Shown here: piece by piece, positions 1 to 57,450 of the stretch
Numbering within the stretch: the first letter of the stretch is position 1
Layout of the letters: the number at the start of each line of letters is the position of its first letter
Source: a bacterium
GTDB taxonomy: Bacteria; Patescibacteriota; Patescibacteriia; S139-126
Assembly (NCBI GenBank): GCA_030666865.1
Contig: DAOUWZ010000004.1
Span: forward strand, 1-57,450
Length of the DNA stretch: 57,450 nt
Direction: 5' to 3'
Notes under the pieces: generated by a model
The model's input: the letters and a program-made list of their open reading frames with translations, nothing else
Databases searched by the model: none
What the model was told of the DNA's origin: nothing
Position numbers and translations under genes: made by a program

Positions 1-203
1 AAATAGAAATTTATAAAGAATAAGGGAGTAGGATGTATTAATAACGATTAATTAACATTATTAAACTAACTGTGGTGTGACGGCTAATACCCCGTCAGCT
101 TGCTGCGGGGATAATTTATTATCATTAAAAGGTAAAAAATAATTCTTAATTTATAACTTTTACTTTCAATTTTTCATTTTTCATTTTTAACTTATAAAAG
201 TTT

Positions 204-800
204 ATGTCTCATAAAACTCGTAATATAATAATCATCCTCCTAGCCGTAGCAGTAATCACCTTGGTAGTTTGGTATTTTGTTGCTAAACAAAAAGATAACC
301 AGCCAGTAATAGTAGAAGAGCCTATGGCTAAAACCAGCCAGCAAGTAAAAAAAGATAAGACAGAAAATCAAATTGTTGATAATTTGGAAAAGAAAGTTGC
401 TGGGAAAAGCCAAGAAGAAATTTCCCTGGAAGCTAAAATTTTGGGAAGCGCTAGATTTTTTATAGAGAGATATGGCAGTTTTTCCAGTCAGGCAGATTGG
501 CAAAATCTCAAAGATTTAGAACCGTTTGTTACTGATAGTATGTATCAAGGATTTGAGAATGTTATGAATCGAGCGCAAACTGGAGAAAAATATTATAGTT
601 TAAGTACCAAAGTTTTGTCAGCTAAAATAAATGATTTTGCAGATGGTGAAGCTTGGGTTTTGGCTAATACCCAAAAACAGGAGAATAACAACGGACAAGA
701 GAGTGTTTTTTATCAGGAAATAGAAGTTAAATTAATATCAGTTGGTGATGATTGGTTGGTTGATGATGTAGAAATTGGAGTAAAAAAAGAAAATAAATAA
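204..800 (+). CDS. Membrane-anchored hypothetical protein
   Basis: 198-aa ORF with an N-terminal TM helix (IIIILLAVAVITLVVWYFV) followed by a soluble domain. No family motif recognised. Confidence 0.5.
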   Translation: MSHKTRNIIIILLAVAVITLVVWYFVAKQKDNQPVIVEEPMAKTSQQVKKDKTENQIVDNLEKKVAGKSQEEISLEAKILGSARFFIERYGSFSSQADWQNLKDLEPFVTDSMYQGFENVMNRAQTGEKYYSLSTKVLSAKINDFADGEAWVLANTQKQENNNGQESVFYQEIEVKLISVGDDWLVDDVEIGVKKENK

Positions 801-834
801 ATTTTATTTATTTAATTAAGCATTAAAAGAATGA

Positions 835-2253
835 ATGGATAATTTTTTTAAAAAAATCATATTTATCAATTTAGGATTATTTTTATTATTTTTATTATTT
901 ATTCCTTTTGTTTCAAATGCAGCAGATAAAATGACGGCAGGTGAATTTAGAAAAATATGTTGGACTGAAGAAGAATGTATGAAGGATAGCAAGGGGAATA
1001 AGACTCTTGGCGAAATAGATAAAGATGGATGTAATAGCAGGTATTGTTGGGAGCAAGGTAAAGGTGGTTGTGAAGACGATTTTGGTGTATGTTATGTCAA
1101 GCCAAGCGCCATTAACTTACAGGTTCCTATACCAGGGGATCCTGGTTCAGAAGGAGGTAAGAGTATTAATACTTTAGGTGATAATGTTGGAAATCTTAAA
1201 GAAACTAGAGATGTAACAGGTTTTCCTGCTTATTTGAAAGTGTTATATCGTTATTTTATCAGCATAATCGGGATAGTAGCGGTAATGATGATAGCTTATG
1301 GCGGGTATGAGTGGATTATGGCTGCTGGTAGCGCTGAGAAGATATCTAAAGCCAAAAATACTATTCAAGGAGCAATGATTGGTTTATTGCTCGGGATAGG
1401 ATCTTATGCAATTTTGAATTTAATTAATGACAGTTTAGTAAATATAAAAAATTTAAAAGTTGAAAGAATTAAGCCAATGGTTTTGGCAACTGAATGTAAT
1501 GATAAAGTCTTTTCAGGAGTTAAAGATTGGGTATTGGAATCAGCTCCTAGTAATAATACTGAAGGCAAGCAGCGTTGTGGTGATAATTATATTTCAAAAA
1601 GTGATAATTCAATGGCTTGTAAAGGTATGGATTGTTCATACAGTGGTTCCCCAGGTAAATATTGTATTAAGGAAAATATTGGATGGAAGTGTGTAAGTGC
1701 AGAAGAAATGGAAAAAGATTGTAATGATATAGAGGAAGTATATAATTATCCAGGATTATGTGAAGAAAAAGATAAAGAATGGGCGGAAAAATATCCAGAA
1801 CTTCCGCGTACTTGTAAATTAAAATATGATTGGGGAAATACACAGGTTAACAATTATATTAGTTGGCAAATTACTGCGGGATCAGCTAATTTTTTGTACA
1901 ATTGGATATCAGGGCAAAGTCAAGATAGTATGTCTTGTGTAGCTTATACATTAGTTAAAAAACCAAATTTGACAAAGCGAGTATATTGTCAGGGACACGC
2001 TCCATCATGCTGGAGTAAAGAAGGAAAATATGGATATCATGGATGTAGTAATCCGCCAATTAGAGTAGGTAAAGATTATAATTCAATGTGTGTAAAAACG
2101 GAACTTTGTGTTCCAGAAAGCGAAACACACAAATGTTCATCATATGGGATGAGAGATGGTTGTGAAAAAAGTTTTGAGCCTGATTATTGTAATTGGTTTT
2201 ACAAAGGAAATGAATTAGATAAAGTATTTAGATTATATGGATTAACTAAGTAA
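835..2253 (+). CDS. Secreted Cys-rich protein with a T4SS-pilin-like (TrbC/VirB2-type) two-helix membrane hairpin
   Basis: Signal peptide (LFLLFLLFIPFVSNAADK). Hairpin IVAVMMIAYGGYEWIMAAGSAEKISKAKNTIQGAMIGLLLGIGSYAIL resembles CPR T4SS_pilin proteins. The N- and C-terminal flanking domains are very Cys-rich. Confidence 0.6.
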   Translation: MDNFFKKIIFINLGLFLLFLLFIPFVSNAADKMTAGEFRKICWTEEECMKDSKGNKTLGEIDKDGCNSRYCWEQGKGGCEDDFGVCYVKPSAINLQVPIPGDPGSEGGKSINTLGDNVGNLKETRDVTGFPAYLKVLYRYFISIIGIVAVMMIAYGGYEWIMAAGSAEKISKAKNTIQGAMIGLLLGIGSYAILNLINDSLVNIKNLKVERIKPMVLATECNDKVFSGVKDWVLESAPSNNTEGKQRCGDNYISKSDNSMACKGMDCSYSGSPGKYCIKENIGWKCVSAEEMEKDCNDIEEVYNYPGLCEEKDKEWAEKYPELPRTCKLKYDWGNTQVNNYISWQITAGSANFLYNWISGQSQDSMSCVAYTLVKKPNLTKRVYCQGHAPSCWSKEGKYGYHGCSNPPIRVGKDYNSMCVKTELCVPESETHKCSSYGMRDGCEKSFEPDYCNWFYKGNELDKVFRLYGLTK

Positions 2254-2283
2254 TTAGTATTTATATTATATTGAAGCTAATTT

Positions 2284-3540
2284 ATGGATAAAAAGAAATT
2301 AATACAAATATTGGGGTTTATACTTATAGTGCTGGTTTTGGCGTGGCTAATGTGGATTATGTTTTGGCAGCCGCAGGATAAGCCATATATTCCCGGCGAG
2401 CAGCCCGGGATTGATGGTCGGTTGCCAAGTATTGGCGAGGGTACTATTCCAGGAGTAGTTGATGATGGAAAAGTGGATTTGCCGGATATTGATACGGAAA
2501 TAATTGAAAAAATAAGTGATTTAAGTCCCAAAGAAAGACAGCAAGTTTCTGATATTGCTGATGGCGGACTTACTAGAGTAAAAAGATTGACTGATAACAG
2601 AATTATGGATATTAGCGGTGGAGAAAATTTTAATTATTACGATACCAATGATAATAAATTTTATCATTTGACTGCTGATGGCGAAATACAAAGTTTAAGT
2701 GATAAAAATTTTTATAATGTTGAAAAGGTAAATTGGGCAGATAGCGGCAATAAAGCAATTATGGAATATCCGGACGGATCAAATATATTGTATGATTTTA
2801 ATACTGGCAAACAAAACACCCTACCAAAACAAATGAGCGAATTTGATTTTTCCGATAATGAAAATCAAATTGCTTTTAAGTGGTTGTCTGATTTTGATTT
2901 CGAAGAGGATAATTGGCTTGGTATTTCTAGTCCTGATGGTAGTAGTGTCAATTTTATTGAACCAATGGGTAATAATCATAGTGATGTGCAAGTTGAATGG
3001 TCGCCAAACAGTCAGATGGTAGCTACTTTTCGGGAAGTTCAGGGTTTTGGCGAACAACATATATATTTTGTCGGATTGCATGGTGAAAATTTTAAATATC
3101 TTCGGGTACCGGGAACGCAATTTACTGGCAAGTGGATGCCGGATGGCAAGCAAATTTTATATGATGTTCATTCAGATAGAAATGGATTTCGTCCGTCTTT
3201 ATGGATAACTCGGGCTGATGGAGAAAATATCGGAGTTGGCAATACACCGCTTGGCTTGGAAACATGGGTAGAAAAATGTACTACTAGCGGAAATTCGCTT
3301 TATTGCGCTGTACCAGAAGAATTGCCGGAAGGAGCTGGTTATGTGCCAGAAGTAGCTGATAATATTTCAGATTTAATTTATAAAATTGATTTAGAAACCG
3401 GGGCAAAAAAATTATTAGCTAAGCCAGTAGGAAATTATGGTGGTTATACTGTAGATCAAATAGTAGTTTCTGATGATGGAAGTATATTATATTTTGTTGA
3501 TAAAGCAACTGGCGCTTTGCATTCAATTAAACTTAAATGA
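2284..3540 (+). CDS. Membrane-anchored TolB-like PD40/WD40-like beta-propeller protein
   Basis: N-terminal TM helix (ILGFILIVLVLAWLMWIMFW). Recurrent PD40-like strands (YPDGSNILY, SSPDGSS, WSPNSQMVA, WMPDGKQILY). Confidence 0.55.
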   Translation: MDKKKLIQILGFILIVLVLAWLMWIMFWQPQDKPYIPGEQPGIDGRLPSIGEGTIPGVVDDGKVDLPDIDTEIIEKISDLSPKERQQVSDIADGGLTRVKRLTDNRIMDISGGENFNYYDTNDNKFYHLTADGEIQSLSDKNFYNVEKVNWADSGNKAIMEYPDGSNILYDFNTGKQNTLPKQMSEFDFSDNENQIAFKWLSDFDFEEDNWLGISSPDGSSVNFIEPMGNNHSDVQVEWSPNSQMVATFREVQGFGEQHIYFVGLHGENFKYLRVPGTQFTGKWMPDGKQILYDVHSDRNGFRPSLWITRADGENIGVGNTPLGLETWVEKCTTSGNSLYCAVPEELPEGAGYVPEVADNISDLIYKIDLETGAKKLLAKPVGNYGGYTVDQIVVSDDGSILYFVDKATGALHSIKLK

Positions 3541-3582
3541 TTAAGTTCCTCTGATAAGTATGGTTGGGGCTATTTGTTGACT

Positions 3583-3610
3583 TTGACAAAAGTTTTAAAT
3601 GTATTATAAT
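3583..3610 (+). promoter_or_regulatory. Sigma70-type promoter candidate (TTGACA-N16-TATAAT)
   Basis: TTGACA at 3583-3588 and TATAAT at 3605-3610, about 90 nt upstream of the 3698 CDS. Confidence 0.5.
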
Positions 3611-3697
3611 GTATTCGAAAGTATCATTAATAATATATTTGAATTAAATAGTTGTTTTTAGAGTAATTAAAGTGTTACTTACAGAAGGAGTTTAGTC

Positions 3698-4459
3698 ATG
3701 AAGTTATTTAATTTTTTTGTCGCCAGTTTTTTTATTGTAGTTTTATTTTCTTGTGGATCAGAACGCGTTATTGGTCCAGATGAATTACAAGAACGGGGTA
3801 AAAAAGTTTTCGTTGTCAATGACGAACAACCATTTACCGGTGTGGTAAAAACAGAATTTAAAGATGGAAAGACAGCAACCGAAATCCATTATGTTGATGG
3901 GGAAAAGAATGGTTTGTACTTGAAGTATTATCCAAATGGTCAAAAGCAGTTACAAGCAAATCATGACAACAATGTTTTGTCAGGTTCTGCCGTTGAGTGG
4001 TATAAAAATGGTCAAAAAAAAGCTGAAGGTAATTATACTGCTTGGAAAAAACATGGTTTCTGGAAAGAATATGAGTATTATGATGGAAGATGGGAACAAG
4101 GCGATTATGTATCCGGAGTCAAGCAAGGTATTTGGAGTTTGTGGAAGAACGAAAATTATAAATATTCGGAAGTGAATTATAAAAGTGGTCAAAAGCAAAG
4201 TTATATTGTGTATTTTACTCCCGAAGGAAAAAAATGGTATCAAATTTCTTTTAAACGTGGCAAGGAAAATGGTTTTAGGACTATTTGGCGAAGTGATGGC
4301 AGCATCCAAATGAAAACTTATATTTGTAATGATATTAGAACAGGTCCGGATTCAATTTGGTATAAAAGTGGTCAATTACGATGTGCAAGAAATTATGATG
4401 AAAGTGGAAATTTAATTGGTTCGGAGGAATTATACGACGAACAAGGGAATAGAGAATAA
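3698..4459 (+). CDS. MORN-variant repeat lipoprotein (YwqK-like)
   Basis: Lipobox-like LFSCGS. Repeated G-x-(W/Y)-x-x-Y-x-NGQ-K units. Classic SD GAAGGAG lies 8 nt upstream. Confidence 0.6.
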   Translation: MKLFNFFVASFFIVVLFSCGSERVIGPDELQERGKKVFVVNDEQPFTGVVKTEFKDGKTATEIHYVDGEKNGLYLKYYPNGQKQLQANHDNNVLSGSAVEWYKNGQKKAEGNYTAWKKHGFWKEYEYYDGRWEQGDYVSGVKQGIWSLWKNENYKYSEVNYKSGQKQSYIVYFTPEGKKWYQISFKRGKENGFRTIWRSDGSIQMKTYICNDIRTGPDSIWYKSGQLRCARNYDESGNLIGSEELYDEQGNRE

Positions 4460-4533
4460 TAATTTAATTCAATTTCATCGCACATTTAATAAGAATCGTT
4501 TATGATTTTGGAAATTATAATTTATGACTCTTG

Positions 4534-4576
4534 AAGGGTTTACTCAATAAAGGAAATAATGAGTAAACCCTTTTTT
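4534..4576 (+). terminator. Intrinsic terminator
   Basis: 13-bp stem AAGGGTTTACTCA/TGAGTAAACCCTT followed by a T-run, downstream of the 3698-4459 CDS. Confidence 0.7.
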
Positions 4577-4789
4577 ACTTTATTTTATCATTTTTGCGTG
4601 CCTGTGCAGATAAATGAAAGCAGAAATTTTTACTTGTGGCAGACGGGCAGAAAAAATCTGAATAAGATTTTATAGCTTTGGAATAGAAATTAAATGCTGA
4701 ATAAGTTAAATATTTTCTTATTAAAATTTAAAATTATACACAAACTGAATAAAAATGTTATAATAACATAAAAGAATAAATAAGAATAT

Positions 4790-5533
4790 ATGCCAATAAT
4801 TAAAAAAGAAATCAAAGCAAAATTAGATCTAAATACATTTTTATATATAGCAATTGGTTTGCTATTTATTTCAATAATTATTTTTGTCGTTACCATCAGC
4901 TCAAAACAATTATTTTTAACACCAACTGATAATCTAAAGCAAAAGGCAGAGCAATTAGCTGCTGGAGCGCAAGTCCCATATAGTGATCCTTTAATTATTA
5001 GCACAAAACTAGAATACCCTAAAGTATTATCAAACGATCCAGTACTGGGAAAGGTCAATGCCAAAGTGACTATTTTTGAATATTCTGATTTTTTGTGCGA
5101 ACCCTGCCGGGAGCAGAGTGAAATATTGAAAAAAGTTTTGCAAAAATATTCATCCGACGAAGTTCGTTTAGTTTGGAAAGGTACTGCTCAAAATGCTCAA
5201 GGTTTTTTAGCCGAGCAAGCCGGATATTGCGCGGCAGATCAGGGAAAATTTTGGGAATGGCATGATAATATTTTTGCTGATCAAAATAATGTGAATATGT
5301 TGTATTATTTTGATTTAGCAACTAAGTTTGGACTTAATGTGGATATGTTTGAGAATTGTTTAAGTTCAGATGCGGTTCATCAGAAAGTTTTATTGGTAAA
5401 TGGCGAGGCGATTAATCTTGGGATAGACGCTTTGCCTTATTTTTATATTGATAATACCCCTTATTATGGTGTGCTTAGCGAAGATGATTTGAGTGTTATT
5501 ATTGATTCAGTCATTTCGTCTTTTAATGAATAA
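4790..5533 (+). CDS. DsbA-family thiol:disulfide oxidoreductase, membrane-anchored
   Basis: N-terminal TM helix. Thioredoxin-fold CxxC motif in FEYSDFLCEPC. DsbA-like C-terminal region. Confidence 0.75.
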   Translation: MPIIKKEIKAKLDLNTFLYIAIGLLFISIIIFVVTISSKQLFLTPTDNLKQKAEQLAAGAQVPYSDPLIISTKLEYPKVLSNDPVLGKVNAKVTIFEYSDFLCEPCREQSEILKKVLQKYSSDEVRLVWKGTAQNAQGFLAEQAGYCAADQGKFWEWHDNIFADQNNVNMLYYFDLATKFGLNVDMFENCLSSDAVHQKVLLVNGEAINLGIDALPYFYIDNTPYYGVLSEDDLSVIIDSVISSFNE

Positions 5534-5541
5534 TTGTAATT

Positions 5542-6786
5542 ATGAAATTTAATTTTAAAATAATAATACTAAGCCAATTAGTATTATTTAGTGCTTTATT
5601 TTTTTATATTGGGAATATTGAAGCAGCAACAACCTGTGAATCTTTGGGTGAAGGCTGGGAAGATGGTCCGTTATGCAATACGACTTGTGGTGATTTTAAT
5701 GATGAGTATGCTATTTCTTGCTACTGTGCTTTAAAATCTGGGCCAGACAAATGTTGTATGAAATATTTGGGCCAGTTGGGCGATTATGAATACGCGTGCA
5801 TAGATAATGAAGGAAATACTTTTATGTCTTCTGATAGAACTAGAGTAGAATTGGATTTTTCTTCTCCAGATCCAGATGTTATTTTTAAACCCTCAGTAAC
5901 TATTCCTGGCAGTATAAAAATTGGTGATAAAAATTTTACTTTAAAAAAAGGTGAAGGTATAAAAGTTGACGGTTTATTGATAGCTAAATATTTAGGCATT
6001 TTATTTAGATGGTTGGTTAGCGTAGTTGGAATTGTAGCTGTGTTATTTATTGCTTTTGCCGGATTACAATGGATTTCAGCTGCCGGAAACGCAGAGGTGA
6101 TAAATAAAGCTAAAAAAACTATGAAAGATTCATTGATTGGAGTTTTATTAGCCGTGGCTTCATATGCAATGCTTTATAATATAAATCCTAGTTTGGTTAA
6201 TTTTGGTAGTTTATCAGTTCCTAAAATTATACCGTTGCCTTTAGAAATAGTTGGCGATACAGCCATGTCTTTTACACCAAATTGTACGCCCCCAGCAAGT
6301 AAATTGACTGGTAATGAAGCTTTCACAGCCGCTCAATCGCAAGCAAGTGAACTAACTGGCAAAACAAGCTATATTTTAGGAGCTAAGGCTGGTTCGCCTT
6401 GCTATAATCATTCCAATGTGGATTTTTGTTTGGATTGTTCAGGATTTATCAGTTATATTTATTATTGTGGCGCTAGTCAAAAGGTGCCAGCAGGGACAGC
6501 TAATTTATTCAGCGATTCAGGGCAGCTAATTTATTTAAATAATAGGAGTGATCTTCAACCTGGTGATATTTTAGGATGGAAAGCCGGCGATGGGGGTAAA
6601 GAATTTGGGCATGTAGGTTTTTATGATGGTAGTTCAGTTATTCATACTGCTGGTCCGTCAGTAGAGAAATCGTCTGATTATGAAAATAGAGCTATTAGAG
6701 TAGAGTCGTTAGATGATTTTTTAGCTAAGTATGAAGAGGATAATGACATCCCTATTACTTATGCTAGATTTAAATTTATGGAGTAG
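5542..6786 (+). CDS. T4SS-pilin-like membrane hairpin fused to a C-terminal NlpC/P60 cysteine peptidase domain
   Basis: Signal peptide and a Cys-rich N-domain. Hairpin IVAVLFIAFAGLQWISAAGNAEVINKAKKTMKDSLIGVLLAVASYAML is paralogous to the one in 835-2253. NlpC/P60 signature: CLDCSGFISYIY ... GDILGW ... GHVGFYDG. Confidence 0.65.
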   Translation: MKFNFKIIILSQLVLFSALFFYIGNIEAATTCESLGEGWEDGPLCNTTCGDFNDEYAISCYCALKSGPDKCCMKYLGQLGDYEYACIDNEGNTFMSSDRTRVELDFSSPDPDVIFKPSVTIPGSIKIGDKNFTLKKGEGIKVDGLLIAKYLGILFRWLVSVVGIVAVLFIAFAGLQWISAAGNAEVINKAKKTMKDSLIGVLLAVASYAMLYNINPSLVNFGSLSVPKIIPLPLEIVGDTAMSFTPNCTPPASKLTGNEAFTAAQSQASELTGKTSYILGAKAGSPCYNHSNVDFCLDCSGFISYIYYCGASQKVPAGTANLFSDSGQLIYLNNRSDLQPGDILGWKAGDGGKEFGHVGFYDGSSVIHTAGPSVEKSSDYENRAIRVESLDDFLAKYEEDNDIPITYARFKFME

Positions 6787-6904
6787 CTGAAATAAATCTA
6801 AAAATGGTGAATAAAATTTATGAGCACAATAACAGTGTATAAAAATTTTATTTTAGTAAAAATAAAAGCTACGGGATATATACAAATTATTATTAGTTTA
6901 GCAA

Positions 6905-8257
6905 ATGAGTATAAATACAATTTTTGAGTGTTCAAAATGTGGTGCGCAAACTCCGGCTTGGGAGGGTCGATGTCGGGAGTGTGGCGCTTGGAGTACATTG
7001 CAAGAGGTTGGTGTGAAAAAAAATAACACTAGCAAAGGCGCTGAAACTCCTCTAAATGATAAGGAAATTTTAAATTTAAGTGAGATTGAAAGTGAAAAAA
7101 TACCTCGAGTAGTTTTGGGGGAGGTAGAGATAGATCGGGTGCTTGGTGGTGGGATTGTGCCTGGTTCTTTGATACTGCTTGGCGGTGATCCAGGAATAGG
7201 GAAATCAACTTTAGTTCTACATATTGCTGATTTATTAAATAAACAGCAAAAACAATTATTTTATATTTCTGGAGAAGAATCAGCTGGACAAATCAAAATG
7301 CGAGTTGACCGACTAGGACTAAATTTGAATCAAACAAAATTTATCAATCAAACTGAAACTGGGTTAATATGTGCAACTCTTGCCAAACATAAACCTAATG
7401 TAGTGATAATTGATTCTATTCAGACTATGTCTAGCGATGAAATAGCTGGTGAGATTGGCAGTGTATCACAAGTTCGAGCGGCAGCAGGCAGGTTTTTAGA
7501 AACAGCTAAACAAAATAATATTACTATTATCATAATTGGTCATGTCACTAAGGATGGGCAAGTGGCTGGTCCAAAAATGCTTGAACATTTGGTAGATACG
7601 GTTTTGTATTTGGAAGGTGAAAAAATAAATTCTTTTAGAATTTTAAGATCAGTAAAAAATAGATTTGGTTCAACTGGCGAAGTAGGTATTTTCCAGATGA
7701 ATGTTAAAGGGTTGATACCAGCAAAAAATGCCGCTGGAATATTTGTATCAGCCATTGACAAAGTGTCGCCAGGAATGGTTTTTTCTATCATTTGGGAAGG
7801 TTCTAGAGCTTTTGTAGTAGAATTACAAGTTTTGGCTAGTAAGACAGTTTTTGGCTATCCCAAAAGAACAGCGACTGGGTTTGATTTAAATCGGTTGCAA
7901 ATGTTATTGGCTGTACTGCAACAGCGCGCTGGAATAGTTTATTCTACTGATGATGTTTATGTCAATTTAGCAGGTGGTTTACAGGCTAAAGATTCTGGAC
8001 TTGATTTAGCTTTTTGTTTGGCAGCGCTATCTGCTAAAAAAAATAAGCCAATAGCAAAAGATACGGTTGTTTTTGGTGAGGTAAGCTTAACTGGGCAGAT
8101 TAAACCGGTTAATAATATGGATAAACGTATCAAAGAGGCTTTGCAACTTGGATATAAAAATTTAATTATTCCTCAAACTAAAAAGAAATTAACTAGCCAA
8201 AAAGCCAATATAGTCCAAGTTAGTGATATTAAGGAAATGGTGGATATTATCAAATAA
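6905..8257 (+). CDS. radA: DNA repair protein RadA/Sms
   Basis: N-terminal zinc finger (CSKCGAQTPAWEGRCRECGAW), Walker A (GGDPGIGKST), KNRFG motif and a Lon-like C-terminal domain. Confidence 0.95.
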   Translation: MSINTIFECSKCGAQTPAWEGRCRECGAWSTLQEVGVKKNNTSKGAETPLNDKEILNLSEIESEKIPRVVLGEVEIDRVLGGGIVPGSLILLGGDPGIGKSTLVLHIADLLNKQQKQLFYISGEESAGQIKMRVDRLGLNLNQTKFINQTETGLICATLAKHKPNVVIIDSIQTMSSDEIAGEIGSVSQVRAAAGRFLETAKQNNITIIIIGHVTKDGQVAGPKMLEHLVDTVLYLEGEKINSFRILRSVKNRFGSTGEVGIFQMNVKGLIPAKNAAGIFVSAIDKVSPGMVFSIIWEGSRAFVVELQVLASKTVFGYPKRTATGFDLNRLQMLLAVLQQRAGIVYSTDDVYVNLAGGLQAKDSGLDLAFCLAALSAKKNKPIAKDTVVFGEVSLTGQIKPVNNMDKRIKEALQLGYKNLIIPQTKKKLTSQKANIVQVSDIKEMVDIIK

Positions 8258-8274
8258 TAATAAATTTACTAAAA

Positions 8275-8931
8275 ATGAGGAGGGAGATTTTTTATCAAGG
8301 AGGGTTTTATCATATTTATAACCGCGGCGTTGATAAGCGGACAGTTTTTTGTGATGATAAAGATTATGAGAGATTTTTGTTGGGGTTAAATGTGTTTAAT
8401 CAAGTTGAATCGGTGGGTAATTTACGCGATTATATGAGGTTTCAGACATCCGATGTCCGGAGCTCCGGACATCGGATGTCTGAAAGAAAGCAACTAGTTG
8501 AGATAATCGTTTATTGTTTACTACCAAATCATTTTCATTTTATTTTGAAACAAATAGAGAAAGATGGGGTAAGTAAATTTATGCAAAAATTATCGAATGG
8601 TTATACTAAATATTTCAACACTAAATACCACCGTTCAGGAGTATTATTCCAAGGGAAATACAAAGTCAAGCATATTGATTCAGATGAATATTTACTTTGG
8701 CTATCTGCTTATATCAACGCCAATGCCGAAATACATAAAATAAAACCAGCTAATAAACATTGCTGGTCAAGCTACAGTAATTATGTTTTTGGTAAATCTG
8801 ATTTAGTGCCAGTGAATACCAGAATAGTGATGAGTAATTTTAGTAGTGGGGAAAATTATCAGAATTATTTGGATAAGATTATTCCGGTGTGGCAGGAACG
8901 AAAAGAGATAAAAGAATATATTATTGAATAA
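8275..8931 (+). CDS. IS200/IS605-type Y1 HUH transposase-like protein (REP-associated tyrosine transposase, RAYT-like)
   Basis: YHIYNRG N-terminal strand, HUH motif LLPNHFHFIL, GYTKYFN..RSG.LFQGKYK, and a catalytic-Tyr helix YINANAEIH. Single-copy gene without IS ends. Confidence 0.75.
   Translation: MRREIFYQGGFYHIYNRGVDKRTVFCDDKDYERFLLGLNVFNQVESVGNLRDYMRFQTSDVRSSGHRMSERKQLVEIIVYCLLPNHFHFILKQIEKDGVSKFMQKLSNGYTKYFNTKYHRSGVLFQGKYKVKHIDSDEYLLWLSAYINANAEIHKIKPANKHCWSSYSNYVFGKSDLVPVNTRIVMSNFSSGENYQNYLDKIIPVWQERKEIKEYIIE
8440..8485. repeat. P2-family perfect palindrome (46 bp) lying in frame inside the RAYT-like CDS
   Basis: TTTCAGACATCCGATGTCCGGAG|CTCCGGACATCGGATGTCTGAAA encodes FQTSDVRSSGHRMSE. 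Its 40-bp core is identical to the one at 20206-20245. Confidence 0.9.
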
Positions 8932-8942
8932 TTCATGTTCAG

Positions 8943-8963
8943 GTGAGCGGTCCGACCGCTCAC
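8943..8963. repeat. GC-rich hairpin between convergent genes
   Basis: GTGAGCGGT-ccg-ACCGCTCAC. No clear T-run on either strand. Confidence 0.5.
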
Positions 8964-8967
8964 TAGC

Positions 8968-9288
8968 TTATAAAGCAGTTATAATTTTTTTGAAATCTTT
9001 CAGGTCTTCCAGAGAGATTTCATTTTTTTTCCAAAGTTTATGACCTTTCATTCTCATTAAGTATTTGGTTCGGGATGAAAATTTTCCACCAGCCGGGATG
9101 TATTTGGCATGAGTAGAAATAATTTTTTCAAATTTGGCTAAATCACTGCTGGATAAATTAGCAGTAGATGAGCCACCTCGGATTTTGGCTTTAATTAACA
9201 GGTCGTGCAAAGATTCCGGACCATAGCTTTTGTTGAAACTAGAGCCGGTTTTTATTTTGCCGCCTAGCATTCTTTTAAAAATTCCCAT
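8968..9288 (-). CDS. Hypothetical basic protein
   Basis: 106-aa ORF convergent with the RAYT-like gene. No family motif recognised. Confidence 0.4.
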   Translation of the reverse strand: MGIFKRMLGGKIKTGSSFNKSYGPESLHDLLIKAKIRGGSSTANLSSSDLAKFEKIISTHAKYIPAGGKFSSRTKYLMRMKGHKLWKKNEISLEDLKDFKKIITAL

Positions 9289-9351
9289 GAATTAGTATTA
9301 AGTATAAGGTGTCTTGTGTTAAGTATAAAATATATTGATTAATTATTCAAA

Positions 9352-9385
9352 TAAAAAAGGGATGTGTTGATATCTTACACACCCC
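9352..9385 (-). terminator. Intrinsic terminator (minus strand)
   Basis: GGGGTGTGT/ACACATCCC stem followed by TTTTTTATTT on the minus strand, directly downstream of the 9409-9831 CDS. Confidence 0.7.
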
Positions 9386-9408
9386 ATTTTGAAGAATAAA
9401 ATTAAATT

Positions 9409-9831
9409 TTATCTTCGGTGGCGACCATTACCACCATTGTTTTTGATTGCTATTTTTGCTTTATAGCTAATGGTAGTGGTTGGTACTGCTTTTAGCCTGG
9501 TAACATCAATCAAATCACCAGTAACCCGGCAAATTCCATATGTGCCTTTTTTCATTCGCTGTATGGCAAGGTTTATTTCCATGAGATATTTTTCATCCCT
9601 TTGGATGAAAAGAAATACTTTTTCTCTTTCCATAGCATCGGTGCCTTGTTCAGCCATATGAATGCCATAGGCTGAGCCGCCGTTATTGGCCGGAGTGGAA
9701 CTTTTAGTTGTTTCTCTAAGAAATTCTAAATTTTTTTCTGTTTTCGTTTTTTTGTCAAGAAGTAAATTTTTAAGAATCTTAAGATTTTCTTGACCTATCT
9801 CTTCCGCTATTTTTGTTTCTACTTCTTCCAT
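9409..9831 (-). CDS. DksA/TraR-family-like protein with a degenerate zinc finger
   Basis: Coiled-coil N-terminal part, then MKKGTYGICRVTGDLIDVTRLKAVPTTTIS, which matches the DksA C-terminal layout. Only one of the four canonical Cys is present. Confidence 0.55.
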   Translation of the reverse strand: MEEVETKIAEEIGQENLKILKNLLLDKKTKTEKNLEFLRETTKSSTPANNGGSAYGIHMAEQGTDAMEREKVFLFIQRDEKYLMEINLAIQRMKKGTYGICRVTGDLIDVTRLKAVPTTTISYKAKIAIKNNGGNGRHRR

Positions 9832-10170
9832 AATAACCTCTTTTTTCCGTTTTGTTAAAATTTTCCGTTTTGTTTTGGTGAAAGAGGTTCAAATTAAGGT
9901 GATTTATTTTTTTGAATCATAATTCCTCCTGAAGTTTGTGGTTTTTTATATAGACTTATTTGCAACTGCAAACAAGATTGAAATCACGGCCGTCTAAGGG
10001 TTAAATTTTTTGCCGGCTAGGTGAGGCACGGAAGGACCTCAAACTAGAAAAAATTTAATTAATCCTATAGACGGCGGTGGCAGTATGGCCAAATTTGTAA
10101 AAAACGATATGATTATTTTTATCATAAAATAGTAAAGGTTGTCAATATCACGGAGTAATTGTAGAACAAG

Positions 10171-12237
10171 TTATTCCAAATGATATTTGTGGTATTTTAA
10201 TTCAAATTCTTTTTTAATTAAAGGATAAAGAGATAGGTCAGGGGAATTTTTGATAATATCTCGGGCGGCTTGTTTGGCAATTTTTATTAAATCCAGGTCA
10301 GTTAAACTGGCAATTTTTAGGTCTGGTAGTCCTGATTGGCGAGTGCCATATATTTCTCCCATTCCTCTTTGAGTCATATCGTATTCAGCTAGATCAAGGC
10401 CATTATCAGAGTTAACCAAAGCGTTTAAGCGATCGACAGTTTTTTGGCTTTTATTATCAGTAAATAAGAAACAATAGGATTGTTTGTCTGACCGACCAAT
10501 GCGACCACGGAATTGATGAAGCTGAGCTAAACCAAATCTATCAGCGCCTTCAATAATCATCACCGTAGCATTAGGTATGTCAACGCCAACTTCTATAACA
10601 GAAGTAGAAACCAGTATATCAATTTTACCTTGTTTAAATTTGTTCATCACTTCTTTTTTTACCGCTACTTTCAATTTTCCATGTAGCAATCCAATTTTAT
10701 TTTTTGGGAAAATTGTTTTGGTTAGTTTGGCGTATTCATCAGTAGCTGCCTTTACTCCCAATTTATCCGATTCTTCTATCAAAGGGCAGATAACATAAAC
10801 TTGTTGTTTTTGTTTGATAATATTTTTGATAAAATCATATGCTTTTTCGCGGTCTATAGCGGAAACCACTTTGGTTATTATTTTTTTTCGGCCTGGTGGT
10901 TTTTGTTTGATAATTGAAATATTCAAATCACCATATAAAGTAAGAGCCAAACTGCGGGGAATTGGCGTGGCAGTCATAGATAAAAAATGTGGTAGCATTT
11001 TTGGTGTTTTATCTTTGAGTTTAGCTCTTTGCTCTACCCCAAATCGATGTTGTTCGTCAATTACTATTAATCCCAAATTTTTAAAAGAAATTTTTTCTTG
11101 CAACAGAGCGTGGGTGCCGATAATTATATCAAGTTTACCGGCAGCTATTTTGTTAATGATTTTTGGTTTAGTTATTTTAGTAGCATCAGTATTAATTTGA
11201 CGACTGCTTCTGGTAAGAAGTCCTATGTTTAATTCAAATTGTTTTAAGGTATTTTGCAAAGTATGCCAATGTTGATTTGCCAGTATTTCTGTGGGCGCTA
11301 AAATAACTGATTGTAAGCCAGAGAAAGAAGTATTTAGACAGGCAATGGCGGCTACTACTGTTTTGCCAGATCCAACATCACCTTGAAGTAATCTGTTCAT
11401 TGGATTTGGTTTTGCTATATCTATCAATATTTCCCAAGCGCATTTTTTTTGATCATCGGTTAAGGTGAAAGGCAGTGATTTGACTAGTTTTTTAGTTTTG
11501 GTTTCTTGGAAAATTATTGGGTGGGCGGATTGACTGGAAATGGCTGATTTATTTTTTTCTTGGATAAGTTGAATAATAAATAATTCATCAAATTTTAAAC
11601 GTTTTTCAGCGGCCGCAAAATCATCAGTATTATTTGGCCAGTGAATTTTTTTTAATGCTTCTGGCAATGGTATCAGATCGTATTGTTTTAGTATTTCAAT
11701 GGGTAGCCATTCCGAGATAGTAGTAAACAGGGGAGTAATTTGTTTGATTAAAAATCTGATTTGTTTTTGAGTGATATTATTTGTTGATGGATAAATTGGT
11801 ACAATTCTGGCAGTATGAATAGTATTAGCATTTGTTTTTTCCCACATTGGGTTAGAAAATTGGAGATTGTAATAGTCATTATCAACTTTTCCAGAAATAT
11901 AAATTTCATCACCATTTTTTAGTTGTTTGGTGATATAGGGTTGGTTGAACCAGATTATTTTTATACTGCCACTTTTATCGCTTAATAAACATTCGGTCAG
12001 ATTCATTCTTTTCTTTCTTGATCGGCGACTGGATATCAATTCTATTCTTCCTTTGATGGTAGTGTGGTCATTTGTTTTTAAATCGGAAATATTTTTAATA
12101 ATAGAATAATCTTCATATCTTCTTGGCAAGTGCCAAATCAAATCCCAGACATTATTTATGTCCAGTTTTTTTAACCGCCTGGAAGTGGTTTTGCCAACTT
12201 TGGTTAAAGCTGAAATTTTTGTGTCAAAAGTTATCAT
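10171..12237 (-). CDS. recG: ATP-dependent DNA helicase RecG
   Basis: Wedge/OB N-terminal domain, LPFTLTDDQ, Walker A GDVGSGKT, DEQHRFGV and QLHQFRGRIGR. Confidence 0.9.
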   Translation of the reverse strand: MITFDTKISALTKVGKTTSRRLKKLDINNVWDLIWHLPRRYEDYSIIKNISDLKTNDHTTIKGRIELISSRRSRKKRMNLTECLLSDKSGSIKIIWFNQPYITKQLKNGDEIYISGKVDNDYYNLQFSNPMWEKTNANTIHTARIVPIYPSTNNITQKQIRFLIKQITPLFTTISEWLPIEILKQYDLIPLPEALKKIHWPNNTDDFAAAEKRLKFDELFIIQLIQEKNKSAISSQSAHPIIFQETKTKKLVKSLPFTLTDDQKKCAWEILIDIAKPNPMNRLLQGDVGSGKTVVAAIACLNTSFSGLQSVILAPTEILANQHWHTLQNTLKQFELNIGLLTRSSRQINTDATKITKPKIINKIAAGKLDIIIGTHALLQEKISFKNLGLIVIDEQHRFGVEQRAKLKDKTPKMLPHFLSMTATPIPRSLALTLYGDLNISIIKQKPPGRKKIITKVVSAIDREKAYDFIKNIIKQKQQVYVICPLIEESDKLGVKAATDEYAKLTKTIFPKNKIGLLHGKLKVAVKKEVMNKFKQGKIDILVSTSVIEVGVDIPNATVMIIEGADRFGLAQLHQFRGRIGRSDKQSYCFLFTDNKSQKTVDRLNALVNSDNGLDLAEYDMTQRGMGEIYGTRQSGLPDLKIASLTDLDLIKIAKQAARDIIKNSPDLSLYPLIKKEFELKYHKYHLE

Positions 12238-12364
12238 ACAATTATTATATCCTGAAATTTGATAAATAAAAATAACCTAATTAGTTGGTAGGTTTGAGAT
12301 GACGGTTTTTAGTTAGGGTTATTATTTATTTAATATTACAAAATAATGGTGTCTCCAGCAGGAA

Positions 12365-12388
12365 TCCCTGCCTACCGGCAGGCAGGGA
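12365..12388. repeat. P1-family GC palindrome (variant, 1 mismatch)
   Basis: TCCCTGCCTACCGGCAGGCAGGGA, just downstream of tRNA-Arg. Confidence 0.85.
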
Positions 12389-12420
12389 ACCTTAATTAAG
12401 AATTGTAAATTTTATTAGTT

Positions 12421-12495
12421 TGGTGCCCTTGCCAGGAGTCGAACCTGAATTTCGAGATCCGCAATCTCGTGTTCTATCCATTGAACTACAAGGGC
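12421..12495 (-). tRNA. tRNA-Arg (anticodon GCG)
   Basis: Manual cloverleaf: acceptor GCCCTTG/CAAGGGC, D arm GTTC/GAAC, anticodon arm CGAGA-TTGCGGA-TCTCG, T arm TCAGG-TTCGACT-CCTGG, encoded CCA. Confidence 0.8.
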
Positions 12496-12725
12496 GCTTT
12501 AGAATAAGTACAAATATCTATTGCCAGCCCAAGGCTGGTTCGCCTTTGGCGGAAACTACAGGGACATTAGGTTATAGCAAGTAGATGTCAATTGTTTGTC
12601 CGCCGACGTGTCCGACGGAGTCTTGACGAAGTTGGAAGCTTTTGCGTAGGTTGGAACTAAGGAGACAATAATTATTATTAAATAAAACAAAAAGCCCACG
12701 CGTGAACTTTTTTATGTTCGCAAGA

Positions 12726-13229
12726 TTATAGTTTTAAATTTCTGCTTAAGCTATCTGAAATCGGTTCACCTTCTTTTTCTATATTTTCTTCAACAAAATC
12801 TAGCAGCGCTTCTCGAACATGTAAAGGATTTTCATCTTCTAAAGGAATTGGCAATCTTGGCAGATGTAAGGAATTAAATTCAAAATATAATGTTTTTATT
12901 TTTGGTGGTTCATATAAAACCCAGAAATTTTTAATTTCATTCCATAAATAAAGCTTATGTTCCAATAATATCCCTTCTTCAGTTATTAAAAATTTTAATT
13001 TTTTTGGTTCACGTTTTTTTATTATTATTAATGTTATAGTGATTAAAATAATAATAAAAGTGAATAATATATTGGCGTCCACAATACTATAAATCAAAAG
13101 TGCAACCACAATTACTCCAGTAGTTATATACCAGGTTTTGCTATATTGATATTTGATAAATTCAGGAAATTCCCACTTTGCTAAAGTTTTTCCCAAATCT
13201 ATTTCTTCTTTTGTGATATCTGTAGGCAT
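12726..13229 (-). CDS. Hypothetical two-TM membrane protein
   Basis: 167-aa ORF with two adjacent TM helices followed by a soluble C-terminal domain. Confidence 0.45.
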   Translation of the reverse strand: MPTDITKEEIDLGKTLAKWEFPEFIKYQYSKTWYITTGVIVVALLIYSIVDANILFTFIIILITITLIIIKKREPKKLKFLITEEGILLEHKLYLWNEIKNFWVLYEPPKIKTLYFEFNSLHLPRLPIPLEDENPLHVREALLDFVEENIEKEGEPISDSLSRNLKL

Positions 13230-13267
13230 ATGTTTGTATGGTTATATTATACAAGATTATTCTAGTA

Positions 13268-13296
13268 TTGACAATTATTTATAGCTATGTTAATAT
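13268..13296 (+). promoter_or_regulatory. Near-consensus sigma70 promoter (TTGACA-N17-TAATAT) with no CDS behind it
   Basis: TTGACA at 13268-13273 and TAATAT at 13291-13296. Confidence 0.55.
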
Positions 13297-13385
13297 AGAA
13301 TATCAAAATTAAATATTAATATTCTAGATAGATTACCGTTGGAAATATTCTGTTCCAAAAGTGATCTATATAGAACATTGACAAT

Positions 13386-13417
13386 CCGCGTAGTTGTATG
13401 AGAAACGCGGTTTTTTT
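13386..13417 (+). terminator. Intrinsic terminator about 90-115 nt downstream of the orphan promoter
   Basis: CCGCGT-loop-ACGCGG followed by TTTTTTT. Confidence 0.65.
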
Positions 13418-13621
13418 GTAATAAATATAATTATACAAAATAATCGTAGCAATTTTAACTTACTTATTAGGCACACAAAGCTAGGCTTATCCCTCTGATA
13501 CTATTGGTTTTTTTAAAAGCCGTTAGTATCAGGAGGATGAGTCGTAGACAAACTACGCAAAATGCCGGAAGTAGTTATCCGTGTATGTAATTTCTCCTCA
13601 TAATAATTAATTGCTAAAAAA

Positions 13622-13786
13622 ATGTATCAAGCAATTAGAGGAGCACTTACTCTCGCATTACTTCTACTAGTTCTCCAAATATTTTTTCCTGGGTTAACTG
13701 AAGACTTGGTCGCTATCATCTCTAAGATGATAAATATAGTACTAAGCGTACTTGATCAAGTTGTTAGCACTCTGCCTCAGGAATAA
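13622..13786 (+). CDS. Small hydrophobic ORF (54 aa), hypothetical
   Basis: ATG...TAA encoding MYQAIRGALTLALLLLVLQIFFPGL.... It is followed immediately by a strong terminator and falls below the ORF-track cutoff. Confidence 0.3.
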   Translation: MYQAIRGALTLALLLLVLQIFFPGLTEDLVAIISKMINIVLSVLDQVVSTLPQE

Positions 13787-13792
13787 ATATAA

Positions 13793-13821
13793 AGCCCCGT
13801 CTATATGGTGGGGCTTTTTTT
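13793..13821 (+). terminator. Intrinsic terminator
   Basis: AGCCCC-loop-GGGGCT followed by TTTTTTT. Confidence 0.75.
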
Positions 13822-13822
13822 A

Positions 13823-13858
13823 ATTATCGTGATTAATCGTACGATTAATCACGATAAT
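13823..13858. repeat. Perfect 36-bp palindrome
   Basis: ATTATCGTGATTAATCGT|ACGATTAATCACGATAAT. Confidence 0.9.
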
Positions 13859-13898
13859 ACAGGTTGATATATATATAGTAAAATTTTATTTAGAACAT

Positions 13899-13927
13899 GT
13901 AGGGACAGAGCATTGCTCTGTCCCTAC
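13899..13927. repeat. GC-rich 29-nt hairpin palindrome
   Basis: GTAGGGACAGAGCA-T-TGCTCTGTCCCTAC. Confidence 0.9.
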
Positions 13928-14130
13928 GTTGATTTATCATTATAAACTAACTTAAATATATCATCAATCTAGATTTGATTAATAGATAAAAATTAATTAC
14001 ATAATTAAAATCCTATTTAGAAAAGCAAAGGAGTATAAATATCCTTTTTGTTTAACAACCAATAATGATTGACTTAAACTCCAAAATAGTATTATATTAG
14101 GTTTATAATAAAAATTATTTTGTTATTATT

Positions 14131-16491
14131 ATGGTAGAAAAATATAATACTAATGAACGTGAATCACACTGGCGTGAATATTGGCAGGAAAATGAAATAT
14201 ACAAATTTAATCCTCAAAGCGCTAAACCTTTTTATTCGGTAGATACACCGCCACCATATGTTTCGGCTGATCATTTACATATCGGTCATATTATGAGCTA
14301 TTCGCAGGCTGAATTTATCGTTCGTTATAAGAGGATGAGCGGTTTTGAAGTTTTTTATCCTATGGGTTTTGACGATAACGGTTTGCCAACTGAACGTTTT
14401 GTCGAAAAAAAGTATAATATTAATAAAAATAAAATTTCCCGACCGGATTTTATTAAAAAATGTCTAGAAGAAACCAAAATTGGTTCGCAGACATACAGAA
14501 AACTCTGGGAATTACTTGGTATTTCCGTTGATTGGTCAAAAATTTATAGCACTATCAATAATCATAGTCAAAAAATTTCTCAGTGGTCTTTTATTGATTT
14601 ATATAATAAAGGCAAGATGATTAGAAAAGATGAACCGACTTTTTGGTGTACTACTTGTCAAACTGCTTTAGCTCAGGCTGATCTGGAAGATAAAGAAGAA
14701 AAGAGCTTCCTCAATTATATTAATTTCAAAGCTGTTGATTCAGGTAAGGATTTACTGATTGCCACTACCAGGCCTGAATTGATTCCTGCTTGCGTGGCGT
14801 TGTTTCTCAATCAAAACGATCATCGTTATTCAGATCTAATCGGTCAAAAGGCAATGATACCATTTTTTAATTACGAAGTTCCAATTATAGCCGATGAGTC
14901 AGTTGATATTGATTTTGGTACTGGCTTGATGATGGTTTGCAGTTGGGGGGACAGCGAAGATATCAAAAAAGTTAAAGAGTTTAATTTGCCAATCCGGACG
15001 ATTTTAAACATGGATGGCAAATTAAATAGTTTAGCTGGCGAATTTGCAGGCCAAGATTTGCTTTTAGCTAGAAAAAATATTTTAACAAAACTCAAAGAAC
15101 AAAATTATTTGCAAAAACAGGAGCCGATCAGACATGTTCTAAAGATTCACGAGCGTTGCGGTATACCGGTTGAAATAATTAAAACTAAACAATGGTTTAT
15201 TAAAGTTCTTGAAGACAAGGATGATTTATTAGCCCAAGCTGAAAAAATGAATTGGTATCCTTTATTTATGAAACAGCGCTATATTGACTGGGTTAAAACT
15301 CTTAAATGGGATTGGTGTATTTCCCGCCAGCGCTACTATGGTGTGCCATTTCCGGTTTGGTACTGCCAAGACTGCGGGGAGGTAATTTTGCCAGATGTTT
15401 CTGATTTGCCGGTTGATCCGACGATGCCTCAGTCAAAGATTAATACCTGCCCCAAATGTGATAGTAAAAACATTACGGGTGAAAAAGATGTGATGGATAC
15501 TTGGATGACTTCGTCAATGACACCATTGATTGTCAGTCGTTTATTTGAAAATAAGGTTATTCAAGAAAAATTATATCCATCCAGTTTGCGACCGCAAGCT
15601 TTTGAAATTATTCGTACTTGGTTGTTTTATACTGTGGTCAAATCTTTGTACCATTTTAATAATGTACCATTTTTTGATATTATGATTTCCGGTCACGGTC
15701 ACGACGAAAAGGGTCAAAAAATTTCCAAGCGTTTAGGTAATTATGTTCCGCCTGAACAAATTGTTGATCAATATGGCGCTGACGCTTTGCGTTATTGGGC
15801 TACTGGCGCTAATTTGGGTGAAAATTTGAAATATAATGAGAATGAAGTTAAAAAAGGCAAACGCACTATTACTAAACTTTATAATGCTGCGGCTTTTTGT
15901 TTTTCTCATTTCAAAGATCAGGACTATTCCCATTTAGATTTGGAAAATTTATCATCTGAAGATAAGTGGATTTTGAATCAGCTTAACGAAACGATTGAAA
16001 AAGTCACTACTCACTTTGATTCTTACCAATACGCTAAGGCCAAAAATGAAATTGATGATTTTTTCTGGAGTACTTTTTGTGATAATTATTTGGAATTTGT
16101 TAAGTACCGTCTTTATCAAGAAGAGCCGGATCAAATCGCCAAACAAGTTTTATATCAAATTTTACTTGCTATTATCAAAATGTACGCGCCAATTATGCCT
16201 TATATTACCGAAGAAATTTATCATCTTTATTTTGATAAATTGGAAAAAGAAAAAAGCATTCATTTGAGTGCTTGGCCAAAACCAATAGCTGATTTGATTG
16301 TTGACTCCAAAGAAAGTGAGGAATTCGAGAAAGTGATTGCTATTATTGGTGAGATTAGAAAATATAAATCAGAAAAGCAGTTGTCTTTAGGAAAAGTTAT
16401 TCCGGAATTTTCCACTAAAATTAAAGTTAAGCCAGAATACATTGAATTTATTGAGGCAGTCGCTAAAGTGGAAAAAGTAGTTATTTACTAA
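14131..16491 (+). CDS. valS: Valine--tRNA ligase (short, archaeal-type architecture)
   Basis: Class-I HIGH motif (HLHIGH), ATTRPE motif, WCISRQRYYGVPFPVWYC, DTWMTSS and KMSKS-like KISKRLGN. Confidence 0.8.
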   Translation: MVEKYNTNERESHWREYWQENEIYKFNPQSAKPFYSVDTPPPYVSADHLHIGHIMSYSQAEFIVRYKRMSGFEVFYPMGFDDNGLPTERFVEKKYNINKNKISRPDFIKKCLEETKIGSQTYRKLWELLGISVDWSKIYSTINNHSQKISQWSFIDLYNKGKMIRKDEPTFWCTTCQTALAQADLEDKEEKSFLNYINFKAVDSGKDLLIATTRPELIPACVALFLNQNDHRYSDLIGQKAMIPFFNYEVPIIADESVDIDFGTGLMMVCSWGDSEDIKKVKEFNLPIRTILNMDGKLNSLAGEFAGQDLLLARKNILTKLKEQNYLQKQEPIRHVLKIHERCGIPVEIIKTKQWFIKVLEDKDDLLAQAEKMNWYPLFMKQRYIDWVKTLKWDWCISRQRYYGVPFPVWYCQDCGEVILPDVSDLPVDPTMPQSKINTCPKCDSKNITGEKDVMDTWMTSSMTPLIVSRLFENKVIQEKLYPSSLRPQAFEIIRTWLFYTVVKSLYHFNNVPFFDIMISGHGHDEKGQKISKRLGNYVPPEQIVDQYGADALRYWATGANLGENLKYNENEVKKGKRTITKLYNAAAFCFSHFKDQDYSHLDLENLSSEDKWILNQLNETIEKVTTHFDSYQYAKAKNEIDDFFWSTFCDNYLEFVKYRLYQEEPDQIAKQVLYQILLAIIKMYAPIMPYITEEIYHLYFDKLEKEKSIHLSAWPKPIADLIVDSKESEEFEKVIAIIGEIRKYKSEKQLSLGKVIPEFSTKIKVKPEYIEFIEAVAKVEKVVIY

Positions 16492-16541
16492 GATTTAAAT
16501 TGTCTACCGTTTGTCTATTTTTTTATACTTTTTGGATTCTC

Positions 16542-16578
16542 ATAAATAAATCATGTACAAAATACATGATTTATTTAT
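16542..16578. terminator. AT-rich 16-bp perfect hairpin between valS and tRNA-Ser (bidirectional terminator candidate)
   Basis: ATAAATAAATCATGTA-caaaa-TACATGATTTATTTAT. Confidence 0.5.
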
Positions 16579-16667
16579 GGCGGAGAGAGAGGGATTCGAA
16601 CCCTCGAAGGGCGTAAACCCTTACTTCCTTAGCAGGGAAGCGCTTTCAGCCACTCAGCCATCTCTCC
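16578..16667 (-). tRNA. tRNA-Ser (anticodon GCU)
   Basis: Acceptor GGAGAGA/TCTCTCC, anticodon arm CTTCC-CTGCTAA-GGAAG, long variable arm, T arm GAGGG-TTCGAAT-CCCTC, encoded CCA. Confidence 0.85.
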
Positions 16668-16802
16668 GAATTATATTAATATATAAATTGTTTATTTCGT
16701 ATACACTTAATTGAGATATATACTGTTATATTGTAGATAAGAGAATGGTTTATGTCAATTTCATATAAAAATTAAACAGATGTGATGAAAAAAATTAACG
16801 TC

Positions 16803-17474
16803 TTAATTTTTAGCTAAGACTAGAGCATTAACTTTTTTGGCGCCGGCTTGACGCAGTATTCTAGCCGCTTCATTCAAACTAGCTCCAGTTGTTATGACAT
16901 CGTCAACAAGTAATATATTCCTGCCCAAGATAGATTTATTATTTTTTAAGACAAAAGCATCGACAATATTTTTTTGTCTCTTATCTAAGTTTAGCAGTGT
17001 TTGATGTTTGGTATATTTTTTTCGGATTAGATCAGTACAGATTGGAGTGTTATATTTTTTTGACAGTCCACCAGCCAATAATTCGCTTTGATTGAAACCT
17101 CTTTCCAAGTATCTTCGTTTATGCAAGGGGATAGGTATCAAAATAGAATTAGATATAAGCGTTGACAATTTATTTTTGCTAATAAATTTTAATATCAGAT
17201 ATGTTAAAGGTTTTTCAAGATTTTCTTGCCATTTGAATTTGAATAAATCGATAATTTTTTTGATATTGTTATCGTTATAATAGCTGGTGATGTATATTTT
17301 ATCGATATAGTCTTGATACCTGATTTTTTCAAACTCTGGCAACTGGCGTATAGGAACTTTATCCAAACATTTTTGGCAGATCCAGAGATCAGCTTGGTTG
17401 CAAGAAACGCATTTTTTGGGAAATAAAATATTTCTGATATAAATCAGGTATTTTTTTATTTTCTCCGCGGGCAT
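16803..17474 (-). CDS. comF: ComF-family phosphoribosyltransferase-like protein
   Basis: N-terminal CxxC..CxxC, then the PRTase motif LLVDDVITTGASL. The start is placed at MPAEK (17474). The longer start at 17516 would overlap clpC by 32 nt. Confidence 0.7.
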   Translation of the reverse strand: MPAEKIKKYLIYIRNILFPKKCVSCNQADLWICQKCLDKVPIRQLPEFEKIRYQDYIDKIYITSYYNDNNIKKIIDLFKFKWQENLEKPLTYLILKFISKNKLSTLISNSILIPIPLHKRRYLERGFNQSELLAGGLSKKYNTPICTDLIRKKYTKHQTLLNLDKRQKNIVDAFVLKNNKSILGRNILLVDDVITTGASLNEAARILRQAGAKKVNALVLAKN

Positions 17475-17484
17475 AATGAGATGA

Positions 17485-19986
17485 TTATAATGAGATTTTA
17501 ATTTTTCCTTTATCAAGAGATAAATTGGCTATCGTAGATTTTTTATCATCCCGCGATCGCGGGATCAAGAGTATTTCTGCTAATGGCTGTTCAATCAGAG
17601 TTTGAATATTCCTTTGAATTTCTCTTGCCCCTCTATTTGGTTCAAAATTATTTTTTGCCAAATGCGTAATGACTGACGGTTTAGCAATAATGGTTATATT
17701 TTTATCTTTTAGTCTGTCGTTCAATTCATTAATTTGTAATTTTACTATTTTTTTCAAATCCCTAATGCTTAAAGGATTAAAAACAATAATTTTATCCAGT
17801 CGGTTTAAGAGTTCAGGTTTAAAATTATCTTCCAGTTCTGCCAGCACCTGATTTTTTATTTGAGAAAATAAATTTTTGTTTTTATTTGATTCTTCTCCAA
17901 AACCGAAGGTGGTTTGCTGATTGAACTGTTCTGAAGCAAAATTTGAGGTTAAAATTATTAGGGCGTGATTGAAATTTATTTTTCTTCCCTCAGCGTCAGT
18001 TAGATAGCCCTCATCAAGTATTTGTAATAATAAATTGAATACATCAGGATGAGCCTTTTCTATTTCATCAAATAATATTACTGTATAAGGCTTTCTTCTG
18101 ACAGTATCGGTAATCTTTCCGCCTTCTTTATACCCGACATATCCAGCTGGCGCGCCAATTAATTTAGAAATATTGAAACTTTCTGTAAATTCAGACATAT
18201 CAATGCGAATAATTGCATCGTCACTGCCAAAGTATTCTTTGGAAACTATTTTAGCTAGTTCTGTTTTACCAACACCAGATGGTCCTAGAAATAAAAAGCT
18301 GCCGATTGGTTTGTTGTTTTTATTCAAGCCTATTTGGGCTCTTTTTAGTATAGAGCTAATATCATTGATTGCTTCAGTTTGTCCGATTATTTTTTCATTT
18401 AGATTTTTTTCCAGATGTATAATTTTGTTATCACCAGTTTCAGTAAGATATGCCAAAGGGATGTTGGTTATTTGTGATACTATTTCTGTAATCTGTTTAT
18501 CAGATATAGTGTGTTTTGGTTGGGAGTCTTGATCTAGTTTATTTTGAATGATTTTTAATTTATTTTTTAGTTTTATTTCTTGATTTTTTAAAGTAATAGC
18601 TTCATCATATTTTTCTTCACTAATAGCTTGATGCTTGTTGGAAGTAATTTTAGTGATATCCTGCTGCAAAGATGATATTTGCAAGGCTAAAGGATTAGGC
18701 TTGGCATTTACTTTTACCCTGCTGGCTGCTTCATCAATAAGGTCAATTGCTTTATCTGGCAGAAATTGGTCAGGAATATATTTGATTGATAAATCAACTG
18801 CCGCTCTCAGGGCTTTGTTATCTATTTTGACTTGGTGAAATGATTCGTAATATTTTTTTAAGCCCATAAGTATTTCCAAAGTTTCTTGCGCGCTAGGCTC
18901 AGCTATTTGGATTGGTTGAAATCTGCGTTCCAGCGCTGGATCAGATTCAATATGTTTATGAAATTCATTTTGAGTAGTGGCGCCAATACATCTGATTTCT
19001 CCGCGAGCGAGTGCTGGTTTGATCAAATTGGCCGTGTCCATTGTGCCAGCAGTTGTAGATCCAGCGCCAATAATATTATGGAGCTCGTCAATAAAAATGA
19101 TAACATCTGGATTATTTTTTATTTCGTCTAATAAATTTTTTAATCTGGATTCAAATTCTCCTCGGTACATAGTCCCAGCAACCATTAATCCTATATCTAA
19201 ATTTAATATTTTTTTATTTTTTAGTATGGCTGGTACATCTCCTTCAATAATTTTTTTAGCCAGACCTTCTATAATTGCAGTTTTACCAACGCCAGGGTCG
19301 CCGAGAAGCAGGGGATTATTTTTGTGACGGCGGGAAAGAATTTGTATTATTCTGCTTATTTCTTTATCTCTGCCTATCACTGGATCAATATTGTTTTGAA
19401 TAGCCTTGTCAGTAAGGTTGGCTGTGAATAACTCCAAAAAAGAATCATTGGTTGAATGGTGGGGGTGATCCATAGGCGCTATTCTCATATCAGGCTGCAT
19501 ATTACTGGCGCTTAACATATCAGAAAAAACATCACTCAAATCAGAAAAATGCGAAGTAGAATTTAGCACTACTTGCAAATGATTTTTGATTTTGATTTGG
19601 CGTATATCAGCAGTTTTGAAAAATTCTTCAATTTTTTTATCCGGAATTGATAATAGCGCCATCAGTAAGTGTTCTGTTCCTACATAAAGATGCCCGTATT
19701 CAAAAGCGATATTTATCATTTTTGTGATAATTTTTTTGGCGACCGGTGATAGCTCCAAAGTTATTATTTGGTTTCTATCGTTGATATTTAATTTTTCTGC
19801 TTTATTCTTCAATCCATTTTTATGTAACAATTCAGCAGCCAGACTGCCTGGGTTTTGAAGAATACCATCAAGAAGATGGATTGGTTCAACTGTTTTGGTG
19901 TTTTGTTTTTTTGCCACCCAACCAGCTATTTTCAACGCATCTTTTAGATGTTTGGTGAATTTATTGAATATTTCGTTTTCCATCAT
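17485..19986 (-). CDS. clpC: Clp/Hsp100 AAA+ unfoldase, ClpC-like
   Basis: Clp_N repeats, two AAA modules (GDPGVGKTAI and GPSGVGKTEL), a short middle domain, and a FGFG loop consistent with ClpP docking. Confidence 0.85.
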   Translation of the reverse strand: MMENEIFNKFTKHLKDALKIAGWVAKKQNTKTVEPIHLLDGILQNPGSLAAELLHKNGLKNKAEKLNINDRNQIITLELSPVAKKIITKMINIAFEYGHLYVGTEHLLMALLSIPDKKIEEFFKTADIRQIKIKNHLQVVLNSTSHFSDLSDVFSDMLSASNMQPDMRIAPMDHPHHSTNDSFLELFTANLTDKAIQNNIDPVIGRDKEISRIIQILSRRHKNNPLLLGDPGVGKTAIIEGLAKKIIEGDVPAILKNKKILNLDIGLMVAGTMYRGEFESRLKNLLDEIKNNPDVIIFIDELHNIIGAGSTTAGTMDTANLIKPALARGEIRCIGATTQNEFHKHIESDPALERRFQPIQIAEPSAQETLEILMGLKKYYESFHQVKIDNKALRAAVDLSIKYIPDQFLPDKAIDLIDEAASRVKVNAKPNPLALQISSLQQDITKITSNKHQAISEEKYDEAITLKNQEIKLKNKLKIIQNKLDQDSQPKHTISDKQITEIVSQITNIPLAYLTETGDNKIIHLEKNLNEKIIGQTEAINDISSILKRAQIGLNKNNKPIGSFLFLGPSGVGKTELAKIVSKEYFGSDDAIIRIDMSEFTESFNISKLIGAPAGYVGYKEGGKITDTVRRKPYTVILFDEIEKAHPDVFNLLLQILDEGYLTDAEGRKINFNHALIILTSNFASEQFNQQTTFGFGEESNKNKNLFSQIKNQVLAELEDNFKPELLNRLDKIIVFNPLSIRDLKKIVKLQINELNDRLKDKNITIIAKPSVITHLAKNNFEPNRGAREIQRNIQTLIEQPLAEILLIPRSRDDKKSTIANLSLDKGKIKISL

Positions 19987-20047
19987 AATATTAAAATTTT
20001 ATCTGTTTTTGTGTGATAGGTTCATTGTATAATAATTTTATTACTGT

Positions 20048-20085
20048 CTGCCCGCAATGCTAGCGCATAAGCGTTGCAGGCGGGC
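20048..20085 (+). repeat. P3-family GC hairpin with a conserved loop (GCCCGC-ATGCTAG...GTTGC-GGCGGGC)
   Basis: Shares GCCCGCxATGCTAG and GTTGCxGGC blocks with 55873-55909. Confidence 0.7.
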
Positions 20086-20198
20086 GATTAAACATTTTGG
20101 CTAAATTTCTTCCCGCACTTGCGGAATCGTTACATAACTTATTATACAGTGAGCCTAAGGATTATATAATGTTTTTATGTATAAATCAATAGGAGATA

Positions 20199-20252
20199 AA
20201 TAAAACAGACATCCGATGTCCGGAGCTCCGGACATCGGATGTCTGTTTTATT
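20199..20252. repeat. P2-family perfect palindrome (54 bp). Likely bidirectional terminator after lemA.
   Basis: AAATAAAACAGACATCCGATGTCCGGAG|CTCCGGACATCGGATGTCTGTTTTATTT. A/T runs flank both sides. Confidence 0.9.
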
Positions 20253-20265
20253 AAAATTAAGTATA

Positions 20266-20823
20266 TCAAAACTCCACTTTAATATTCTTTTTTTCCTCTT
20301 CGTTGTCAACGCCAAAGAATTCCTTATCTTTGAATCCCAGCATGCCGGCCACGATGTTATTTGGGAATATTTGAATTTTATTATTGAAATCTCTGGTAGT
20401 GCCGTTGTAATACCTTCGGGATGCTTCAATTTTGTTTTCAGTGGTAGCTAGTTCATCTTGCAGTTTGCTGAAATTGGTTGATGCTTTCAAGTCAGGGTAG
20501 TTTTCCGCGACCGCAAAAAGCGATTTCAAAGTGTCAGTCAGCATATTTTCCGCTTTTGCTTTATCTTTTAAATTTCCAGCTTGCATGGCTCTGCTTCTAG
20601 CTTCAGTCACTTTGGTAAAAACTCCGCTTTCATGTTTAGCATAACCTTTGACAGTTTCCACAAAATTAGGAATCAAGTCATATCTTCGTTTCAATTGTAC
20701 ATCAATATCACTCCACGCTTCTGCTACTTTATTTTTTAATCTGACAAGACCATTGTAGATGCCGACTAGCCAGACGGCTATGACAATTATTATTGCCAAT
20801 AATATCCAGGTTAGATAATTCAT
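20266..20823 (-). CDS. lemA: LemA family protein
   Basis: N-terminal TM helix, then YNGLVRLKNKVAEAWSDIDVQLKRRYDLIPNFVETVKGYAKHE and ...RRYYNGTTRDFN. Confidence 0.85.
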   Translation of the reverse strand: MNYLTWILLAIIIVIAVWLVGIYNGLVRLKNKVAEAWSDIDVQLKRRYDLIPNFVETVKGYAKHESGVFTKVTEARSRAMQAGNLKDKAKAENMLTDTLKSLFAVAENYPDLKASTNFSKLQDELATTENKIEASRRYYNGTTRDFNNKIQIFPNNIVAGMLGFKDKEFFGVDNEEEKKNIKVEF

Positions 20824-20829
20824 AATTTT

Positions 20830-21429
20830 TTAGTTTAATATTTTTGTATCGTATAATTTGAATGTTATTTCTTTGGCAGTAAATTTATCATTACTAATTA
20901 TATCGTTGGCGATAATATTTATATTTTGTCCAATTTTAAGATCAGTAAAAGTTCCATTTTTTGTATAACGATTTTCTTTAATAGGTTTTTCTGAAGTAGA
21001 ATCTTTGAATGTTGTTTCAAAAACATCAATTTCGATTTTTGTATTTTTATCAACGAAGACAGTATATTCTTTCTCACCCATAAATTCATTTAAGAAAACA
21101 AAGCTTTGTTTTTCATTATTAATTTCAGTAATTTTTCCAGCTCTCATTACTGCCAGTCCGGCTAATTGTCCATCTTGGACATATGCATCAGGTACATTCA
21201 ATTCATCCAAGTCTGATTGAGGCATAATCTCATTAATTATTATTTGTTTTTCAGTTAGGGTAATCTTTGTGTTTTTTGTAAGAGTTTGTTGTTCTGGTTG
21301 ATTATTTTTGTCTGATAAAGTTCGTTCTAGTTTGGGAAAGGTACTTTTCTGCCAATAAATAAATGATCCCAAAGAAATAATCAATACTAAAATGATAATC
21401 GATAATATTGTTAGAGTTTTATTGGACAT
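20830..21429 (-). CDS. Membrane-anchored hypothetical protein
   Basis: 199-aa ORF with an N-terminal TM helix, located 6 nt upstream of lemA. Confidence 0.45.
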   Translation of the reverse strand: MSNKTLTILSIIILVLIISLGSFIYWQKSTFPKLERTLSDKNNQPEQQTLTKNTKITLTEKQIIINEIMPQSDLDELNVPDAYVQDGQLAGLAVMRAGKITEINNEKQSFVFLNEFMGEKEYTVFVDKNTKIEIDVFETTFKDSTSEKPIKENRYTKNGTFTDLKIGQNINIIANDIISNDKFTAKEITFKLYDTKILN

Positions 21430-21526
21430 AAATTACTATTATAATTTATAATTTAAAATTATATAAATAGTTTTAAGATATAATTATTGTGTATTAATTA
21501 AATCTTACTACCTTTCAGAAAGCGCT

Positions 21527-21555
21527 TTGCACTTTCATTGCTTTTATTGTATAAT
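21527..21555 (+). promoter_or_regulatory. Sigma70 promoter with extended -10 (TTGCAC-N17-TATAAT, TG at -14)
   Basis: TTGCAC at 21527-21532 and TATAAT at 21550-21555. The TTG start of the long ORF-track model is actually the -35 hexamer. Confidence 0.6.
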
Positions 21556-21604
21556 TTATACAGCATTTAGTCAATTTATATATAATTATATTAATAATTT
21601 TACT

Positions 21605-24142
21605 ATGTTTTTTCGTAACATTACCCTAACAATTTTTAGTCTGTTATTATTTTTAATAATAGCTATTCCTACGCAAACAAATGCCCAAGCTTGTTGGGAT
21701 GGAACTTGGACTCAGCCTACTTGCGATCCCATGGTTGATCCAGGTGGTTGTTTGGTAAGTCCGCCGTTATTTGCTAACGCTGATTGTGATCAAGAAACAG
21801 GTAATATTAAAATAAGTGATCAAAGTGATACAGCCGCTAAATCTGAATGGGTTGATTTGCAGCCAGGAATTATTCAGCTTGGCGATGTTCAGGATGGTTG
21901 GAATTTGCCAGATCCAAATGGAGCTATTGAAGCGTATGGTCCAATTTTAGTAGGTAATTGGACTGCTATGCCTTTAGCTGCTCGGTTTGAAGGCGGTGTC
22001 GCGGCTTTTGATTTGTATGCTAATGATGAATTAAGGGTTGATGATAATGCCTATTTTTATGGAAATATTGAATTGAAAGGTAATGGAGTTTTGATTCCAA
22101 ATGGTAGGGACACAGTAATTCTAAATGTAGAAAATGCTGGCGGCGGCGGTGATACTGACACTTTACTTCGTCTAACTGCTGATAATGGAGAAATCGGAAA
22201 TTTTTTATATATGGATGGTTATTCAAATAATGATATTTATGTAGATTATTTAGGATATTTTAATGCAGATGGTGATTTTCAAGTTAGGATTGATGCTGAT
22301 AATAATAGTGGAAATAGTTTTCGTATAAATAATGGCGATAATAATACTATTTTAAATTTAAGCGAAACAGGATATTTGAATGTTGAAAGTGATATCTCAT
22401 CTACCAATGGTGATATTTCCGCGCCAAATGGCAAAATTTCCGGGGCGCAAGTTCAAGGTGATTTTATAGAAACTACTACTGGAAATTCTTGTTCAGGCGC
22501 AGGTTCTGACAAAATGCTATATTATAATCAAAGTTTAAATGGTTGGTTTTGCCGTGATGTTGGTAGTGGTTCAGTTGGTGGACAGGATCTTTTGTCAGTA
22601 TTGCAAGAAGGGTCTGATGCTTCTGCTTTTGCCGGACCAACAAGTATTGGCGGCAAGCTAACTATAGTTGAAAATGTTAATAACGGAAGTGTTGATGTAA
22701 ATATTAATAATAGTTATGAAGTGGCCAGTGGTAGTAATAACGAATCAGCCAGACTAAATCTTCAATTGAACAAAAGCGGGTCTGGTAATGGTCCGAGAAA
22801 TGCAGTTAGTATCGTAGCTGGAAAAGATGGTTCTTGGTGGACAGCAGATACGGTTGATTCTAATATGGCAATAAATTTATATAGAGATAATTCAGCTTTT
22901 GAAGCTTTGAGGATTGATTCTGATGGCGATGTCGGCATTGGCACTACTAATCCTAGTTATAGATTACAAGTTGATGATGGTAATGCTTTTATCAAAGGTC
23001 CAGATGGGTTTAATGCTGCCGGAGAAGAAGCAGCTCTTTACTTAGGCTCAGCTCCGGAGCATTATATCAAAGCAGTTTATGGCGACGGTTTGCGAATCGG
23101 CACCTACCAGGCTGCTGATGCTTTGAATATTGAACAGACTACTGGTAATGTGGGTATTAAAGTAACTAATCCTAATGCGCAATTGCATGTTTGTAATACT
23201 AGTAACGCTCAGTTTATAGCGATGTTTAATAGTGATGTTGACGCTAGTGTTAGGATTGATGCAGATGATATTGACAGTGATTCAAATTTATGGTTTACCA
23301 ATACTGATGATGGCGATTATTCTTATTTGATTGGTCGGCAAGATGATGGTAAGTTTCGTATAGGAGTTTTAGCAAGCGGGATGCCGAATTATGATACTGA
23401 TCCCACTAGATTATTAACAGTTGATCGGTATGGTAATCTTGAAGTTGAGGGAGATATTTTTGCGCCAAATTTAACCAATGTAAGATGGCGTTCTGGAACT
23501 AGTGGAGCAGTAGCTGATTATGATGAAGATGGAAAATTTACACTTAATGAAATTGATGTTAATTTATTAGATGCTGAGACAGTAAAAACGTCACAAATCA
23601 TTCATTACGAACAATCAACAGGCAATAAAATATTTTATGGGTCGTCTAATTGTGAAAGTTGTGAGATTGCTAGAAAAGATTGTCAGGATAATAGAGGCGC
23701 TTGGGAAAAATTAGCTCAATTTTTTTCTGTGTCTAGTGTTAACGCCGCAGCAATTCGGTATAGTGGTTGTTTAACAGTTGACGCAGCTTCTTGTGCTTCT
23801 CAAAGCTGTGATGCGACTGAAGTTTCTCATCAGGATAGTACTATAAATTATGATGATTGCGGTGGAACTCCGCAGAGTGTAAGTTATGTTTATTCTCGTA
23901 CATGTAAAAGTTGTCCGGCAGGGGATGCAGATATTACCAAAATGGAGTTTTATTATGATGAAGGGGGTACCAGCAGAAATACAGTGGAAGTTCATGGTGA
24001 TTTAGTAGCTCCTGGAAATTATCACAATAATTGTGAGACTATATCAGCTGGTGGATTAAATCACTATGCAGAGTGTCCTGAAGGCAAATATATTACGACT
24101 GTTGATTTTGATGATGAAGAAGTAACTTGTTGTAGACTCTAG
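21605..24142 (+). CDS. Large secreted tail-fibre-like protein with a Cys-rich C-terminal domain
   Basis: The ATG at 21605 gives a signal peptide (LLLFLIIAIPTQTNAQA). Two 'GxVGIGTTNPxxxLxV'-type motifs (DGDVGIGTTNPSYRLQV, TGNVGIKVTNPNAQLHV) are typical of tail-fibre/endosialidase-chaperone-type proteins. The last ~200 aa are Cys-rich. Confidence 0.55.
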   Translation: MFFRNITLTIFSLLLFLIIAIPTQTNAQACWDGTWTQPTCDPMVDPGGCLVSPPLFANADCDQETGNIKISDQSDTAAKSEWVDLQPGIIQLGDVQDGWNLPDPNGAIEAYGPILVGNWTAMPLAARFEGGVAAFDLYANDELRVDDNAYFYGNIELKGNGVLIPNGRDTVILNVENAGGGGDTDTLLRLTADNGEIGNFLYMDGYSNNDIYVDYLGYFNADGDFQVRIDADNNSGNSFRINNGDNNTILNLSETGYLNVESDISSTNGDISAPNGKISGAQVQGDFIETTTGNSCSGAGSDKMLYYNQSLNGWFCRDVGSGSVGGQDLLSVLQEGSDASAFAGPTSIGGKLTIVENVNNGSVDVNINNSYEVASGSNNESARLNLQLNKSGSGNGPRNAVSIVAGKDGSWWTADTVDSNMAINLYRDNSAFEALRIDSDGDVGIGTTNPSYRLQVDDGNAFIKGPDGFNAAGEEAALYLGSAPEHYIKAVYGDGLRIGTYQAADALNIEQTTGNVGIKVTNPNAQLHVCNTSNAQFIAMFNSDVDASVRIDADDIDSDSNLWFTNTDDGDYSYLIGRQDDGKFRIGVLASGMPNYDTDPTRLLTVDRYGNLEVEGDIFAPNLTNVRWRSGTSGAVADYDEDGKFTLNEIDVNLLDAETVKTSQIIHYEQSTGNKIFYGSSNCESCEIARKDCQDNRGAWEKLAQFFSVSSVNAAAIRYSGCLTVDAASCASQSCDATEVSHQDSTINYDDCGGTPQSVSYVYSRTCKSCPAGDADITKMEFYYDEGGTSRNTVEVHGDLVAPGNYHNNCETISAGGLNHYAECPEGKYITTVDFDDEEVTCCRL

Positions 24143-24212
24143 AGTTAGTTTTTAAATAGGCAGTATATAGAATTAAGAAATAAGGATACAGGTGAATTAT
24201 AAATCAGAAATC

Positions 24213-24257
24213 ACAAATTTTAAATTATACCTGCCTGCCGGCAGGCAGGAATCCTAA
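24213..24257 (+). repeat. 45-bp direct repeat (left copy), containing a P1 palindrome at 24230-24249
   Basis: ACAAATTTTAAATTATACCTGCCTGCCGGCAGGCAGGAATCCTAA is identical to 25575-25619. Confidence 0.9.
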
Positions 24258-24324
24258 ACAAGTATTAATATCAAAATCCAAAATTCAAAACTGATTTTTA
24301 TATTAACTAAGCTTGAGGGAAACT

Positions 24325-24354
24325 TTTTTAGGTTATAGGTTTTAGTTATTAGAA
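24325..24354 (+). repeat. 'Empty-site' fragment of the SR composite repeat (no P1 palindrome)
   Basis: TTTTTAGGTTATA|GGTTTTAGTTATTAGAA has the same flanks as 30736-30786, minus the 20-bp palindrome. Confidence 0.8.
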
Positions 24355-24378
24355 AGCGTTATATAAAATAAAATATAG

Positions 24379-24405
24379 AAAAAAGGGACCGTAGTTGGTC
24401 CCTTT
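24379..24405 (-). terminator. Intrinsic terminator (minus strand)
   Basis: GGGACC/GGTCCC stem followed by TTTTTT on the minus strand. A second hairpin (TTCCCCCGC..GCGGGGGAA, 24431-24452) abuts the stop codon. Confidence 0.7.
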
Positions 24406-24453
24406 CGTGGTGGGAGGTGACAATTTGTCATTCCCCCGCCTGGGCGGGGGAAT

Positions 24454-25407
24454 CTATTTTATTAAAATCATTTTTTTGACCTGGCTATATCCAGATTGAG
24501 TTGTGAGTTTATAAAAATAGGTTCCGGATGACAAGTTTTGGCCATCAAATGAATAGTTGTAGCTGCCAATAGACAGTTTTTCATCAACCAGAGTAGCCAC
24601 AGTTTGACCTAAGATATTATAAACGGTCAGATTTACGAAATCGGCTTTGTTGATAGAAAAAACGATGTTAGTCGCCGGATTAAACGGATTAGGATAATTC
24701 TGATTGAGTATAAATGATTCTGGAATGCCTTTATAAAAAGGTGATATATGAGAAACTAGATCATCGCCTCCCATATAATCTAAGACACAAGAATCTTTTT
24801 GAGAATGGAATCGAATTTGATCACAGATATGTGATATAGTATCGGAATTACCACCATCTTGGTAAATGAACAGACTGTCAATATGGGTGATTACTGGAAG
24901 TGGATCATTGCCATTTAGATTTTTCCAGTTATGAAAATAAATCGTAGTTGTGTCATCTTGCTCCATTGATTGTCCATCAATAAAACCGTAGCTACCAGAG
25001 TAGTACATTTCACCTTTGTGGCGTATCCAGATTTGGAAAGAGTTTGACGGTGAGTCTGTTATCATTTTCAAATCTGCATAAAGCATTAAATTTGTCATCC
25101 AATCAGGAATTATTGCTTCAGTACTGTCGGTATAGTCTTTGTAATAGAATACATATTCAGATCCAGGTGTTGGGTCGTGAGTGAATTTTAAAGCTTCACT
25201 TTCGCTACCACTTAGACCACAGCACGGATTTATATAGGCCGAGTCGGGTAGCTGAATATTATACTCAAACCATGGAGTTGTTTCTGGGTAACATGGGACA
25301 TACCCCAGTATTGGTTGAAGATTTGTTGAAGTTGTTTGCGCAAAAGTTGTTCCCACCAATCCTGCGAAGAGCAGGATTACGCTTAAAAAAGTTAGATATT
25401 TTTTCAT
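24454..25407 (-). CDS. Secreted protein with a T9SS-type (Por_Secre_tail) C-terminal sorting domain
   Basis: Signal peptide ending TFAQ. C-terminal NYPNPFNPATNIVFSI...VYNILGQTVATLVDE...SGTYFYKLT...KKMILIK matches the type-A T9SS CTD pattern. SD GGGAGGA. Confidence 0.7.
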   Translation of the reverse strand: MKKYLTFLSVILLFAGLVGTTFAQTTSTNLQPILGYVPCYPETTPWFEYNIQLPDSAYINPCCGLSGSESEALKFTHDPTPGSEYVFYYKDYTDSTEAIIPDWMTNLMLYADLKMITDSPSNSFQIWIRHKGEMYYSGSYGFIDGQSMEQDDTTTIYFHNWKNLNGNDPLPVITHIDSLFIYQDGGNSDTISHICDQIRFHSQKDSCVLDYMGGDDLVSHISPFYKGIPESFILNQNYPNPFNPATNIVFSINKADFVNLTVYNILGQTVATLVDEKLSIGSYNYSFDGQNLSSGTYFYKLTTQSGYSQVKKMILIK

Positions 25408-25476
25408 GATATCCTCCCTGTTATATGAAAGTTTTAGTTCACTTTATTTGTGAAAGTTCTAATTAAAGAATAACAC

Positions 25477-25505
25477 ATTCTACTAGAATTATTAAATTTT
25501 GTCAA
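25477..25505 (-). promoter_or_regulatory. Sigma70 promoter candidate on the minus strand (TTGACA-N17-TAGAAT)
   Basis: The reverse complement of 25500-25505 is TTGACA, and that of 25477-25482 is TAGAAT. It lies upstream of the T9SS-CTD gene. Confidence 0.5.
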
Positions 25506-25574
25506 GTCTAGGGAGTGGATATGCTGTGAATATTAGTATTTAGAAGTTAGTAGATAGGAGGAGGTAAATAAATT

Positions 25575-25619
25575 ACAAATTTTAAATTATACCTGCCTGC
25601 CGGCAGGCAGGAATCCTAA
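25575..25619 (+). repeat. 45-bp direct repeat (right copy), containing a P1 palindrome at 25592-25611
   Basis: Identical to 24213-24257. Confidence 0.9.
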
Positions 25620-25791
25620 GATCCTGGATAGCCCTACGCTTCGCTTCATTGCTTCTGGGATGACAGTAGAGAGGAAGGAATGACAAAAAGAGCACAAAAT
25701 TTTATTCTTCTATTTTATCACCCCCTATTAATTATACTTGATACCAGTTTATTTTAGCGTTATATTAAAAATATAAGTAATTACTAAACAA

Positions 25792-26658
25792 ATGATTAAT
25801 AATGAAAAAAGGCTTCGTGTTCTTGTTAAAGAAGATAAAATTATCCAGTTGACTTATTTGAAAATAGCTTCTGTTGAAAAAATTGAAGCTGAATTCCAGG
25901 GATTAATATTTATTAAAAAAATTGGATTTAATGCTCCTGCTATAATTAAGCGTACAAAAGATTCTCTTTCCACAGAATATATTAGAGGAATATCAGCATT
26001 CACTGCTTTAGAGATACTAAGTAGAAAAAAGAAAGTTGATTTGGTATATAATATTTTAGATGAACTTTGTCGCGGGGTAAAAATTTTTCATAGTAAATGT
26101 AAATTTTTAAAAGTAAATAAATATATACCATATCAAGTTGATGTTAAAGTGCCGCATATAACGACGATGTTGAAAGAATCTAATATTAGACTAGCAAAAC
26201 AGCTTGAGAATATTACACCTCAGATTGTAGAATACTACAAGAAAGCAAATATTCCTTTTCGAGATGCTACTCCTAAAAATTATATTATGAGCGATGTTAG
26301 TAAAGATAGTGTAGATGTATTAAATGATAGTAATTATCGAAATAAGTTGACATACATAGATGCGTCTTCTATGAACGAATTAACTTTTTTACCAGATGAT
26401 TTTATAAGTATTTTATTTCATTATATGATTGAAGATGATATCAGATTAGAGCTTCTAAAAAAATATGAGATTGATATGAATTCAAAAGAATTTATTATTA
26501 GCGCTTTTGTCAGATTTGGTAGGTTCTGGGTAAGAAGACAATATTATAAAAAGTATCTCCCAGAGATTTTTAGGAAAAGATATACTTATGAAAAAATTGG
26601 TCATTATAATAAAATAATGATGGAATATACAAAAAAAGTCATTGAATTATTAAATTAA
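25792..26658 (+). CDS. Atypical protein-kinase-like-fold protein (putative small-molecule kinase)
   Basis: STEYIRG hinge-like motif, a catalytic-loop-like FRDATPKN (D-x4-N), and a YIDAS (DFG-like) motif. No canonical HxD. Confidence 0.45.
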   Translation: MINNEKRLRVLVKEDKIIQLTYLKIASVEKIEAEFQGLIFIKKIGFNAPAIIKRTKDSLSTEYIRGISAFTALEILSRKKKVDLVYNILDELCRGVKIFHSKCKFLKVNKYIPYQVDVKVPHITTMLKESNIRLAKQLENITPQIVEYYKKANIPFRDATPKNYIMSDVSKDSVDVLNDSNYRNKLTYIDASSMNELTFLPDDFISILFHYMIEDDIRLELLKKYEIDMNSKEFIISAFVRFGRFWVRRQYYKKYLPEIFRKRYTYEKIGHYNKIMMEYTKKVIELLN

Positions 26659-26661
26659 ATT

Positions 26662-27069
26662 ATGAATTGTAGTTTTCATCACATAGCATTAAATGTTTCT
26701 AATTTAACAAAGTCAATAGAATTTTATACAAAAATTTTGGGTTTTAAAAAAGGTTTATCATTTGAAAGTTCAAATAAAGTTACTAAAATACAGTATTTGG
26801 GATTAAATGATATTAATTTAGAGTTGACTTCTAGATCAATCAAGCTTCATTTGTTTAAAAGAGATGCTAGCAGAGTCATGATTAAACATATAGCTTTTAA
26901 AGTAGAAAATATTAAAACTGTTTATAAACAGTTAGTAGATAAGGTTGATTTTATTTCAGAGATTAAAGTTAAAGTAATAGACAGTGGTATTATAAAGTAT
27001 TTTTTTATAAAAGATCCTGATAGAATTGAAATAGAATTTGTAGAAATAAATCTAAAAGAAGATGAATAA
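26662..27069 (+). CDS. VOC (glyoxalase/bleomycin-resistance/dioxygenase) family protein
   Basis: HHIALNVSNLTKSIEFYTKILGF, HIAFKVENI and DPDRIEIEF. Confidence 0.7.
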   Translation: MNCSFHHIALNVSNLTKSIEFYTKILGFKKGLSFESSNKVTKIQYLGLNDINLELTSRSIKLHLFKRDASRVMIKHIAFKVENIKTVYKQLVDKVDFISEIKVKVIDSGIIKYFFIKDPDRIEIEFVEINLKEDE

Positions 27070-28210
27070 AATAATTAATCAGTGGCAGTTTTTCAAACAT
27101 AGAGAAAAATATTTAAAATTGGGACAGCCATTATATTCTCGATATGCGAAAGATTGCTTCTTATTTTCTAGTGAAAATAAAAAATATATTGATTTTTTAA
27201 TGAGCTGGGGTTCTATTGTTTTAGGACATGCAGATAAGGGAATTGAACAGGTGATAAAATCAAAAATTAGATATGGCTTGAATTTTAATAATCATTTATT
27301 TATAGAAGATGAGTTGGCAGAAATTTTTTCTAGTTTTTTTAGTTTCAAAAGTAAGTTAGCTTTTTTTAATAACGGTTCCGATGCTACTACTTCAGCTATC
27401 CGGATCGCTAGAGCATTTACAAAAAAGCAATTTGTTATTTTTAGCGGTTATCATGGTTGGCATGGATGGGCACAACCAAATACTAATGGTATACTTAAAG
27501 AAGAAAGAGTAAATTCTAGTAAATTTAGATTAGTTGGACATGAAAAAATATTAAATTTTATTAATAAAAATAATAAAAAAATAGCATGTATAATTTTGGA
27601 AATTCCCATAAGATCAAAAGATGCTTTAAAAGTAGTAAAAGAAATAAAGAAATTATCCAAACAATATAAATTTTTACTTATTTATGATGAAATAAAATCA
27701 GGATTGCGTTTAGGTTTTACCCCGGGAATTAGTTTATATGGGATTGAACCAGATATATTGGTTTATGGTAAGGCTTTTGGGGGAGGATTGCCATTTTCAG
27801 CTCTTATTGTAAAAGAAAAAGTTATAAAAAATCTTAATAATCTTAATATGATGGCTACTTTTTGGGGGTCTCCATTATCTCTCTATGTAGCAAAATATAT
27901 CATTAGAGAATTTAAAATGAAAGATTTAGCAAAAAATTTAACAAATATTTCAGAATATTTTGTTTTAAATTTTAATAGAATATTTAAGGATGCGGGAATT
28001 GGAGTTTATTTGGATGAATATTATTCAATGCCAAAATTAATTTTTAAAGAAAATGAGAGAGTGATGAATAAATTTTATAAATTGTCTTTTGAAAACGGTC
28101 TTTATATTCGTCCAAATCATTGTTGGTTTTTATCTTTATCTCACAAAAAAGATATTTGTGATCTGGCTTTGAAAAAATTTAGTAGAATAGTAAAAGTTTT
28201 AAGAAAGTAA
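27062..28210 (+). CDS. Class-III PLP aminotransferase, glutamate-1-semialdehyde-aminomutase-like
   Basis: SWGSIVLGHAD, NNGSDATTSAIRIARAFT, IYDEIKSGLR and GKAFGGGLP (PLP lysine) parallel HemL motifs. Overlaps the upstream gene by 8 nt. Confidence 0.7.
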   Translation: MNKIINQWQFFKHREKYLKLGQPLYSRYAKDCFLFSSENKKYIDFLMSWGSIVLGHADKGIEQVIKSKIRYGLNFNNHLFIEDELAEIFSSFFSFKSKLAFFNNGSDATTSAIRIARAFTKKQFVIFSGYHGWHGWAQPNTNGILKEERVNSSKFRLVGHEKILNFINKNNKKIACIILEIPIRSKDALKVVKEIKKLSKQYKFLLIYDEIKSGLRLGFTPGISLYGIEPDILVYGKAFGGGLPFSALIVKEKVIKNLNNLNMMATFWGSPLSLYVAKYIIREFKMKDLAKNLTNISEYFVLNFNRIFKDAGIGVYLDEYYSMPKLIFKENERVMNKFYKLSFENGLYIRPNHCWFLSLSHKKDICDLALKKFSRIVKVLRK

Positions 28211-28220
28211 ATTTTATTTT

Positions 28221-29795
28221 ATGAAAATAGCAGTTATAGCTCCTTATTCCAGACCTTTTGATGATAGTGATAGTGAAGGGAGTGGACAAAATATATTTAT
28301 TCGAGAAAGTTCTTTGGCTTTGATTAACACTGGACATTCTGTTACTATTTTTCGAAGAAAATCCAGATCTGATGATAAAAATGTTATTAAGAAAAAAGAT
28401 TTGCCAGGCGAGATTACTATCAAAGCTGGTCCAGCGCGAAGATTAAATAGAATAGAAACATATAAGGCTTGTTTAGAGGTTGATATTTTAAAATATATTG
28501 ATATTGCTGAATTTGATTTTTTTATTGCTCATTATTGGATAAGTGAAGCTTGGGTGTCTCAAATTTCAAAAATAACCACAAAGAGAATTTTTTATTTTTC
28601 TCATTCTGTATTTTTAAATGAATATAAATCTATTAGGGAGCAACGAATTAAACTTGCCACTGAAATACGATTTAAAGATAGTGTTTATTGGTGTTCTAAT
28701 ACAAAAAAGGATTACGCTTATATGCGAAGTTTTTTTTCTAAAGAAAAAGTTTTATATATTCCCCCAGGGATTGGGGATTGTAAGGTTGGAGCAAAAAAAG
28801 ATAATAAAGAAATTCTTTTTGTGGGTAGAAAAAATTACGCTAAGGGTTTTGATCTTTTTTGTAAATTGGCGAATGATTTTCCTCAGTATAAATTTGAATC
28901 AATAGGTAGGTTAGAAACAACAGAAGTGAAGATAGATAATTTAACCCAAACTAATTTTTTGTCTGTAAATGATTTGTCTCAAAAAATAAAGAATGCTCGT
29001 TTAGTTATTTGTCCGAGTCGGTATGAGTATTTTGGTCTTGTGCCTTTAATGTCAATAAGTCTGGGAACTCCAGTCATCGCATCAACAGTCGGTGGACATG
29101 TTGAAGTTATTAATAGTAACAAAACAGGGTTACTTTTTAGTCCCAATAGTTATAAGTCTTTATTTAATGTATTTAGTAACTTTTTAGATAAAAATATAAA
29201 AATAAATAATAAAGAAATATTTGCATTGAAAAAGAAATTTAATTGGAATAATTTTGTTGCCAAAATTATTACACAAGTCCAAAAACCAAAAATAGTTTAT
29301 AAAGGGAGTGTTGTTTCAGTTAGTATTTCGCCGAAAGAAATAAATAAAAAATTAATTAATTATGAAAGGGTTAAATTACCTGCATCTGTACATATAATAC
29401 CGATAGATAAAAATGGAAAAATAATATTGCTAAGAGAAAAGAAAATACATGATAGGCAATACAAAACAAGAGTTATAGCAGGTATTAAAGATAAAGATGA
29501 AACTGTGCAAGAGGCAGCTGCTAGAGAATTATTAGAAGAAACTGGTTTGCATGCCAAAAAGTGGAGTTTATTAGTAAAAATTAGTAAAAATAATGTTATT
29601 AATGATAATCGTTATTATTACATCGCTCGTGAGTTAACACAGTATCAACCTAAACCAGATGTTACTGAGAATATTAAAGGGATTGTTAAAGTTGATATTA
29701 AAGAGTTAAAAAAGTTATGGGATAAAGGAGTTTTTGGAAAGTTAGAAACATCAGTCGCTATTGAAAAATTATTTGGTTTTTATAAAAAAATATAA
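28221..29795 (+). CDS. GT4-family glycosyltransferase fused to a C-terminal ADP-ribose-pyrophosphatase-type Nudix domain
   Basis: GT-B/GT4 C-terminal motif YEYFGLVPLMSISLGTPVIASTVGGHVEVI..KTGLLF. Nudix box GIKDKDETVQEAAARELLEETGL. Confidence 0.7.
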   Translation: MKIAVIAPYSRPFDDSDSEGSGQNIFIRESSLALINTGHSVTIFRRKSRSDDKNVIKKKDLPGEITIKAGPARRLNRIETYKACLEVDILKYIDIAEFDFFIAHYWISEAWVSQISKITTKRIFYFSHSVFLNEYKSIREQRIKLATEIRFKDSVYWCSNTKKDYAYMRSFFSKEKVLYIPPGIGDCKVGAKKDNKEILFVGRKNYAKGFDLFCKLANDFPQYKFESIGRLETTEVKIDNLTQTNFLSVNDLSQKIKNARLVICPSRYEYFGLVPLMSISLGTPVIASTVGGHVEVINSNKTGLLFSPNSYKSLFNVFSNFLDKNIKINNKEIFALKKKFNWNNFVAKIITQVQKPKIVYKGSVVSVSISPKEINKKLINYERVKLPASVHIIPIDKNGKIILLREKKIHDRQYKTRVIAGIKDKDETVQEAAARELLEETGLHAKKWSLLVKISKNNVINDNRYYYIARELTQYQPKPDVTENIKGIVKVDIKELKKLWDKGVFGKLETSVAIEKLFGFYKKI

Positions 29796-29843
29796 AATAA
29801 TTATAAAAATATAATCGTTATTGTTATTTTAGGAGGTGGTATT

Positions 29844-30368
29844 ATGTTTTTTAAAAATTTAGCTTTACCAATGAGAGCTCAACCTTTTCATATTGGTCAT
29901 GCTCGGTATATTAAGCAATTTAGTAAAATGTGTAACAGAGGTTTAATATTTTTATCTAAAGAATATGATTTAGAGGAAAATCCTTTTTTATACAAGACAA
30001 GGGAATTTTGGATTAATAAATTTTTGTCTGTTGAAAATATAAATAATATTTTAATTGCTAAGAGAGAGAAAAAGCTAGTTGATATATCAGGTAAATATGA
30101 AGAATATGTTAATTGTTTTGACACTACTGACTTTGTTGTTATCACCACTAACGAAACAGATAATATTTATAAATTGACAGGACTTCAAACATTCAATCAT
30201 CATGATCCTGATTTTGTAAAAGAAATTTGGGGAAAGAGTTTAGGACGCATTAAGTTATTTTCTACTGGAAGAATTATCAGAGAAAGATTAAAGAAAGATT
30301 TGGATTGTTCAGACTATTTAACACCCTTGGTATATAAAGAGGCTAGAATGGTTATGCAAAACATTTAA
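29844..30368 (+). CDS. HxGH nucleotidyltransferase (cytidylyltransferase superfamily, NadM-like)
   Basis: MRAQPFHIGH (RFQPxHxGH-type) and STGRIIR (ISSTxIR-type). Strong SD AGGAGGTG. Confidence 0.65.
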   Translation: MFFKNLALPMRAQPFHIGHARYIKQFSKMCNRGLIFLSKEYDLEENPFLYKTREFWINKFLSVENINNILIAKREKKLVDISGKYEEYVNCFDTTDFVVITTNETDNIYKLTGLQTFNHHDPDFVKEIWGKSLGRIKLFSTGRIIRERLKKDLDCSDYLTPLVYKEARMVMQNI

Positions 30369-30400
30369 TAACCCGTGAACACCCGGGTTATTTTTTATTT
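30369..30400 (+). terminator. Intrinsic terminator closing the five-gene island
   Basis: TAACCCG-loop-CGGGTTA followed by TTTTTTATTTT. Confidence 0.75.
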
Positions 30401-30458
30401 TATATTCTCCGATTGCTGTTGGATGGCTAAAGTGTTTTTTTGTATAATAATTATCTAC

Positions 30459-30516
30459 ATTAACATACCTACATCCGATGTCGGGATTTCCCGACATCGG
30501 ATGTAGGTATGTTAAT
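30459..30516. repeat. P2-family palindrome (58 bp, variant)
   Basis: ATTAACATACCTACATCCGATGTCGGGA-tt-TCCCGACATCGGATGTAGGTATGTTAAT. It shares the ACATCCGATGTCSGGA core with 8440-8485 and 20199-20252. Confidence 0.9.
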
Positions 30517-30660
30517 AGTTTTTTTGAATTTGATAAAATTATATCTTGACATTATTTTTTGTTATGATATTCTATTATTACATATAAAAAAGAGCAAAGC
30601 TCTAGTATGTATGCCGGTTAGCGTAAATTAGAATATAGGCGGCATTCAGAATCAATAAGG

Positions 30661-30696
30661 AATTACTTATTTAATTACGTAATTAAATAAGTAATT
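30661..30696. repeat. Perfect 36-bp AT-rich palindrome
   Basis: AATTACTTATTTAATTAC|GTAATTAAATAAGTAATT, nested in a longer CAATAAGG/CCTTATTG stem. Confidence 0.9.
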
Positions 30697-30730
30697 AAAT
30701 AAAAACCCTTATTGATTGAGGGATTTTTTA

Positions 30731-30858
30731 ATTAGTTTTTAGGTTATACCTGCCTGCCGGCAGGCAGGGGTTTTAGTTATTAGAAGATGAGAATTATTAA
30801 ATCTACAACCTGAAAACTAGCAACTAACAACTATAACCTAAAAACTAACAACTATTCT
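30731..30858 (+). repeat. SR composite repeat, copy A (P1 palindrome at 30749-30768), ending at the rpsL ATG
   Basis: A 55-nt block (30734-30788) is identical to 31290-31344. A 31-nt block (30824-30854) is identical to 31373-31403. Confidence 0.9.
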
Positions 30859-31284
30859 ATGCCTACAATTAATCAATTATTGAAAAAACCAAGGAAATCA
30901 AAGCATAAAAAGTCTAATAGTCCGGCTATTCAGACTGTTTTTAATGTGCTGAAAAGAAGACGGACGACTTTGCCAAAAGGAGCAGGTTTTAAACGCGGAG
31001 TATGTTTGAAAGTAACCACTACTACGCCAAAAAAACCAAATTCTGCTTTGCGGAAGATTGCCAGAGTTAGACTTTCAAATGGCATGGAAGTGACCGCTTA
31101 TATTCCAGGTATGGGTCATAATTTACAAGAACATAGTGTTGTTTTGGTTAGAGGCGGTCGGGTTAGCGATTTGCCTGGTGTGCGTTATAAGGTTGTCAGA
31201 GGGGTGTATGATGCTCAAGGCGTTGAAGGTAGAATGCAAAGCCGGTCTCGGTATGGCACTAAAAAGCCAAAAGCGAAGAAATAA
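30859..31284 (+). CDS. rpsL: 30S ribosomal protein S12
   Basis: [12 protein letters not shown]...[10 protein letters not shown]...[18 protein letters not shown]. Confidence 0.97.
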
Positions 31285-31287
31285 TTA

Positions 31288-31407
31288 TCAGTTTTTAGGT
31301 TATACCTGCCTGCCGGCAGGCAGGGGTTTTAGTTATTAGAAGATTAAAGTTATTTAACCTACAACCTAAAGACTAACAACTATAACCTAAAAACTAACAA
31401 CTAATAT
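31288..31407 (+). repeat. SR composite repeat, copy B (P1 palindrome at 31305-31324), filling the rpsL-rpsG spacer
   Basis: See copy A. Confidence 0.9.
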
Positions 31408-31887
31408 ATGAGAGGAAAAAGAGCGCCAAAAAGAAAAATAATTCCAGATCCAAAATATAATTCAATTTTGGTTGCGAAGTTTATTAACCAAATAATGAGA
31501 AATGGTAAGAAAACATTAGCTCAAAAAATAGTTTATCAATGTTTTGATATGCTTCAAGAAAAAACCAAACAAAAATCAGTTGAAGTTTTTGAGAAATCAC
31601 TTAGAAATATTGCGCCGTCAGTAGAAGTTAAGGGTCGTCGGATCGGCGGAGCTAATTATCAGGTTCCGATTCCAGTTACTGGAGATAGAAAAAATACCTT
31701 AGCTTTTAGGTGGCTTATTGAAGCTGCTAAAAATAAAAAAGGCAAATCAATGGCTGAAAAATTGGCTAATGAATTGTTATTAGCTTTGAATAATGAAGGT
31801 GATACTATCAAAAAGAAACAGGATGTACAGCGTATGGCTGAATCAAATAGAGCATTTGCTCATTTTGCAAATTATAAGAGAAGATAA
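31408..31887 (+). CDS. rpsG: 30S ribosomal protein S7
   Basis: Conserved S7 sequence (PDPKYNS..VAKFIN..MRNGKK, VEVKGRRIGGANYQVP). Confidence 0.97.
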   Translation: MRGKRAPKRKIIPDPKYNSILVAKFINQIMRNGKKTLAQKIVYQCFDMLQEKTKQKSVEVFEKSLRNIAPSVEVKGRRIGGANYQVPIPVTGDRKNTLAFRWLIEAAKNKKGKSMAEKLANELLLALNNEGDTIKKKQDVQRMAESNRAFAHFANYKRR

Positions 31888-32008
31888 GTCAGGTTATACC
31901 TACCTGCCGGCAGGCAGGGGTTTTAGTTATTGAAAGACTGAGAATTATTAAACCTACAATCTAAAAATTATTAACTAACAACTACAACCTAAAAACTAAC
32001 AACTAACT
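31888..32008 (+). repeat. SR composite repeat, copy C (P1 variant at 31899-31918, 1 mismatch), filling the rpsG-fusA spacer
   Basis: Same architecture as copies A and B. Confidence 0.85.
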
Positions 32009-34090
32009 ATGGCACGAGAATATTCTTTAGAAAAAACAAGAAATATCGGTATTATCGCTCATATTGATGCTGGAAAAACAACCGTAACAGAGCGGGTTTT
32101 GTATTATACTGGTAAAAAACATAAAATTGGCGAAGTTCATGATGGCGAAGCAGAAATGGATTGGATGGAGCAAGAACAAGAAAGAGGAATTACCATTACC
32201 TCGGCTGCGACTACATGTTTTTGGAAAGATTATCGTTTTAATATCATTGATACCCCAGGTCATGTAGATTTTACTGCTGAGGTAGAAAGAAGTTTGCGGG
32301 TATTGGATGGCGGGGTTGTTATTTTTGATGGAGTAGCTGGTGTAGAATCGCAATCAGAAACAGTTTGGCGGCAAGCTGACAAATATCAAGTTCCGAGAAT
32401 TGCATTTATAAATAAAATGGATAGAATGGGAGCTGATTTTTATTTTGATATGGATACTATTCATCAGCGGTTGACCAAAGACGCTTATCCGATCCAACTT
32501 CCCATTGGGGCAGCTGAAACTTTTCAAGGCGTAGTTGATTTGATAGAACAAAAAGCTTATTATTATCAAGATGATCTTGGAGTTAAGATTGAAGAAAAAG
32601 AAGTTCCAGCAGAATTATCAGAAAAAGTCGAAGAATATCGATCAAAAATGATTGAGGCTATTGTAGAAAATGATGAAGAATTAATGCATAAATATTTAGA
32701 AGGAGAAAATATTTCCGTTGACGAACTTAAGGGGGCGCTTAGAAAAGGTGTTATTGCAAATAGTATTGTTCCTGTTTTATGCGGGTCAGCTTTGAAAAAT
32801 AAAGGAGTGCAGTTATTACTTGATGCGGTTAATTATTATCTACCGTCTCCGGTTGATATTGACCCGCCAGTTGGTCATGATCCAGAAGATGAAAAAAAGG
32901 AAATACCTTTGCAAGTTGGCGATGATCAACCAGTAGTTGGTTTGGCTTTCAAAGTAGCCACTGATCCATATGTAGGTCGGTTGACATTTTATCGGGTTTA
33001 TTCTGGAACTTTAAAATCAGGTAGTTATTTGATTAACAATACCAATGGTACTAAAGAGAGAGTCAGTCGACTGTTGCGGATGCATGCTAATCACCGTGAA
33101 GACGTAGATGAAATATATGCCGGAGAGATTGCTGCGATAGTTGGTTTGAAAAAAACTACTACTGGAGATACTTTATCTGATGCTAGTTTACCAATCAATT
33201 TGGAAAAGATTGATTTTCCAGATCCAGTTATTTCTATTGCCGTTGAACCAAAAACAAAACAAGATCAAGAAAAAATGGGTCTAGCTCTGCAAAGATTGGC
33301 TGAAGAAGATCCAACTTTCAGAGTTAAAACTGATGAAGAAACTGGGCAGGTAATTATTTCTGGTATGGGCGAGCTTCATTTGGATATTATTATTGATCGG
33401 ATGAGAAGAGAATTTAGTGTTGAGGCTAATATTGGTGAACCACAAGTAGCTTATAAAGAAACCATTCGAAAAACAGCAGAAGCAGAAGGAAAATATATTC
33501 GTCAATCTGGTGGACGCGGTCAGTACGGCCATTGTTTACTCCGAATTGAACCAAATGGAGATGGTAAGGGTTATGAATTTAATGATAAAATAAAAGGCGG
33601 CACTATTCCCAAAGAATATATTCCAGCAATTGATAAAGGTATTAAAGAAGCAATGGAAAATGGTGTTTTGGCAGGTTATCCAATACTTGATATTAAAGTG
33701 ACGGTATATGACGGTTCGTTTCATGAAGTTGATTCCTCAGAATCAGCCTTTAAAATTGCTGGTTCCAAAGCATTCCAGGCAGCTTTCAAAAAAGCTGGTC
33801 CAGTATTGCTTGAACCAATTGAAAAAATCGAAGTAGTTGTACCGGAAGAATTTATGGGTGATGTTATTGGCGATTTAAATTCAAAAAGAGGTCAGATAAT
33901 TGAAATGAATGATCGAGGTAAAAATAAGGTAATTGAAGCTAATGTCCCACTTGCTTCAATGTTTGGCTATGTAACTACCTTGCGTTCTATGACTCAAGGC
34001 CGAGGAACTTCCACAATGGAATTTGATCATTTTGCCGATGTTCCAAACAATGTTGCTAAAGATATTATTGAAGGCAAAGAAGCGAAGTAG
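32009..34090 (+). CDS. fusA: Elongation factor G
   Basis: G1 [22 protein letters not shown] and full-length EF-G domains. Confidence 0.97.
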
Positions 34091-34183
34091 GTTACAGTTG
34101 TCAGGTTATAGGTTTTAGGAATTATTTAATTTTCTAATACCTATGAACCAAAACCTACAACCTAATAACTAACAACTAAATTT
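34091..34183 (+). repeat. SR composite repeat, copy D (lacks the P1 palindrome: CAGGTTATA|GGTTTTAG)
   Basis: Same arms and the same G-poor right half (AACCTACAACCTAATAACTAACAACTAA) as copies A-C. Confidence 0.75.
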
Positions 34184-34498
34184 ATGTCACAATGGTCAGA
34201 CATAATTAGCACAGTAAAAAAAATAAATAGAGAAGTAATTATAATAGATGGCGATAAGACTTTTGTGGTAATGGATTTGGCTAAATATGATGAATTGTTA
34301 TCAAAAGAGGATATTTTGGATATGAATGAGGATGAATTTTTAAACGAGATTAATAGACAAGTAGCAGTTTGGAAGTTAAATCATGAGCAGGATCAAGAAA
34401 CAGCAGTGGCTTCTAGTATAGAAACAGCTAATGATAAAGAGTATCAGAAAGATAAAAATAGTGATGATGATACTTTTTATATCGAACCAGTAGAATAG
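34184..34498 (+). CDS. Hypothetical acidic protein with a Phd/YefM-like N-terminal segment
   Basis: REVIIIDGDKTFVVMDLAKYDELL resembles the antitoxin beta-alpha core. Acidic tail. No adjacent toxin ORF. Confidence 0.35.
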   Translation: MSQWSDIISTVKKINREVIIIDGDKTFVVMDLAKYDELLSKEDILDMNEDEFLNEINRQVAVWKLNHEQDQETAVASSIETANDKEYQKDKNSDDDTFYIEPVE

Positions 34499-34637
34499 TA
34501 GATTTGTGGTGTAATTGATTTTGTTATAAAACATTTCCACATGTTTTCAAGGGTAAGTATTACAATTTGGTAGATTTGGCTAATTTTAGCAAAAAAATAA
34601 AATATTTTTAGTAAAAATAGTGAATTATTAAGACTAC

Positions 34638-34666
34638 TTGCTATTATTAAAAAATTTTGTTATAAT
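34638..34666 (+). promoter_or_regulatory. Sigma70 promoter (TTGCTA-N17-TATAAT) dedicated to tuf
   Basis: TTGCTA at 34638-34643 and TATAAT at 34661-34666. The leader to the tuf ATG is about 110 nt. Confidence 0.6.
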
Positions 34667-34784
34667 CACCAAGCATAATTATTGAATAATATAAGTTTAA
34701 ATTAATAAAATATTAACGACTGGGTAAAACCCTTACTTTTTGTTTAGAGTAATTGGGGTCGTTGATTCTAAAGGAAATAAAAAT

Positions 34785-35975
34785 ATGGCAGAACAGTTTG
34801 ATCGCTCAAAAGAGCATGTTAATGTAGGTACAATTGGTCACGTTGATCATGGTAAAACTACATTGACAGCAGCTATCTTAAAGACATTAAGTACAAAAGG
34901 TAAAGCTGCCCAAGATAAATCAGTAGATCAGATTGATAACGCTCCAGAAGAGAAAGAGCGTGGTATTACTATTGCTACTGCTCATGTGGAGTATGAGTCA
35001 GATAAACGTCATTATGCTCATGTAGATTGTCCTGGGCATGCTGATTATGTAAAAAATATGATTACTGGTGCCGCTCAAATGGACGGTGCTATTTTAGTAG
35101 TCGCAGCAACTGATGGCCCTATGCCTCAGACAAGAGAACATATTTTACTTGCTAAACAAGTAGGTGTTCCTTACATTGTGGTCTTTTTAAATAAAATTGA
35201 TCAGGTTGATGACCCAGAGTTAATTGATTTGGTTGAAGAAGAAGTTAGAGATTTGTTGAAAAAATATGAATTCCCAGGAGATAAAACTCCGATTATTAGA
35301 GGCAGTGCTTTGAAAGCTTTGGAAAATTCAAATGATGAAGAAGCAACTAAGCCAATCATGGAATTGATTGATGCTTTGGATAATTATGTGCCAACTCCAG
35401 TCAGGGATGTTGATAAGGCATTTTTAATGCCTGTTGAAGATATTTTTTCAATTGAAGGTAGGGGAACTGTGGTTACAGGCAGAATTGAAAGAGGTATTGT
35501 AAATGTTGGGGAAGAAATTGAAATAGTTGGTATTAGAGATACTCAAAAAACAATAGTTACAGGTGTAGAGATGTTTAACAAGACTTTAGATCAGGGTCAG
35601 GCTGGTGACAATGCCGGTATTTTACTCAGAGGTACCAAAAAAGAAGAAGTTGAAAGAGGACAAGTTTTATGTAAGCCTGGCAGTATTACTCCTCATACTG
35701 AAATTGAAGCTGAAGTTTATATTTTATCCAAAGAAGAAGGTGGTAGGCACACTCCGTTTTTTAATGGTTATAAACCACAGTTTTATATTCGTACCACAGA
35801 TGTTACTGGTGATGTAATCTTACCAGAAGGTACTGAAATGGTAATGCCTGGTGATACTGTTAATTTGAAAATTAAATTGATTGTACCGGTTGCTCTTGAA
35901 GAAAAACAAAGATTTGCTATCCGTGAAGGCGGTAGGACAGTAGGTGCTGGTGCTGTGACCAAGATTGTTAAATAA
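34785..35975 (+). CDS. tuf: Elongation factor Tu
   Basis: The ATG at 34785 gives the canonical [26 protein letters not shown]. The track start at 34740 is an upstream TTG. Confidence 0.97.
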
Positions 35976-36077
35976 TTTTGATTTTAGTTTAAGTCCCTCA
36001 CTTATGTGAAGTGGGGGATATAAGTGGAATTAAATTTTTGTAAAGAAGTCTAAAACCACAAAGATTAATAAAAAATC

Positions 36078-36437
36078 ATGGTAGAAACTAAGACAGAAAC
36101 TAAGAAAACGGTAAAGGCGACTGAAGAAGATCAGAAGTCACGAATTAGGATTAAAATTAAGGCTTACGATCATAAAGTTATTGATCAAGCAGCTAAAAAA
36201 ATATTGGAAACGGCTGAGCGGAATGGTGCAGTGATTGCTGGTCCGGTACCGTTGCCTACTGCCAAGAAAAAATTCACAGTCCTTAATTCCACATTTGTTC
36301 ATAAAGATTCGCGTGATCAATATGAAATGCGAATTCACAAAAGATTAATAGATATTTTTGAACCAACTCCAAAAATAATAGAATCGCTTTCAAGTTTGAA
36401 TTTGCCAGCTGGAGTTGATATAGAGATAAAGATGTAA
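36078..36437 (+). CDS. rpsJ: 30S ribosomal protein S10 (N-terminally extended)
   Basis: [15 protein letters not shown] core preceded by an extra ~17-aa Lys/Thr/Glu-rich N-terminus. Confidence 0.95.
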
Positions 36438-36559
36438 ATTTTCATTTGGTAAAGATCTAGTATCAATTTCTAGAAAACTATCAAAAGAATATATTATATT
36501 TTTAGAAAGGTTAAAAAAAGCATATACAATTCTGGAAAAGAAAATCATTTTTTCAGAAG

Positions 36560-36647
36560 CCGATCCACCTAGTTACTTTATATATATTATTAGACTAATT
36601 ACGCGACAAGTCTAATAATAGAGTAAGTAGGTGGAACGGTTTTTGTT
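36560..36647 (+). repeat. Long imperfect hairpin plus T-run (terminator-like) in the rpsJ-rplC spacer, with a nested copy of the TAGACT...AGTCTA element
   Basis: CCGATCCACCTAGTTACTT... pairs with ...AGTAAGTAGGTGGAACGG, followed by TTTTTGTTT. The inner sequence is TTATTAGACTAATTACGCGACAAGTCTAATAA. Confidence 0.7.
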
Positions 36648-36703
36648 TATAAAAATTTGATTAATCATTTATTTATAGAACAAGTTTAAGTTAAAAAAAT
36701 TTA

Positions 36704-37543
36704 ATGTCAAAGCAAGAAAATAAAAATAAGAATTTTATTTTAGGTCAAAAACAGTCAATGACCAAAGTTTTTAATGCTAAAGGCGAAGCAGTGCCAGTTA
36801 CAATTGTAATGGCGGGTCCTTGCCGTGTTATTCAAGTAAAAAATGACAATAAGGAAGAATATCGGGCTGTGCAACTTGGTTTTGGCAAAAAAAATAAATT
36901 AACCAAATCTTTGCTTGGGCATATGAAAGGAATGCCGAATTTTAGATATATTCGCGAATTTAAGTATAAAATTGGTGAGTTGCCAGCAGGTTTAGAAAAA
37001 GGCAAAGAAATAAAAGTAGATACTTTTAGCGTAGGCGAGAGAGTAAAAGTTATTGGTATTGGTAAAGGTAAGGGTTTTCAAGGAGTAGTAAAAAGACATG
37101 GTTTTCATGGTAGTCCAGCATCGCATGGCCATAAAGATCAGTTGAGAATGCCGGGTTCAATTGGAGCTACTGACGCTGCCAGAGTATTCAAAGGTACAAA
37201 AATGGGCGGTCGTATGGGTGGCAGACAAGTTACAGTAAGTAATTTGGAGATTGTAAAAATTGATGTTGATAACAATTTGCTTTATTTGAAAGGGGCTGTC
37301 CCGGGAGTGAGAAAAGGATTTTTAAAAATTGAAGGATCGGGTGAGTTAAAATTTGACAATGCTAGTAAAACAGAGACAAGTGACAAAGGGCAACAAACAA
37401 AAGGCGAGCGACAAGAGATAGAAAATACAAAATTTTCCGTTTCACAAGGTGAAGCAGGGCAGGAGGTAAAAACAGATAATGGACAGGATGCCAGTAAGAA
37501 GCGACAAGACACAAAAAACAAGAATACAGACAAAACGAGATAA
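36704..37543 (+). CDS. rplC: 50S ribosomal protein L3 (C-terminally extended)
   Basis: L3 core (FQGVVKRHGFHG..ASHG) plus a ~65-aa K/Q/E/T-rich tail. Confidence 0.95.
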   Translation: MSKQENKNKNFILGQKQSMTKVFNAKGEAVPVTIVMAGPCRVIQVKNDNKEEYRAVQLGFGKKNKLTKSLLGHMKGMPNFRYIREFKYKIGELPAGLEKGKEIKVDTFSVGERVKVIGIGKGKGFQGVVKRHGFHGSPASHGHKDQLRMPGSIGATDAARVFKGTKMGGRMGGRQVTVSNLEIVKIDVDNNLLYLKGAVPGVRKGFLKIEGSGELKFDNASKTETSDKGQQTKGERQEIENTKFSVSQGEAGQEVKTDNGQDASKKRQDTKNKNTDKTR

Positions 37544-37634
37544 AGTAATTAAGTTTTAGACATTTGAATTTAGATATTAGAATTTAGGATTTATTAAAGT
37601 GTTTATACTATATATTAACCACTAGATACTATTT

Positions 37635-38264
37635 ATGGCAAAAGTTAAAGTATACAATTCAGAGGGCGAGGAAGTAAAAGAAAAGAAACTTTCAGCTAAA
37701 ATTTTTGAACATAAAATAAATCCAGAAGTTATTCATGATGTAGTGGTTGCTATGGAAGCTAATAAGAGAATACCATATGCTCATACTAAAGGCAGAAGTG
37801 AAGTTCGGGGCGGAGGAAAAAAACCTTGGCGGCAAAAAGGTACAGGCAGAGCTCGTCACGGATCTAGTCGTTCGCCTTTATGGAGCGGCGGCGGCGTAAC
37901 CTTTGGTCCTACTAGCGAAAGAAATTATAAAAAGAAAATAAATAAAAAGGTAAAGCAAGCCGCTTTGTTTATGATATTGACTGATAAGTTAAATGAACAA
38001 GCTATGTGTGTTATTGACAAGATAGATTTAAAAGAAATGAAAACAAAAAAATTTTTAGAGATTATCAATGTTTTACCAGTTAAAGAAAAAAAGACATTAG
38101 TTATAATTGCCGATCCAGATGTCAAAGTAGAAAAATCAGCTAGAAATTTACCAAAGGTAAAAATGATAAAATCACAAAATATTAATATTTTGGATTTATT
38201 ATCTTATTCTGGAGTATTGTTTACCGAAAAAGCAATTGATTCATTAGAAAAGATTTATTCATAA
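37635..38264 (+). CDS. rplD: 50S ribosomal protein L4
   Basis: GGGKKPWRQKGTGRARHGS. Confidence 0.95.
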   Translation: MAKVKVYNSEGEEVKEKKLSAKIFEHKINPEVIHDVVVAMEANKRIPYAHTKGRSEVRGGGKKPWRQKGTGRARHGSSRSPLWSGGGVTFGPTSERNYKKKINKKVKQAALFMILTDKLNEQAMCVIDKIDLKEMKTKKFLEIINVLPVKEKKTLVIIADPDVKVEKSARNLPKVKMIKSQNINILDLLSYSGVLFTEKAIDSLEKIYS

Positions 38265-38267
38265 AAT

Positions 38268-38741
38268 ATGAAGATTAAAGATTTATTTAAAAAAGAAAAT
38301 AAAGACGAATTAGATAAGCCAGTTGTAAAAACAGATAAGACTGAAGCGGTTGATATTGATAAAAATATTAAACCAGACGATAGTAAAACAAGTAAGGCTA
38401 CAAAACCAGTAATTGATAAAAAACAAGTTAAAGACCTAAAGAACAAAAAAGGATTGGATATATCATATAGAGTATTGCTAAAGCCGTTGGTGACTGAAAA
38501 AGGTTCTTCACAGGTGGCTTTGGGCAAATATTTATTTATGGTAGCGCTTGATGCCAATAAGATTATGATAGCCAAAGCAGTTGAAAGAACATATGGAGTA
38601 AAAGTATCACGTGTTAATATAATGAATTATTCAGGCAAAAGAGTGAAACGCGGTAGAGTTTCAGGAAAACGAAAAGATTGGAAAAAAGCTATCGTGACTT
38701 TGAAAAAAGGTCAAACTATTGAAGTATTTAAAGGAGTATAA
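38268..38741 (+). CDS. rplW: 50S ribosomal protein L23 (N-terminally extended)
   Basis: The L23 core starts near YRVLLKPLVTEKG. It is preceded by about 60 aa of Lys/Asp-rich sequence. Confidence 0.9.
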   Translation: MKIKDLFKKENKDELDKPVVKTDKTEAVDIDKNIKPDDSKTSKATKPVIDKKQVKDLKNKKGLDISYRVLLKPLVTEKGSSQVALGKYLFMVALDANKIMIAKAVERTYGVKVSRVNIMNYSGKRVKRGRVSGKRKDWKKAIVTLKKGQTIEVFKGV

Positions 38742-38743
38742 TT

Positions 38744-39583
38744 ATGGTAATTGTTAAATACAAACCAACCACCCCGGGCAGACGTTTATCATCAGTAAAC
38801 AGAAATAGTGATTTAGTCAAACCGAAGCAGAGGAGTTTGCTTAAAAGTAAGAAAAGTTCTTCGGGCAGAAATAATCAAGGTAAAATAACTATTCGTCGTA
38901 GAGGTGGCGGAGCAAAAAGGCATTATCGCATCATTGATTTTAAGCGTGATAAATTTGATATACCAGCAAAAGTTGTGGCATTGGAATATGATCCAAATCG
39001 AAGTGCTAATATTGCTTTCTTGCAGTATGCTGATGGAGATAAGAGATACATTATTGCTGGTCAAGGCTTGAAAGTAGGACAAGTAATTTTATCTAGCAAT
39101 AAAAAAATTGACATTAAGACTGGTAATAATATGCCACTTGAATATATTCCAGCTGGACAAGTATTGAATAGTGTTGAATTGATTCCTGGTGCGGGAGCCA
39201 AGTTGGCTCGTAGCGCTGGTAATGAGATAATATTGATGGGCAGGGAAAAAGGAATGGCTCAATTGAAAATGCCATCAAGTGAGATACGTCTTATTCCAGA
39301 AGGTTGTAGAGCAACATTGGGAGAGGTTGGTAATGCAGAACATGGTAATATTAGATGGGGTAAAGCTGGAAGAATGAGACATCGTGGCAAACGCCCACAA
39401 GTAAGAGGTAAAGCTATGAATCCAGTAGATCATCCGCATGGCGGTGGTGAAGGTAGTCAGCCTATTGGCATGAAACATCCAAAGACCAAATGGGGTAAGC
39501 CAGCCTTGGGAGTTAAAACTAGAAAGAAAAATAAAGCTAGTAACAGATTGATATTAAAAAGAAGAAAAACTAAGAAAAGATAA
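38744..39583 (+). CDS. rplB: 50S ribosomal protein L2
   Basis: GRNNQGKITIRRRGGG...MNPVDHPHGGGEG. Confidence 0.97.
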   Translation: MVIVKYKPTTPGRRLSSVNRNSDLVKPKQRSLLKSKKSSSGRNNQGKITIRRRGGGAKRHYRIIDFKRDKFDIPAKVVALEYDPNRSANIAFLQYADGDKRYIIAGQGLKVGQVILSSNKKIDIKTGNNMPLEYIPAGQVLNSVELIPGAGAKLARSAGNEIILMGREKGMAQLKMPSSEIRLIPEGCRATLGEVGNAEHGNIRWGKAGRMRHRGKRPQVRGKAMNPVDHPHGGGEGSQPIGMKHPKTKWGKPALGVKTRKKNKASNRLILKRRKTKKR

Positions 39584-39609
39584 ACTAGTATATTGTATAT
39601 AGTAGATAG

Positions 39610-39629
39610 CCTGCCTGCCGGCAGGCAGG
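39610..39629. repeat. P1-family 20-bp GC palindrome in the rplB-rpsS spacer
   Basis: CCTGCCTGCCGGCAGGCAGG, exact. Confidence 0.95.
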
Positions 39630-39713
39630 TATGTAGCAAAAATATGAACAGTGAAGACAAACTAATCTTATATACTACCTATATACTATATACTAAATAC
39701 TAAATACAAAAAT

Positions 39714-40004
39714 ATGAGTAGAAGTTTAAAAAAAGGTCCATTTGTTGATGAAAAATTATTAAAAAAGATTTCAAAGGCAAAAGATACTGGAGACAAAAAG
39801 CCGATTAAGACATGGTCTAGAAGTAGCACCATCATTCCTGAAATGGTGGGCATGAATTTCGCGGTTCATAATGGTAAGGCACATTTACCTGTGTTTGTTG
39901 TTGAAAATATGGTTGGCCATAAATTGGGAGAGTTTTCTCCTACTAGAAAATTTGTTAAGCATGGCGGTAAGATGCAAAAAGAACAGGATAAATCTGGTAA
40001 ATAA
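39714..40004 (+). CDS. rpsS: 30S ribosomal protein S19
   Basis: [11 protein letters not shown]...VHNGK...VGHKLGEF. Confidence 0.97.
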
Positions 40005-40014
40005 TTAAATTTAT

Positions 40015-40560
40015 ATGAAAGAAATAAAAGCAAAATTAAGATATTCCAGAATATCACCAAGAAAAACAAGGTTGTTGGTTGATGTTGTTAGAGGTTTGCC
40101 GGTAGTAAAAGCTGAATCACAGTTAAAGTTTAGAAGGTTAAAAGCAACACCAATTGTTTTGAAACTTTTAAAGAGCGCTATTGCTAATGCTGAACATAAT
40201 GAGAAATTGAAAAAGAGTAATTTATATATAAAAAAAATATCAGTTGACGGTGGTCCAGTTTTGAAGAGATTTACGCCAAAAGCTTTTGGTAGAGCTGGAT
40301 CAATTAGAAAGCCAACTAGTCATATTGAGATTGTTTTAGCGGAAATTAAACCAAGTGAAGATAAAAAAGAAACAAGGGATCTGCCTGCTCCGACAGAAGT
40401 CGCGAGTCATCGGATCGGCAGGCACGGCAAAAAAGCAAAAGAAACTTCAAAAAAAGATATTGTAAAAAAACAAAGCACAATGAATAATAAAACAAAAAAA
40501 ATAACAAGCAATAAAGAAAGAAAGAGTATAGATACTAAAAAAACTAAACAAAAAAAATAA
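40015..40560 (+). CDS. rplV: 50S ribosomal protein L22 (C-terminally extended)
   Basis: L22 core extends to ...HIEIVLAE, followed by a ~65-aa Lys-rich tail. Confidence 0.93.
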   Translation: MKEIKAKLRYSRISPRKTRLLVDVVRGLPVVKAESQLKFRRLKATPIVLKLLKSAIANAEHNEKLKKSNLYIKKISVDGGPVLKRFTPKAFGRAGSIRKPTSHIEIVLAEIKPSEDKKETRDLPAPTEVASHRIGRHGKKAKETSKKDIVKKQSTMNNKTKKITSNKERKSIDTKKTKQKK

Positions 40561-40572
40561 TTATATAAAACA

Positions 40573-41223
40573 ATGGGACAGAAAGTTAATCCAAAAATTT
40601 TTAGAATGGGCATAACTATGCACTGGCCATCAAAATGGTTTAGTACGGTTGATTATGCAAAAAATTTGAAAGAAGATGTGCAAATTCGTAAATTGTTGAG
40701 AACCAAACTCAAAGAAGCAGGATTAGCTCTGATTGAAATTGAAAGATTTGTGGGCAAAATAGATGTAAATTTGCATGCTGCTAAGCCAGGATTGATTATT
40801 GGTAAGGGCGGAAAGGCTGTTGAAGATTTAAAGAAGGAAGTTATAAAAAAAGTTTTGTCTAATGAAAAAATATTGCTTAATATAAATATCCAAGAAGTCT
40901 CAAAGCCAAATTTGTCATCTGAAATAGTATTACAGAATATGGCCGGGGAAATTGAGCGTCGTATGCCTTATCGTAGAGTAATGAAACGAGCTATGGATTT
41001 GGTTAGAAAAGCTGGTGCCCAAGGCGTAAAAGTACAGGTGGCAGGTAGATTAAACGGAGCAGAAATTGCCCGAACGGAAATATTATCAGATGGTAAAATT
41101 CCATTACATACTATGAGAGCTGATATTGATTATGCTAGAGGTGTTGCCAGAACGACCTATGGTGTAATTGGAATAAAAGTTTGGATTTATAAGGGAGAAA
41201 TATTTAAAAAGAATAATAAATAA
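40573..41223 (+). CDS. rpsC: 30S ribosomal protein S3
   Basis: MGQKVNPKIFR and KH domain. Confidence 0.97.
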   Translation: MGQKVNPKIFRMGITMHWPSKWFSTVDYAKNLKEDVQIRKLLRTKLKEAGLALIEIERFVGKIDVNLHAAKPGLIIGKGGKAVEDLKKEVIKKVLSNEKILLNINIQEVSKPNLSSEIVLQNMAGEIERRMPYRRVMKRAMDLVRKAGAQGVKVQVAGRLNGAEIARTEILSDGKIPLHTMRADIDYARGVARTTYGVIGIKVWIYKGEIFKKNNK

Positions 41224-41226
41224 TAT

Positions 41227-41637
41227 ATGTTAGCGCCGAAGAAAGTAAAACATAGAAAATGGCATAAAGGCAGAATTAGAGGAAAGGCTACTAGTGGAGA
41301 AAAATTGAGTTTTGGGGCGTATGGCTTAAAAGCTCAAGAACCAAAGTGGATAACTTCACGGCAAATTGAATCCGCCCGTAGAGCTATTACCAGGTATGTA
41401 CAACGTGGTGGTAAAATTTGGATTAGGATTTTTCCTGATAAGCCAGTTACAGCCAAAGGAAATGAGATGCCTATGGGAAAAGGTAAGGGCGCAGTTGATC
41501 ATTATGTTGCTGTTGTAAAGCCGGGTACAGTTTTATTTGAAATGGATGGGATTGACGTAGAAATTGCTCGTGAAGCTCTGCGCCTGGCATCACATAAATT
41601 ACCATGTAAAACAAAATTTATTACCAAAGAATTATAG
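41227..41637 (+). CDS. rplP: 50S ribosomal protein L16
   Basis: [11 protein letters not shown]...MGKGKG. Confidence 0.97.
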
Positions 41638-41641
41638 AGAT

Positions 41642-41872
41642 ATGAAGATAAAAGATTTAAAATTAAAAAACGAAACCGATTTGCAAAAGTTGCTAGCTGA
41701 AAAAAGAGAACGGTTATTGAATTTAAGGTTTCAAGTGTCATCTGATCAGCATAAGCAAGTTAGAGAAATTCGTGATGCTAAAAAAACTATTGCTAGGATT
41801 CTGACATTATTAAATAATAAGGGTTTGCTTAAAAAGAAAGAAAATAGTACCTTGGTAGATGAAAATAAATAA
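41642..41872 (+). CDS. rpmC: 50S ribosomal protein L29
   Basis: The ATG at 41642 (MKIKDLKLKNETDLQKLLAEKRERLLNLRFQ) is preferred. The track ORF start at 41564 overlaps rplP. Confidence 0.9.
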   Translation: MKIKDLKLKNETDLQKLLAEKRERLLNLRFQVSSDQHKQVREIRDAKKTIARILTLLNNKGLLKKKENSTLVDENK

Positions 41873-41896
41873 ATTAAACAGTTTATAGATTTGATT

Positions 41897-42178
41897 ATGG
41901 AAAATAAATCAACAACAGAAAATACAACCAAAAAAAACAAGGAAAAAATAATTAGAAAACTTCAAGGTGAAATTGTTTCAGACAAATCTGACAAAATGAT
42001 TGTAGTATTAGTAACTAGAGTGAAAATACATCCAAAGTATGGAAAGCGTTATAAAGTTTCTAAGAAGTTTCATGTACATGATCCTAAAAATCAATATAAA
42101 GTTGGTGAAATTGTAGAATTTAAGGAAATTAGACCAATTTCCAAAACCAAAAAATGGATTGTAATTAAGAAAGTATAA
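41897..42178 (+). CDS. rpsQ: 30S ribosomal protein S17
   Basis: [19 protein letters not shown]...HPKYGK. The start is either ATG 41897 or TTG 41891. Confidence 0.9.
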
Positions 42179-42179
42179 T

Positions 42180-42551
42180 ATGATACAAGTAGGAACAAGA
42201 TTAAAAGTGGCGGATAATTCGGGTGCAAAAAGAGTGCAATGTTTTCGTATTCTTAAAGGTACTAGACATAGATATGCTGGTATTGGAGATTTAATTGTTG
42301 TGTCAGCCAAAGAAGTCCAATCTCATTCACAAGTGAAAAAAGGTGATATTTTAACGGCAGTAGTGGTTAGGACTCGCCAAAATATTAGTAGAAAAGATGG
42401 TACTACTTTGCGTTTTGATGAAAATGCAGTAGTCATTATAGATAGAAAAAATAAAGAGCCAAAAGCAACTCGTATTTTTGGTCCAGTAGCTAGAGAATTA
42501 AAGGATAAAGGATTTAATAAAATCGTTTCTTTAGCTCCGGAAGTGTTGTAG
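42180..42551 (+). CDS. rplN: 50S ribosomal protein L14
   Basis: [17 protein letters not shown]. Confidence 0.97.
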
Positions 42552-42715
42552 TAGACTTGTTATGTAATTATTTTTTACTATAATTCCCAAATTTTGGTCA
42601 AATTATTCAAAAATTTTTTCAGCTTAAGCTTCTAGCTAAACTTCAAAAATTGTTTGAAAAATTATAACTCAAAATTTGAAAATTTAGCTACAAAACTAAT
42701 TACATAACAAGTCTA
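42552..42715. mobile_element. MITE-like element with perfect 19-bp terminal inverted repeats, filling the rplN-rplX spacer
   Basis: The left TIR TAGACTTGTTATGTAATTA (42552-42570) starts immediately after the rplN TAG stop. The right TIR TAATTACATAACAAGTCTA (42697-42715) is its exact reverse complement. The interior has no ORF. Confidence 0.5.
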
Positions 42716-42731
42716 ATAAGATTATAAATAT

Positions 42732-43040
42732 ATGAAAGTCAAAAAAGACGATATTGTGAAAATTAAATCAGGCAAGGATAAAGGCAAGCAAGGAAAGGTG
42801 ATGCAGGTTTTTCCGCATGAAGGTAAGGTAGTTGTTGAAAATATTAATATTAATAAGAGACACCTGCGTCCTCAGAAACAAGGTGAAGCCGGACAAGTGG
42901 TTGAATTTTCTGCGGCATTTGATGTAAGTAAAGTACAATTGGTTTGTCCAAAGTGTGGTAAGGTAACTAGAATTGGATGTACTTTAAGTGAGGATAAAAA
43001 GAAAACAAGGATTTGTAAAAAATGTAAATCTAGTATATAA
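42732..43040 (+). CDS. rplX: 50S ribosomal protein L24 (with a CxxC..CxxC zinc ribbon)
   Basis: KOW motif (KKDDIVKIKSGKDKGKQGKV) and CPKCGK...CKKCKS. Confidence 0.95.
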   Translation: MKVKKDDIVKIKSGKDKGKQGKVMQVFPHEGKVVVENININKRHLRPQKQGEAGQVVEFSAAFDVSKVQLVCPKCGKVTRIGCTLSEDKKKTRICKKCKSSI

Positions 43041-43044
43041 AATC

Positions 43045-43593
43045 ATGAATAATTTAAGAAAAAAATATAATGAAAAAATATTACCGGCTTTGAAGGAAGA
43101 GCTTGGTTTAAAGAATGTTATGGCTGTTCCGCGTATTGAAAAAGTAATTCTTAATATTGGGGTCGGCAAGGGCTTGAAGGACGAAAAATTCATTGATAAT
43201 GCTGAAGCTACTTTGGTTAGAATTACTGGACAAAAACCAGTCAGGACCAAGGCTCGTAAATCGATTTCTGCTTTTAAAATCAGAGAAGGTATGACAGTAG
43301 GATTAAAAGTTAGTTTACATGGTGATAAGATGTATGATTTTATTGAAAGATTGATTAATGTAAGTTTGCCTAGAGTAAGAGATTTTCAAGGATTGTCATT
43401 AAAAAGTTTTGATGGCCAGGGAAATTATACAATTGGGGTAAAAGAACATAATATATTTCCAGAAATAAAAGCTGATGAGATTGAGAATTTACATGGTCTT
43501 GAGATTGTTATAACAACTACAGTTAAGGATGATGAAGTAGCAAAAAAACTTTTTTTAGCTTTAGGTTTTCCATTTAAGATTAATAATAAGTAA
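43045..43593 (+). CDS. rplE: 50S ribosomal protein L5
   Basis: ATG at 43045 ([21 protein letters not shown]). The track start at 42988 overlaps rplX. Confidence 0.95.
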
Positions 43594-43595
43594 AT

Positions 43596-43790
43596 ATGGC
43601 TACGAAAGCACAAATTGCAAAATCAAAAAAATCACTTGTTAATCCAAAGTTTTCTACTAGAGTAGTAAGAAGATGTTGGCGTTGCGGAAGAAAACGTGCA
43701 TATATGAGAGATTTTGATCTTTGTCGCATTTGTTTTAGAGAATTGGCAAGTAAGGGAGAAATTCCTGGTGTTAAAAAGAGTAGTTGGTAG
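43596..43790 (+). CDS. rpsN: 30S ribosomal protein S14, type Z (zinc-binding)
   Basis: 64 aa with CWRCGR...CRICFRE. Confidence 0.95.
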
Positions 43791-43800
43791 TAGACTTGTT
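43791..43800 (+). repeat. Solo left-arm fragment of the TAGACTTGTT element, directly after the rpsN stop
   Basis: GTAGTAGACTTGTT (43787-43800) equals GTAGTAGACTTGTT at 42548-42561, which includes the rplN stop. Confidence 0.7.
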
Positions 43801-43850
43801 GCATAATATAATTAATTAATTTTTTATAAAAAATATTTAAGTAAAGATAT

Positions 43851-44237
43851 ATGACAGATCCTATCGCAGACATGTTAACAAGAATACGTAATTCTATGGC
43901 CGTAAAGAAGTCGGAAGTTTCAATTCCTGCTTCTAAGTTAAAGGTGAAATTGGCAGAAATAATGAAGCAAGAGGGCTATATAAACAGTTATAGTGTTAAT
44001 GAAAATTCAAAAATTTTAAAAGTTAATTTGAAGTATACTCCTTCAGGCAAATCTGCTATTTCTTATTTGCAAAGAGTCTCTAAACCTGGTCGAAGAGTTT
44101 ACTGTGGACATGAAAATTTACCAAAGATTTTGAATGGTTTAGGAATTTCCGTTATTTCAACTTCACATGGGTTGATTACTGCCAGAGAGGCAAAACGAAA
44201 GAAAATTGGCGGTGAAGTAATTTGTCAGATTTATTAA
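43851..44237 (+). CDS. rpsH: 30S ribosomal protein S8
   Basis: MTDPIADMLTRIRN. Confidence 0.97.
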   Translation: MTDPIADMLTRIRNSMAVKKSEVSIPASKLKVKLAEIMKQEGYINSYSVNENSKILKVNLKYTPSGKSAISYLQRVSKPGRRVYCGHENLPKILNGLGISVISTSHGLITAREAKRKKIGGEVICQIY

Positions 44238-44244
44238 TAATAAT

Positions 44245-44790
44245 ATGAGTAGAATAGCAAAAAAACCAATAGAAATTCCAAACGGAGTAACTTTTGTAGT
44301 TAGTGAAGGAAACTATGAAGTCAAAGGTCCAAAAGGCGAGTTAATTATGAAGAAGGTACCTATGGTTATGATTGATCAGAAAGATAATCAAATAATTACA
44401 AGCATTAAAGATGAAGAAAATGGTGAACAAAAGGCTTTTTGGGGAACTGCCACTAGAGTTATTCAGAATATGTTGATTGGAGTAAGTGAAGGTTTTGTTA
44501 AAAAGCTTGAAATTAATGGTGTTGGTTATAAAGCAGAAATGAAAGGGAAGGAACTAGAATTGAATGTTGGTTATTCACATTCAATTTTATTCCCAGAGAC
44601 ATCCGGAGTATCTATTCAAGTAGAGAAAAATATTATAACTATTTCTGGTATTGATAAAGTACTAGTTGGACAAGTAGCTGCTAATATAAGAAAAATAAGA
44701 AAGCCTGAGCCTTACAAAGGTAAAGGAATTAAATATATTGACGAAGTTATTAGAAGAAAAGAAGGTAAACAAGTTAAGGCAGGTAGTTAA
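44245..44790 (+). CDS. rplF: 50S ribosomal protein L6
   Basis: [15 protein letters not shown]. Confidence 0.97.
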
Positions 44791-44800
44791 ATATAAATTT

Positions 44801-45154
44801 ATGATAAGTATTAAGAAAAAAAGAGAATTAAAACAACGGAGACATGATCGAGTTAGGTCTAAGGTTAGCGGAACTTCTGTTAGGCCACGTTTGAGTGTTT
44901 TTAGAAGTTTAAATCATATTCAAGCACAGCTCATTGATGATATTGCTGGCAAAACTTTATTAGCTGTTTCAGATAAAGGAGAAAAAGGTAATAAAAATAA
45001 ATCAGATAAAGCGAGAGCGGTTGGTAAAAAAATCGCAGAATTAGCAGCTAAACAAAATATCAATGAAGTTGTTTTTGATGCAGGCGGATATAAATATCAC
45101 GGACGGGTAAAAGCTTTGGCTGACGCTGCCAGAGAAACTGGATTAAAATTTTAA
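44801..45154 (+). CDS. rplR: 50S ribosomal protein L18
   Basis: ATG at 44801 ([23 protein letters not shown]). The track start at 44738 overlaps rplF. Confidence 0.95.
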
Positions 45155-45158
45155 TTTT

Positions 45159-45665
45159 ATGAATAAAGATAACAGAAAAAAGAATACTACAAGATCAAGC
45201 AATAGGCCAGTAGACGAGTTTGAGCAAGAGATAATAGATTTAGCTCGGGTTACTAGGGTAATGGCTGGAGGTAAAAGAATGAGATTTAGAGCTTGTGTTG
45301 TTATTGGTGATCATAAAGGTAAAATAGGGTATGCGGTCGCCAAAGGAGCTGACGTAGCTATTGCTATCAACAAGGCAGTAACTAAAGCTAAGAAAAATAT
45401 GTTGGAGTTAAATTTTTATAATGACACCATCCAACATGAAGTAAGATCCAAGTTTAAAGCAGCTGAAATTTTGATAAAGCCAGCTCCAACTGGTACAGGT
45501 ATTATTGCGGGTGGAGCGGTTCGTAAAGTTTTGGAATTGACCGGTGTACCAAATATTGTTGCAAAAATATTGGGATCAAATAATAAAATAAATAATGTTA
45601 AAGCAACTTTCCGGGCTCTGTCTAGTTTAATAACTGAATCAGGAAATAGAAAATTAAAATCATAA
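45159..45665 (+). CDS. rpsE: 30S ribosomal protein S5
   Basis: VTRVMAGGKRMRFRACVVIGDHKGKIGYAVAKG. Confidence 0.97.
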   Translation: MNKDNRKKNTTRSSNRPVDEFEQEIIDLARVTRVMAGGKRMRFRACVVIGDHKGKIGYAVAKGADVAIAINKAVTKAKKNMLELNFYNDTIQHEVRSKFKAAEILIKPAPTGTGIIAGGAVRKVLELTGVPNIVAKILGSNNKINNVKATFRALSSLITESGNRKLKS

Positions 45666-45679
45666 AGTAACAGAATAGT

Positions 45680-46147
45680 ATGTTGAGTTTAAATAATCTA
45701 CAATCAAGTAAGAAGAAAAAAACCAAACGTGTTGGTCGTGGTAGTGCTAGTAGTGGTGATTATTCTGGAAAAGGAATGAAGGGTCAAAAATCCAGAAGCG
45801 GCGTTTCTGGTTTGAAAAAAAGAGGAATGAAATCTTGGTTAATGAAGGTGCCAAAATCAAGAGGTTTTACTAGTCCTCATAAACCAAAAGAAAATGTTAA
45901 TCTTGATGACTTAAATAATAATTTTTTAGATGGCAATGAAGTAACTCCATTTATTTTGCAAACCAAAGGTTTGGTTGACGATTATCGTAGGGGAGTTAAA
46001 ATATTAGGTGACGGGAAGTTAAAAAAGAAATTAATAATAAAAGTTCACGGGGTGAGCGCTTCAGCTAAAGAAGCAATCACTAAAGCTGGCGGCAGTATTG
46101 AATTAATAAAAAAAGTAAAACCAGTTAAACCTCCGTACAAAGCCTAA
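45680..46147 (+). CDS. rplO: 50S ribosomal protein L15
   Basis: KRVGRGSASSGDYSGKGMKGQKSRSG. It follows rpsE directly, with no L30 gene between them. Confidence 0.95.
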   Translation: MLSLNNLQSSKKKKTKRVGRGSASSGDYSGKGMKGQKSRSGVSGLKKRGMKSWLMKVPKSRGFTSPHKPKENVNLDDLNNNFLDGNEVTPFILQTKGLVDDYRRGVKILGDGKLKKKLIIKVHGVSASAKEAITKAGGSIELIKKVKPVKPPYKA

Positions 46148-46155
46148 GAAAACAA

Positions 46156-47439
46156 ATGGAATGGATAAAAAAAATTAGTCAAATTTGGAAAACAAAGGAT
46201 ATTCGCAATGACATCCTATTTGTATTGATGGTGTTAATTATTTTCAGAATTGGAGCACATATTCCTATTCCCGGAGTGGATGTTTCAGGTTTGAAAGATT
46301 TTTTTGCATCAAATCAAATGTTAGGATTACTCAATCTTTTTTCTGGCGGAGGATTGGAAAATTTTTCTATTATGATGCTAGGTGTTGGTCCTTATATTAC
46401 TTCTTCAATTATTTTTCAGCTCTTAGTAATGATTATTCCAAAATTGGAAGAATTATCAAAAGAAGGAGAGGCTGGCCAAAGAAAAATAAATCAATATACC
46501 AGATGGGCTACCGTACCATTGGCTATGTTGCAAGGATATGGTTTTATTACATTATTTCAGAATCAAGGCGGATATAAAATATTAGGTGAATTAACGTCAT
46601 TTCAATATATAATTGCTATAGCGACAGTAACTGCTGGTACTATGTTTTTAACTTGGTTAGGAGAATTAATTTCTGAAAGACGATTGGGTAATGGTATTTC
46701 ATTATTGATTTTTGCGGGTATTGTAGCAGGACTGCCAACTACAATACAACAGACTTTTTTAGCATTTGATAAAACTCAGATAACCTCAATGGTACTTTTT
46801 GGAGTTATTGCTATAGTCACAGTTATTGGAGTTGTATTTATTACTGAAGGTCAAAGAAATATTCCAGTTTCATATGCCAGGCGGGTTCAAGGATCAAAGA
46901 TGCATGGCGGAACAAATACTCATTTACCTCTTAGGGTGAATCAAGGCGGAGTAATTCCTATCATTTTTGCTATTTCTGTAATATTAGTACCGCCAATGAT
47001 AGCGCAGTTTTTTACTAGAGCTAGTAGCGTTTGGCTAGCGGGTGGAGCTGATTTCGTTATTAATATGTTTAATAATCAAATTTTTTATGGAGTATTTTAT
47101 TTTGTTTTGGTTGTTGCCTTTACATACTTTTATTCAGCAGTAGTTTTTAAGCCAGAACAAATAGCAGAAAATTTACAAAAGCAAGGTGGTTTTATTCCTG
47201 GAATCAGGCCAGGCAGACCAACTATTGATTATTTACAGAATACTGTTTTCAGGATTAATTTAACTGGTTCTTTATTTTTAGGTTTGATTGCTGTATTACC
47301 ACTTATTTTGCGCGCTTATACTGGTGTTAATACTTTGGTGATTGGCGGTACATCCCTTTTGATTGTAGTCTCAGTGGTTATTGAAACAGTCAAAAAAGTT
47401 GAGGCTCAAATGCAAGTGCATGAGTATGATGCATATTAA
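46156..47439 (+). CDS. secY: Preprotein translocase subunit SecY
   Basis: 10-TM SecY pattern (GVGPYITSSIIFQL, GGFIPGIRPG). Confidence 0.97.
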   Translation: MEWIKKISQIWKTKDIRNDILFVLMVLIIFRIGAHIPIPGVDVSGLKDFFASNQMLGLLNLFSGGGLENFSIMMLGVGPYITSSIIFQLLVMIIPKLEELSKEGEAGQRKINQYTRWATVPLAMLQGYGFITLFQNQGGYKILGELTSFQYIIAIATVTAGTMFLTWLGELISERRLGNGISLLIFAGIVAGLPTTIQQTFLAFDKTQITSMVLFGVIAIVTVIGVVFITEGQRNIPVSYARRVQGSKMHGGTNTHLPLRVNQGGVIPIIFAISVILVPPMIAQFFTRASSVWLAGGADFVINMFNNQIFYGVFYFVLVVAFTYFYSAVVFKPEQIAENLQKQGGFIPGIRPGRPTIDYLQNTVFRINLTGSLFLGLIAVLPLILRAYTGVNTLVIGGTSLLIVVSVVIETVKKVEAQMQVHEYDAY

Positions 47440-47644
47440 TAGCATGAAATTCTAAATACAAATTTTTAAATCCTAAACAAATTTTAAATAGCAAATCCAA
47501 ATTACCAAAATAATTTCGGATTTAAAGCATTTGAATTTTGGTATTGTTTAAAATTTAGTATTTCTCATTTTGGATTTATTATTAATTTATTTGAGCGTGT
47601 CAAAAAACAAGATTTTTAAGTTGATTAGTATTTAGGTAATGTTT

Positions 47645-47675
47645 CCCGCAATTAAGGCGGGTTTGTTTATTTTTT
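47645..47675 (+). terminator. Intrinsic terminator candidate after secY
   Basis: CCCGC-loop-GCGGG followed by TTTGTTTATTTTTT. Confidence 0.6.
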
Positions 47676-47723
47676 GCCAAAATTGAGATAGAATAATAAT
47701 AAGATAATAATTTATAGTTTTTT

Positions 47724-48407
47724 ATGCAAAAAGGAAAAAATTTAAAAATAATTATTGTTGGGCCACAAGGATCTGGCAAAGGTACGCAAGCGGAAATGAT
47801 TGCAACTGAATATAAAATTGCTAACATCTCAACCGGAGTAATGTTCAGGGAAGCAATCAAAAATCAAACCGATCTTGGTCGGGCGGTTCAGAGCATTATG
47901 ATGCAAGGTGATTTGGTTCCAGATAAATTAACTAATGAGTTGATTAAAGAAAGATTGGGTAAAAGCGATTGCAAAAAAGGATTTATTTTAGATGGTTATC
48001 CTCGTAATTTAGCGCAGGCTGAATATTTGTTAGCCATTCATAATATTAGTCATATTTTTGAAATTTGGGTATCAGACAAAGAAGCAATAAAGAGAATTTC
48101 GGGTAGAAGAATGTGTAGCTGTGGCATGACTTATCATTTGGAATATAATCCACCAAAAATAGCTGGTGTTTGTGATAGATGTGATGGTAGATTATTTTTA
48201 AGAGATGATGATACAGAAGAAGCGGTTAAGCAACGATTAAAGATTTATCATCAGGAAACAGAATCAATTATTAGTTTTTTTGAGAAAAAAGGAATACATT
48301 ATCGAATTAACGGAGAACAAAAAATTCCAAATGTATATAAAGATGTAAATAAAATATTAAATAAAATATTAAATGACAATAAGAAAAAAAAGCAAACAAG
48401 ATATTGA
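47724..48407 (+). CDS. adk: Adenylate kinase (zinc-lid type)
   Basis: GPQGSGKGTQ with lid CSCG...CDRCDG. Confidence 0.95.
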   Translation: MQKGKNLKIIIVGPQGSGKGTQAEMIATEYKIANISTGVMFREAIKNQTDLGRAVQSIMMQGDLVPDKLTNELIKERLGKSDCKKGFILDGYPRNLAQAEYLLAIHNISHIFEIWVSDKEAIKRISGRRMCSCGMTYHLEYNPPKIAGVCDRCDGRLFLRDDDTEEAVKQRLKIYHQETESIISFFEKKGIHYRINGEQKIPNVYKDVNKILNKILNDNKKKKQTRY

Positions 48408-49128
48408 AAATTTAAAACTCGGAGGTAAATTATTATCTGAAACTTTGTTTGAAGTAGCGGAAATAATAAAGCCGGGCATTAGCACTAAAGAATTGAATTT
48501 GAAAGCTGAAGAGTTTATTTTACAAAAAGGTGCTAAACCTTCTTTTAAGGGTTTTGACGGGTTTCCAGCAGCTCTTTGTACTTCAGTAAATGAGCAATTG
48601 GTTCATGGTATACCCACGGATTATAGATTGAAGGAAGGTGACATAATCGGGATTGATTGCGGGTTATGGTATAAGGGATTATGCACTGATATGGCGCTGA
48701 CTGTACCAGTTGGAAAGATTGATAAGGATAGTCAAGATTTAATAGATGTTACTAAGACTTCTTTGGATATTGGTTTGGAAATGATAAAGCCTGGTAATAC
48801 CATAGGTGATTATGGTTTCGCTGTACAAAAATTTGTAGAGAACAAAAATTTAACTATTATCAGAGGTTTAGTTGGTCATGGAGTTGGTTATGAAGTTCAT
48901 GAACCACCACAAATTCCGAATTTTGGCGAACAAGGCAAAGGATTGGTATTTGAGTCTGGGATGGTAATAGCTTTAGAGCCAATGGCATCTCGTGGTGATT
49001 ATAATATTATTACAGCTGACGATGGTTGGACTATTTCAATGGCTGATGGTTCTAGGTCAGCTCATTTTGAGGTTACTCTAGCATTAACTGATGACGGATA
49101 TGAAATTATTACTCCTAAAATTTGGTGA
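48373..49128 (+). CDS. map: Type I methionine aminopeptidase
   Basis: Metal ligands in DIIGIDCG, GHGVG and the LEP...E context. Overlaps adk by 35 nt. Confidence 0.95.
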   Translation: MTIRKKSKQDIENLKLGGKLLSETLFEVAEIIKPGISTKELNLKAEEFILQKGAKPSFKGFDGFPAALCTSVNEQLVHGIPTDYRLKEGDIIGIDCGLWYKGLCTDMALTVPVGKIDKDSQDLIDVTKTSLDIGLEMIKPGNTIGDYGFAVQKFVENKNLTIIRGLVGHGVGYEVHEPPQIPNFGEQGKGLVFESGMVIALEPMASRGDYNIITADDGWTISMADGSRSAHFEVTLALTDDGYEIITPKIW

Positions 49129-49146
49129 GTTAGTGTTTAGTTGTTA

Positions 49147-49206
49147 CCTGCCTGCTCCTCGAGTCTGAGCCCGAGGCTCACCTTAGAGCGATGACCGGTA
49201 GGCAGG
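49147..49206. repeat. P1-like stem (CCTGCCTGC/ACCGGTAGGCAGG) enclosing a ~40-nt loop that carries its own hairpin
   Basis: CCTGCCTGC-TCCTCGAGTCTGAGCCCGAGGCTCACCTTAGAGCGATG-ACCGGTAGGCAGG. Confidence 0.7.
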
Positions 49207-49297
49207 GATTGTAGTTTTTAGATAGTGGTAGTTTATTTACCTCGCCATTAAACAAGTAATCACTAAAAATTACAAACTAATACCTAAAAACTAGTTT

Positions 49298-49681
49298 ATG
49301 AAATTATTAGGAATAGATTATGGGCAAAAAAAAGTTGGTTTGAGTTTATCCTCGGGTAGAGTGGCTATGCCATGGAAAGTCTTGAAAGATTTTAATAGTG
49401 AATTGGATTTAATTAATCAGATAAAAGAGATAGTTGAGATTGAGAGCATAGAAAAAATCATTATCGGATTACCAGTTGGTCTGAACAATCAAGAAACTAC
49501 TCAAACTGAAATAGTAAAAAAATTTATTAATTTGTTGAATAACAGTTTTGATATTCCAATAATGCCTGAGGATGAACGTTTGACCTCAAGTATGACCAAG
49601 CATCAGGAAATTTCAGGTAGTGATGACGCTCAGGCAGCTGCTAATATTTTGCAGCTTTATTTAGATAAAAATTTTAAATAA
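49298..49681 (+). CDS. ruvX: Holliday-junction-resolvase-like YqgF/RuvX
   Basis: LLGIDYGQKKVGLS...DERLTS. Confidence 0.85.
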   Translation: MKLLGIDYGQKKVGLSLSSGRVAMPWKVLKDFNSELDLINQIKEIVEIESIEKIIIGLPVGLNNQETTQTEIVKKFINLLNNSFDIPIMPEDERLTSSMTKHQEISGSDDAQAAANILQLYLDKNFK

Positions 49682-49683
49682 AC

Positions 49684-50871
49684 ATGGAAATAAATCAGAC
49701 AATTTGGTTTTATATTTTGCCATTTGTTTTTTCATTTATTTTAATCCATCCTATAACTTGGTTGGTAAGGAAAGTAGCGTTAAGATATCAGATAATGGAT
49801 ATTGCGAATGTTTCTAGGAAAATTCAAAGGTCGCCTGTTCCTTTACTTGGCGGTTTGGCGATTTTTATATCCTTATTTATTGCTATGGCTGTTTTTTATA
49901 AATTTGGTTTTTTAACAGATAGTAAGATTCAGCCAATATGTTTGTTAGGAATTGTATTAGCTTCATTATTGTTGGTTATTGGCGGAGTACTTGATGATAA
50001 ATACAGTCTAAGTCCAACCAAACAGTTTATTTGGCCAATCATGGCTTGTTTATTAGTTTTATTATTTGGTTTAAAAGTGAGTTTCATAACCAATCCATTT
50101 GGCGGTATTTTATATATGGATAATTGGCAATTGAATATATTTGGTGTCATGCTATATCCCTTAGCTCAAGGTTTGGCTTTTTTTTGGCTTTTGGGAATGA
50201 TATATACTACTAAGTTTTTAGATGGACTTGATGGTTTGGTTTCAGGTATAGCTACTATAGGCGCGATTGTGATTTTTATCGTGTCACTGTCATGGGACAT
50301 TCCTTTTTCAGGAACTTCAGTTTTTGCTTTAATAATAGGGGGTTTATTTGCTGGATTTTTAATTTGGAATATTTTTCCTGCTAAAATATTTTTGGGAGAA
50401 GCTGGGGCTACTTTAGCCGGTTTTTTATTGGGAGTAGCTGCTATTATTTCCGGAAGTAAAATTACTACAACCCTGCTTGTTATGGGATTGCCAATTTTAG
50501 ATGTAGTTTGGGTAATATTTCGTAGAGTATTTTTGGAAAGAAAATCGCCTACTCACGGTGATCGGAAGCATTTACATTTTAGGTTGCTTGATTCAGGTCT
50601 TTCTCACACTCAAGCGGTTTTGGTTTTATATTTTTTTGCAGCCGTGTTTGGCTCTTTGTCGCTTTTTAATACTAGTCAAGGTAAATTGATATTACTTATC
50701 GTGTTGGTATTGAGTATGATTATTCTTGGTTTTTATTTGGTAAAAAATTATCATCTTGTCACCTCGTCATCTTATCACTCTACGAGTGATATTCTAGACA
50801 TAGATGAGGATATTTCAAAAAGAGAAGCAAAAAAATCGAGGAATGAAAAATTAAATAAGTCAGATGAATAG
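49684..50871 (+). CDS. Polyprenyl-phosphate N-acetylhexosamine-1-phosphate transferase (MraY/WecA family, WecA/TagO-like)
   Basis: Multi-TM protein with LDDKYSL, KFLDGLDGLVSG and IFLGEAGA. It lacks the MraY HHH motif and has a charged C-terminal tail. Confidence 0.75.
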   Translation: MEINQTIWFYILPFVFSFILIHPITWLVRKVALRYQIMDIANVSRKIQRSPVPLLGGLAIFISLFIAMAVFYKFGFLTDSKIQPICLLGIVLASLLLVIGGVLDDKYSLSPTKQFIWPIMACLLVLLFGLKVSFITNPFGGILYMDNWQLNIFGVMLYPLAQGLAFFWLLGMIYTTKFLDGLDGLVSGIATIGAIVIFIVSLSWDIPFSGTSVFALIIGGLFAGFLIWNIFPAKIFLGEAGATLAGFLLGVAAIISGSKITTTLLVMGLPILDVVWVIFRRVFLERKSPTHGDRKHLHFRLLDSGLSHTQAVLVLYFFAAVFGSLSLFNTSQGKLILLIVLVLSMIILGFYLVKNYHLVTSSSYHSTSDILDIDEDISKREAKKSRNEKLNKSDE

Positions 50872-51325
50872 AATTTTTATTGTGATATTTTGTTTATTTT
50901 TGCTTAATGGTTGTACTGCCAAGATAGATGTTTCTGATAAGAGAGAGTCTGAAGTTTTATTTCCAAAAAAATTGATTATAAATAACAAAACAATCAGTGT
51001 TGATTTAGCCACCACTAGAGATGAACAAGCAACTGGACTAGCTGGAAAATCCGAGTTAGCTGATGATTATGGCTTGCTGTTTTTGTTTGATAATAAGCGG
51101 ATTAGAAATTTTTGGATGAAGGGAATGATAGTGCCAATTGATATTATTTGGATAAATGATAATGAAATAGCATATATTACGGAAAAAGTGTCTTTAACAG
51201 CGAAAGGAGAGCCTCATCAACTATATTCGTCTAGCAAGTCTGTTGATAAAGTTTTAGAGGTTAAAGCTGGTTTAGTTGAACAGAATGGATGGACGATTGG
51301 AGATAAAATTCAATATATTGAGTAA
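50864..51325 (+). CDS. DUF192-family lipoprotein
   Basis: Lipobox LLNGC. GLLFLF....FWMKGMIVPIDIIWI matches the DUF192 pattern. Confidence 0.65.
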   Translation: MNRIFIVIFCLFLLNGCTAKIDVSDKRESEVLFPKKLIINNKTISVDLATTRDEQATGLAGKSELADDYGLLFLFDNKRIRNFWMKGMIVPIDIIWINDNEIAYITEKVSLTAKGEPHQLYSSSKSVDKVLEVKAGLVEQNGWTIGDKIQYIE

Positions 51326-51334
51326 ATATCAGTC

Positions 51335-51363
51335 TTGACATTAGGTCAATAATCATATAATAT
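51335..51363 (+). promoter_or_regulatory. Sigma70 promoter candidate for rplU (TTGACA-N17-TAATAT or N15-TATAAT)
   Basis: TTGACA at 51335-51340. Confidence 0.5.
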
Positions 51364-51399
51364 ATTTATACTGTGTATTAATATTAAAAGATAGAAAAT

Positions 51400-51717
51400 A
51401 TGTCATTTGCAGTAATAAAAACAGGTGGAAAACAATATTTAGTAGAAGAAAAATCTAAAATTAAAATTGAGAAATTAGCTGTAGAGGAAGGCGCCAAAGT
51501 GACTTTTTCCGAAGTCTTACTTGCTGCTGATGAAAAGGGAAATGTAAATTTAGGCACCCCATTTTTGAAAGATGTTTCTGTTGAAGCAACCGTTATAGTT
51601 CAAACAAAGGCTAAAAAAGTAACTGGCGTGCATTATAAGCCAAAAACTAGGAACAAAAAAAAATTCGGACACCGACAAAATTTTACCGAAGTGGAAATAG
51701 TCAGTTTATCTATATAG
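51400..51717 (+). CDS. rplU: 50S ribosomal protein L21
   Basis: FAVIKTGGKQYLV. No rpmA follows it. Confidence 0.93.
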   Translation: MSFAVIKTGGKQYLVEEKSKIKIEKLAVEEGAKVTFSEVLLAADEKGNVNLGTPFLKDVSVEATVIVQTKAKKVTGVHYKPKTRNKKKFGHRQNFTEVEIVSLSI

Positions 51718-51751
51718 AATTTGATTATTTATTAGAATTTATTCAAAAAGT

Positions 51752-51779
51752 CCACTTTGTTTTATCAAGGTGGTTTTTT
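51752..51779 (+). terminator. Intrinsic terminator after rplU
   Basis: CCACTTTG-loop-CAAGGTGG followed by TTTTTT. Confidence 0.7.
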
Positions 51780-51876
51780 GATTTACGATTTAAGAAATAA
51801 TAAGTTTTAATTTGATTTATTCATAAATCTTAAATCATAATTCTTTTAATATTATTTTTTGTAAAATAATATTAAA

Positions 51877-52482
51877 CTATATTTCCCGGCGATTATTAAT
51901 AGCTTCGGTTAAGGTTATCTCATCCGCATATTCTAGATTGGCTCCTACTGGCAGACCCCTGGCTAACCTGGTAATTTTTATATTTAATGGTTTGAGTATT
52001 TTTGTAAGATAGAGCACAGTTGTTTCACCATTCATATCTGGATTGAAAGCCAATATTACTTCTTTAATATGGGTGTTTGACTGTTTGATTCTATTTATTA
52101 GTCCAGGAATTTTAATGTGATCAGGGCCAAAACCTTCTAATGGTTCAAGCATTCCATTAAGTATATAATACACTCCTTGAAAGTTATGCGTTTTTTCAAT
52201 TGCGCCTAAATCTTGATGATTTGAAATAATACATAGTATTGAACCATTTCTTTTGGTGTCATTACATATTTCGCAAGGATTAATTTCTGAGAAGTTATTG
52301 CATAAATTACATTTGGTGATTTTATCTTTAACGTGCAGTAAATTTTGAGAAAATTCTTCAATATCTTTATTTGATTTTTTTAACAAATGAAAAACCAACC
52401 TCTCGGCAGTTTTTGGTCCGATAGTTGGCAGGTGAGCAAATGATTCAATTAGTTTTTCAATTGGTTGAGGATAATTAGTCAT
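51877..52482 (-). CDS. recR: Recombination protein RecR
   Basis: HhH N-terminus, zinc finger CNLCNNFSEINPCEIC and Toprim domain. Confidence 0.93.
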   Translation of the reverse strand: MTNYPQPIEKLIESFAHLPTIGPKTAERLVFHLLKKSNKDIEEFSQNLLHVKDKITKCNLCNNFSEINPCEICNDTKRNGSILCIISNHQDLGAIEKTHNFQGVYYILNGMLEPLEGFGPDHIKIPGLINRIKQSNTHIKEVILAFNPDMNGETTVLYLTKILKPLNIKITRLARGLPVGANLEYADEITLTEAINNRREI

Positions 52483-52754
52483 AAGAAAGTATTATGTATC
52501 AAGTATTATGTATTAAGTATTAATACAAAAATCAAAAGTTTGGTACAATATTAATAATTTCTAATTACTCTAATTATATTAATTTCTAACTAAATCCCAA
52601 ATAATAAAAGTTTTTTAAGTTTTTAGTCATTGCAAATTAATTGGTATTTGTTTAGGTCAATTAGGTTAATTAGAAATTAGGCTAATTATTTTTGTTTTAT
52701 ATTTTACATTATCAATTATCATTTTGATTTTTGAATTATATCTAACACTTAATA

Positions 52755-53051
52755 CTAGTTAATTCCCGGCAGGCTCATGCCTGAATCTTTTATTTTTGCA
52801 GCCATAATTTTGTGAACTTTTTTTATAGCATGTTCGTGAGTTCTGATAATATTTTTTTCCAAATCAGATTTTTTGTTGGGGGATAGCAATTCTTCTTTAA
52901 TGTTAATATTTTTTATTTTTTGATTACCATCCATAGTAATACTTACTCCTCTGTGATCAACTGTAAACTCTTCTTCTGATAATGAATTTTGCATTTGCTT
53001 AGCTTGAGTTCTAAGCTCTTTGATTTGTTTTAGTTTGGAAAATGAAGGCAT
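52755..53051 (-). CDS. ybaB: YbaB/EbfC-family nucleoid-associated protein
   Basis: Size, the QAKQMQ..L helix pattern, and a position next to recR. Confidence 0.8.
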   Translation of the reverse strand: MPSFSKLKQIKELRTQAKQMQNSLSEEEFTVDHRGVSITMDGNQKIKNINIKEELLSPNKKSDLEKNIIRTHEHAIKKVHKIMAAKIKDSGMSLPGIN

Positions 53052-53056
53052 AGATT

Positions 53057-53116
53057 AGTTGTTAGTGATTAGGTTATAGTTGTTAGTGATTAGGTTATAG
53101 TTGTTAGTGATTAGGA
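53057..53116 (-). repeat. 21-bp tandem repeat (2.9 copies), part of an SR-like element between dnaB and ybaB
   Basis: AGTTGTTAGTGATTAGGTTAT occurs twice, followed by an 18-nt partial copy. The complementary G-poor arm (ACCTATCACCTACAACCTATAACC) follows at 53129-53152. Confidence 0.9.
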
Positions 53117-53151
53117 ATTTTATCTAAAACCTATCACCTACAACCTATAAC

Positions 53152-54528
53152 CTAGAATTGTGGTTCTGGCATTGGGGTTGTATTTTTAGCTTTATTTTCA
53201 AATCTGACTTTTTCTTCATTAAAAATAAGTTCAATCTTGCCAGTTGGTCCGTTTCTGTGTTTAGCTATGAATATTTCAGCAATATTTCTGCGATCAGGAT
53301 CAGTTTCTTCTCGTTTATACATATATTCCCTATAAATAAACACAACAATATCTGCATCTTGTTCAATAGAACCAGATTCTCGTAAGTGAGCGAGTTTTGG
53401 AATAGGGGGTTTTTCAAGTTCAACTGCACGGGAAAGTTGAGAAAGGGCAAGTACTGGTATATTTAGTTCGCGAGCTAAAGCTTTTAAAGCCCTGGTAATT
53501 TCAGCTACTTCTTGGACGCGGTTATCACTATTTTTTGATCGACCTTCCATCAATTGCAAATAGTCAACAACTATTAGCTCAAGTCCGTGTTCGCTTTTTA
53601 GTCTTCTGGCTTTAGTTCTCAGTTCCATTATATTTGATGAAGCGGAATCGTCAATAAATATTGGCGCTTCGGAAAGCGTGGCCATAGCATGACCAATGCG
53701 AGGAAAATCATTATCAGTTTCTCGGTCAGATAAGCGGCCAGTTCGCATTTTCCATAAATCAACTCCAGCTTCAGCGCAAAGCATACGGTCAACCAATTGT
53801 TCTTTACTCATTTCCAATGAAAAAATTCCGACTGGATGTTTATTTTTGCCGATCAGCCTGGCAATATCAAGGGCTAAAGTAGTTTTACCCATTGACGGTC
53901 GGGCTGCCAATATTATTAAGTCTGATTTTTGCAAGCCAGCCAGTTTATTATCCAGATCATAAAAACCGGTTGGCACACCTCTGATTTTTCCGCCTTCCTT
54001 ATGTAATTCGTCAATTCTTTCAAAAGTATCATCTAAAACAGATTTAACAGGAATAAAATTTTGCTTTAAATGTTTCTGGGAAATTTGAAATATTTTTTGT
54101 TCAGCTTGATCAAGCAGGGCATCAACTTTTTCTTCTTCGCTGAATCCCAATGAAGTTATTTCCTGAGCTGCAATTATCATTTTTCTAAGCGCTGCTTTTT
54201 TCTGGATAATATTGGCATAAGAGACAATATTTGAAGAAGTAACCACGGCGTTAGTCAGTTCTGTTAGGTAAGTCCGGCCGCCAATTTTTTCCAGAATTTT
54301 TTTCTCAGTCAGTCGATTGGTCAAACTAAGCAGATCAATTGGTTCTCTTTCTGAATATAATTCCAACATTAGTTCAAAAATATTTTGATGAGATTCTTTA
54401 TAAAAATCTTCAGTAGAGATAGTGTCAGCGATTTTTGATATCGCATCGGAATCAATTAAAATAGAGCCCAAAACATTAGTTTCAGCCTCCAGATTTTGTG
54501 GTGGTAATTTTTCAATATTATTACTCAT
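53152..54528 (-). CDS. dnaB: Replicative DNA helicase DnaB
   Basis: PPQNLEAETNVLGSIL, Walker A ARPSMGKTT and the RecA-like C-terminal domain. Confidence 0.95.
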   Translation of the reverse strand: MSNNIEKLPPQNLEAETNVLGSILIDSDAISKIADTISTEDFYKESHQNIFELMLELYSEREPIDLLSLTNRLTEKKILEKIGGRTYLTELTNAVVTSSNIVSYANIIQKKAALRKMIIAAQEITSLGFSEEEKVDALLDQAEQKIFQISQKHLKQNFIPVKSVLDDTFERIDELHKEGGKIRGVPTGFYDLDNKLAGLQKSDLIILAARPSMGKTTLALDIARLIGKNKHPVGIFSLEMSKEQLVDRMLCAEAGVDLWKMRTGRLSDRETDNDFPRIGHAMATLSEAPIFIDDSASSNIMELRTKARRLKSEHGLELIVVDYLQLMEGRSKNSDNRVQEVAEITRALKALARELNIPVLALSQLSRAVELEKPPIPKLAHLRESGSIEQDADIVVFIYREYMYKREETDPDRRNIAEIFIAKHRNGPTGKIELIFNEEKVRFENKAKNTTPMPEPQF

Positions 54529-54661
54529 AGTAGTATTATTTTACTTCAATAACTGTAGATTTTCAAGAGTATTATTGTACAGAGGTAATCCACTTGTAAT
54601 AAACATATAAATTGGCTAAGATAAGCTAATTGGTTGTTTAAAAAGTAAACGGGAGGTTGTT

Positions 54662-55633
54662 ATGTTGAATAAAATATTATTAATTTTTGTATTTTTATTG
54701 ATTTTAATTTGCGGATTTTTAGGTTTAAAAACAGTTTCATTGGAAAATAAAATCAATAAAATTCAGTCAGATTATAAACAAGTTCACTCGCTTATGATTC
54801 AAAGAATGTATTTTCATGATTTCATAGTGCCAGATTCAATTTGTTTTGGCAGATATGTAGTGCCGTTGATTGATATTAAAGATAAGGTTTTTGATAGAAT
54901 GGTATTATTCGCCAGTAGAACTGATAGACTAGTACAAATTAAAAGGCGTTCCATTCAATATTATTATATTCCTGATATTTTACAGGAATCTGGTATTCAT
55001 TCAGATAAATGGTATTTAGCTAAATATGAAAGTTTGCTTAATATATATGCGAAATCATCAATGTGGGCTGTTGGTATGTGGCAATTTAAGAAGTCTACGG
55101 CTAGGTCGTATGGCTTAGTTATCAATTATTATATTGATGACCGCCTAGAGCCGGTTAGATCAACCAGAGCTTTTGTTAAGCATTTTAAATATTTGTTAAA
55201 TAAAAATACAAATTCATTGGTTAATAGTATGGCTGACTATAATCGTGGCGAGTCAAATATGAATAGATTGATTAAAATGAGTAAGATTGATGATTATTTT
55301 CGGTTGAGCGGAAATGGTATGCCAGAACAAACAAAATATTATGTTCCAGGAATAGTTGCTTTGAAGTTGCTTGAACAGACTGAATTTTATAAGCAATTAA
55401 ATATTGGCGTGATGCCAGAGATAGTGCAATGGGTTGAACAAGAAATATATGTTAGGAAAAATATTCATTTAGAAAAATTTAATAATTTTTTAGGTGATGA
55501 CAGTTTTATGCATCTTAATCCGCAGTATATCAGATATATAATTCCGAGGGGCAAACGAACTGTAGTTATTTTTTTAAAACATCAGGAAAAGTTTACTGAA
55601 TTTTGTAAATTAAATAATATTAAAACTTATTAA
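54662..55633 (+). CDS. Membrane-anchored lytic transglycosylase (SLT domain) protein
   Basis: N-terminal TM helix. SLT catalytic region YESLLNIYAKSSMWAVGMWQFKKSTARSYGL. SD GGGAGGT. Confidence 0.65.
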   Translation: MLNKILLIFVFLLILICGFLGLKTVSLENKINKIQSDYKQVHSLMIQRMYFHDFIVPDSICFGRYVVPLIDIKDKVFDRMVLFASRTDRLVQIKRRSIQYYYIPDILQESGIHSDKWYLAKYESLLNIYAKSSMWAVGMWQFKKSTARSYGLVINYYIDDRLEPVRSTRAFVKHFKYLLNKNTNSLVNSMADYNRGESNMNRLIKMSKIDDYFRLSGNGMPEQTKYYVPGIVALKLLEQTEFYKQLNIGVMPEIVQWVEQEIYVRKNIHLEKFNNFLGDDSFMHLNPQYIRYIIPRGKRTVVIFLKHQEKFTEFCKLNNIKTY

Positions 55634-55719
55634 ACATGCAGTTATTTTCCCTTTTCAAGCAGGGAAAAGGAAATAGGTATTTAAATAGGTATTTTAATAC
55701 CTATTTAAATCTTGAATTA

Positions 55720-55757
55720 ACTCCGTTCTGCAGTAGCGAGACGGAGTTTTTATTTTT
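55720..55757 (+). terminator. Intrinsic terminator
   Basis: AACTCCGT-loop-ACGGAGTT followed by TTTTATTTTT. Confidence 0.7.
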
Positions 55758-55872
55758 ATAATAAAATTAATATAAAGGCTTGCATTATTTGTTGATATTT
55801 GTTATATTTATTTTGCTGTTTTTTTGGCAGTTTTTTTATATAAAATATTATTACCAGTTAATTGTTAAATGT

Positions 55873-55909
55873 CCCGCCCGCCATGCTAGTCGTAGGTGTT
55901 GCGGGCAGG
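55873..55909 (+). repeat. P3-family GC hairpin, just upstream of tRNA-Lys
   Basis: CCCGCCCGC-CATGCTAGTCGTAGGTGTT-GCGGGCAGG. Homologous to 20048-20085. Confidence 0.7.
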
Positions 55910-55921
55910 TAATAGTTATCT

Positions 55922-55997
55922 TGGGCCGTTAGCTCAGTTGGTAGAGCGCCAGGCTTTTAACCTGGGCGTCACAGGTTCGAATCCTGTACGGCCCACC
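55922..55997 (+). tRNA. tRNA-Lys (anticodon UUU)
   Basis: Acceptor GGGCCGT/ACGGCCC, anticodon arm CCAGG-CTTTTAA-CCTGG, T arm ACAGG-TTCGAAT-CCTGT, encoded CCA. Confidence 0.9.
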
Positions 55998-56004
55998 ATA
56001 AAAA

Positions 56005-56041
56005 AGTTTGTTCATCACCTAGTGGTGTGCAAACTTTTTTT
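56005..56041 (+). terminator. Intrinsic terminator after tRNA-Lys
   Basis: GTTTG...CAAAC stem with an inner CACC/GGTG pairing, followed by TTTTTTTT. Confidence 0.65.
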
Positions 56042-56184
56042 ATTTTGATTGTTTCAGGATTCGAACGGGCAGGAGCGAGTATTGAGCAGAGCGAAATAAA
56101 CGAGCGACGACCAAAGCGAGTAAGCGTAGCTTTGGGCGCTGCCCAGTACAACGAAGTTGAGTGAAGCGAAACGAGGCGGAAATC

Positions 56185-56204
56185 CCTGCCTGCCGGCAGG
56201 CAGG
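56185..56204. repeat. P1-family 20-bp GC palindrome interrupting a duplicated tRNA-Lys 3' end
   Basis: CCTGCCTGCCGGCAGGCAGG, exact, flanked by GAAATC| and |CTGTACGGCCCACCAT. Confidence 0.95.
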
Positions 56205-56220
56205 CTGTACGGCCCACCAT
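56205..56220 (+). repeat. 16-nt direct repeat of the tRNA-Lys 3' end
   Basis: CTGTACGGCCCACCAT is identical to 55983-55998. Confidence 0.9.
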
Positions 56221-56351
56221 TCGACTCGCTCCTATAAGGAGTTCGCTCATGGTCTGCAGCACTAACATGCTTTTGACCACTCTCATTTATTATCTTCGCG
56301 AGTCGAATGCCCTGAGCCTGCCGAAGGGCAAATTTAAAAATCTCTTAACCT

Positions 56352-56624
56352 ATAAAATACTTTGCATATTTAGCACGCTGTAATGATGAATCTTTATATA
56401 TTGGTTCTTGTACTAACATTGAAGCTAGAGAAATAAAAGACAATAAAGGTGAAGGTGCTCAGTATACAAAACAAAGACAACCTACAAAAATAATATATTT
56501 TGAAAAGTTTGATAGTTTGGTTGAAGCTACTAGACGAGAGAAACAAATTAAAGGATGGATTTGTGAAAAGAAAGAAAATTTAGTGAAGTATGGTCATCCG
56601 ACAAAATTTAGTAATAGTTATTAA
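56352..56624 (+). pseudogene. GIY-YIG nuclease family (UPF0213/YhbQ-like) ORF with ATA where the start codon is expected
   Basis: The in-frame translation is (I)KYFAYLARCNDESLYIGSCTNIEAREIKDNKGEGAQYTKQRQPTKIIYFEKFDSLVEATRREKQIKGWICEKKENL. A TAA lies 2 codons upstream, and no ATG/GTG/TTG is available. Confidence 0.6.
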
Positions 56625-56657
56625 TGCCTTTATTTAAGGTGTTTTTTGTTTAGGGTG
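56625..56657 (+). terminator. Weak intrinsic terminator inside a 31-nt repeat module
   Basis: CCTT-TATTT-AAGG followed by TGTTTTTTG. The module CCTTTATTTAAGGTGTTTTTTGTTTAGGGTG recurs at 57279-57309 with 1 mismatch. Confidence 0.5.
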
Positions 56658-56692
56658 TTTGGGTCGTTTGAATTTTTTGATATAATAATTAT

Positions 56693-57208
56693 ATGAAAAA
56701 GAAAATAAATTTTATTTTAATAAACGGTCCAATGGGTTCTGGTAAATCAACCATTGTAAAGTTATTACATCCTAAATTGAAAAGAACGGCTTTATTAGGA
56801 GGGGATAGAATTAAGTGGTTCATGTCAGATTTTAAAAGGAGTAGGAAAAATAATGAAATAGTACATAAGGTTATAATGCGAATGTGTGATGAATACTTAA
56901 AAAATGGAATCAGTATCTTACTTGATCAAGGTTTTTATTCAGAAGAAAGAGCTGATAAGTATTTGAAAATAGCAAAGAAATATAACTGTGTAATTAAATT
57001 TTATCATCTGCAGGCACCTCGTCAGATTTTATTGGATAGAATAAGAAAAAGACCAACTGCTAAAATGGCCGATAAGCCCGTACCAAAAACAAGGGTGCTT
57101 AGAAATTTGAGAAATCACAATAAGATTAAATATACTAATGCAACTATTATTGATACCTTTCAGAAAAAACCCAAGGAAGTAGTAGATTATATTCTCAAAG
57201 ATTTGTAA
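56693..57208 (+). CDS. P-loop NTPase/kinase (AAA_33/zeta-toxin-like fold)
   Basis: Walker A INGPMGSGKST in a small 171-aa single-domain protein. Confidence 0.55.
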   Translation: MKKKINFILINGPMGSGKSTIVKLLHPKLKRTALLGGDRIKWFMSDFKRSRKNNEIVHKVIMRMCDEYLKNGISILLDQGFYSEERADKYLKIAKKYNCVIKFYHLQAPRQILLDRIRKRPTAKMADKPVPKTRVLRNLRNHNKIKYTNATIIDTFQKKPKEVVDYILKDL

Positions 57209-57276
57209 GACGCTTTGATATCAGTATTTGATAAGCTAGTTCTAAAATTAACCCACAAAGTTCACCACTGCAGAAT

Positions 57277-57309
57277 CACCTTTATCTAAGGTGTTTTTTG
57301 TTTAGGGTG
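57277..57309 (+). terminator. Intrinsic terminator (second copy of the 31-nt module)
   Basis: CACCTT-TATCT-AAGGTG followed by TTTTTT. Confidence 0.7.
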
Positions 57310-57450
57310 CGCATTTAGTCATTTAAAAATCTAACTTTACCTCCTACGGTTGAGACATATATTTCCTAACTTTAAGATTGCTTAATTTTCTTAATTTTTT
57401 CATCAATTATGCGTTTTAATGTCATTGGGTTTAAGGATAAATATAATACA

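Follow-up and report, generated by a model that had tools for sequence, protein, structure and literature searches.

An in-frame palindrome in a Patescibacteria RAYT-like gene is probably a resident copy of a dispersed REPIN-like hairpin family

The pairing of REP and RAYT is the standard example of a domesticated transposase accompanied by its own non-autonomous repeats. In the REP/REPIN-RAYT systems of Proteobacteria ("REPtrons"), among them E. coli TnpA-REP/YafM and the Pseudomonas RAYTs (PMC2817692, PMC3116915, PMC3333891, PMC3479197, PMC5581495), a single-copy, vertically inherited Y1/HUH enzyme goes together with lineage-specific short palindromes, which are dispersed mainly downstream of genes, form one long hairpin when paired as inverted units and gather at the enzyme gene. 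Each of these features has at least an apparent likeness at the locus described here or in its relatives. The locus differs from REPtrons, however, in that its hairpins occupy two conserved sites within the enzyme's reading frame and are translated with it; in that the palindromes are perfect, with spacers of 0-5 nt and no evident GTAG-type 5' tag; in that the protein is longer, at ~218 aa including a C-terminal extension of helices, and falls short of the NCBIfam cutoff for RAYT; and in that the host belongs to the Patescibacteria. A literature search of incomplete coverage found no description of REPs inside RAYT genes, or of REP/RAYT pairs in Patescibacteria.

Palindromic repeats residing in frame within protein genes provide a second point of comparison (Di Nocera 2013, PMC3733652; Delihas 2008, PMC2229807). 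Intragenic REPs and Rickettsia palindromic elements (RPE) resemble the hairpins described here in being in-frame palindromic inserts, singles or dimers that encode ~7-30 residues, presumably in tolerant loops; housekeeping genes are among their hosts and the same protein is sometimes struck twice. RPE were reportedly described by Ogata in 2000, and we know of no cognate enzyme either for them or for the CGTC REPs. Whereas the surveys of such elements concern unrelated host genes and varied sites, here the preferred host is the candidate enzyme's own gene, with fixed positions, in hundreds of species. The IS200/IS605 elements (IS608, ISDra2) share the Y1 HUH fold, and the 5' and 3' hairpins seen in relatives of our gene resemble their left and right ends, but the gene studied here is syntenic, single-copy and tnpB-free, it contains internal hairpins, the hairpins spread alone and its fold match to these elements is weaker than that to RAYT. 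BIMEs likewise present regularly spaced REP-type hairpins of alternating orientation, comparable with the a-b-a-b loop pattern in two of our loci (L021 and L044), although neighbouring hairpins here are ~200-280 nt apart, as opposed to tens of nt, and the array coincides with a coding sequence. Finally, the origins of phiX174 gene A and pT181 RepC are sites of a nicking enzyme embedded in the enzyme's own gene, where, as here, the enzyme and its site pass to descendants together and change together; those are replicon origins with one site each, whereas the present hairpins are dispersed over the chromosome with no replication role indicated.

The locus lies in a window of 57,450 nucleotides of Patescibacteria DNA, the whole stretch that was analysed. 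The features needed below are as follows, H1 being the more 5' of the two internal hairpin positions.

8275-8931, plus strand: Y1/HUH ssDNA nuclease/transposase-like (RAYT-like) gene, from the ORF (218 aa), Pfam and a fold match
8440-8485, no strand: in-gene perfect palindrome at H1, 46 bp; residues 56-70, FQTSDVRSSGHRMSE
8445-8457, no strand: left half-site GACATC-C-GATGTC, the putative added inverted copy; encodes TSDV
8468-8480, no strand: right half-site GACATC-G-GATGTC; encodes GHRMS
8943-8963, no strand: single hairpin GTGAGCGGTC-C-GACCGCTCAC, 12 nt 3' of the Y1 stop
20199-20252, no strand: extragenic sister, 54-bp perfect palindrome with an identical 40-bp core
30459-30516, no strand: extragenic related copy, 58-bp palindrome; 28-nt arms, 100% complementary, 2-nt spacer

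A first-pass annotation, made from the sequence alone, had assigned the 218-aa ORF to the IS200/RAYT group on the motifs YHIYNRG and NHFHF, and both are indeed present in the protein, together with the palindrome-bearing segment ...MRFQTSDVRSSGHRMSERK. The HUH motif corresponds to H86/H88 and the putative catalytic Tyr146 falls inside a SAY(I/V)NxN helix; Y12, H13, N16, R17, G18, N85, H86, H88, Y146, N150 and H154 are invariant across 35 homologues. The Pfam family Y1_Tnp (PF01797) places the protein in the Y1 superfamily (E 1.6e-8, 35.2 bits against a cutoff of 23), the match beginning past the palindrome, at residue 71. The NCBIfam equivalog REP_Tyr_transpos (NF047646) gave a partial match over residues 66-151 with 33.9 bits, below its cutoff of 80, and by this model the protein would at best represent a distinct subfamily relative to RAYT. 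An AF2 model (pLDDT 88.9) had as its top PDB fold match 4er8_A, the E. coli RAYT with a REP hairpin (E 1.3e-6, TM on the target 0.71), with the TnpA structures of IS608, ISDra2 and IS200 ranking below it (E 8e-5 to 1e-3); every one of the 23 matches at E<=1e-3 was a Y1 transposase. The predicted fold resembles RAYT more closely than it does the TnpA structures of IS200/IS605. Searching the PDB by sequence with the same protein returned no meaningful match.

The gene had also been called the only one of its kind in the window, and a degenerate search for YH(I/V)(Y/F)NRG found this single gene in the 57 kb. Orthologues from two relatives (62% and 59% identity) share its context of radA, the Y1 gene, a 106-aa ORF, a glycosylase gene and dksA. 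Judging by these comparisons, the gene appears to behave as domesticated and vertically inherited, single-copy within the window and catalytically intact. The single hairpin at 8943-8963 fills the "Down" position at which relatives carry a family hairpin, yet belongs to another sequence class, and it is uncertain whether it is part of the same system.

The in-gene palindrome is as perfect as had been claimed: its arms (8440-8462 and 8463-8485) are 23 nt each and 100% complementary with zero spacer, and the element is in frame and leaves the ORF intact. Its 40-mer core CAGACATCCGATGTCCGGAGCTCCGGACATCGGATGTCTG has two exact occurrences, at 8443-8482 and 20206-20245, with none expected from 100 shuffles; the inner 13-mer GACATCSGATGTC occurs six times in the window, always within the three palindromes, against 0.3 expected, and none of the other genes of the window holds a copy. 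The string ACATCCGATGTC[C/G]GGA is common to all three palindromes. The exact sister downstream of lemA (gene assignment by Pfam, E 5e-63) begins 14 nt past the lemA stop, with A/T-runs (T-runs) on both sides. The more diverged copy at 30459-30516, which shares the inner part ACATCCGATGTCGGGA with the others and differs from them in its outer arms, is situated 90 nt past the ORF at 29844-30368 and upstream of rpsL, and is followed by T7. Both sisters, which had been reported at these places and in terminator positions, do occupy the positions of intrinsic terminators. A terminator scan at the in-gene palindrome found nothing and no T-run follows this copy, so the idea that it acts by attenuation was abandoned.

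When folded as ssDNA, the three palindromes reach -25.7, -29.5 and -31.3 kcal/mol (z-scores -9 to -15), and the G+C content of the palindrome core is ~60%, compared with ~33% for the window. As in a REPIN, the in-gene palindrome consists of two inverted inner palindromes of 13 nt, and changes in its arms are compensated across orthologues. A 5' GTAG/GTGG guide tetranucleotide beside the hairpin foot is absent at all three window copies, the flanks of which do not resemble one another (TTT, AATAAAA and ...ACCT); GTAG does occur within some stems of relatives (L057, L027, L083), inconsistently. A search of the window with Rfam returned only three tRNAs at the gathering threshold, with no RNA family over the hairpins, and an SRP RNA suspected at 9986-10095 was set aside for want of Rfam support. 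In the AF2 model, residues 51-70, including the 15 encoded by the palindrome, form a coil of low pLDDT. The element shares with intragenic REPs and RPE its in-frame position, its dispersed sisters, and its placement in a low-confidence loop; homologues free of hairpins have shorter linkers.

To place the palindrome within its family, which numbers >1,700 proteins and at least 569 stretches in species representatives, we compared 80 homologous genes from Patescibacteria genomes, with L-numbers labelling individual loci and hairpins tallied by hand from the output of a reverse-complement repeat finder. Internal hairpins were present in 54 of the 80, at H1 (~+180 nt) in 42 and at H2 (~+450 nt) in 26. 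The remaining 26 had no internal hairpin at the thresholds used, which indicates that the protein can do without one. All three syntenic orthologues hold a hairpin at H1; the H2 hairpin and the 5' and 3' flank copies seen elsewhere in the family are absent from the window gene. Tallied gene lengths were ~597-645 nt for hairpin-free genes, ~624-672 nt for those with single and ~648-714 nt for those with doubled hairpins, and the homologue alignment revealed a variable linker with palindromes of its own; the segment, constant in length and sequence, that the first-pass annotation had named as refuting its reading is not there. The suggestion of a self-targeted insertion tolerated in a surface loop is therefore upheld in part: the residues do form a low-confidence coil, but the insertion is neither recent nor unique, since H1 is occupied in 42 of the 80 genes, and a one-off recent event is ruled out by the orthologue comparison.

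Sets of Up, H1, H2 and Down hairpins, spaced ~220/275/200 nt, were found in L025, L057 and L084; of 12 additional loci inspected, all 12 had them too. Hairpins of the same genome flank the Y1 gene in these loci as well as in L004, L008, L011, L013 and L016. The classes include GACATC.GATGTC, GGAGGTT.AACCTCC and GGAAGC...GCTTCC, with GGAGGTTCAACCTCC as an example of a class non-cognate to the window hairpin. Some loci have two or three classes round one gene, mixed in L026, L050 and L062, which complicates a picture of one enzyme with one hairpin. A fixed orientation of the hairpins, with C or G at the centre, was considered and rejected, as the patterns vary (a-b-a-a in L025 and L057, a-a-a-b in L084, a-b-a-b in L021 and L044).

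In L025 and L057, the window 13-mer makes up the single hairpins that lie within the homologous gene and next to it. The right arm of our palindrome encodes GHRMSE and has its homologue, read in the same frame, in the lone H1 hairpin of distant relatives (LGHRMSK, as in L025), and the H1 hairpin of L057 reads SRHRMST in a frame that matches the right half-site. On this alignment, the window palindrome is a putative doubled, inverted-duplicate form of an ancestral single H1 hairpin, to which the left arm alone would have been added. Conservation of frame, which we considered as proof of common descent, is only partly valid as such: the doubled element of L016 has stops in two of three frames, and selection by itself would be enough to hold the frame in that case, and in the window element all three frames are open.

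Across 26 H1 hairpins, double-sided changes were observed at 11 of 11 stem pairs, and 95.5% of cells were paired, compared with 66% in shuffles and 27-46% in slid controls. None of the 260 stem cells of the 10 inner pairs showed a one-sided (G:U-type) change, a count that in part reflects ascertainment by a finder that searches for reverse complements. Without G:U-type pairs both strands are equally palindromic, which fits a constraint at the level of DNA better than one at the level of RNA, and the comparison points to a probable DNA-level constraint on pairing, or to copying. Among the window, L081 and L083, every arm difference that we identified by eye (at least seven) is compensated, while the encoded peptide varies (QTSDVRSSGHRMS, QTSDVWNSRHRRS and QSSDYWNSSSRRT, respectively). 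The hairpin sequence is specific to each genome; strictly Watson-Crick double changes keep its pairing, and the encoded peptide can vary freely.

The hairpins in the genes match those dispersed in the same genome. L081 has the same lineage-specific variant in its Y1 gene and at an extragenic site (4363-4398), whose syntenic counterpart in the window is empty, and in-gene and dispersed hairpins likewise match within the genomes of L004, L008, L011, L013 and L016. There are three copies in the 57-kb window, a 34-mer pattern of the window hairpin had no match in collections of genome and metagenome contigs, and for another hairpin class several bins have matches on 3-4 contigs among the matches listed. 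Hairpins disperse without the Y1 gene, and both the empty window site and a gatB insert of L151 that close GatB relatives lack speak for their mobility.

Taken as a whole, the evidence leads us to propose that the palindrome is probably the resident H1 copy of a lineage-specific REP/REPIN-like family, with the RAYT-like Y1/HUH enzyme of the host gene as its likely partner. The pairing of enzyme and hairpin we infer from their co-location and from analogy with RAYT and IS608. The facts given in the first-pass annotation all hold up, and the comparative data lend strong weight to its suggestion of a REP-like hairpin inside its presumptive cognate gene: the fold is nearest to a RAYT bound to REP, the encoded residues form a low-confidence coil, and relatives' genes both hold and adjoin their own dispersed hairpin. 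Weighing against the proposal are the flanks of the window gene, which lack the family hairpin, the small number of copies in 57 kb, the missing guide tetranucleotide, the NCBIfam score below cutoff, the copies in unrelated genes, the mixed hairpin classes around some genes and the hairpin-free homologues. In this model, the palindrome would fold when DNA becomes single-stranded during replication, and possibly transcription, and the Y1 enzyme would bind and nick the folded hairpin through its HUH motif and Tyr, as RAYT does with REP and IS608 TnpA with its end hairpins. The enzyme may then copy or convert hairpins at hairpin-prone sites, namely terminator loops, permissive protein loops and its own gene. 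The latter would be the site most often struck and homogenised, because such enzymes tend to act near the site of their synthesis. Translation would turn the in-gene copy into a disordered linker on the protein surface, joining helix 50-58 to the strand ahead of the HUH motif, and the persistence of this copy could be explained by the low cost of an insertion there. The in-gene hairpin could possibly be a donor copy that always stays linked to the enzyme gene, or could restrain expression of that gene. A more ambitious version, which we put forward tentatively and which may well not hold, is that the RAYT-like gene and its hairpins form one integrated unit, in which H1, H2 and the flank hairpins are functional cis-sites (linked donor or master copies, or recombination points at enzyme domain boundaries) used to seed and homogenise hairpins genome-wide.

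The best-surviving alternative, although we consider it unlikely, is that the palindromes are selfish or structural elements unrelated to the Y1 enzyme, RPE-like or terminator-derived and spread by slippage, template switching or another enzyme, with the Y1 gene as a non-essential, tolerant host that offers two permissive loops. The Y1 gene is clearly not the sole coding host, as the same hairpins occur in unrelated genes: L016 has in-frame copies in a radical-SAM and a methyltransferase gene, and L151 has one in gatB that is missing from GatB relatives at 81-84% identity. It also speaks for this explanation that the outer arms of the extragenic window copies differ and resemble pre-existing terminator stems, that fold-back copying could produce perfect symmetry with no transposase involved, and that intragenic REPs are known with no dedicated transposase, as one survey describes for CGTC REPs and RPEs (PMC3733652). 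It accounts poorly, however, for the extreme enrichment at one gene family, with 54 of 80 genes occupied at the same two positions and hairpins on both flanks, while the other genes of the window are copy-free, or for the fact that this host encodes a type of enzyme known for binding such hairpins. In the supplementary text files of the same survey, where a host table would be expected, the word "transposase" does not occur, so that no transposase is listed there as a host (PMC3733652).

A built-in regulatory hairpin, for instance one that is cut by RNase III, obstructs translation or is bound for autoregulation on mRNA or DNA, with the extragenic copies as ordinary terminators that share a convenient sequence, strikes us as quite improbable as the main explanation, although it can coexist with the REPIN-like reading preferred here. 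A perfect RNA stem of 23 bp, such as the mRNA would form, is a plausible substrate for a double-strand RNase, and the conserved positions within the gene and the unconstrained peptide are what regulation would allow. Repression of IS200 tnpA by hairpins offers a precedent (cited in PMC3733652). The total lack of G:U-type pairs in the inner stems argues against this, as do the empty terminator scan at the in-gene copy and the 26 of 80 homologues with no internal hairpin, and the identical or variant-matched copies outside the gene and in other genes would be left unexplained.

It is very unlikely that the locus is an autonomous IS200/IS605-type insertion sequence, with the Up and Down hairpins as its ends, the whole gene mobile and the internal hairpins as relics of nested insertion. 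In many genomes the gene does have matching hairpins directly on its 5' and 3' sides, the unit of L057 is enclosed by a direct repeat of 12 bp, some other genome bins have two Y1 paralogues (L015/L022, L038/L077, L056/L059) and many contigs end close to the gene. The window gene, in contrast, is not a multi-copy unit with end hairpins: it is single, syntenic and has unmatched flanks, with a 5' spacer of 17 nt that carries no family hairpin and with no tnpB partner. Synteny has been held across orthologues diverged to ~60% identity, the hairpins disperse independently of the gene, and the fold is nearer to RAYT than to the TnpA structures of insertion sequences. Chance or an assembly artefact has next to no probability, for although assemblers can create or break perfect palindromes (that of L004 has NN at its centre), none is expected by chance, ours lies mid-contig in an intact ORF, and the same position is filled in dozens of independent assemblies from different studies.

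Residence in frame is not new in itself, as REPs within ordinary genes are already known from other phyla (PMC3733652) and the present hairpins occur in other genes too; the novelty claimed for the palindrome holds instead for the residence of hairpins at conserved positions inside a RAYT-like gene. A hairpin that lies in the enzyme's own frame and co-varies with dispersed copies supplies natural matched pairs of enzyme and substrate in many specificity classes, which can be tested in vitro. Such pairs bear on the questions of how a REP/RAYT pair stays matched and how REPs are copied. The finding also links a concrete candidate enzyme with in-frame palindromic inserts in essential proteins, both the one in GatB here and those posed by RPE in Rickettsia. 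Were the integrated-unit reading true, this would be the first candidate enzyme for RPE-like in-frame inserts in housekeeping proteins, and DNA-templated copying from arm to arm would keep the palindromes perfectly symmetric. In practical terms, such palindromes disrupt genome assemblies and leave lineage-specific peptides in annotated proteins. More broadly, these hairpins add to the reduced genomes of Patescibacteria a form of repeat biology of which we found no earlier description.

The 218-aa Y1 gene of the window, a RAYT-like Y1/HUH transposase-like ORF, carries in frame the 46-bp perfect palindrome described in the first-pass annotation, with two fully complementary 23-nt arms (8440-8462 and 8463-8485) and zero spacer. 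A motif search confirmed that this is the only gene in the window to carry the Y1 motif. The 40-bp core occurs exactly twice (8443-8482 and 20206-20245), where chance would give no occurrence in the window, and a third, related copy that retains the shared inner sequence also proved real. The features are:

8275..8931, + strand: Y1 ORF, 218 aa, with YHIYNRG, NHFHF and the segment MRFQTSDVRSSGHRMSERK
8440-8485: copy 1, in-gene palindrome
20199-20252: copy 2, 54-bp perfect palindrome centred on the core at 20206-20245
30459-30516: copy 3, 58-bp perfect palindrome; ACATCCGATGTC[C/G]GGA is common to all three copies

Within each arm lies a further short palindrome built around an odd central base, GACATC-C/G-GATGTC, and this 13-mer is found six times in the window against 0.3 expected, always within the three palindromes; the window element is therefore a palindrome of palindromes, that is, the REPIN layout of two inverted REP units. 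Folded as single-stranded DNA, the three palindromes reach -25.7 to -31.3 kcal/mol (z-scores -9 to -15), and the G+C content of the core is about 60% versus about 33% for the window. The terminator positions proposed for the sister copies hold up: copy 2 begins 14 nt past the LemA stop with T-runs at either side, and copy 3, between an unannotated 174-aa ORF and rpsL, is directly followed by T7. No T-run follows copy 1, and scanning for terminators gave nothing at this position. The outer arms differ between the extragenic copies (AATAAAA/TTTTATT vs ATTAACATACCT/AGGTATGTTAAT, followed by T-runs), as would be expected if the core had entered the loops of terminator hairpins that were already present.

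Other features of the window include two perfect 36-bp A+T-rich palindromes without spacer (13823-13858 and 30661-30696), the latter between copy 3 and rpsL. The AT-rich island noted previously corresponds to 25001-30000, where G+C falls to 0.279 vs 0.32-0.35 elsewhere; it contains a 524-aa ORF (28221-29795) and precedes copy 3. The intergenic stretch 9986-10095, with distant complementary segments (CCGTCTA...TAGACGG) and the motif GGTGAGGCACGGAAGGACC, is reminiscent of SRP RNA, but Rfam did not support this, giving no significant match (best E 0.13-0.37, unrelated families).

The Y1 protein is RAYT-like and appears catalytically intact. Its Pfam Y1_Tnp match (E 1.6e-8) begins at residue 71, right behind the palindrome-encoded part, while the NCBIfam RAYT model gives 33.9 bits, below its cutoff of 80. 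A search of 5.8 billion proteins returned 1,770 relatives at E<=1e-5, nearly all of them from Patescibacteria, 205-244 aa in length and unnamed or called 'transposase' or 'RayT', and Y12, H13, N16, R17, G18, N85, H86, H88, Y146, N150 and H154 are invariant in an alignment of 35 relatives (A1). Foldseek against the PDB ranked 4er8_A, the E. coli REP-associated tyrosine transposase with bound REP hairpin, first (E 1.3e-6, TM 0.71), above the IS608, ISDra2 and IS200 transposases. The AlphaFold2 model is confident (pLDDT 88.9, pTM 0.86) except at residues 51-70 (block means 70 and 54), a coil that joins helix 50-58 to the strand entering the HUH motif, which would make the palindrome-encoded residues 56-70 a flexible surface linker, in line with the surface loop that the first-pass annotation had offered as one possibility.

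Alignment with homologues, proposed earlier as a check, revealed no conserved segment of the same length: the palindrome region of A1 is a linker variable in both sequence and length, with palindromes in most relatives. The peptide words that recur there (TSDV ... RHR(M/T/R)S, GHPMS, RHSMS, LGNRVSK) are the two reading directions of a palindrome. Inverted repeats were sought in the bodies of 80 homologous genes taken from genomes that represent GTDB species; by hand tally, counting hairpins with arms of at least 10 nt, 54 of the 80 genes have one or more internal hairpins. By our own estimate, not computed by a tool, a perfect hairpin with 11-nt arms would arise by chance in a 650-nt gene with a probability of about 1e-3. 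Two sites are conserved, H1 (42/80 genes, ~145-215 nt from the start), which is the site of the window palindrome, and H2 (26/80, ~430-505 nt), immediately past the catalytic-Tyr helix. Hairpin sequence varies between genomes (e.g. AAGGTCCGACCTT, AGAGCTAAGCTCT, GGAGGTTCAACCTCC, CTTGGAAGC...GCTTCCAAG), and presence or absence differs between relatives, with gene length tracking hairpin content in a hand tally of match coordinates and repeat searches (~597-645 nt without a hairpin, ~624-672 nt with single and ~648-714 nt with doubled hairpins).

The hairpin family is tied to the Y1 gene family at four fixed positions. In two homologous loci from other Patescibacteria genomes, L025 and L057, the window's 13-mer is present in four copies, just 5' of the start codon (Up), at H1, at H2 and just past the stop codon (Down), spaced by ~220/275/200 nt and with an identical frame at H1 and H2 (LGH(R/P)MSK in L025, SRH(R/P)MST in L057). 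The layout is repeated with other hairpin classes in L084 and was present in 12/12 further loci examined. Loop orientation alternates a-b-a-b in L021 and L044, as it does in BIMEs, the mosaic REP arrays. Hairpins of two or even three classes lie around a single Y1 gene (gene +/-150 nt) in L026, where Up and H1 are of one class and H2 and Down of another, in L050, where classes alternate, and in L062; such mixed classes and orientations hint at recombination at hairpins between gene modules. The window's right arm, GGA CAT CGG ATG TCT (GHRMS), has the sequence and frame of the single H1 hairpin of L025, and the left arm adds 24 nt as a further copy in inverted orientation. The window element is thus an older single hairpin that has been doubled into a REPIN-like form.

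At the window's own Y1 gene, H2 is free of hairpins and neither flank carries a matching copy; the 5' spacer is just 17 nt, and the hairpin in the 3' spacer belongs to a different class. This G+C-rich single hairpin (8943-8963, GTGAGCGGTC-C-GACCGCTCAC) lies 12 nt past the Y1 stop between convergent genes, and has the x-C-x' form of the family hairpins with a different sequence, unique in the window. In L057, a 12-bp direct repeat, TTTATCCACAAT (~3546-3557 and ~4350-4361), flanks the entire hairpin-gene-hairpin unit and could be a target duplication or a piece of a larger repeat unit. L004 has an assembly gap (NN, 793-794) at the exact centre of its in-gene palindrome and many homologue contigs end near the Y1 gene; palindromes probably fragment metagenome assemblies.

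Hairpins also reside in other places and in ordinary genes. TGGAGGTTSAACCTCCA gave at least 120 matches in species-representative genomes; among the matches listed these were overwhelmingly from Patescibacteria, with several bins matched on 3-4 contigs and clusters with the four-hairpin spacing. In-frame elements of the form GGAGGTT.AACCTCC are:

L016, 7585-7641 and 11262-11298: doubled elements, in a 554-aa radical-SAM (Elp3-like) protein, giving GGSTSIMEVEPP, and in a 248-aa SAM methyltransferase, giving GGSTSIREVEPP
L151, 1082-1123: two tandem hairpins in gatB, giving LEVQPPSGTGGSTSK

GatB relatives that share 81-84% identity lack this insert in gatB. Intragenic REPs and Rickettsia palindromic elements (RPEs) behave likewise, as palindromic repeats resident in frame inside ordinary genes (PMC3733652); the word 'transposase' does not occur in that paper's text-format supplementary files, where a host table is expected. 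Separately, a repeated peptide, KLTSLRTDEEGNPTEA, and its variants are inserted at two different sites of GatB in homologues of alignment A5 (P0126, P0127, P0137, P0191, P0211), at times twice per protein; judged from the protein sequences, this may be another family of mobile elements inserted in frame into housekeeping genes of Patescibacteria. Further repeats were seen in L024 (1600-12000; on this 1.3-Mb Moraniibacteriota contig, tandem units of 8 nt, like AACAATGA, and of 9 nt, like AATTATTCT, form dispersed arrays that recur in several intergenic regions), in L010 (1077-3553 and 4798-5028; a 66-nt repeat x3 with hairpin GCGATAAGGTTATAGATATAACTTTATCG, and an exact 36-nt sequence x2, 195 nt apart) and in L011 (9939-11727; CGTTCACATCACACTnCGTGTGATGTTCAC, a second unrelated hairpin family, x3 near the Y1 gene).

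The two closest homologues (62% and 59% identity) keep the window's gene order of radA, Y1 gene, 106-aa ORF on the opposite strand and DNA glycosylase, with a dksA-type gene also shared in L081. This conservation argues for a resident, vertically inherited gene and against a hopping insertion sequence. A perfect palindrome occupies the same place in all three orthologues:

Window: TTTCAGACATCCGATGTCCGGAG then CTCCGGACATCGGATGTCTGAAA, no spacer
L081: TCCAGACCTCCGATGTCTGGA-AC-TCCAGACATCGGAGGTCTGGA
L083: TTCCAGTCCTCCGACTACTGGA-AC-TCCAGTAGTCGGAGGACTGGAA

Of the self-targeted insertion suggested earlier, the tolerance of a loop stands, but not a one-off event, given these orthologues and the frequency of H1 hairpins. 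The arms differ at 7 or more positions (by eye), each mirrored in the opposite arm, and the encoded peptide drifts freely; pairing is preserved by compensated changes, with the peptide unconstrained. The extragenic sister in L081 (4363-4398) carries the same lineage-specific variant as its in-gene copy, and has no counterpart in the syntenic spacer of the window. In-gene and dispersed copies match in L004, L008, L011, L013 and L016 too, the hairpin sequence being genome-specific. A formal covariation count, covering 26 single H1 hairpins that each came from a different genome, found double-sided changes in 11/11 stem pairs, with 95.5% paired cells vs 66% when shuffled and 27-46% with slid partners, and a covariation score of 0.87 vs 0.27. 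No one-sided (G:U-type) changes occurred in the ten inner pairs. Subject to the caveat that the hairpins were detected by a reverse-complement finder, this strict Watson-Crick symmetry on both strands points to a DNA-level constraint or DNA-templated copying rather than RNA structure.

REP/RAYT systems have been described before, as have REPINs and intragenic REPs that lie in frame. The RAYT/REPIN papers examined describe REPs flanking the RAYT gene, not inside it, and in the literature searched no paper connects Patescibacteria with RAYT or Y1 enzymes, with REPs or with palindromic elements, in agreement with the first-pass annotation. We likewise found no earlier description of hairpins inside a RAYT-like gene at conserved positions across a very large clade, of a four-hairpin layout at enzyme domain boundaries, or of a REP/RAYT-like system in Patescibacteria.

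We consider it reasonably probable that the hairpins, folded in single-stranded DNA, are bound and nicked by the Y1 enzyme and owe their copying and homogenisation to it, the enzyme-substrate link being circumstantial and the hairpin survey of the window genome covering 57 kb. Spread of the palindromes without the Y1 enzyme, favoured by their residence in ordinary genes and opposed by their fixed positions in and around the Y1 gene, seems unlikely. That the hairpin is primarily self-regulatory is less likely again, and would be compatible with the enzyme acting upon it. An autonomous insertion sequence, the reading opposed by the kept gene order, is improbable, and an artefact is scarcely credible. 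If the Y1 enzyme does copy the hairpins, its own gene would be the favoured site because the enzyme would act close to where it is produced and because two loops of the protein would tolerate the added residues.

Follow-up and report, generated by a model that had tools for sequence, protein, structure and literature searches.

Is the GC-rich sequence CCTGCCTGCCGGCAGGCAGG, a perfect palindrome of 20 bases (hereafter PAL) that splits some copies of an intergenic repeat and is missing from others, a discrete insertion unit, and what could have moved it? The question arises at positions 24325-24354 of the analysed stretch of DNA (57,450 nucleotides; hereafter the window), where TTTTTAGGTTATA and GGTTTTAGTTATTAGAA are contiguous and together read TTTTTAGGTTATAGGTTTTAGTTATTAGAA. 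The initial annotation regarded this site and one near 34103 as empty counterparts of three copies whose flanks are separated by exactly the 20 bp. Both contiguous junctions are confirmed, the second being shorter: positions 34102-34118 read CAGGTTATAGGTTTTAG, and the match to the filled flanks is limited to 16-18 nt. The exact split holds at 30749 and 31305, where PAL is inserted between TTTTTAGGTTATA and GGTTTTAGTTATTAGAA, whereas at 31899 a one-base variant of PAL (CCTACCTG...) lies between the shorter flanks CAGGTTATA and GGTTTTAGTTATT. Coordinates of all features are given in Table 1.

Table 1. Features of the window related to PAL, to tRNA fragments and to candidate mobility genes.
Position	Strand	Feature	Basis
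8275-8931	+	Y1 (HUH) RAYT-like protein, 218 aa	PF01797 E 1.6e-8; NF047646 below cut-off
8443-8482		D6: two inverted GACATC[C/G]GATGTC units, REPIN-like	in frame inside Y1 gene
12347-12391	-	25-nt tRNA 3' fragment, GGTTC, PAL, GATTCCTGCTGGAGACACCA	tRNA comparison
12515-12565	-	tRNA-Arg 5' fragment, 18/21 nt identical to nt 1-21	tRNA comparison
24230-24249		exact PAL in 50-nt direct repeat (24208-24257), heptamer array on left	copy search
24325-24354	+	empty copy: 13 + 17 nt flanking PAL at 30749/31305, joined	sequence reading, shuffles, gap pattern
25592-25611		exact PAL in second copy of 50-nt repeat (25570-25619)	copy search
30731-30848	+	about 118-nt intergenic repeat of degenerate heptamers	other copies 31287-31404, 31882-31999
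30749-30768		exact PAL, 5' arm of heptamer-repeat hairpin upstream of rpsL	copy search, folding
31305-31324		exact PAL, same heptamer repeat, upstream of rpsG	copy search, folding
31899-31918		one-change PAL (CCTACCTGCCGGCAGGCAGG), same heptamer repeat, upstream of fusA	copy search
34103-34118	+	second, shorter empty copy, AGGTTATA joined to GGTTTTAG, repeat downstream of fusA	gap pattern
39610-39629		exact PAL in separate heptamer-array hairpin (39586-39711; z -4.6)	copy search, folding
56180-56220	+	duplicated tRNA-Lys 3' end, AAATC, PAL, CTGTACGGCCCACCAT	intact gene 55923-55998
56349-56624	+	GIY-YIG reading frame without canonical start codon	PF01541, E 1.1e-10

The filled and empty copies are paralogues of one intergenic repeat, not one locus compared across strains. 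This repeat is predicted to form a long hairpin from which PAL projects as a side branch (dG -38.1, z -5.6), and a PAL-less copy of it is located at 34098-34179. The pattern AGGTTATA-N(0-30)-GGTTTTAG has six matches in the window against 0.01 expected, with a gap of 0 at two sites, of exactly 20 (i.e. PAL) at three, and of 14, consisting of two additional heptamers, at one site on the minus strand (53124-53153). The boundaries of the indel are unique, as a shift of one base to either side fails to restore the empty sequence, and the homology between filled and empty copies reaches further left, to TTGAGGGA. Because the three filled copies adjoin in one operon, as few as one event may have taken place within the window.

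We then considered whether the filled and empty copies could be unrelated AT-rich words, the outcome that the initial annotation had named as fatal to its claim, or whether PAL could be an artefact of assembly or library preparation. The G+C content of the genome is 33%, and chance matches to a relaxed flank pattern are frequent in metagenomes. However, the window has a single occurrence of the joined 30-mer, to which dinucleotide shuffles give no match even at three mismatches (0 expected), so the identical 30-nt flank match rules out unrelated words. In three runs belonging to different studies, the Logan contigs agree with the window across 29900-40000 without a difference at all sites examined, though they fragment at repeats and no single one covers the whole PAL at 30749 or 31305. 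PAL is also present in the genomes of cultured isolates and in long-read chromosomes (among the matches listed), and mutated, nested and in-frame copies exist. This reading is thus refuted by the flank match, the metagenome contigs and the isolate genomes, and we give it practically no weight.

Since the sequence is identical in the three metagenome contig sets, ongoing PAL activity is not visible at contig level. A metagenome scan for copies of the window repeat recovered no filled copy, only chance AT-rich matches and a few PAL-less heptamer arrays. Among species-representative genomes, the closest S7 protein shares 64% identity; PAL is absent from their str operons, and their intergenic DNA does not permit a comparison. 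An exact-protein look-up for relatives returned the window's own sequence again and nothing else.

At up to three mismatches, PAL has eight copies in the window (57 kb), against 0 expected, in at least five unrelated flank contexts. The two 50-nt repeats that carry exact copies bracket a 1.36-kb segment with a gene at 24454-25407 on the minus strand, and the copy at 39610-39629 is directly upstream of an ORF starting at 39714. Rfam recognizes three tRNAs in the window at gathering score, and none of its families covers PAL or the heptamer repeat there.

Beyond the window, more than 120 further PAL loci were found in public genomes among the matches listed. Their record titles name CPR/Patescibacteria, Bacteroidota, Omnitrophota, Planctomycetota, Nitrospirota, Desulfobacterota and others, so far as the matches listed go, and the 20-mer is identical in many phyla. 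Viral contigs contain 35 PAL stretches, compared with 0 and 0 for two control palindromes that were matched to PAL in composition and repeat structure. The flanks of these sites are unrelated, their sole consensus being an A at position -1 (41% of half-sites); base-pairing stops at the 20 nt and there is no general target duplication. A 21-nt unit (A + PAL or PAL + T), suggested by the -1 bias and by an in-frame copy in gatB (locus L104, read as ..DLPAGRQ..), was not upheld as a general rule, since the insertions in tRNAs and in the repeat measure exactly 20 nt. PAL is nested within PAL at three loci (L018, L042 and L340), and at 15 sites a host inverted repeat of ≥6 bp is present within 8 nt (2.0 expected, maximum 5). 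PAL inserts as a discrete unit and is enriched in host-hairpin loops and tRNA arms, which fits the preference for single-stranded hairpin loops that the initial annotation implied. About 87% of the sites from the PAL-based search are solo copies with neither a tRNA nor a nuclease gene nearby.

The heptamer arrays raise the possibility that PAL represents the abutted 10-bp terminal inverted repeats of a cut-and-paste (DDE) transposon, i.e. a minimal MITE making 7-bp duplications, and that the arrays are footprints of its repeated insertion and excision. Arrays host six of the eight window copies, and the 7 nt to the left and right of PAL match at six or more of seven positions at 13 of 159 sites (0.35 expected, maximum 2); the distribution of matches is bimodal, with 20 sites at five or more of seven, and no such excess exists at 5, 6, 8, 9 or 10 nt. 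However, a period-7 array has matching 7-mers around any point, so the 7-nt signal reflects the arrays rather than duplications, and arrays also exist without PAL in the window (34098-34179 and 53053-53154) and at metagenome loci. Duplication is zero wherever the empty state is known, i.e. in the window repeat and in the 26 tRNA copies and the phage tRNA-Met described below. Furthermore, neither an element bounded by GGCAGGCAGG...CCTGCCTGCC nor outward-facing pairs of half-sites were found in the loci examined, and no transposase ORF recurs near PAL among 155 loci. We regard a transposon origin of this kind as very unlikely.

What consistently neighbours PAL is instead the gene of a small GIY-YIG nuclease, lodged within tRNA genes, and the linkage is tight. 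In the PAL-based search, five of about 155 loci have such a gene 16-47 nt from PAL (measured to the tblastn match or ORF start), against a background of three such genes in 1.18 Mb and none in 0.44 Mb of control loci. When the search was started from the nuclease, 80 loci (197 kb) were found to contain 44 PAL-like sites: PAL lies at most 140 nt upstream of 29 of the 80 nuclease genes, and an expanded or shortened PAL is found at seven more. Downstream of 55 of the 80 genes comes an intact tRNA, which mostly starts about 30 nt or less past the stop codon, and in at least 14 other loci a tRNA is directly upstream. The nucleases are proteins of 76-88 aa that match PF01541 and represent a minimal GIY-YIG type (UPF0213 / YhbQ / Slx1-like); they consist of the catalytic domain only, with no DNA-binding domain, and their nearest solved relatives are UPF0213 proteins of 96-107 aa.

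Two arrangements of this cassette can be distinguished: (i) nt 1..p of a tRNA, a hairpin and nt p+1..p+q of the same tRNA, followed by the nuclease gene and then an intact tRNA; and (ii) an intact tRNA, the nuclease gene and then a 3' tRNA fragment with a hairpin in its T-arm. The second, mirror arrangement is seen in at least 10 loci. In each case the altered tRNA fragment is split by PAL or another hairpin and the intact tRNA stands across the gene; PAL is the commonest of the cassette hairpins. In a neighbour-joining tree, hairpin type tracks nuclease clade (a PAL clade, a CCCGCCCG clade and a TCCGCC clade), and the taxa in the record titles of the nuclease loci largely match those of the PAL loci among the matches listed. 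That hairpin and gene adjoin and share descent is no proof that PAL is inserted by the nuclease.

The cassettes also allow the direction of change to be read. In 26 of 27 cassettes, the sequence to the left of PAL is a copy of nt 1..p of the intact tRNA located about 230-330 nt downstream; the copy is free of mismatches in 23 of the 26, and to the right of PAL the tRNA continues for 5-40 nt in 25 of them. These 26 loci show PAL gain directly, as each has a PAL-bearing 5' copy of a tRNA beside its own intact, PAL-free copy. A phage tRNA-Met gives the same picture, with PAL between G46 and U47 at locus L221 and the same tRNA without PAL at L312 and L313. Precise gain with neither duplication nor scar, as claimed from the window repeats, therefore extends to these tRNA cases, and every case with a readable direction is a gain. 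For the loss of PAL, gene conversion by an empty paralogue could serve equally well. When PAL was removed from the sequences of the PAL-based sample, ARAGORN recovered a full tRNA at one site only (L030), so most tRNA-like PAL contexts are fragments.

The window bears three scars in which a hairpin accompanies a tRNA fragment (12347-12391, 12515-12565 and 56180-56220). The first, 29 nt downstream of a tRNA-Arg (12421-12495), holds a PAL variant, CCTGCCTACCGGCAGGCAGG, in its T-loop (12367-12386). The second is separated by 19 nt from the intact tRNA-Arg downstream of it; it is interrupted after nt 12 by TCCGCCAAAGGCGA and CCAGCCTTGGGCTGG, two GC-rich hairpins other than PAL, and has the layout of the first cassette arrangement without the nuclease gene. 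The third carries PAL (56185-56204) in the T-arm and has the layout of the second arrangement. About 145 nt downstream of this PAL starts the GIY-YIG frame, which is probably a pseudogene; it is the sole such frame in the window, shares 38% identity with the nuclease of locus L228 and 23% with that of L037 (alignment A2), and belongs to a subfamily more distant from the PAL-clade nucleases.

The initial annotation had looked to the Y1 gene of the window as the mobiliser of PAL, which would then be a REP- or PATE-like element excised and pasted as single-stranded DNA. This Y1_Tnp / RAYT-like gene is 3.4 kb from one PAL copy, and the lack of target duplication together with the hairpin-loop preference is what single-strand HUH transposition would produce. 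REP/REPIN elements moved with RAYT (Y1 HUH) transposases (Bertels and Rainey 2011, PMC3116915) are, like PAL, short, multi-copy, non-coding extragenic palindromes that are presumed to move in trans and that leave no target duplication. We compared 80 loci with Y1 homologues, all with Patescibacteria/CPR-type labels or unclassified. PAL-like sites occur in six of them, 2-10 kb from the gene and never adjacent, and a weak Y1 match was found in only one of 120 PAL loci. By contrast, in the ten loci that allowed a common hairpin core to be followed, a genome-specific non-PAL hairpin (e.g. GTA-GACGTC-S-GACGTC-TAC or GTC-GGGTGT..ACACCC-GAC) is present before, inside and after the gene.

In the window, the matching internal position is occupied by D6 (GACATC-S-GATGTC in two inverted copies), which recurs at 20206-20245 and, as a variant with its pairing kept, at 30468-30507. 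REPs are lineage-specific, flank the RAYT gene and have a conserved 5' tetranucleotide (GTAG-like), none of which applies to PAL, a sequence identical across phyla. PAL also lacks the guide sequence of IS200/IS605 elements and REPs. PATEs derived from IS200/IS605 have distinct left and right imperfect hairpins and a fixed tetra- or pentanucleotide 5' of the insertion, whereas PAL consists of one perfect palindrome and its targets vary. The Y1 gene is probably not the partner of PAL, as Y1 genes are flanked by other hairpins and the gene that adjoins PAL is the GIY-YIG one; mobilization of PAL by Y1 seems quite unlikely to us. The D6 doublet and the Y1 gene are the genuine REPIN-RAYT-type candidate of the window and, if the link between PAL and the nuclease holds, two hairpin systems stand side by side in one genome, a RAYT with D6 and a GIY-YIG nuclease with PAL.

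Alternatively, PAL could be a functional hairpin (an intrinsic terminator, an RNA-stabilising stem or a processing site) that is kept by selection, spread by gene conversion and lost by slippage or hairpin excision with no dedicated enzyme. A consensus scan calls six window copies terminator-like (GC-rich stem plus U-tract): the sequence after the three repeat copies is GGTTTTAGTT, and that after the copies at 24230 and 25592, on the minus strand, is TATAATTTAA. Conversion between the filled repeat copies is plausible because they adjoin and are 62-87% alike, and hairpin-loop sites could merely tolerate insertion. However, conversion cannot reach more than 160 unrelated contexts, tRNA arms, the loop of PAL itself and the gatB frame, and convergent selection does not produce identical 20-mers, for which both controls gave 0. 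The U-tract is absent at 39610, 12367 and 56185 and at most public PAL sites. Within the cassettes, moreover, PAL separates the promoter side of the tRNA from the nuclease gene, which would fall silent if PAL were a strong terminator. Selection and conversion as the main cause are thus an unlikely account of the distribution of PAL.

We consider it fairly probable (about 0.6), judging from comparative sequence analysis, that PAL is a 20-bp mobile hairpin whose home is the GIY-YIG/tRNA cassette and that it is moved by break-repair copying. The non-coding PAL would be copied precisely to new sites without target duplication, favouring single-stranded loops of foldable DNA: (i) the D-, anticodon-, variable- and T-arms of tRNAs; (ii) the loops of other palindromes; and (iii) the loop of PAL itself. 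Its home would be a very small selfish cassette present across many bacterial phyla and phages. The nuclease would break folded or D-arm-like DNA, and repair of the break would copy from a PAL-bearing donor. Because PAL in the donor directly precedes the continuation of the tRNA, the new strand could re-anneal across the break after the hairpin only; early re-annealing would leave a solo PAL, and later re-annealing would copy the whole cassette. As tRNA arms are nearly universal, cassette and hairpin might cross phyla. In this Patescibacteria-like (CPR) genome, solo PALs would have reached eight sites, including the leader hairpins of rpsL, rpsG and fusA.

Several observations sit less easily with this break-repair model. 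The repeat sites (TATA/GG) share only 2-3 nt with the tRNA D-loop sites, so repair there would have relied on microhomology. In the predicted hairpin of the repeat, PAL is in the stem and not in the loop, which counts against loop targeting. Also, the model gives no reason for the occurrence of PAL in period-7 arrays, and it is silent on the duplication of the recipient's own nt 1..p when a cassette enters a new tRNA species.

We found no paper with the 20-mer or its core and no description of a hairpin-tRNA-GIY-YIG cassette. The proposed mechanism has its closest analogue in free-standing GIY-YIG homing endonucleases, one example being SegB, which phage T4 encodes in its tRNA gene cluster (PMC2330249; reviewed in PMC2988022). 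Both have a nuclease gene beside or inside a conserved target, a partial duplication of that target, the altered copy of which adjoins the nuclease gene, and a surviving intact copy; by analogy, spread by break repair would be a natural mechanism for the cassette. Unlike I-TevI and Seg proteins, the cassette nuclease is a catalytic domain alone of 76-88 aa, and unlike homing endonucleases, the cassette occupies many tRNA species in many phyla and has a constant 20-bp junction hairpin that is also found alone. In 1994, Paquin and co-workers reportedly described a mitochondrial endonuclease ORF in Allomyces atp6 that brought a partial duplicate of the host gene with it.

As a very small mobile hairpin, PAL has both filled and empty sites and nested insertions. 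Mitochondrial G+C-rich clusters, double-hairpin elements and repetitive hairpin-forming elements (PMC4478555; PMC2800124) are likewise GC-rich palindromes scattered in AT-rich genomes, mobile as judged from filled and empty sites, sometimes located in genes and without a known mobiliser. Unlike PAL, they are organellar, species-specific and 30-60 nt or more in length, some yeast clusters have short duplications, and none is tied to a tRNA-wedged nuclease cassette. PAL may also be compared with the small dispersed repeats (SDRs, 21-27 nt) that Elhai and co-workers are said to have described in 2008 from Nostoc and its relatives. SDRs are hairpin-forming units of about 20-27 nt that insert precisely and can be nested, and cyanobacteria also have heptamer tandem repeats (STRRs) that are associated with SDRs. 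They differ from PAL in their sequences and in their restriction to cyanobacteria; to our knowledge, neither an enzyme nor a connection with nuclease or tRNA genes has been reported for them. Because sequence, host range and gene linkage differ, the likeness of PAL to SDRs and mitochondrial clusters is one of kind and not of family. Rickettsia palindromic elements (RPEs; 100-150 bp) are confined to one genus and can sit in frame in protein genes, as do PAL in gatB and D6 in the Y1 gene.

If the link between PAL and the nuclease holds, a sequence of 20 bp, far below the usual size of mobile DNA, would be a horizontally spreading element whose host range depends on how universal tRNA structure is and not on host taxonomy. 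It would provide a testable function for a large family of tiny GIY-YIG proteins, account for a class of GC-rich hairpins and incomplete tRNA genes that cause confusion when CPR, Bacteroidota and phage genomes are annotated, and offer a natural system for studying how very short templates are copied to mend breaks in structured DNA. In annotation, PAL and its relatives would mark tRNA pseudo-fragments and nuclease cassettes. A wider proposal, to which we give slightly less than even odds on the same comparative grounds, is that PAL and the minimal GIY-YIG nucleases form a cross-phyla family of ultra-small homing cassettes that attack the folded arms of tRNA genes, with the hairpin as a leading end that can be copied separately. 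In that event, PAL would be the smallest known mobile DNA unit with a cross-phylum range, the uncharacterised stand-alone GIY-YIG proteins of the UPF0213 / YhbQ-like type would be structure-directed selfish nucleases, and the GC-rich hairpins of AT-rich CPR and Bacteroidota genomes would be footprints of such cassettes.

The window contains eight copies of PAL, a perfect GC-rich palindrome of 20 bases, where 0 would be expected; their flanks fall into five or more contexts. The initial annotation had contrasted filled sites, which contain PAL, with empty ones, in which the same flanks are joined. Both empty copies are borne out by reading the sequence (the second had been placed at ∼34103–34120), and so is the 20-bp unit that parts the flanks in three copies; in the third of these it is a one-base variant between shorter flanks. 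The joined 30-mer of the first empty copy has no match in shuffled sequence with up to three mismatches permitted, and the indel boundaries are fixed with no shift possible, which upholds a clean indel rather than unrelated AT-rich words. The window has six matches to the pattern AGGTTATA-N(0–30)-GGTTTTAG (expected number 0.01), in which the two halves stand 0, 0, 20, 20, 20 and 14 nt apart. Filled and empty copies are paralogues of one ∼118-nt intergenic repeat and, because the three filled copies adjoin one another, the window by itself documents perhaps one event.

Coordinates of repeat copies, tRNA scars and period-7 arrays in the window
Feature	Position	Strand	Content
Empty copy	24325–24354		Contiguous TTTTTAGGTTATAGGTTTTAGTTATTAGAA (sequence reading)
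Filled copies	30736–30785 and 31292–31341		13 + 17 nt of TTTTTAGGTTATAGGTTTTAGTTATTAGAA parted by exactly CCTGCCTGCCGGCAGGCAGG (PAL)
Filled copy, one-base PAL variant	31890–31931		Variant between CAGGTTATA and GGTTTTAGTTATT
Second empty copy	34102–34118		Contiguous CAGGTTATAGGTTTTAG
tRNA scar with PAL in T-loop	12347–12391	minus	25-nt tRNA 3′ fragment adjoining tRNA-Arg
tRNA-Arg 5′ fragment	12515–12565	minus	Two non-PAL hairpins after nt 12
tRNA-Lys duplicated 3′ end + PAL	56180–56220		Cassette-type scar
GIY-YIG frame without start codon	56349–56624		∼145 nt after the tRNA-Lys scar
Period-7 arrays + inverted copy	30815–30854, 31359–31404, 31950–32007, 34133–34179, 37555–37593, 39586–39711, 52487–52523, 53053–53154		

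The window (57,450 bases, 32.8% G+C) carries radA, the Y1 gene, recG, a valS-like gene, clpB, lemA and the rpsL-rpsG-fusA-tuf ribosomal cluster, then dnaB, ybaB and recR. The closest relatives of its S7 protein are 58–64% identical and come from metagenome-assembled genomes titled Patescibacteria or 'uncultured Gammaproteobacteria'. The same sequence is present in three metagenomes from different studies (marine sediment and cold seep), and no polymorphism at the window sites is visible in their contig-level data. For the region 29900–40000, Logan contigs of all three runs (X1–X3) contain a full-depth joint of TTAGGTTATACCTGCCTGCCGG to CAGGTTATAGGTTTTAGGAATT, probably from one more copy of the repeat that lies at another place in the genome and has a shortened PAL, and a second joint jumps over 31330–31364; the two suggest additional repeat variants beyond the window.

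The repeat consists of degenerate heptamers (TAGGTTA, TAGGTTT, TAGTTAT) followed by inverse ones (CTAACAA, CTATAAC, CTAAAAA), and it ends ∼15 nt 5′ of the rpsL, rpsG and fusA start codons. In its predicted fold (dG −38.1 kcal/mol, z −5.6), PAL branches off the side of a long hairpin, and a similar PAL-bearing heptamer hairpin precedes the ORF at 39714 (z −4.6). Period-7 arrays, with and without PAL, are common in the intergenic DNA of the window, and the five or six PAL copies outside tRNA scars are solo insertions in heptamer arrays. Across 159 PAL sites, the 7 nt on either side of PAL match at ≥6/7 in 13 (0.35 expected), with no excess at other lengths. Where an array is paired with its inverted copy, the two fold into a long hairpin whose end lies ∼15 nt before the start codon of a highly expressed gene, with no obvious Shine–Dalgarno sequence; such hairpins might act as a leader, a processing site or a translational element. 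A like architecture with other heptamers occurs in a viral contig of 67% G+C (L197, 10580–10670 and 11205–11325). Also, two 50-nt direct repeats (24208–24257 and 25570–25619, 98% identical) each contain one PAL. Between them lie 1.36 kb with a single gene (24454–25407, minus strand; Por_Secre_tail domain), two strong terminator hairpins and the 'empty' repeat copy; this segment resembles a cassette with a PAL-bearing repeat at each end.

An exact search of public sequences, one genome per species, found PAL in at least 120 stretches. By record title, the hosts are CPR groups, Bacteroidota (cultured isolates included), Omnitrophota, Planctomycetota, Nitrospirota, delta-proteobacterial groups, Chloroflexi and others; for binned genomes, some of these labels may be unreliable. 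Viral contigs yielded 35 PAL stretches and none of two control palindromes of the same composition and repeat structure. At 121–165 distinct sites, the flanks are unrelated to each other, the sole enriched base is A at −1 (41% vs 9% for T), base-pairing does not extend past the 20 nt and no general target duplication was found. PAL is nested within PAL at several loci (L018, L042, L340), other hairpins lie within its loop (L329, L335, L345), and host inverted repeats of ≥6 bp bracket it at 15 sites (2.0 expected). Together, the controls, unrelated flanks, nesting and bracketing repeats exclude chance, simple-sequence expansion and artefact; PAL prefers the loops of foldable DNA.

Several variants were also observed. 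Unrelated genomes share one single-base variant, CCTGCCTACCGGCAGGCAGG (window 12367; two sites in L086; L087, L234 and L244). The altered base is the pairing partner of the last C in the central GCCGGC, and either the variant spreads as a sub-family or the position is a mutational hot spot, e.g. through deamination of methylated C. In L104 (3773–3792, minus strand), PAL lies within a seemingly intact gatB frame, where it is read as part of a surface loop (..ETD-DLPAGRQ-VVYTPL..); the frame is preserved only at 21 nt, which implies one additional base or a compensating indel. A locus from a viral contig ends in at least 11 tandem 21-nt units of GCCATGCCTACCGGCAGGCAG, a PAL-like hairpin (L230, 3919–4142), with more PAL-like sequences in the adjoining ORF. 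Two or three tandem PAL or PAL-like units per tRNA D-loop (L340, 1601–1660; L360, 1000–1040; L345, 5′ of the nuclease gene), each preceded by a local GGTAGA copy, suggest repeated insertion at one point.

Sequence comparison indicates that PAL was gained in each case whose ancestral state is known. In a phage tRNA-Met (L221), PAL lies between G46 and U47, and the same tRNA occurs without it in L312 and L313; a related phage (L198) has PAL and a 13-nt deletion. In 26 of 27 analysable cassettes, in which a minimal GIY-YIG nuclease gene is wedged into a tRNA gene, an intact tRNA lies a few hundred bases downstream, and its nt 1..p are duplicated on the left of PAL (mismatch-free in 23 of the 26); on the right of PAL, that tRNA continues by 5–40 nt in 25. 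The insertion point p is 20–23 in 16 loci, 14–17 in eight and 31–32 in two. Neither the phage tRNA-Met nor the 26 cassettes contain a duplication at the site. Thus, of the proposal that PAL is gained or lost precisely without duplication or scar, precise gain of the 20 bp stands, whereas excision is proven by no case.

PAL is coupled, both physically and phylogenetically, to this nuclease gene. Of the loci retrieved through PAL, five (L037, L118, L228, L106 and L060) have a small GIY-YIG gene 16–47 nt away from it; for comparison, control loci amounting to 1.18 Mb have three genes of this kind, and others amounting to 0.44 Mb have none. The cassette order is the tRNA 5′ part containing PAL, the nuclease gene and an intact copy of that tRNA; in L060, the whole unit is located within an hsdS-like gene. 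The protein belongs to PF01541, with UPF0213 proteins as its closest solved relatives. In the reverse test, 80 loci encoding its relatives (197 kb) contain 44 PAL-like sites. PAL lies ≤140 nt upstream of 29 of the 80 genes (expanded or shortened at seven more), nearly always in a tRNA D-loop (...GGATA/PAL/GAGC..., ...GGCGAA/PAL/ATTGGTAGAC...), and an intact tRNA follows 55 of them, usually starting within ∼30 nt of the stop codon. In other cassettes this position is taken by different GC-rich hairpins (CCCGCCCG...CGGGCGGG, TCCGCCAGCTGGCGGA), and hairpin types cluster with nuclease clades in a neighbour-joining tree. At least 10 loci are mirrored: the intact tRNA comes first, then the gene, and last a 3′ tRNA fragment whose T-arm contains the hairpin. 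The taxa titled for nuclease and PAL loci are largely the same. Solo PALs distant from tRNAs make up ∼87% of sites found by the PAL search, and repeat and D-loop sites overlap only in TA/G. The window itself has three scars of cassette type (12347–12391, 12515–12565 and 56180–56220). Many more short GC-rich hairpins (e.g. TTCGCCTTTGGCGGAA, CCAGCCCAAGGCTGG, ATTCCCCCGCCTGGGCGGGGGAAT, AGCGGTCCGACCGCT) lie at window positions 12496–12660, 24381–24453 and 8944–8958, some resembling GIY-YIG cassette types of other genomes (TCCGCC...GGCGGA: L382, L385, L386).

The initial annotation had instead suspected the Y1 protein (ORF 8275–8931) of mobilizing PAL. This ORF matches Y1_Tnp (E 1.6e-8), and its match to the REP-associated tyrosine transposase model falls under the cut-off. 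Among 80 homologous loci (36–51% identity), 10 with CPR-type labels have a trackable shared hairpin core (L310, L308, L299, L292, L309, L305, L280, L267, L276 and L242). In these, a genome-specific GC-rich hairpin occurs three times: just before the start, ∼180 nt into the gene and right after the stop. Examples are GTC-GGGTGTTGGACACCC-GAC at 9833, 10183 and 10676 in L310 (gene 10001–10483) and GTA-GACGTC-S-GACGTC-TAC in L267 (9968/10184/10717), L276 and L242. The internal hairpin is in frame and co-varies with the flanking copies from genome to genome; a cognate hairpin within the transposase gene itself is unusual. In the window, this internal position is occupied by D6, a 40-nt palindrome of two inverted GACATC-S-GATGTC units (8443–8482, in frame; other copies at 20206 and 30468). 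PAL-like sites occur in six of the 80 loci, 2–10 kb from the gene. This distance and the position of D6 do not bear out PAL as the partner: the window Y1 looks like a RAYT partnered with a D6-type hairpin.

As a very small mobile hairpin, PAL resembles REP/REPIN sequences, cyanobacterial SDRs and mitochondrial GC clusters, but it lacks the defining features of REP/RAYT systems, IS200/IS605 derivatives and DDE MITEs. The way its cassette works recalls a free-standing homing-endonuclease gene accompanied by a partial target duplication. In context, PAL and the putative nuclease appear to match a GIY-YIG homing cassette, differing in that the nuclease is without a DNA-binding domain. A 2006 survey noted of prokaryotic stand-alone Slx1-like GIY-YIG domains only their minimal size and the fusion of one to a tRNA Gm18 methyltransferase (PMC1564403). 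Our literature search, sequence included, found no published description of the 20-mer or its cassette.

These observations suggest a mechanism in which the nuclease would break folded or D-arm-like DNA, and repair of the break would copy from a PAL-bearing donor. Since the tRNA continues directly after PAL in the donor, the outcome would depend on the time of re-annealing: a solo PAL if early, the whole cassette if late. The copied palindrome may promote early release by folding back on itself.

What the first reader, a model, noticed from the sequence alone, without database searches (positions are those of the whole stretch)
25792..30368. A five-gene AT-rich island upstream of rpsL encodes an unassigned kinase / aminotransferase / nucleotidyltransferase / GT4-Nudix / VOC pathway
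The five co-directional genes are separated by gaps of 3-48 nt or an 8-nt overlap. They are visibly more AT-rich than their surroundings.

The left boundary is a 45-bp repeat with its P1 palindrome (25575-25619). The right boundary is a strong terminator plus a P2 palindrome (30369-30516).

Gene content:
- An atypical protein-kinase-fold protein (RDATPKN, YIDAS).
- A VOC/glyoxalase-fold protein.
- A HemL-like class-III PLP aminotransferase.
- A GT4 glycosyltransferase fused to an ADP-ribose-pyrophosphatase-type Nudix.
- A NadM/HldE-like HxGH nucleotidyltransferase.

The enzymology suggests a sequence of phosphorylate, nucleotidylate (possibly ADP-activate), aminate and transfer. That would be a route to a nucleotide-activated amino sugar or amino polyol used to decorate a glycan or lipid. 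The Nudix and VOC domains might handle turnover or detoxification.

I cannot match this combination to a characterised pathway. For a CPR organism with minimal biosynthesis, it is a conspicuous acquisition.
Basis: inference. Interest (0 to 1): 0.72.

Follow-up and report, generated by a model that had tools for sequence, protein, structure and literature searches.

The report
Rare conserved ADP-linked glycoside operon
Five neighbouring genes upstream of rpsL form a rare operon whose core (a small-molecule kinase, an adenylyltransferase and a sugar transferase fused to an ADP-sugar hydrolase) recurs as a unit in candidate-phyla-radiation (CPR) bacteria and unidentified metagenome contigs, so it is a real but uncharacterised sugar-metabolism pathway, not a chance cluster or a known capsule locus.

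Summary
**Observation: confirmed.**
- Five co-directional, tightly packed ORFs lie at 25792-30368. They have a promoter-like site and a terminator-like hairpin.
- Their GC is 26.7%, against 33.3% for the rest of the window.
- The flanking palindromes are generic intergenic repeats, not island borders.

**Domain calls: correct.** The genes encode:
- an APH/ChoK-fold kinase;
- a VOC protein with an intact H-E-H-E metal site;
- a HemL-like class-III aminotransferase;
- a GT4 closest to sucrose-phosphate synthase and MshA, fused to an ADP-ribose-type Nudix;
- a NadM-like HxGH nucleotidyltransferase.

**New here.**
- The set co-occurs in about 10 independent lineages at 30-50% identity.
- The invariant core is kinase + GT4 + Nudix + nucleotidyltransferase. 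The aminotransferase, with or without VOC (once also an RmlB-like dehydratase), is an optional branch.
- Named carriers are CPR genomes (Paceibacterota, Kaiserbacteria).
- The family is very rare: about 25 clusters among 1.8 billion representative proteins.
- It is absent from the phage, plasmid and defence collections.
- It lacks membrane or polymer-assembly genes.

**Best reading (about 0.4).** A soluble pathway builds an ADP-linked small molecule. An SPS/MshA-type GT4 glycosylates it and the fused Nudix cleaves the ADP linkage. The substrate is unknown.

**Recent acquisition is not shown.** Low GC is a trait of this cluster in every host examined.

The parts
25738..25766 (+). Promoter-like site (TTGATA-17-TATATT), 25 nt upstream of the first gene
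   Evidence: Consensus scan, 10 of 12 matches. It is a pattern match only: 47 such sites were found in the region against 36 expected by chance.
25792..26658 (+). Small-molecule kinase of the APH/choline-kinase (eukaryotic-like kinase) fold, from a new and rare family. Catalytic loop FRDATPKN is at 26257-26280, the Mg-binding YIDAS at 26353-26367, and an invariant DD at 26395-26400.
   Evidence: No Pfam, NCBIfam or PDB sequence hit. The AF2 model has pLDDT 91.1. Best Foldseek matches in PDB are APH(3')-Ia, APH(2''), glucosamine kinase 6hwk, LicA and ChoK, at probability 1.0 and TM about 0.5. Invariant residues come from alignment A1. An exhaustive HMMER search found 25 representative clusters at E<1e-30 among 1.84 billion proteins.
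26662..27069 (+). Single-domain VOC (glyoxalase I / methylmalonyl-CoA epimerase type) metalloenzyme; optional member of the cluster
   Evidence: PF00903 scores 49.5 bits against a cut-off of 20.6. All NCBIfam equivalogs fall far below their cut-offs. The H7/E54/H76/E123-125 ligand positions are conserved in 4 homologues.
27062..28210 (+). Class-III (HemL-like) PLP aminotransferase; optional member of the cluster. PLP-lysine motif YGKAFGGG is at 27764-27787.
   Evidence: PF00202 scores 126.5 bits. TIGR00713 hemL scores 181.7 bits against a cut-off of 527.3, so this is not HemL. PDB hits are GSAM, the aminopentol aminotransferase FumI and GenB-type C-6' aminotransferases. The lysine and the DEIK motif are conserved in 6 homologues.
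28221..29285 (+). Retaining GT4 glycosyltransferase domain of the SPS/MshA type (about aa 1-355). The EX7E region is at 29025-29051.
   Evidence: PF00534 scores 76.8 bits. The best PDB sequence hit is 6kih (sucrose-phosphate synthase Tll1590) at 1e-18 over aa 3-322, followed by MshA. Foldseek top hits are 6kih (TMt 0.73) and MshA 3c4q (0.71-0.72). The N-domain motifs APYSRP..EGSGxN..IRES and AHYWIS are shared with SPS and MshA.
29376..29708 (+). ADP-ribose/ADP-sugar-pyrophosphatase-type Nudix domain fused to the GT4 (about aa 386-496). The intact Nudix box GX5EX7REUXEEXGU is at 29481-29549.
   Evidence: PF00293 scores 51.6 bits. NudE NF008736 gives E 3.8e-13 but scores below its cut-off. PDB hits are NudF 5c7q, ADPR pyrophosphatases 8wv3 and 9jax, and NudE 1vhg. 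The box is intact in all 10 fused homologues aligned.
29844..30368 (+). NadM-like HxGH nucleotidyltransferase, a probable adenylyltransferase. PFHIGH is at 29883-29900 and the ISxT-equivalent GRIIRERL at 30267-30290.
   Evidence: Only sub-threshold hits to PF01467 and TIGR00125. A 7-sequence profile (A2) hits MJ0541 NMN adenylyltransferase at E 3.6e-5 over positions 11-161, then NaMNAT, the NadM-Nudix proteins 2qjt and 2qjo, and PPAT. No cytidylyltransferases appear.
30367..30392 (+). Terminator-like hairpin plus T-run, overlapping the stop codon of the last gene
   Evidence: 9-bp stem with 4 GC pairs, followed by TTTTTATTTTA.
25570..25619 (.). Copy of a multi-copy intergenic repeat holding palindrome P1; not specific to the cluster
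   Evidence: Families D3 (8 copies) and D4 (5 copies) across the window.
30459..30516 (.). Perfect 28+28 palindrome P2, one of 3 related copies in the window; not specific to the cluster
   Evidence: I15 and D6. The other copies are at 8443-8482 and 20206-20245.

Best explanation
The locus is one operon encoding a self-contained, soluble pathway.

**Core, found in every complete copy**
1. An APH/choline-kinase-type kinase phosphorylates a hydroxyl of a scavenged small molecule X. X is unknown; candidates are a sugar, a pentose or a polyol.
2. A NadM-type HxGH nucleotidyltransferase joins AMP to that phosphate, giving ADP-X.
3. A retaining GT4 of the sucrose-phosphate-synthase/MshA type adds a sugar from a common NDP-sugar to this phosphate-bearing acceptor.
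4. The ADP-ribose-pyrophosphatase-type Nudix fused to the GT4 cleaves the pyrophosphate. This releases AMP and a glycosyl-X-phosphate. It is analogous to the phosphatase step fused to or paired with SPS, TPS and MshA, and to removal of a nucleotide 'handle' in phosphonate pathways.

**Optional branch in the window's five-gene version**
A VOC metal-dependent isomerase/epimerase and a class-III aminotransferase convert a carbonyl on the intermediate to an amine, so the product is an amino derivative.

**Shown:** the folds and families, intact catalytic motifs, operon structure, conserved co-occurrence, the core/accessory split, rarity, and the soluble nature of the proteins.

**Inferred:** the order of steps, ADP as the nucleotide, acceptor versus donor roles, and what the Nudix cleaves.
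For: **Co-occurrence as a unit.** All loci below carry homologues at 30-56% identity.
- kinase - VOC - aminotransferase - GT-Nudix - nucleotidyltransferase: window, L001.
- Same five genes in a different order: L008.
- VOC - aminotransferase - GT, with a free-standing Nudix, kinase and nucleotidyltransferase: L035/36.
- kinase - aminotransferase - GT-Nudix - nucleotidyltransferase: L038/39.
- kinase - GT-Nudix - nucleotidyltransferase: L007/14, L009-12, L015, L017.

**Co-evolution.** The three core proteins show parallel identity matrices.

**ADP theme.**
- The nucleotidyltransferase profile matches only adenylyltransferases: NadM, NaMNAT and PPAT.
- The Nudix matches only ADP-ribose/ADP-sugar hydrolases, and its box is intact.

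**GT4 relatives.** The closest by both sequence and fold are SPS and MshA, whose acceptors carry a phosphate.

**Kinase.**
- Structural neighbours are non-anomeric kinases: APH, ChoK, LicA and glucosamine kinase.
- The nearest sequence outgroup is a LicC-like nucleotidyltransferase-kinase fusion next to LicD in 5 of 5 loci. That is the same logic: phosphorylate, then nucleotidylate an alcohol.

**Soluble, self-contained module.**
- No hydrophobic segments.
- No glycan-assembly genes; the flanks in CPR genomes are housekeeping genes.

**Intact catalytic residues** in all five proteins.

**Precedent for a nucleotide handle.** Cytidylylated intermediates are tailored in the fosfomycin, FR-900098 and PTT pathways, and the argolaphos cluster carries a Nudix (PMC8976061). 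Removal of the handle by the Nudix FrbI is from my own memory.
Against: - No substrate is identified, and no enzyme reaches the cut-off of any characterised equivalog.
- Adenylating X-P only to remove AMP again is costly, and this step rests on analogy alone.
- HxGH enzymes can also make a true sugar donor (HldE makes ADP-heptose). APH-fold kinases can be anomeric (NahK, AmgK, Mak, MtnK; established knowledge). The donor model is therefore not excluded.
- In L035/36 the Nudix is a separate, MutT-like gene only weakly similar to the fused domain, so the GT-Nudix coupling may be looser than the fusion suggests.
- The GT-Nudix model is only moderate (pLDDT 74, unstructured linker). It says nothing about channelling between the two domains.
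- In L013 an RmlB-like 4,6-dehydratase abuts the kinase, which is the classic logic of an NDP-sugar donor.
Confidence: 0.4

Rival explanations
1. Sugar-salvage donor pathway; this is essentially the first reader's model. The kinase is an anomeric sugar kinase. The NadM-like enzyme makes an ADP-sugar, as HldE does for heptose. In five-gene versions the VOC and aminotransferase (and an RmlB-like dehydratase where present) convert it to an ADP-amino(deoxy)sugar. The GT4 transfers that sugar to an acceptor. The Nudix trims excess ADP-sugar or removes the ADP product.
For: - The order kinase, nucleotidyltransferase, glycosyltransferase is the standard salvage logic.
- L013 has a dTDP-glucose-4,6-dehydratase-like gene (TIGR01181, E 1.6e-73) 10 nt upstream of kinase-VOC-aminotransferase.
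- More distant kinase relatives sit in glycan loci or next to a DUF89 sugar-phosphate phosphatase.
- ADP-glucose-using relatives (GlgM, bacterial sucrose synthase) are among the GT4 hits.
- An aminotransferase acting on dTDP-4-keto-6-deoxyglucose exists (AcbV, PMC8234114). Its class-III membership is from my own memory.
Against: - NahK, MtnK and maltokinase are not among the top 50 structural neighbours of the kinase.
- The nearest kinase outgroup feeds LicD-type phospho-alcohol transfer, not glycosyl transfer.
- Nearly all HxGH nucleotidyltransferases act on non-anomeric phosphates (established knowledge).
- Fusing a hydrolase of the donor to the enzyme that consumes the donor is counter-intuitive.
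- No acceptor-side genes for a glycan or lipid are present.
Confidence: 0.27
2. NAD / ADP-ribose metabolism. The NadM-like enzyme and the ADPR-pyrophosphatase-type Nudix are the two halves of the known bifunctional NadM-Nudix enzyme, here split. With the kinase they salvage a ribosyl compound into a dinucleotide, or recycle ADP-ribose. The GT4 glycosylates an ADP-ribose-like species.
For: - The best PDB matches of the nucleotidyltransferase are NMN adenylyltransferases, including the NadM-Nudix proteins 2qjt and 2qjo.
- The Nudix matches ADPR pyrophosphatases.
- A second kinase outgroup is linked to SIR2_2 and to IF-2B-type ribose-phosphate isomerase domains.
- CPR bacteria depend on salvage (established knowledge).
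Against: - NadM equivalog scores are far below cut-off: TIGR01527 scores 15.6 bits against 181.2.
- The Nudix lacks the proline about 16 residues after the box that marks classical ADPRases (read from the sequence; the rule is from my own memory).
- Known nicotinamide-riboside kinases are P-loop enzymes, not APH-fold.
- A GT4, an aminotransferase and a VOC have no role in known NAD salvage.
Confidence: 0.08
3. Xenobiotic or antibiotic modification island. An APH-like kinase, a nucleotidyltransferase, a glycosyltransferase and a VOC (bleomycin/fosfomycin-resistance fold) each inactivate a toxic compound.
For: The top structural neighbours of the kinase are aminoglycoside phosphotransferases. 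The VOC gives weak hits to FosA and FosB models.
Against: - Known resistance nucleotidyltransferases and glycosyltransferases belong to other families (Pol-beta-type ANT; GT1).
- All resistance models score far below their cut-offs.
- Strict co-inheritance and gene fusion argue for one pathway, not parallel detoxifiers.
- No plasmid or phage carriage was found.
Confidence: 0.04
4. Chance juxtaposition of unrelated genes, or an annotation artefact.
For: None beyond the lack of a known pathway.
Against: The same genes are adjacent in about 10 independent lineages, despite only 30-50% identity and different flanks.
Confidence: 0.01

Closest known systems
Sucrose-phosphate synthase / phosphatase (SPS-SPP) and MshA / MshA2, the first steps of sucrose and mycothiol synthesis
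   Same: The GT4 domain is closest to these by sequence (6kih at 1e-18; MshA at 3e-12) and by fold (TMt 0.71-0.73). It shares their N-domain motifs. In both known systems a retaining GT4 glycosylates a phosphate-bearing small acceptor, and a hydrolase, often fused, then removes the phosphate.
   Different: Equivalog scores are far below cut-off: MshA 63.9 bits against 462.5, SPS N-domain 24.9 against 576. The fused hydrolase is a Nudix rather than a HAD phosphatase. A dedicated kinase and an adenylyltransferase are part of the unit. The second Glu of EX7E is replaced in most copies, but not in L009 or L015.
HldE / RfaE (heptose kinase plus HxGH adenylyltransferase, giving ADP-heptose)
   Same: A kinase is coupled to an HxGH-superfamily adenylyltransferase, giving an ADP-linked sugar for a glycosyltransferase.
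   Different: The HldE kinase belongs to the ribokinase family, not the APH fold. The two activities are separate genes here. The nucleotidyltransferase profile matches NadM and PPAT rather than HldE. The downstream transferase is a GT4 rather than a GT9.
Bifunctional NadM-Nudix (NMN adenylyltransferase / ADP-ribose pyrophosphatase; PDB 2qjo, 2qjt)
   Same: A NadM-type HxGH enzyme is genetically coupled to an ADPR-type Nudix.
   Different: Here the Nudix is fused to a GT4, not to NadM. NadM equivalog scores are not met. The kinase, GT4 and aminotransferase have no counterpart in the known enzyme.
LicA / LicC / LicD phosphocholine-type decoration pathway
   Same: An APH/ChoK-fold kinase is followed by nucleotidylation of the phospho-alcohol. 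The nearest sequence outgroup of the kinase is a LicC-like-kinase fusion beside LicD. LicA is among the structural neighbours.
   Different: The nucleotidyltransferase is HxGH/NadM-type, not LicC-type. No LicD is present. A GT4-Nudix takes the place of the phospho-alcohol transferase.
Nucleotide-handle pathways: the CMP-linked intermediates of FR-900098, fosfomycin and PTT
   Same: A nucleotidyltransferase tags a small phosphorylated molecule, and tailoring enzymes (including a PLP enzyme) act on the tagged form (PMC8976061). A Nudix removes the tag; the FrbI role is from my own memory.
   Different: Those pathways use CMP and phosphonates, occur in actinomycete antibiotic clusters and have no glycosyltransferase. 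The analogy is mechanistic only.
Acarbose dTDP-4-amino-4,6-dideoxyglucose branch (AcbA / AcbB / AcbV)
   Same: The sequence nucleotidyltransferase, 4,6-dehydratase, aminotransferase and transfer (PMC8234114) resembles the L013 variant, which has an RmlB-like gene.
   Different: The window has no dehydratase. The nucleotidyltransferase family differs. That AcbV is a class-III enzyme was not verified here.

Membership tests
GT4 glycosyltransferases (Glycos_transf_1) | Pfam PF00534 above gathering score; GT-B fold | tested here: met
   76.8 bits against a cut-off of 26.4. Foldseek top 50 hits are all GT-B GT4/GT5 enzymes.
GT4 glycosyltransferases (Glycos_transf_1) | Canonical EX7E motif | tested here: inconclusive
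   The first Glu is invariant. The second Glu is present in L009 and L015 but replaced by Met, Leu, Ile or Val in the window and 9 others.
MshA (D-inositol-3-phosphate glycosyltransferase) | NCBIfam equivalog TIGR03449 at or above 462.5 bits | tested here: not met
   63.9 bits.
Sucrose-phosphate synthase | NCBIfam TIGR02472 at or above 576 bits | tested here: not met
   24.9 bits, although SPS Tll1590 is the best PDB match.
Nudix hydrolase superfamily | Pfam PF00293 above cut-off and an intact GX5EX7REUXEEXGU box | tested here: met
   51.6 bits against 21.1. The box is at aa 421-443 and is conserved in all fused homologues.
ADP-ribose pyrophosphatase (NudF / NudE) | Equivalog score (NF008736 at or above 169 bits) | tested here: not met
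   49.4 bits. The nearest PDB relatives are nevertheless ADPRases.
NadM NMN adenylyltransferase | Equivalog TIGR01527 at or above 181.2 bits | tested here: not met
   15.6 bits.
HxGH nucleotidyltransferase superfamily | HxGH motif and a C-terminal ISxTxxR-like motif on a Rossmann-like fold | tested here: met
   PMRAQPFHxGH and GRIIRERL are conserved in 7 sequences. The profile matches MJ0541 NadM over its full length at E 3.6e-5.
APH / choline-kinase (eukaryotic-like small-molecule kinase) fold | Bilobal kinase fold with a DxxxxN catalytic loop and a Mg-binding Asp | tested here: met
   Model pLDDT 91. Foldseek probability 1.0 to APH, ChoK and LicA. D158, N163 and D190 are invariant. There is no hit to Pfam PF01636.
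HemL (glutamate-1-semialdehyde aminomutase) | Equivalog TIGR00713 at or above 527.3 bits | tested here: not met
   181.7 bits. Class-III membership (PF00202, 126.5 bits) is met.
Glyoxalase I | Equivalog TIGR00068 at or above 120 bits, or NF050074 at or above 165 bits | tested here: not met
   33.3 and 44.1 bits. VOC superfamily membership (PF00903) is met and the metal ligands are conserved.
Capsule / LPS / teichoic-acid modification locus | Flippase, polymerase, polyprenyl-phosphate transferase or export genes in or beside the cluster | tested here: not met
   None in the window or in 10 related loci. The flanks are housekeeping genes. All five proteins are soluble.
Recently acquired genomic island | Integrase, tRNA target, specific direct repeats, or a near-identical copy in a distant host | tested here: not met
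   No tRNA lies adjacent and no integrase is present. The flanking repeats are generic. The closest copy is only 43-56% identical. Low GC relative to the flanks is seen in all 9 hosts.
Anti-phage defence / conflict system | Match to PADLOC models or carriage on phages | tested here: not met
   No PADLOC hit and no viral contigs. The PF20706 'GT4-conflict' hit covers only the generic aa 249-300.

The most novel reading that the evidence does not exclude
CPR bacteria, and a few other bacteria whose taxonomy could not be determined here, make a previously unknown soluble glycoside by an ADP-'handle' route. This product might be a compatible solute, a mycothiol-like redox buffer precursor or a cofactor part. 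A scavenged pentose or polyol is phosphorylated and adenylated to an ADP-ribose-like carrier. It is optionally aminated while tagged, then glycosylated by an SPS/MshA-type GT4. The fused Nudix finally releases it. This would be the first glycoside pathway in which a Nudix plays the role of the product phosphatase, and the first use of a NadM-type enzyme outside cofactor synthesis.
Probability: 0.15. Interest if true: 0.75.

Novelty: new variant of a known kind. Interest (0 to 1): 0.55.

Why it matters
CPR bacteria have very small genomes and few recognisable biosynthetic pathways. A conserved operon spending three to five genes on one small-molecule product is therefore likely to matter to their biology, for example in stress protection, redox buffering or interaction with a host.

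The enzymes are unusual replacements for the standard ones: an APH-fold kinase instead of GHMP or ribokinase, a NadM-type instead of a GlmU/RmlA-type nucleotidyltransferase, and a Nudix instead of a HAD hydrolase. Characterising them would widen the known substrate range of four large superfamilies. It would also define two families that currently have no Pfam model (the kinase and the nucleotidyltransferase).

The three-gene core is small and soluble, so it can be tested directly in E. coli.

Tried and rejected
1. **Alternative genetic code in L008.** I first read the in-frame stops at conserved Trp positions as UGA=Trp (code 4). Inspecting the codons showed both are TAG, and TAG also ends the aminotransferase gene. 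There is also a frameshift in an A8 run in VOC. L008 is therefore a decaying or error-ridden copy, not a recoded one.
2. **Loss of the second Glu of EX7E as a family signature for an unusual donor.** Rejected, because L009 and L015 keep it.
3. **The PF20706 'GT4-conflict' hit as a lead to a defence system.** It covers only the generic nucleotide-binding stretch. PADLOC, phage and plasmid searches were all empty.
4. **The palindromes as island borders.** Rejected, because they are multi-copy.
5. **The free-standing Nudix of L035 as a simple split of the fused domain.** The similarity is only weak and generic, so it is left open.
6. **Structure prediction of the nucleotidyltransferase.** A profile search against PDB was used instead.
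7. **Finding more copies.** A word-based homologue search with the nucleotidyltransferase found one relative. A metagenome scan found four loci.
8. **Literature.** Searches for this gene combination found nothing relevant.
9. **Taxonomy.** That of the window itself and of L001-L014 could not be determined. Cluster look-ups gave no names, and the window's own genome is not among the GTDB representatives.

Full report
**1. The observation**

All are on the + strand. They are separated by 3, 10 and 48 nt, with one 8-nt overlap.

A promoter-like site lies at 25738-25766. A hairpin plus T-run at 30367-30392 overlaps the last stop codon. The five genes therefore look like one transcription unit.

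The cluster is 26.7% GC against 33.3% for the rest of the window. The five genes average GC 0.262 and GC3 0.173, while 31 other genes average GC 0.343 (sd 0.028) and GC3 0.251.

Both flanking elements exist but are not specific to the locus.
- Palindrome P1 (CCTGCCTGCCGGCAGGCAGG) occurs 8 times in the window. Copies lie between rpsL, rpsG and fusA, and again between the cluster and rpsL at 30749-30768.
- P2 occurs 3 times.
- Both are genome-wide intergenic repeats, not island borders.

**2. The proteins**

| Gene | Family evidence |
|---|---|
| VOC (135 aa) | PF00903, 49.5 bits. The H-E-H-E metal ligands typical of glyoxalase I and methylmalonyl-CoA epimerase are conserved in four homologues. 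|
| Aminotransferase (382 aa) | PF00202, 126.5 bits. PLP-lysine motif YGKAFGGG is conserved. HemL model scores 181.7 bits against a cut-off of 527.3, so it is HemL-like but not HemL. PDB relatives include GSAM, FumI and GenB-type 6'-aminotransferases. |
| Kinase (288 aa) | No hit in Pfam, NCBIfam or PDB sequences. See below. |
| GT4-Nudix (524 aa) | PF00534 (76.8 bits) and PF00293 (51.6 bits). See below. |
| Nucleotidyltransferase (174 aa) | Only sub-threshold Pfam and NCBIfam hits. See below. |

*Kinase.* A model built on nine homologues has pLDDT 91. It matches aminoglycoside phosphotransferases, glucosamine kinase, LicA and choline kinases at probability 1.0 and TM about 0.5. The catalytic loop FRDATPKN, the Mg-binding Asp in (Y/W)ID, and a DD pair are invariant.

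*GT4 domain.* It is closest to sucrose-phosphate synthase Tll1590 (1e-18 over aa 3-322) and to MshA. It shares their N-domain motifs. The same two lead the fold search, with TMt 0.71-0.73.

*Nudix domain.* It has a perfect Nudix box. Its PDB relatives are ADP-ribose or ADP-compound hydrolases.

*Nucleotidyltransferase.* It carries PMRAQPFHxGH and GRIIRERL motifs. A family profile matches the archaeal NadM enzyme MJ0541 across its length (E 3.6e-5). It then matches other NMN/NaMN adenylyltransferases, NadM-Nudix proteins and PPAT, but no cytidylyltransferase.

None of the five has a hydrophobic segment. No equivalog model for a characterised enzyme is reached.

**3. Co-occurrence**

The GT4-Nudix fusion and the kinase have very few relatives.
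- Word-based searches of 5.8 billion proteins found four and eight relatives.
- An exhaustive HMMER search of 1.84 billion representatives found 25 kinase clusters at E<1e-30.

Wherever DNA around a close relative could be read, the partners are adjacent.

| Arrangement | Loci |
|---|---|
| kinase - VOC - aminotransferase - GT-Nudix - nucleotidyltransferase | window, L001 |
| kinase - GT-Nudix - VOC - aminotransferase - nucleotidyltransferase | L008 |
| VOC - aminotransferase - GT, then a free-standing Nudix and the kinase on the other strand, then the nucleotidyltransferase | L035/36 |
| kinase - aminotransferase - GT-Nudix - nucleotidyltransferase | L038/39 |
| kinase - GT-Nudix - nucleotidyltransferase only | L007/14, L009-12, L015, L017 |
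| RmlB-like dehydratase - kinase - VOC - aminotransferase (contig ends) | L013 |

Three points follow.
- The invariant core is kinase + GT4 + Nudix + nucleotidyltransferase. The aminotransferase, with or without VOC, is an optional branch.
- The three core proteins diverge in parallel, at 29-45% identity between lineages. This is what co-inheritance of a unit would produce.
- One exception is a lone, N-terminally short kinase in a Saccharimonadales contig (L016).

**4. Hosts and mobility**

The only named carriers are CPR metagenome-assembled genomes: Paceibacterota (L015), Kaiserbacteria (L017) and Saccharimonadales (L016). The window itself lacks L30 between S5 and L15. That fits a CPR origin but does not prove it.

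- No copy was found in viral contigs, plasmids or PADLOC models.
- In all nine genomes tested the cluster is 2-10 GC points below its flanks, and its GC follows that of the host. Low GC is a property of this gene set everywhere, not a mark of a recent arrival in this genome.
- The cluster is not fixed in place. L009 and L015 are 73-77% identical, yet one sits upstream of rpsL (as in the window) and the other between ArgRS and IleRS.
- It also decays. IS elements have removed the kinase, VOC and part of the aminotransferase in L002-L004. L008 has two TGG-to-TAG nonsense changes and a frameshift.

**5. Mechanism**

Two themes stand out.

*ADP.* The nucleotidyltransferase resembles only adenylyltransferases, and the Nudix resembles only ADP-X hydrolases.

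*Phosphate-bearing small acceptors.* The GT4 is of the SPS/MshA type. In those systems a paired or fused hydrolase processes the product.

The kinase evidence points the same way.
- Its structural neighbours phosphorylate non-anomeric hydroxyls.
- Its nearest sequence outgroup is a LicC-like nucleotidyltransferase-kinase fusion that sits beside LicD in five of five loci. That is again 'phosphorylate, then nucleotidylate an alcohol'.

I therefore favour this route, at about 0.4:
1. X is phosphorylated to X-P.
2. X-P is adenylated to ADP-X.
3. ADP-X is optionally aminated by VOC and the aminotransferase.
4. The GT4 glycosylates it.
5. The Nudix cleaves it to glycosyl-X-P plus AMP.

Tailoring of nucleotide-tagged intermediates is documented for phosphonate antibiotics (PMC8976061).

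In it the kinase and nucleotidyltransferase make an ADP-sugar donor, as HldE does. The RmlB-like gene in L013 and the sugar contexts of distant kinase relatives favour this reading.

A NAD/ADP-ribose reading (about 0.08) draws on the NadM-Nudix precedent and on a second kinase outgroup linked to SIR2 and IF-2B domains. A resistance island and chance adjacency are unlikely.

The substrate X cannot be named from sequence.

**6. Comparison with known systems, and verdict**

The locus works like a hybrid of four known things:
- an SPS/MshA-type glycoside-phosphate synthase with its hydrolase;
- a kinase plus HxGH adenylyltransferase pair such as HldE;
- the NadM-Nudix couple;
- the LicA/LicC activation logic.

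It fails the equivalog test for each of them. It also lacks every hallmark of a capsule, LPS or teichoic-acid locus. Literature searches found no description of this combination.

I rate it a new variant of a known kind. It is a real, rare, conserved and uncharacterised pathway, with two protein families that have no Pfam model. Interest is moderate to high (0.55).

Noticed in passing
window 30795-30855, 31337-31404, 31946-32006, 34133-34179, 49248-49294; inverted copies at 53040-53115: An A/C-rich repeat of about 47 nt (..CTAACAACTATAACCTAAAAACTAACAACTA..) lies directly upstream of the start codons of rpsL, rpsG, fusA and the next gene (families D1/D5, I1-I3). It may be a shared leader or translation signal of ribosomal-protein genes.
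   Followed up: no
window, 8 copies of P1 (e.g. 12364-12395, 24227-24258, 25589-25620, 30746-30777, 31302-31333, 31896-31927, 39607-39638, 56182-56213); P2 at 8443-8482, 20206-20245, 30468-30507: Two families of GC-rich perfect palindromes punctuate the intergenic regions of this AT-rich genome, in the manner of REP elements. Several score as terminator-like.
   Followed up: partly
window 24454-25407 (-): A 317-aa secreted protein has a type-IX-secretion C-terminal sorting domain (Por_Secre_tail, E 1.3e-11). This is unexpected if the organism is a CPR bacterium without an outer membrane. The neighbouring 871-aa protein (21527-24142) has no Pfam hit.
   Followed up: no
window 45159-46147: Ribosomal protein S5 is followed after 14 nt by L15, with no L30 gene between them. 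That is a trait typical of CPR bacteria.
   Followed up: partly
L008 1149-4283: This copy of the cluster has TAG nonsense codons at two conserved Trp positions (GT codon 157, aminotransferase codon 136) and a frameshift in an A8 run in VOC. It is either a decaying copy or a product of assembly errors.
   Followed up: yes
L001-L004 about 4900-8000; L001 5313-6456: Population variants of one genome show IS200/IS605 and IS256 insertions that removed the kinase, VOC and the 5' part of the aminotransferase. In L001 the kinase gene carries a partial tandem duplication of its 3' third. An aminoacetone-oxidase-family flavoenzyme (TIGR00275, 397 bits) follows the cluster in all four.
   Followed up: partly
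L026 7110-10522; L030 7233-10824; L018 7155-10856; L019 7032-11043; L027 7254-10809: The nearest outgroup of the kinase is a fusion of a LicC-like nucleotidyltransferase and the kinase, with or without a PvcA-like domain. It is followed by an unknown protein of about 300 aa and by LicD. It occurs in Pseudidiomarina taiwanensis, Thiocapsa imhoffii, Alteromonadaceae, Armatimonadota and Pseudomonas. This appears to be an uncharacterised glycan-decoration module; two of the five records are named strains (P. taiwanensis PIT1, T. imhoffii DSM 21303).
   Followed up: partly
L022 6128-8990; protein P0056: A SIR2_2-IF-2B fusion protein lies directly upstream of a 380-aa kinase relative in a Saprospiraceae genome. 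Metallophos-IF-2B-kinase fusions of about 1,050 aa also exist. This links the kinase clade to ribose-phosphate or NAD-derived metabolism.
   Followed up: no
L015 7949-11488: The isoleucyl-tRNA synthetase of a Paceibacterota genome carries an inserted histidine-phosphatase (His_Phos_1) domain, E 2.7e-29.
   Followed up: no
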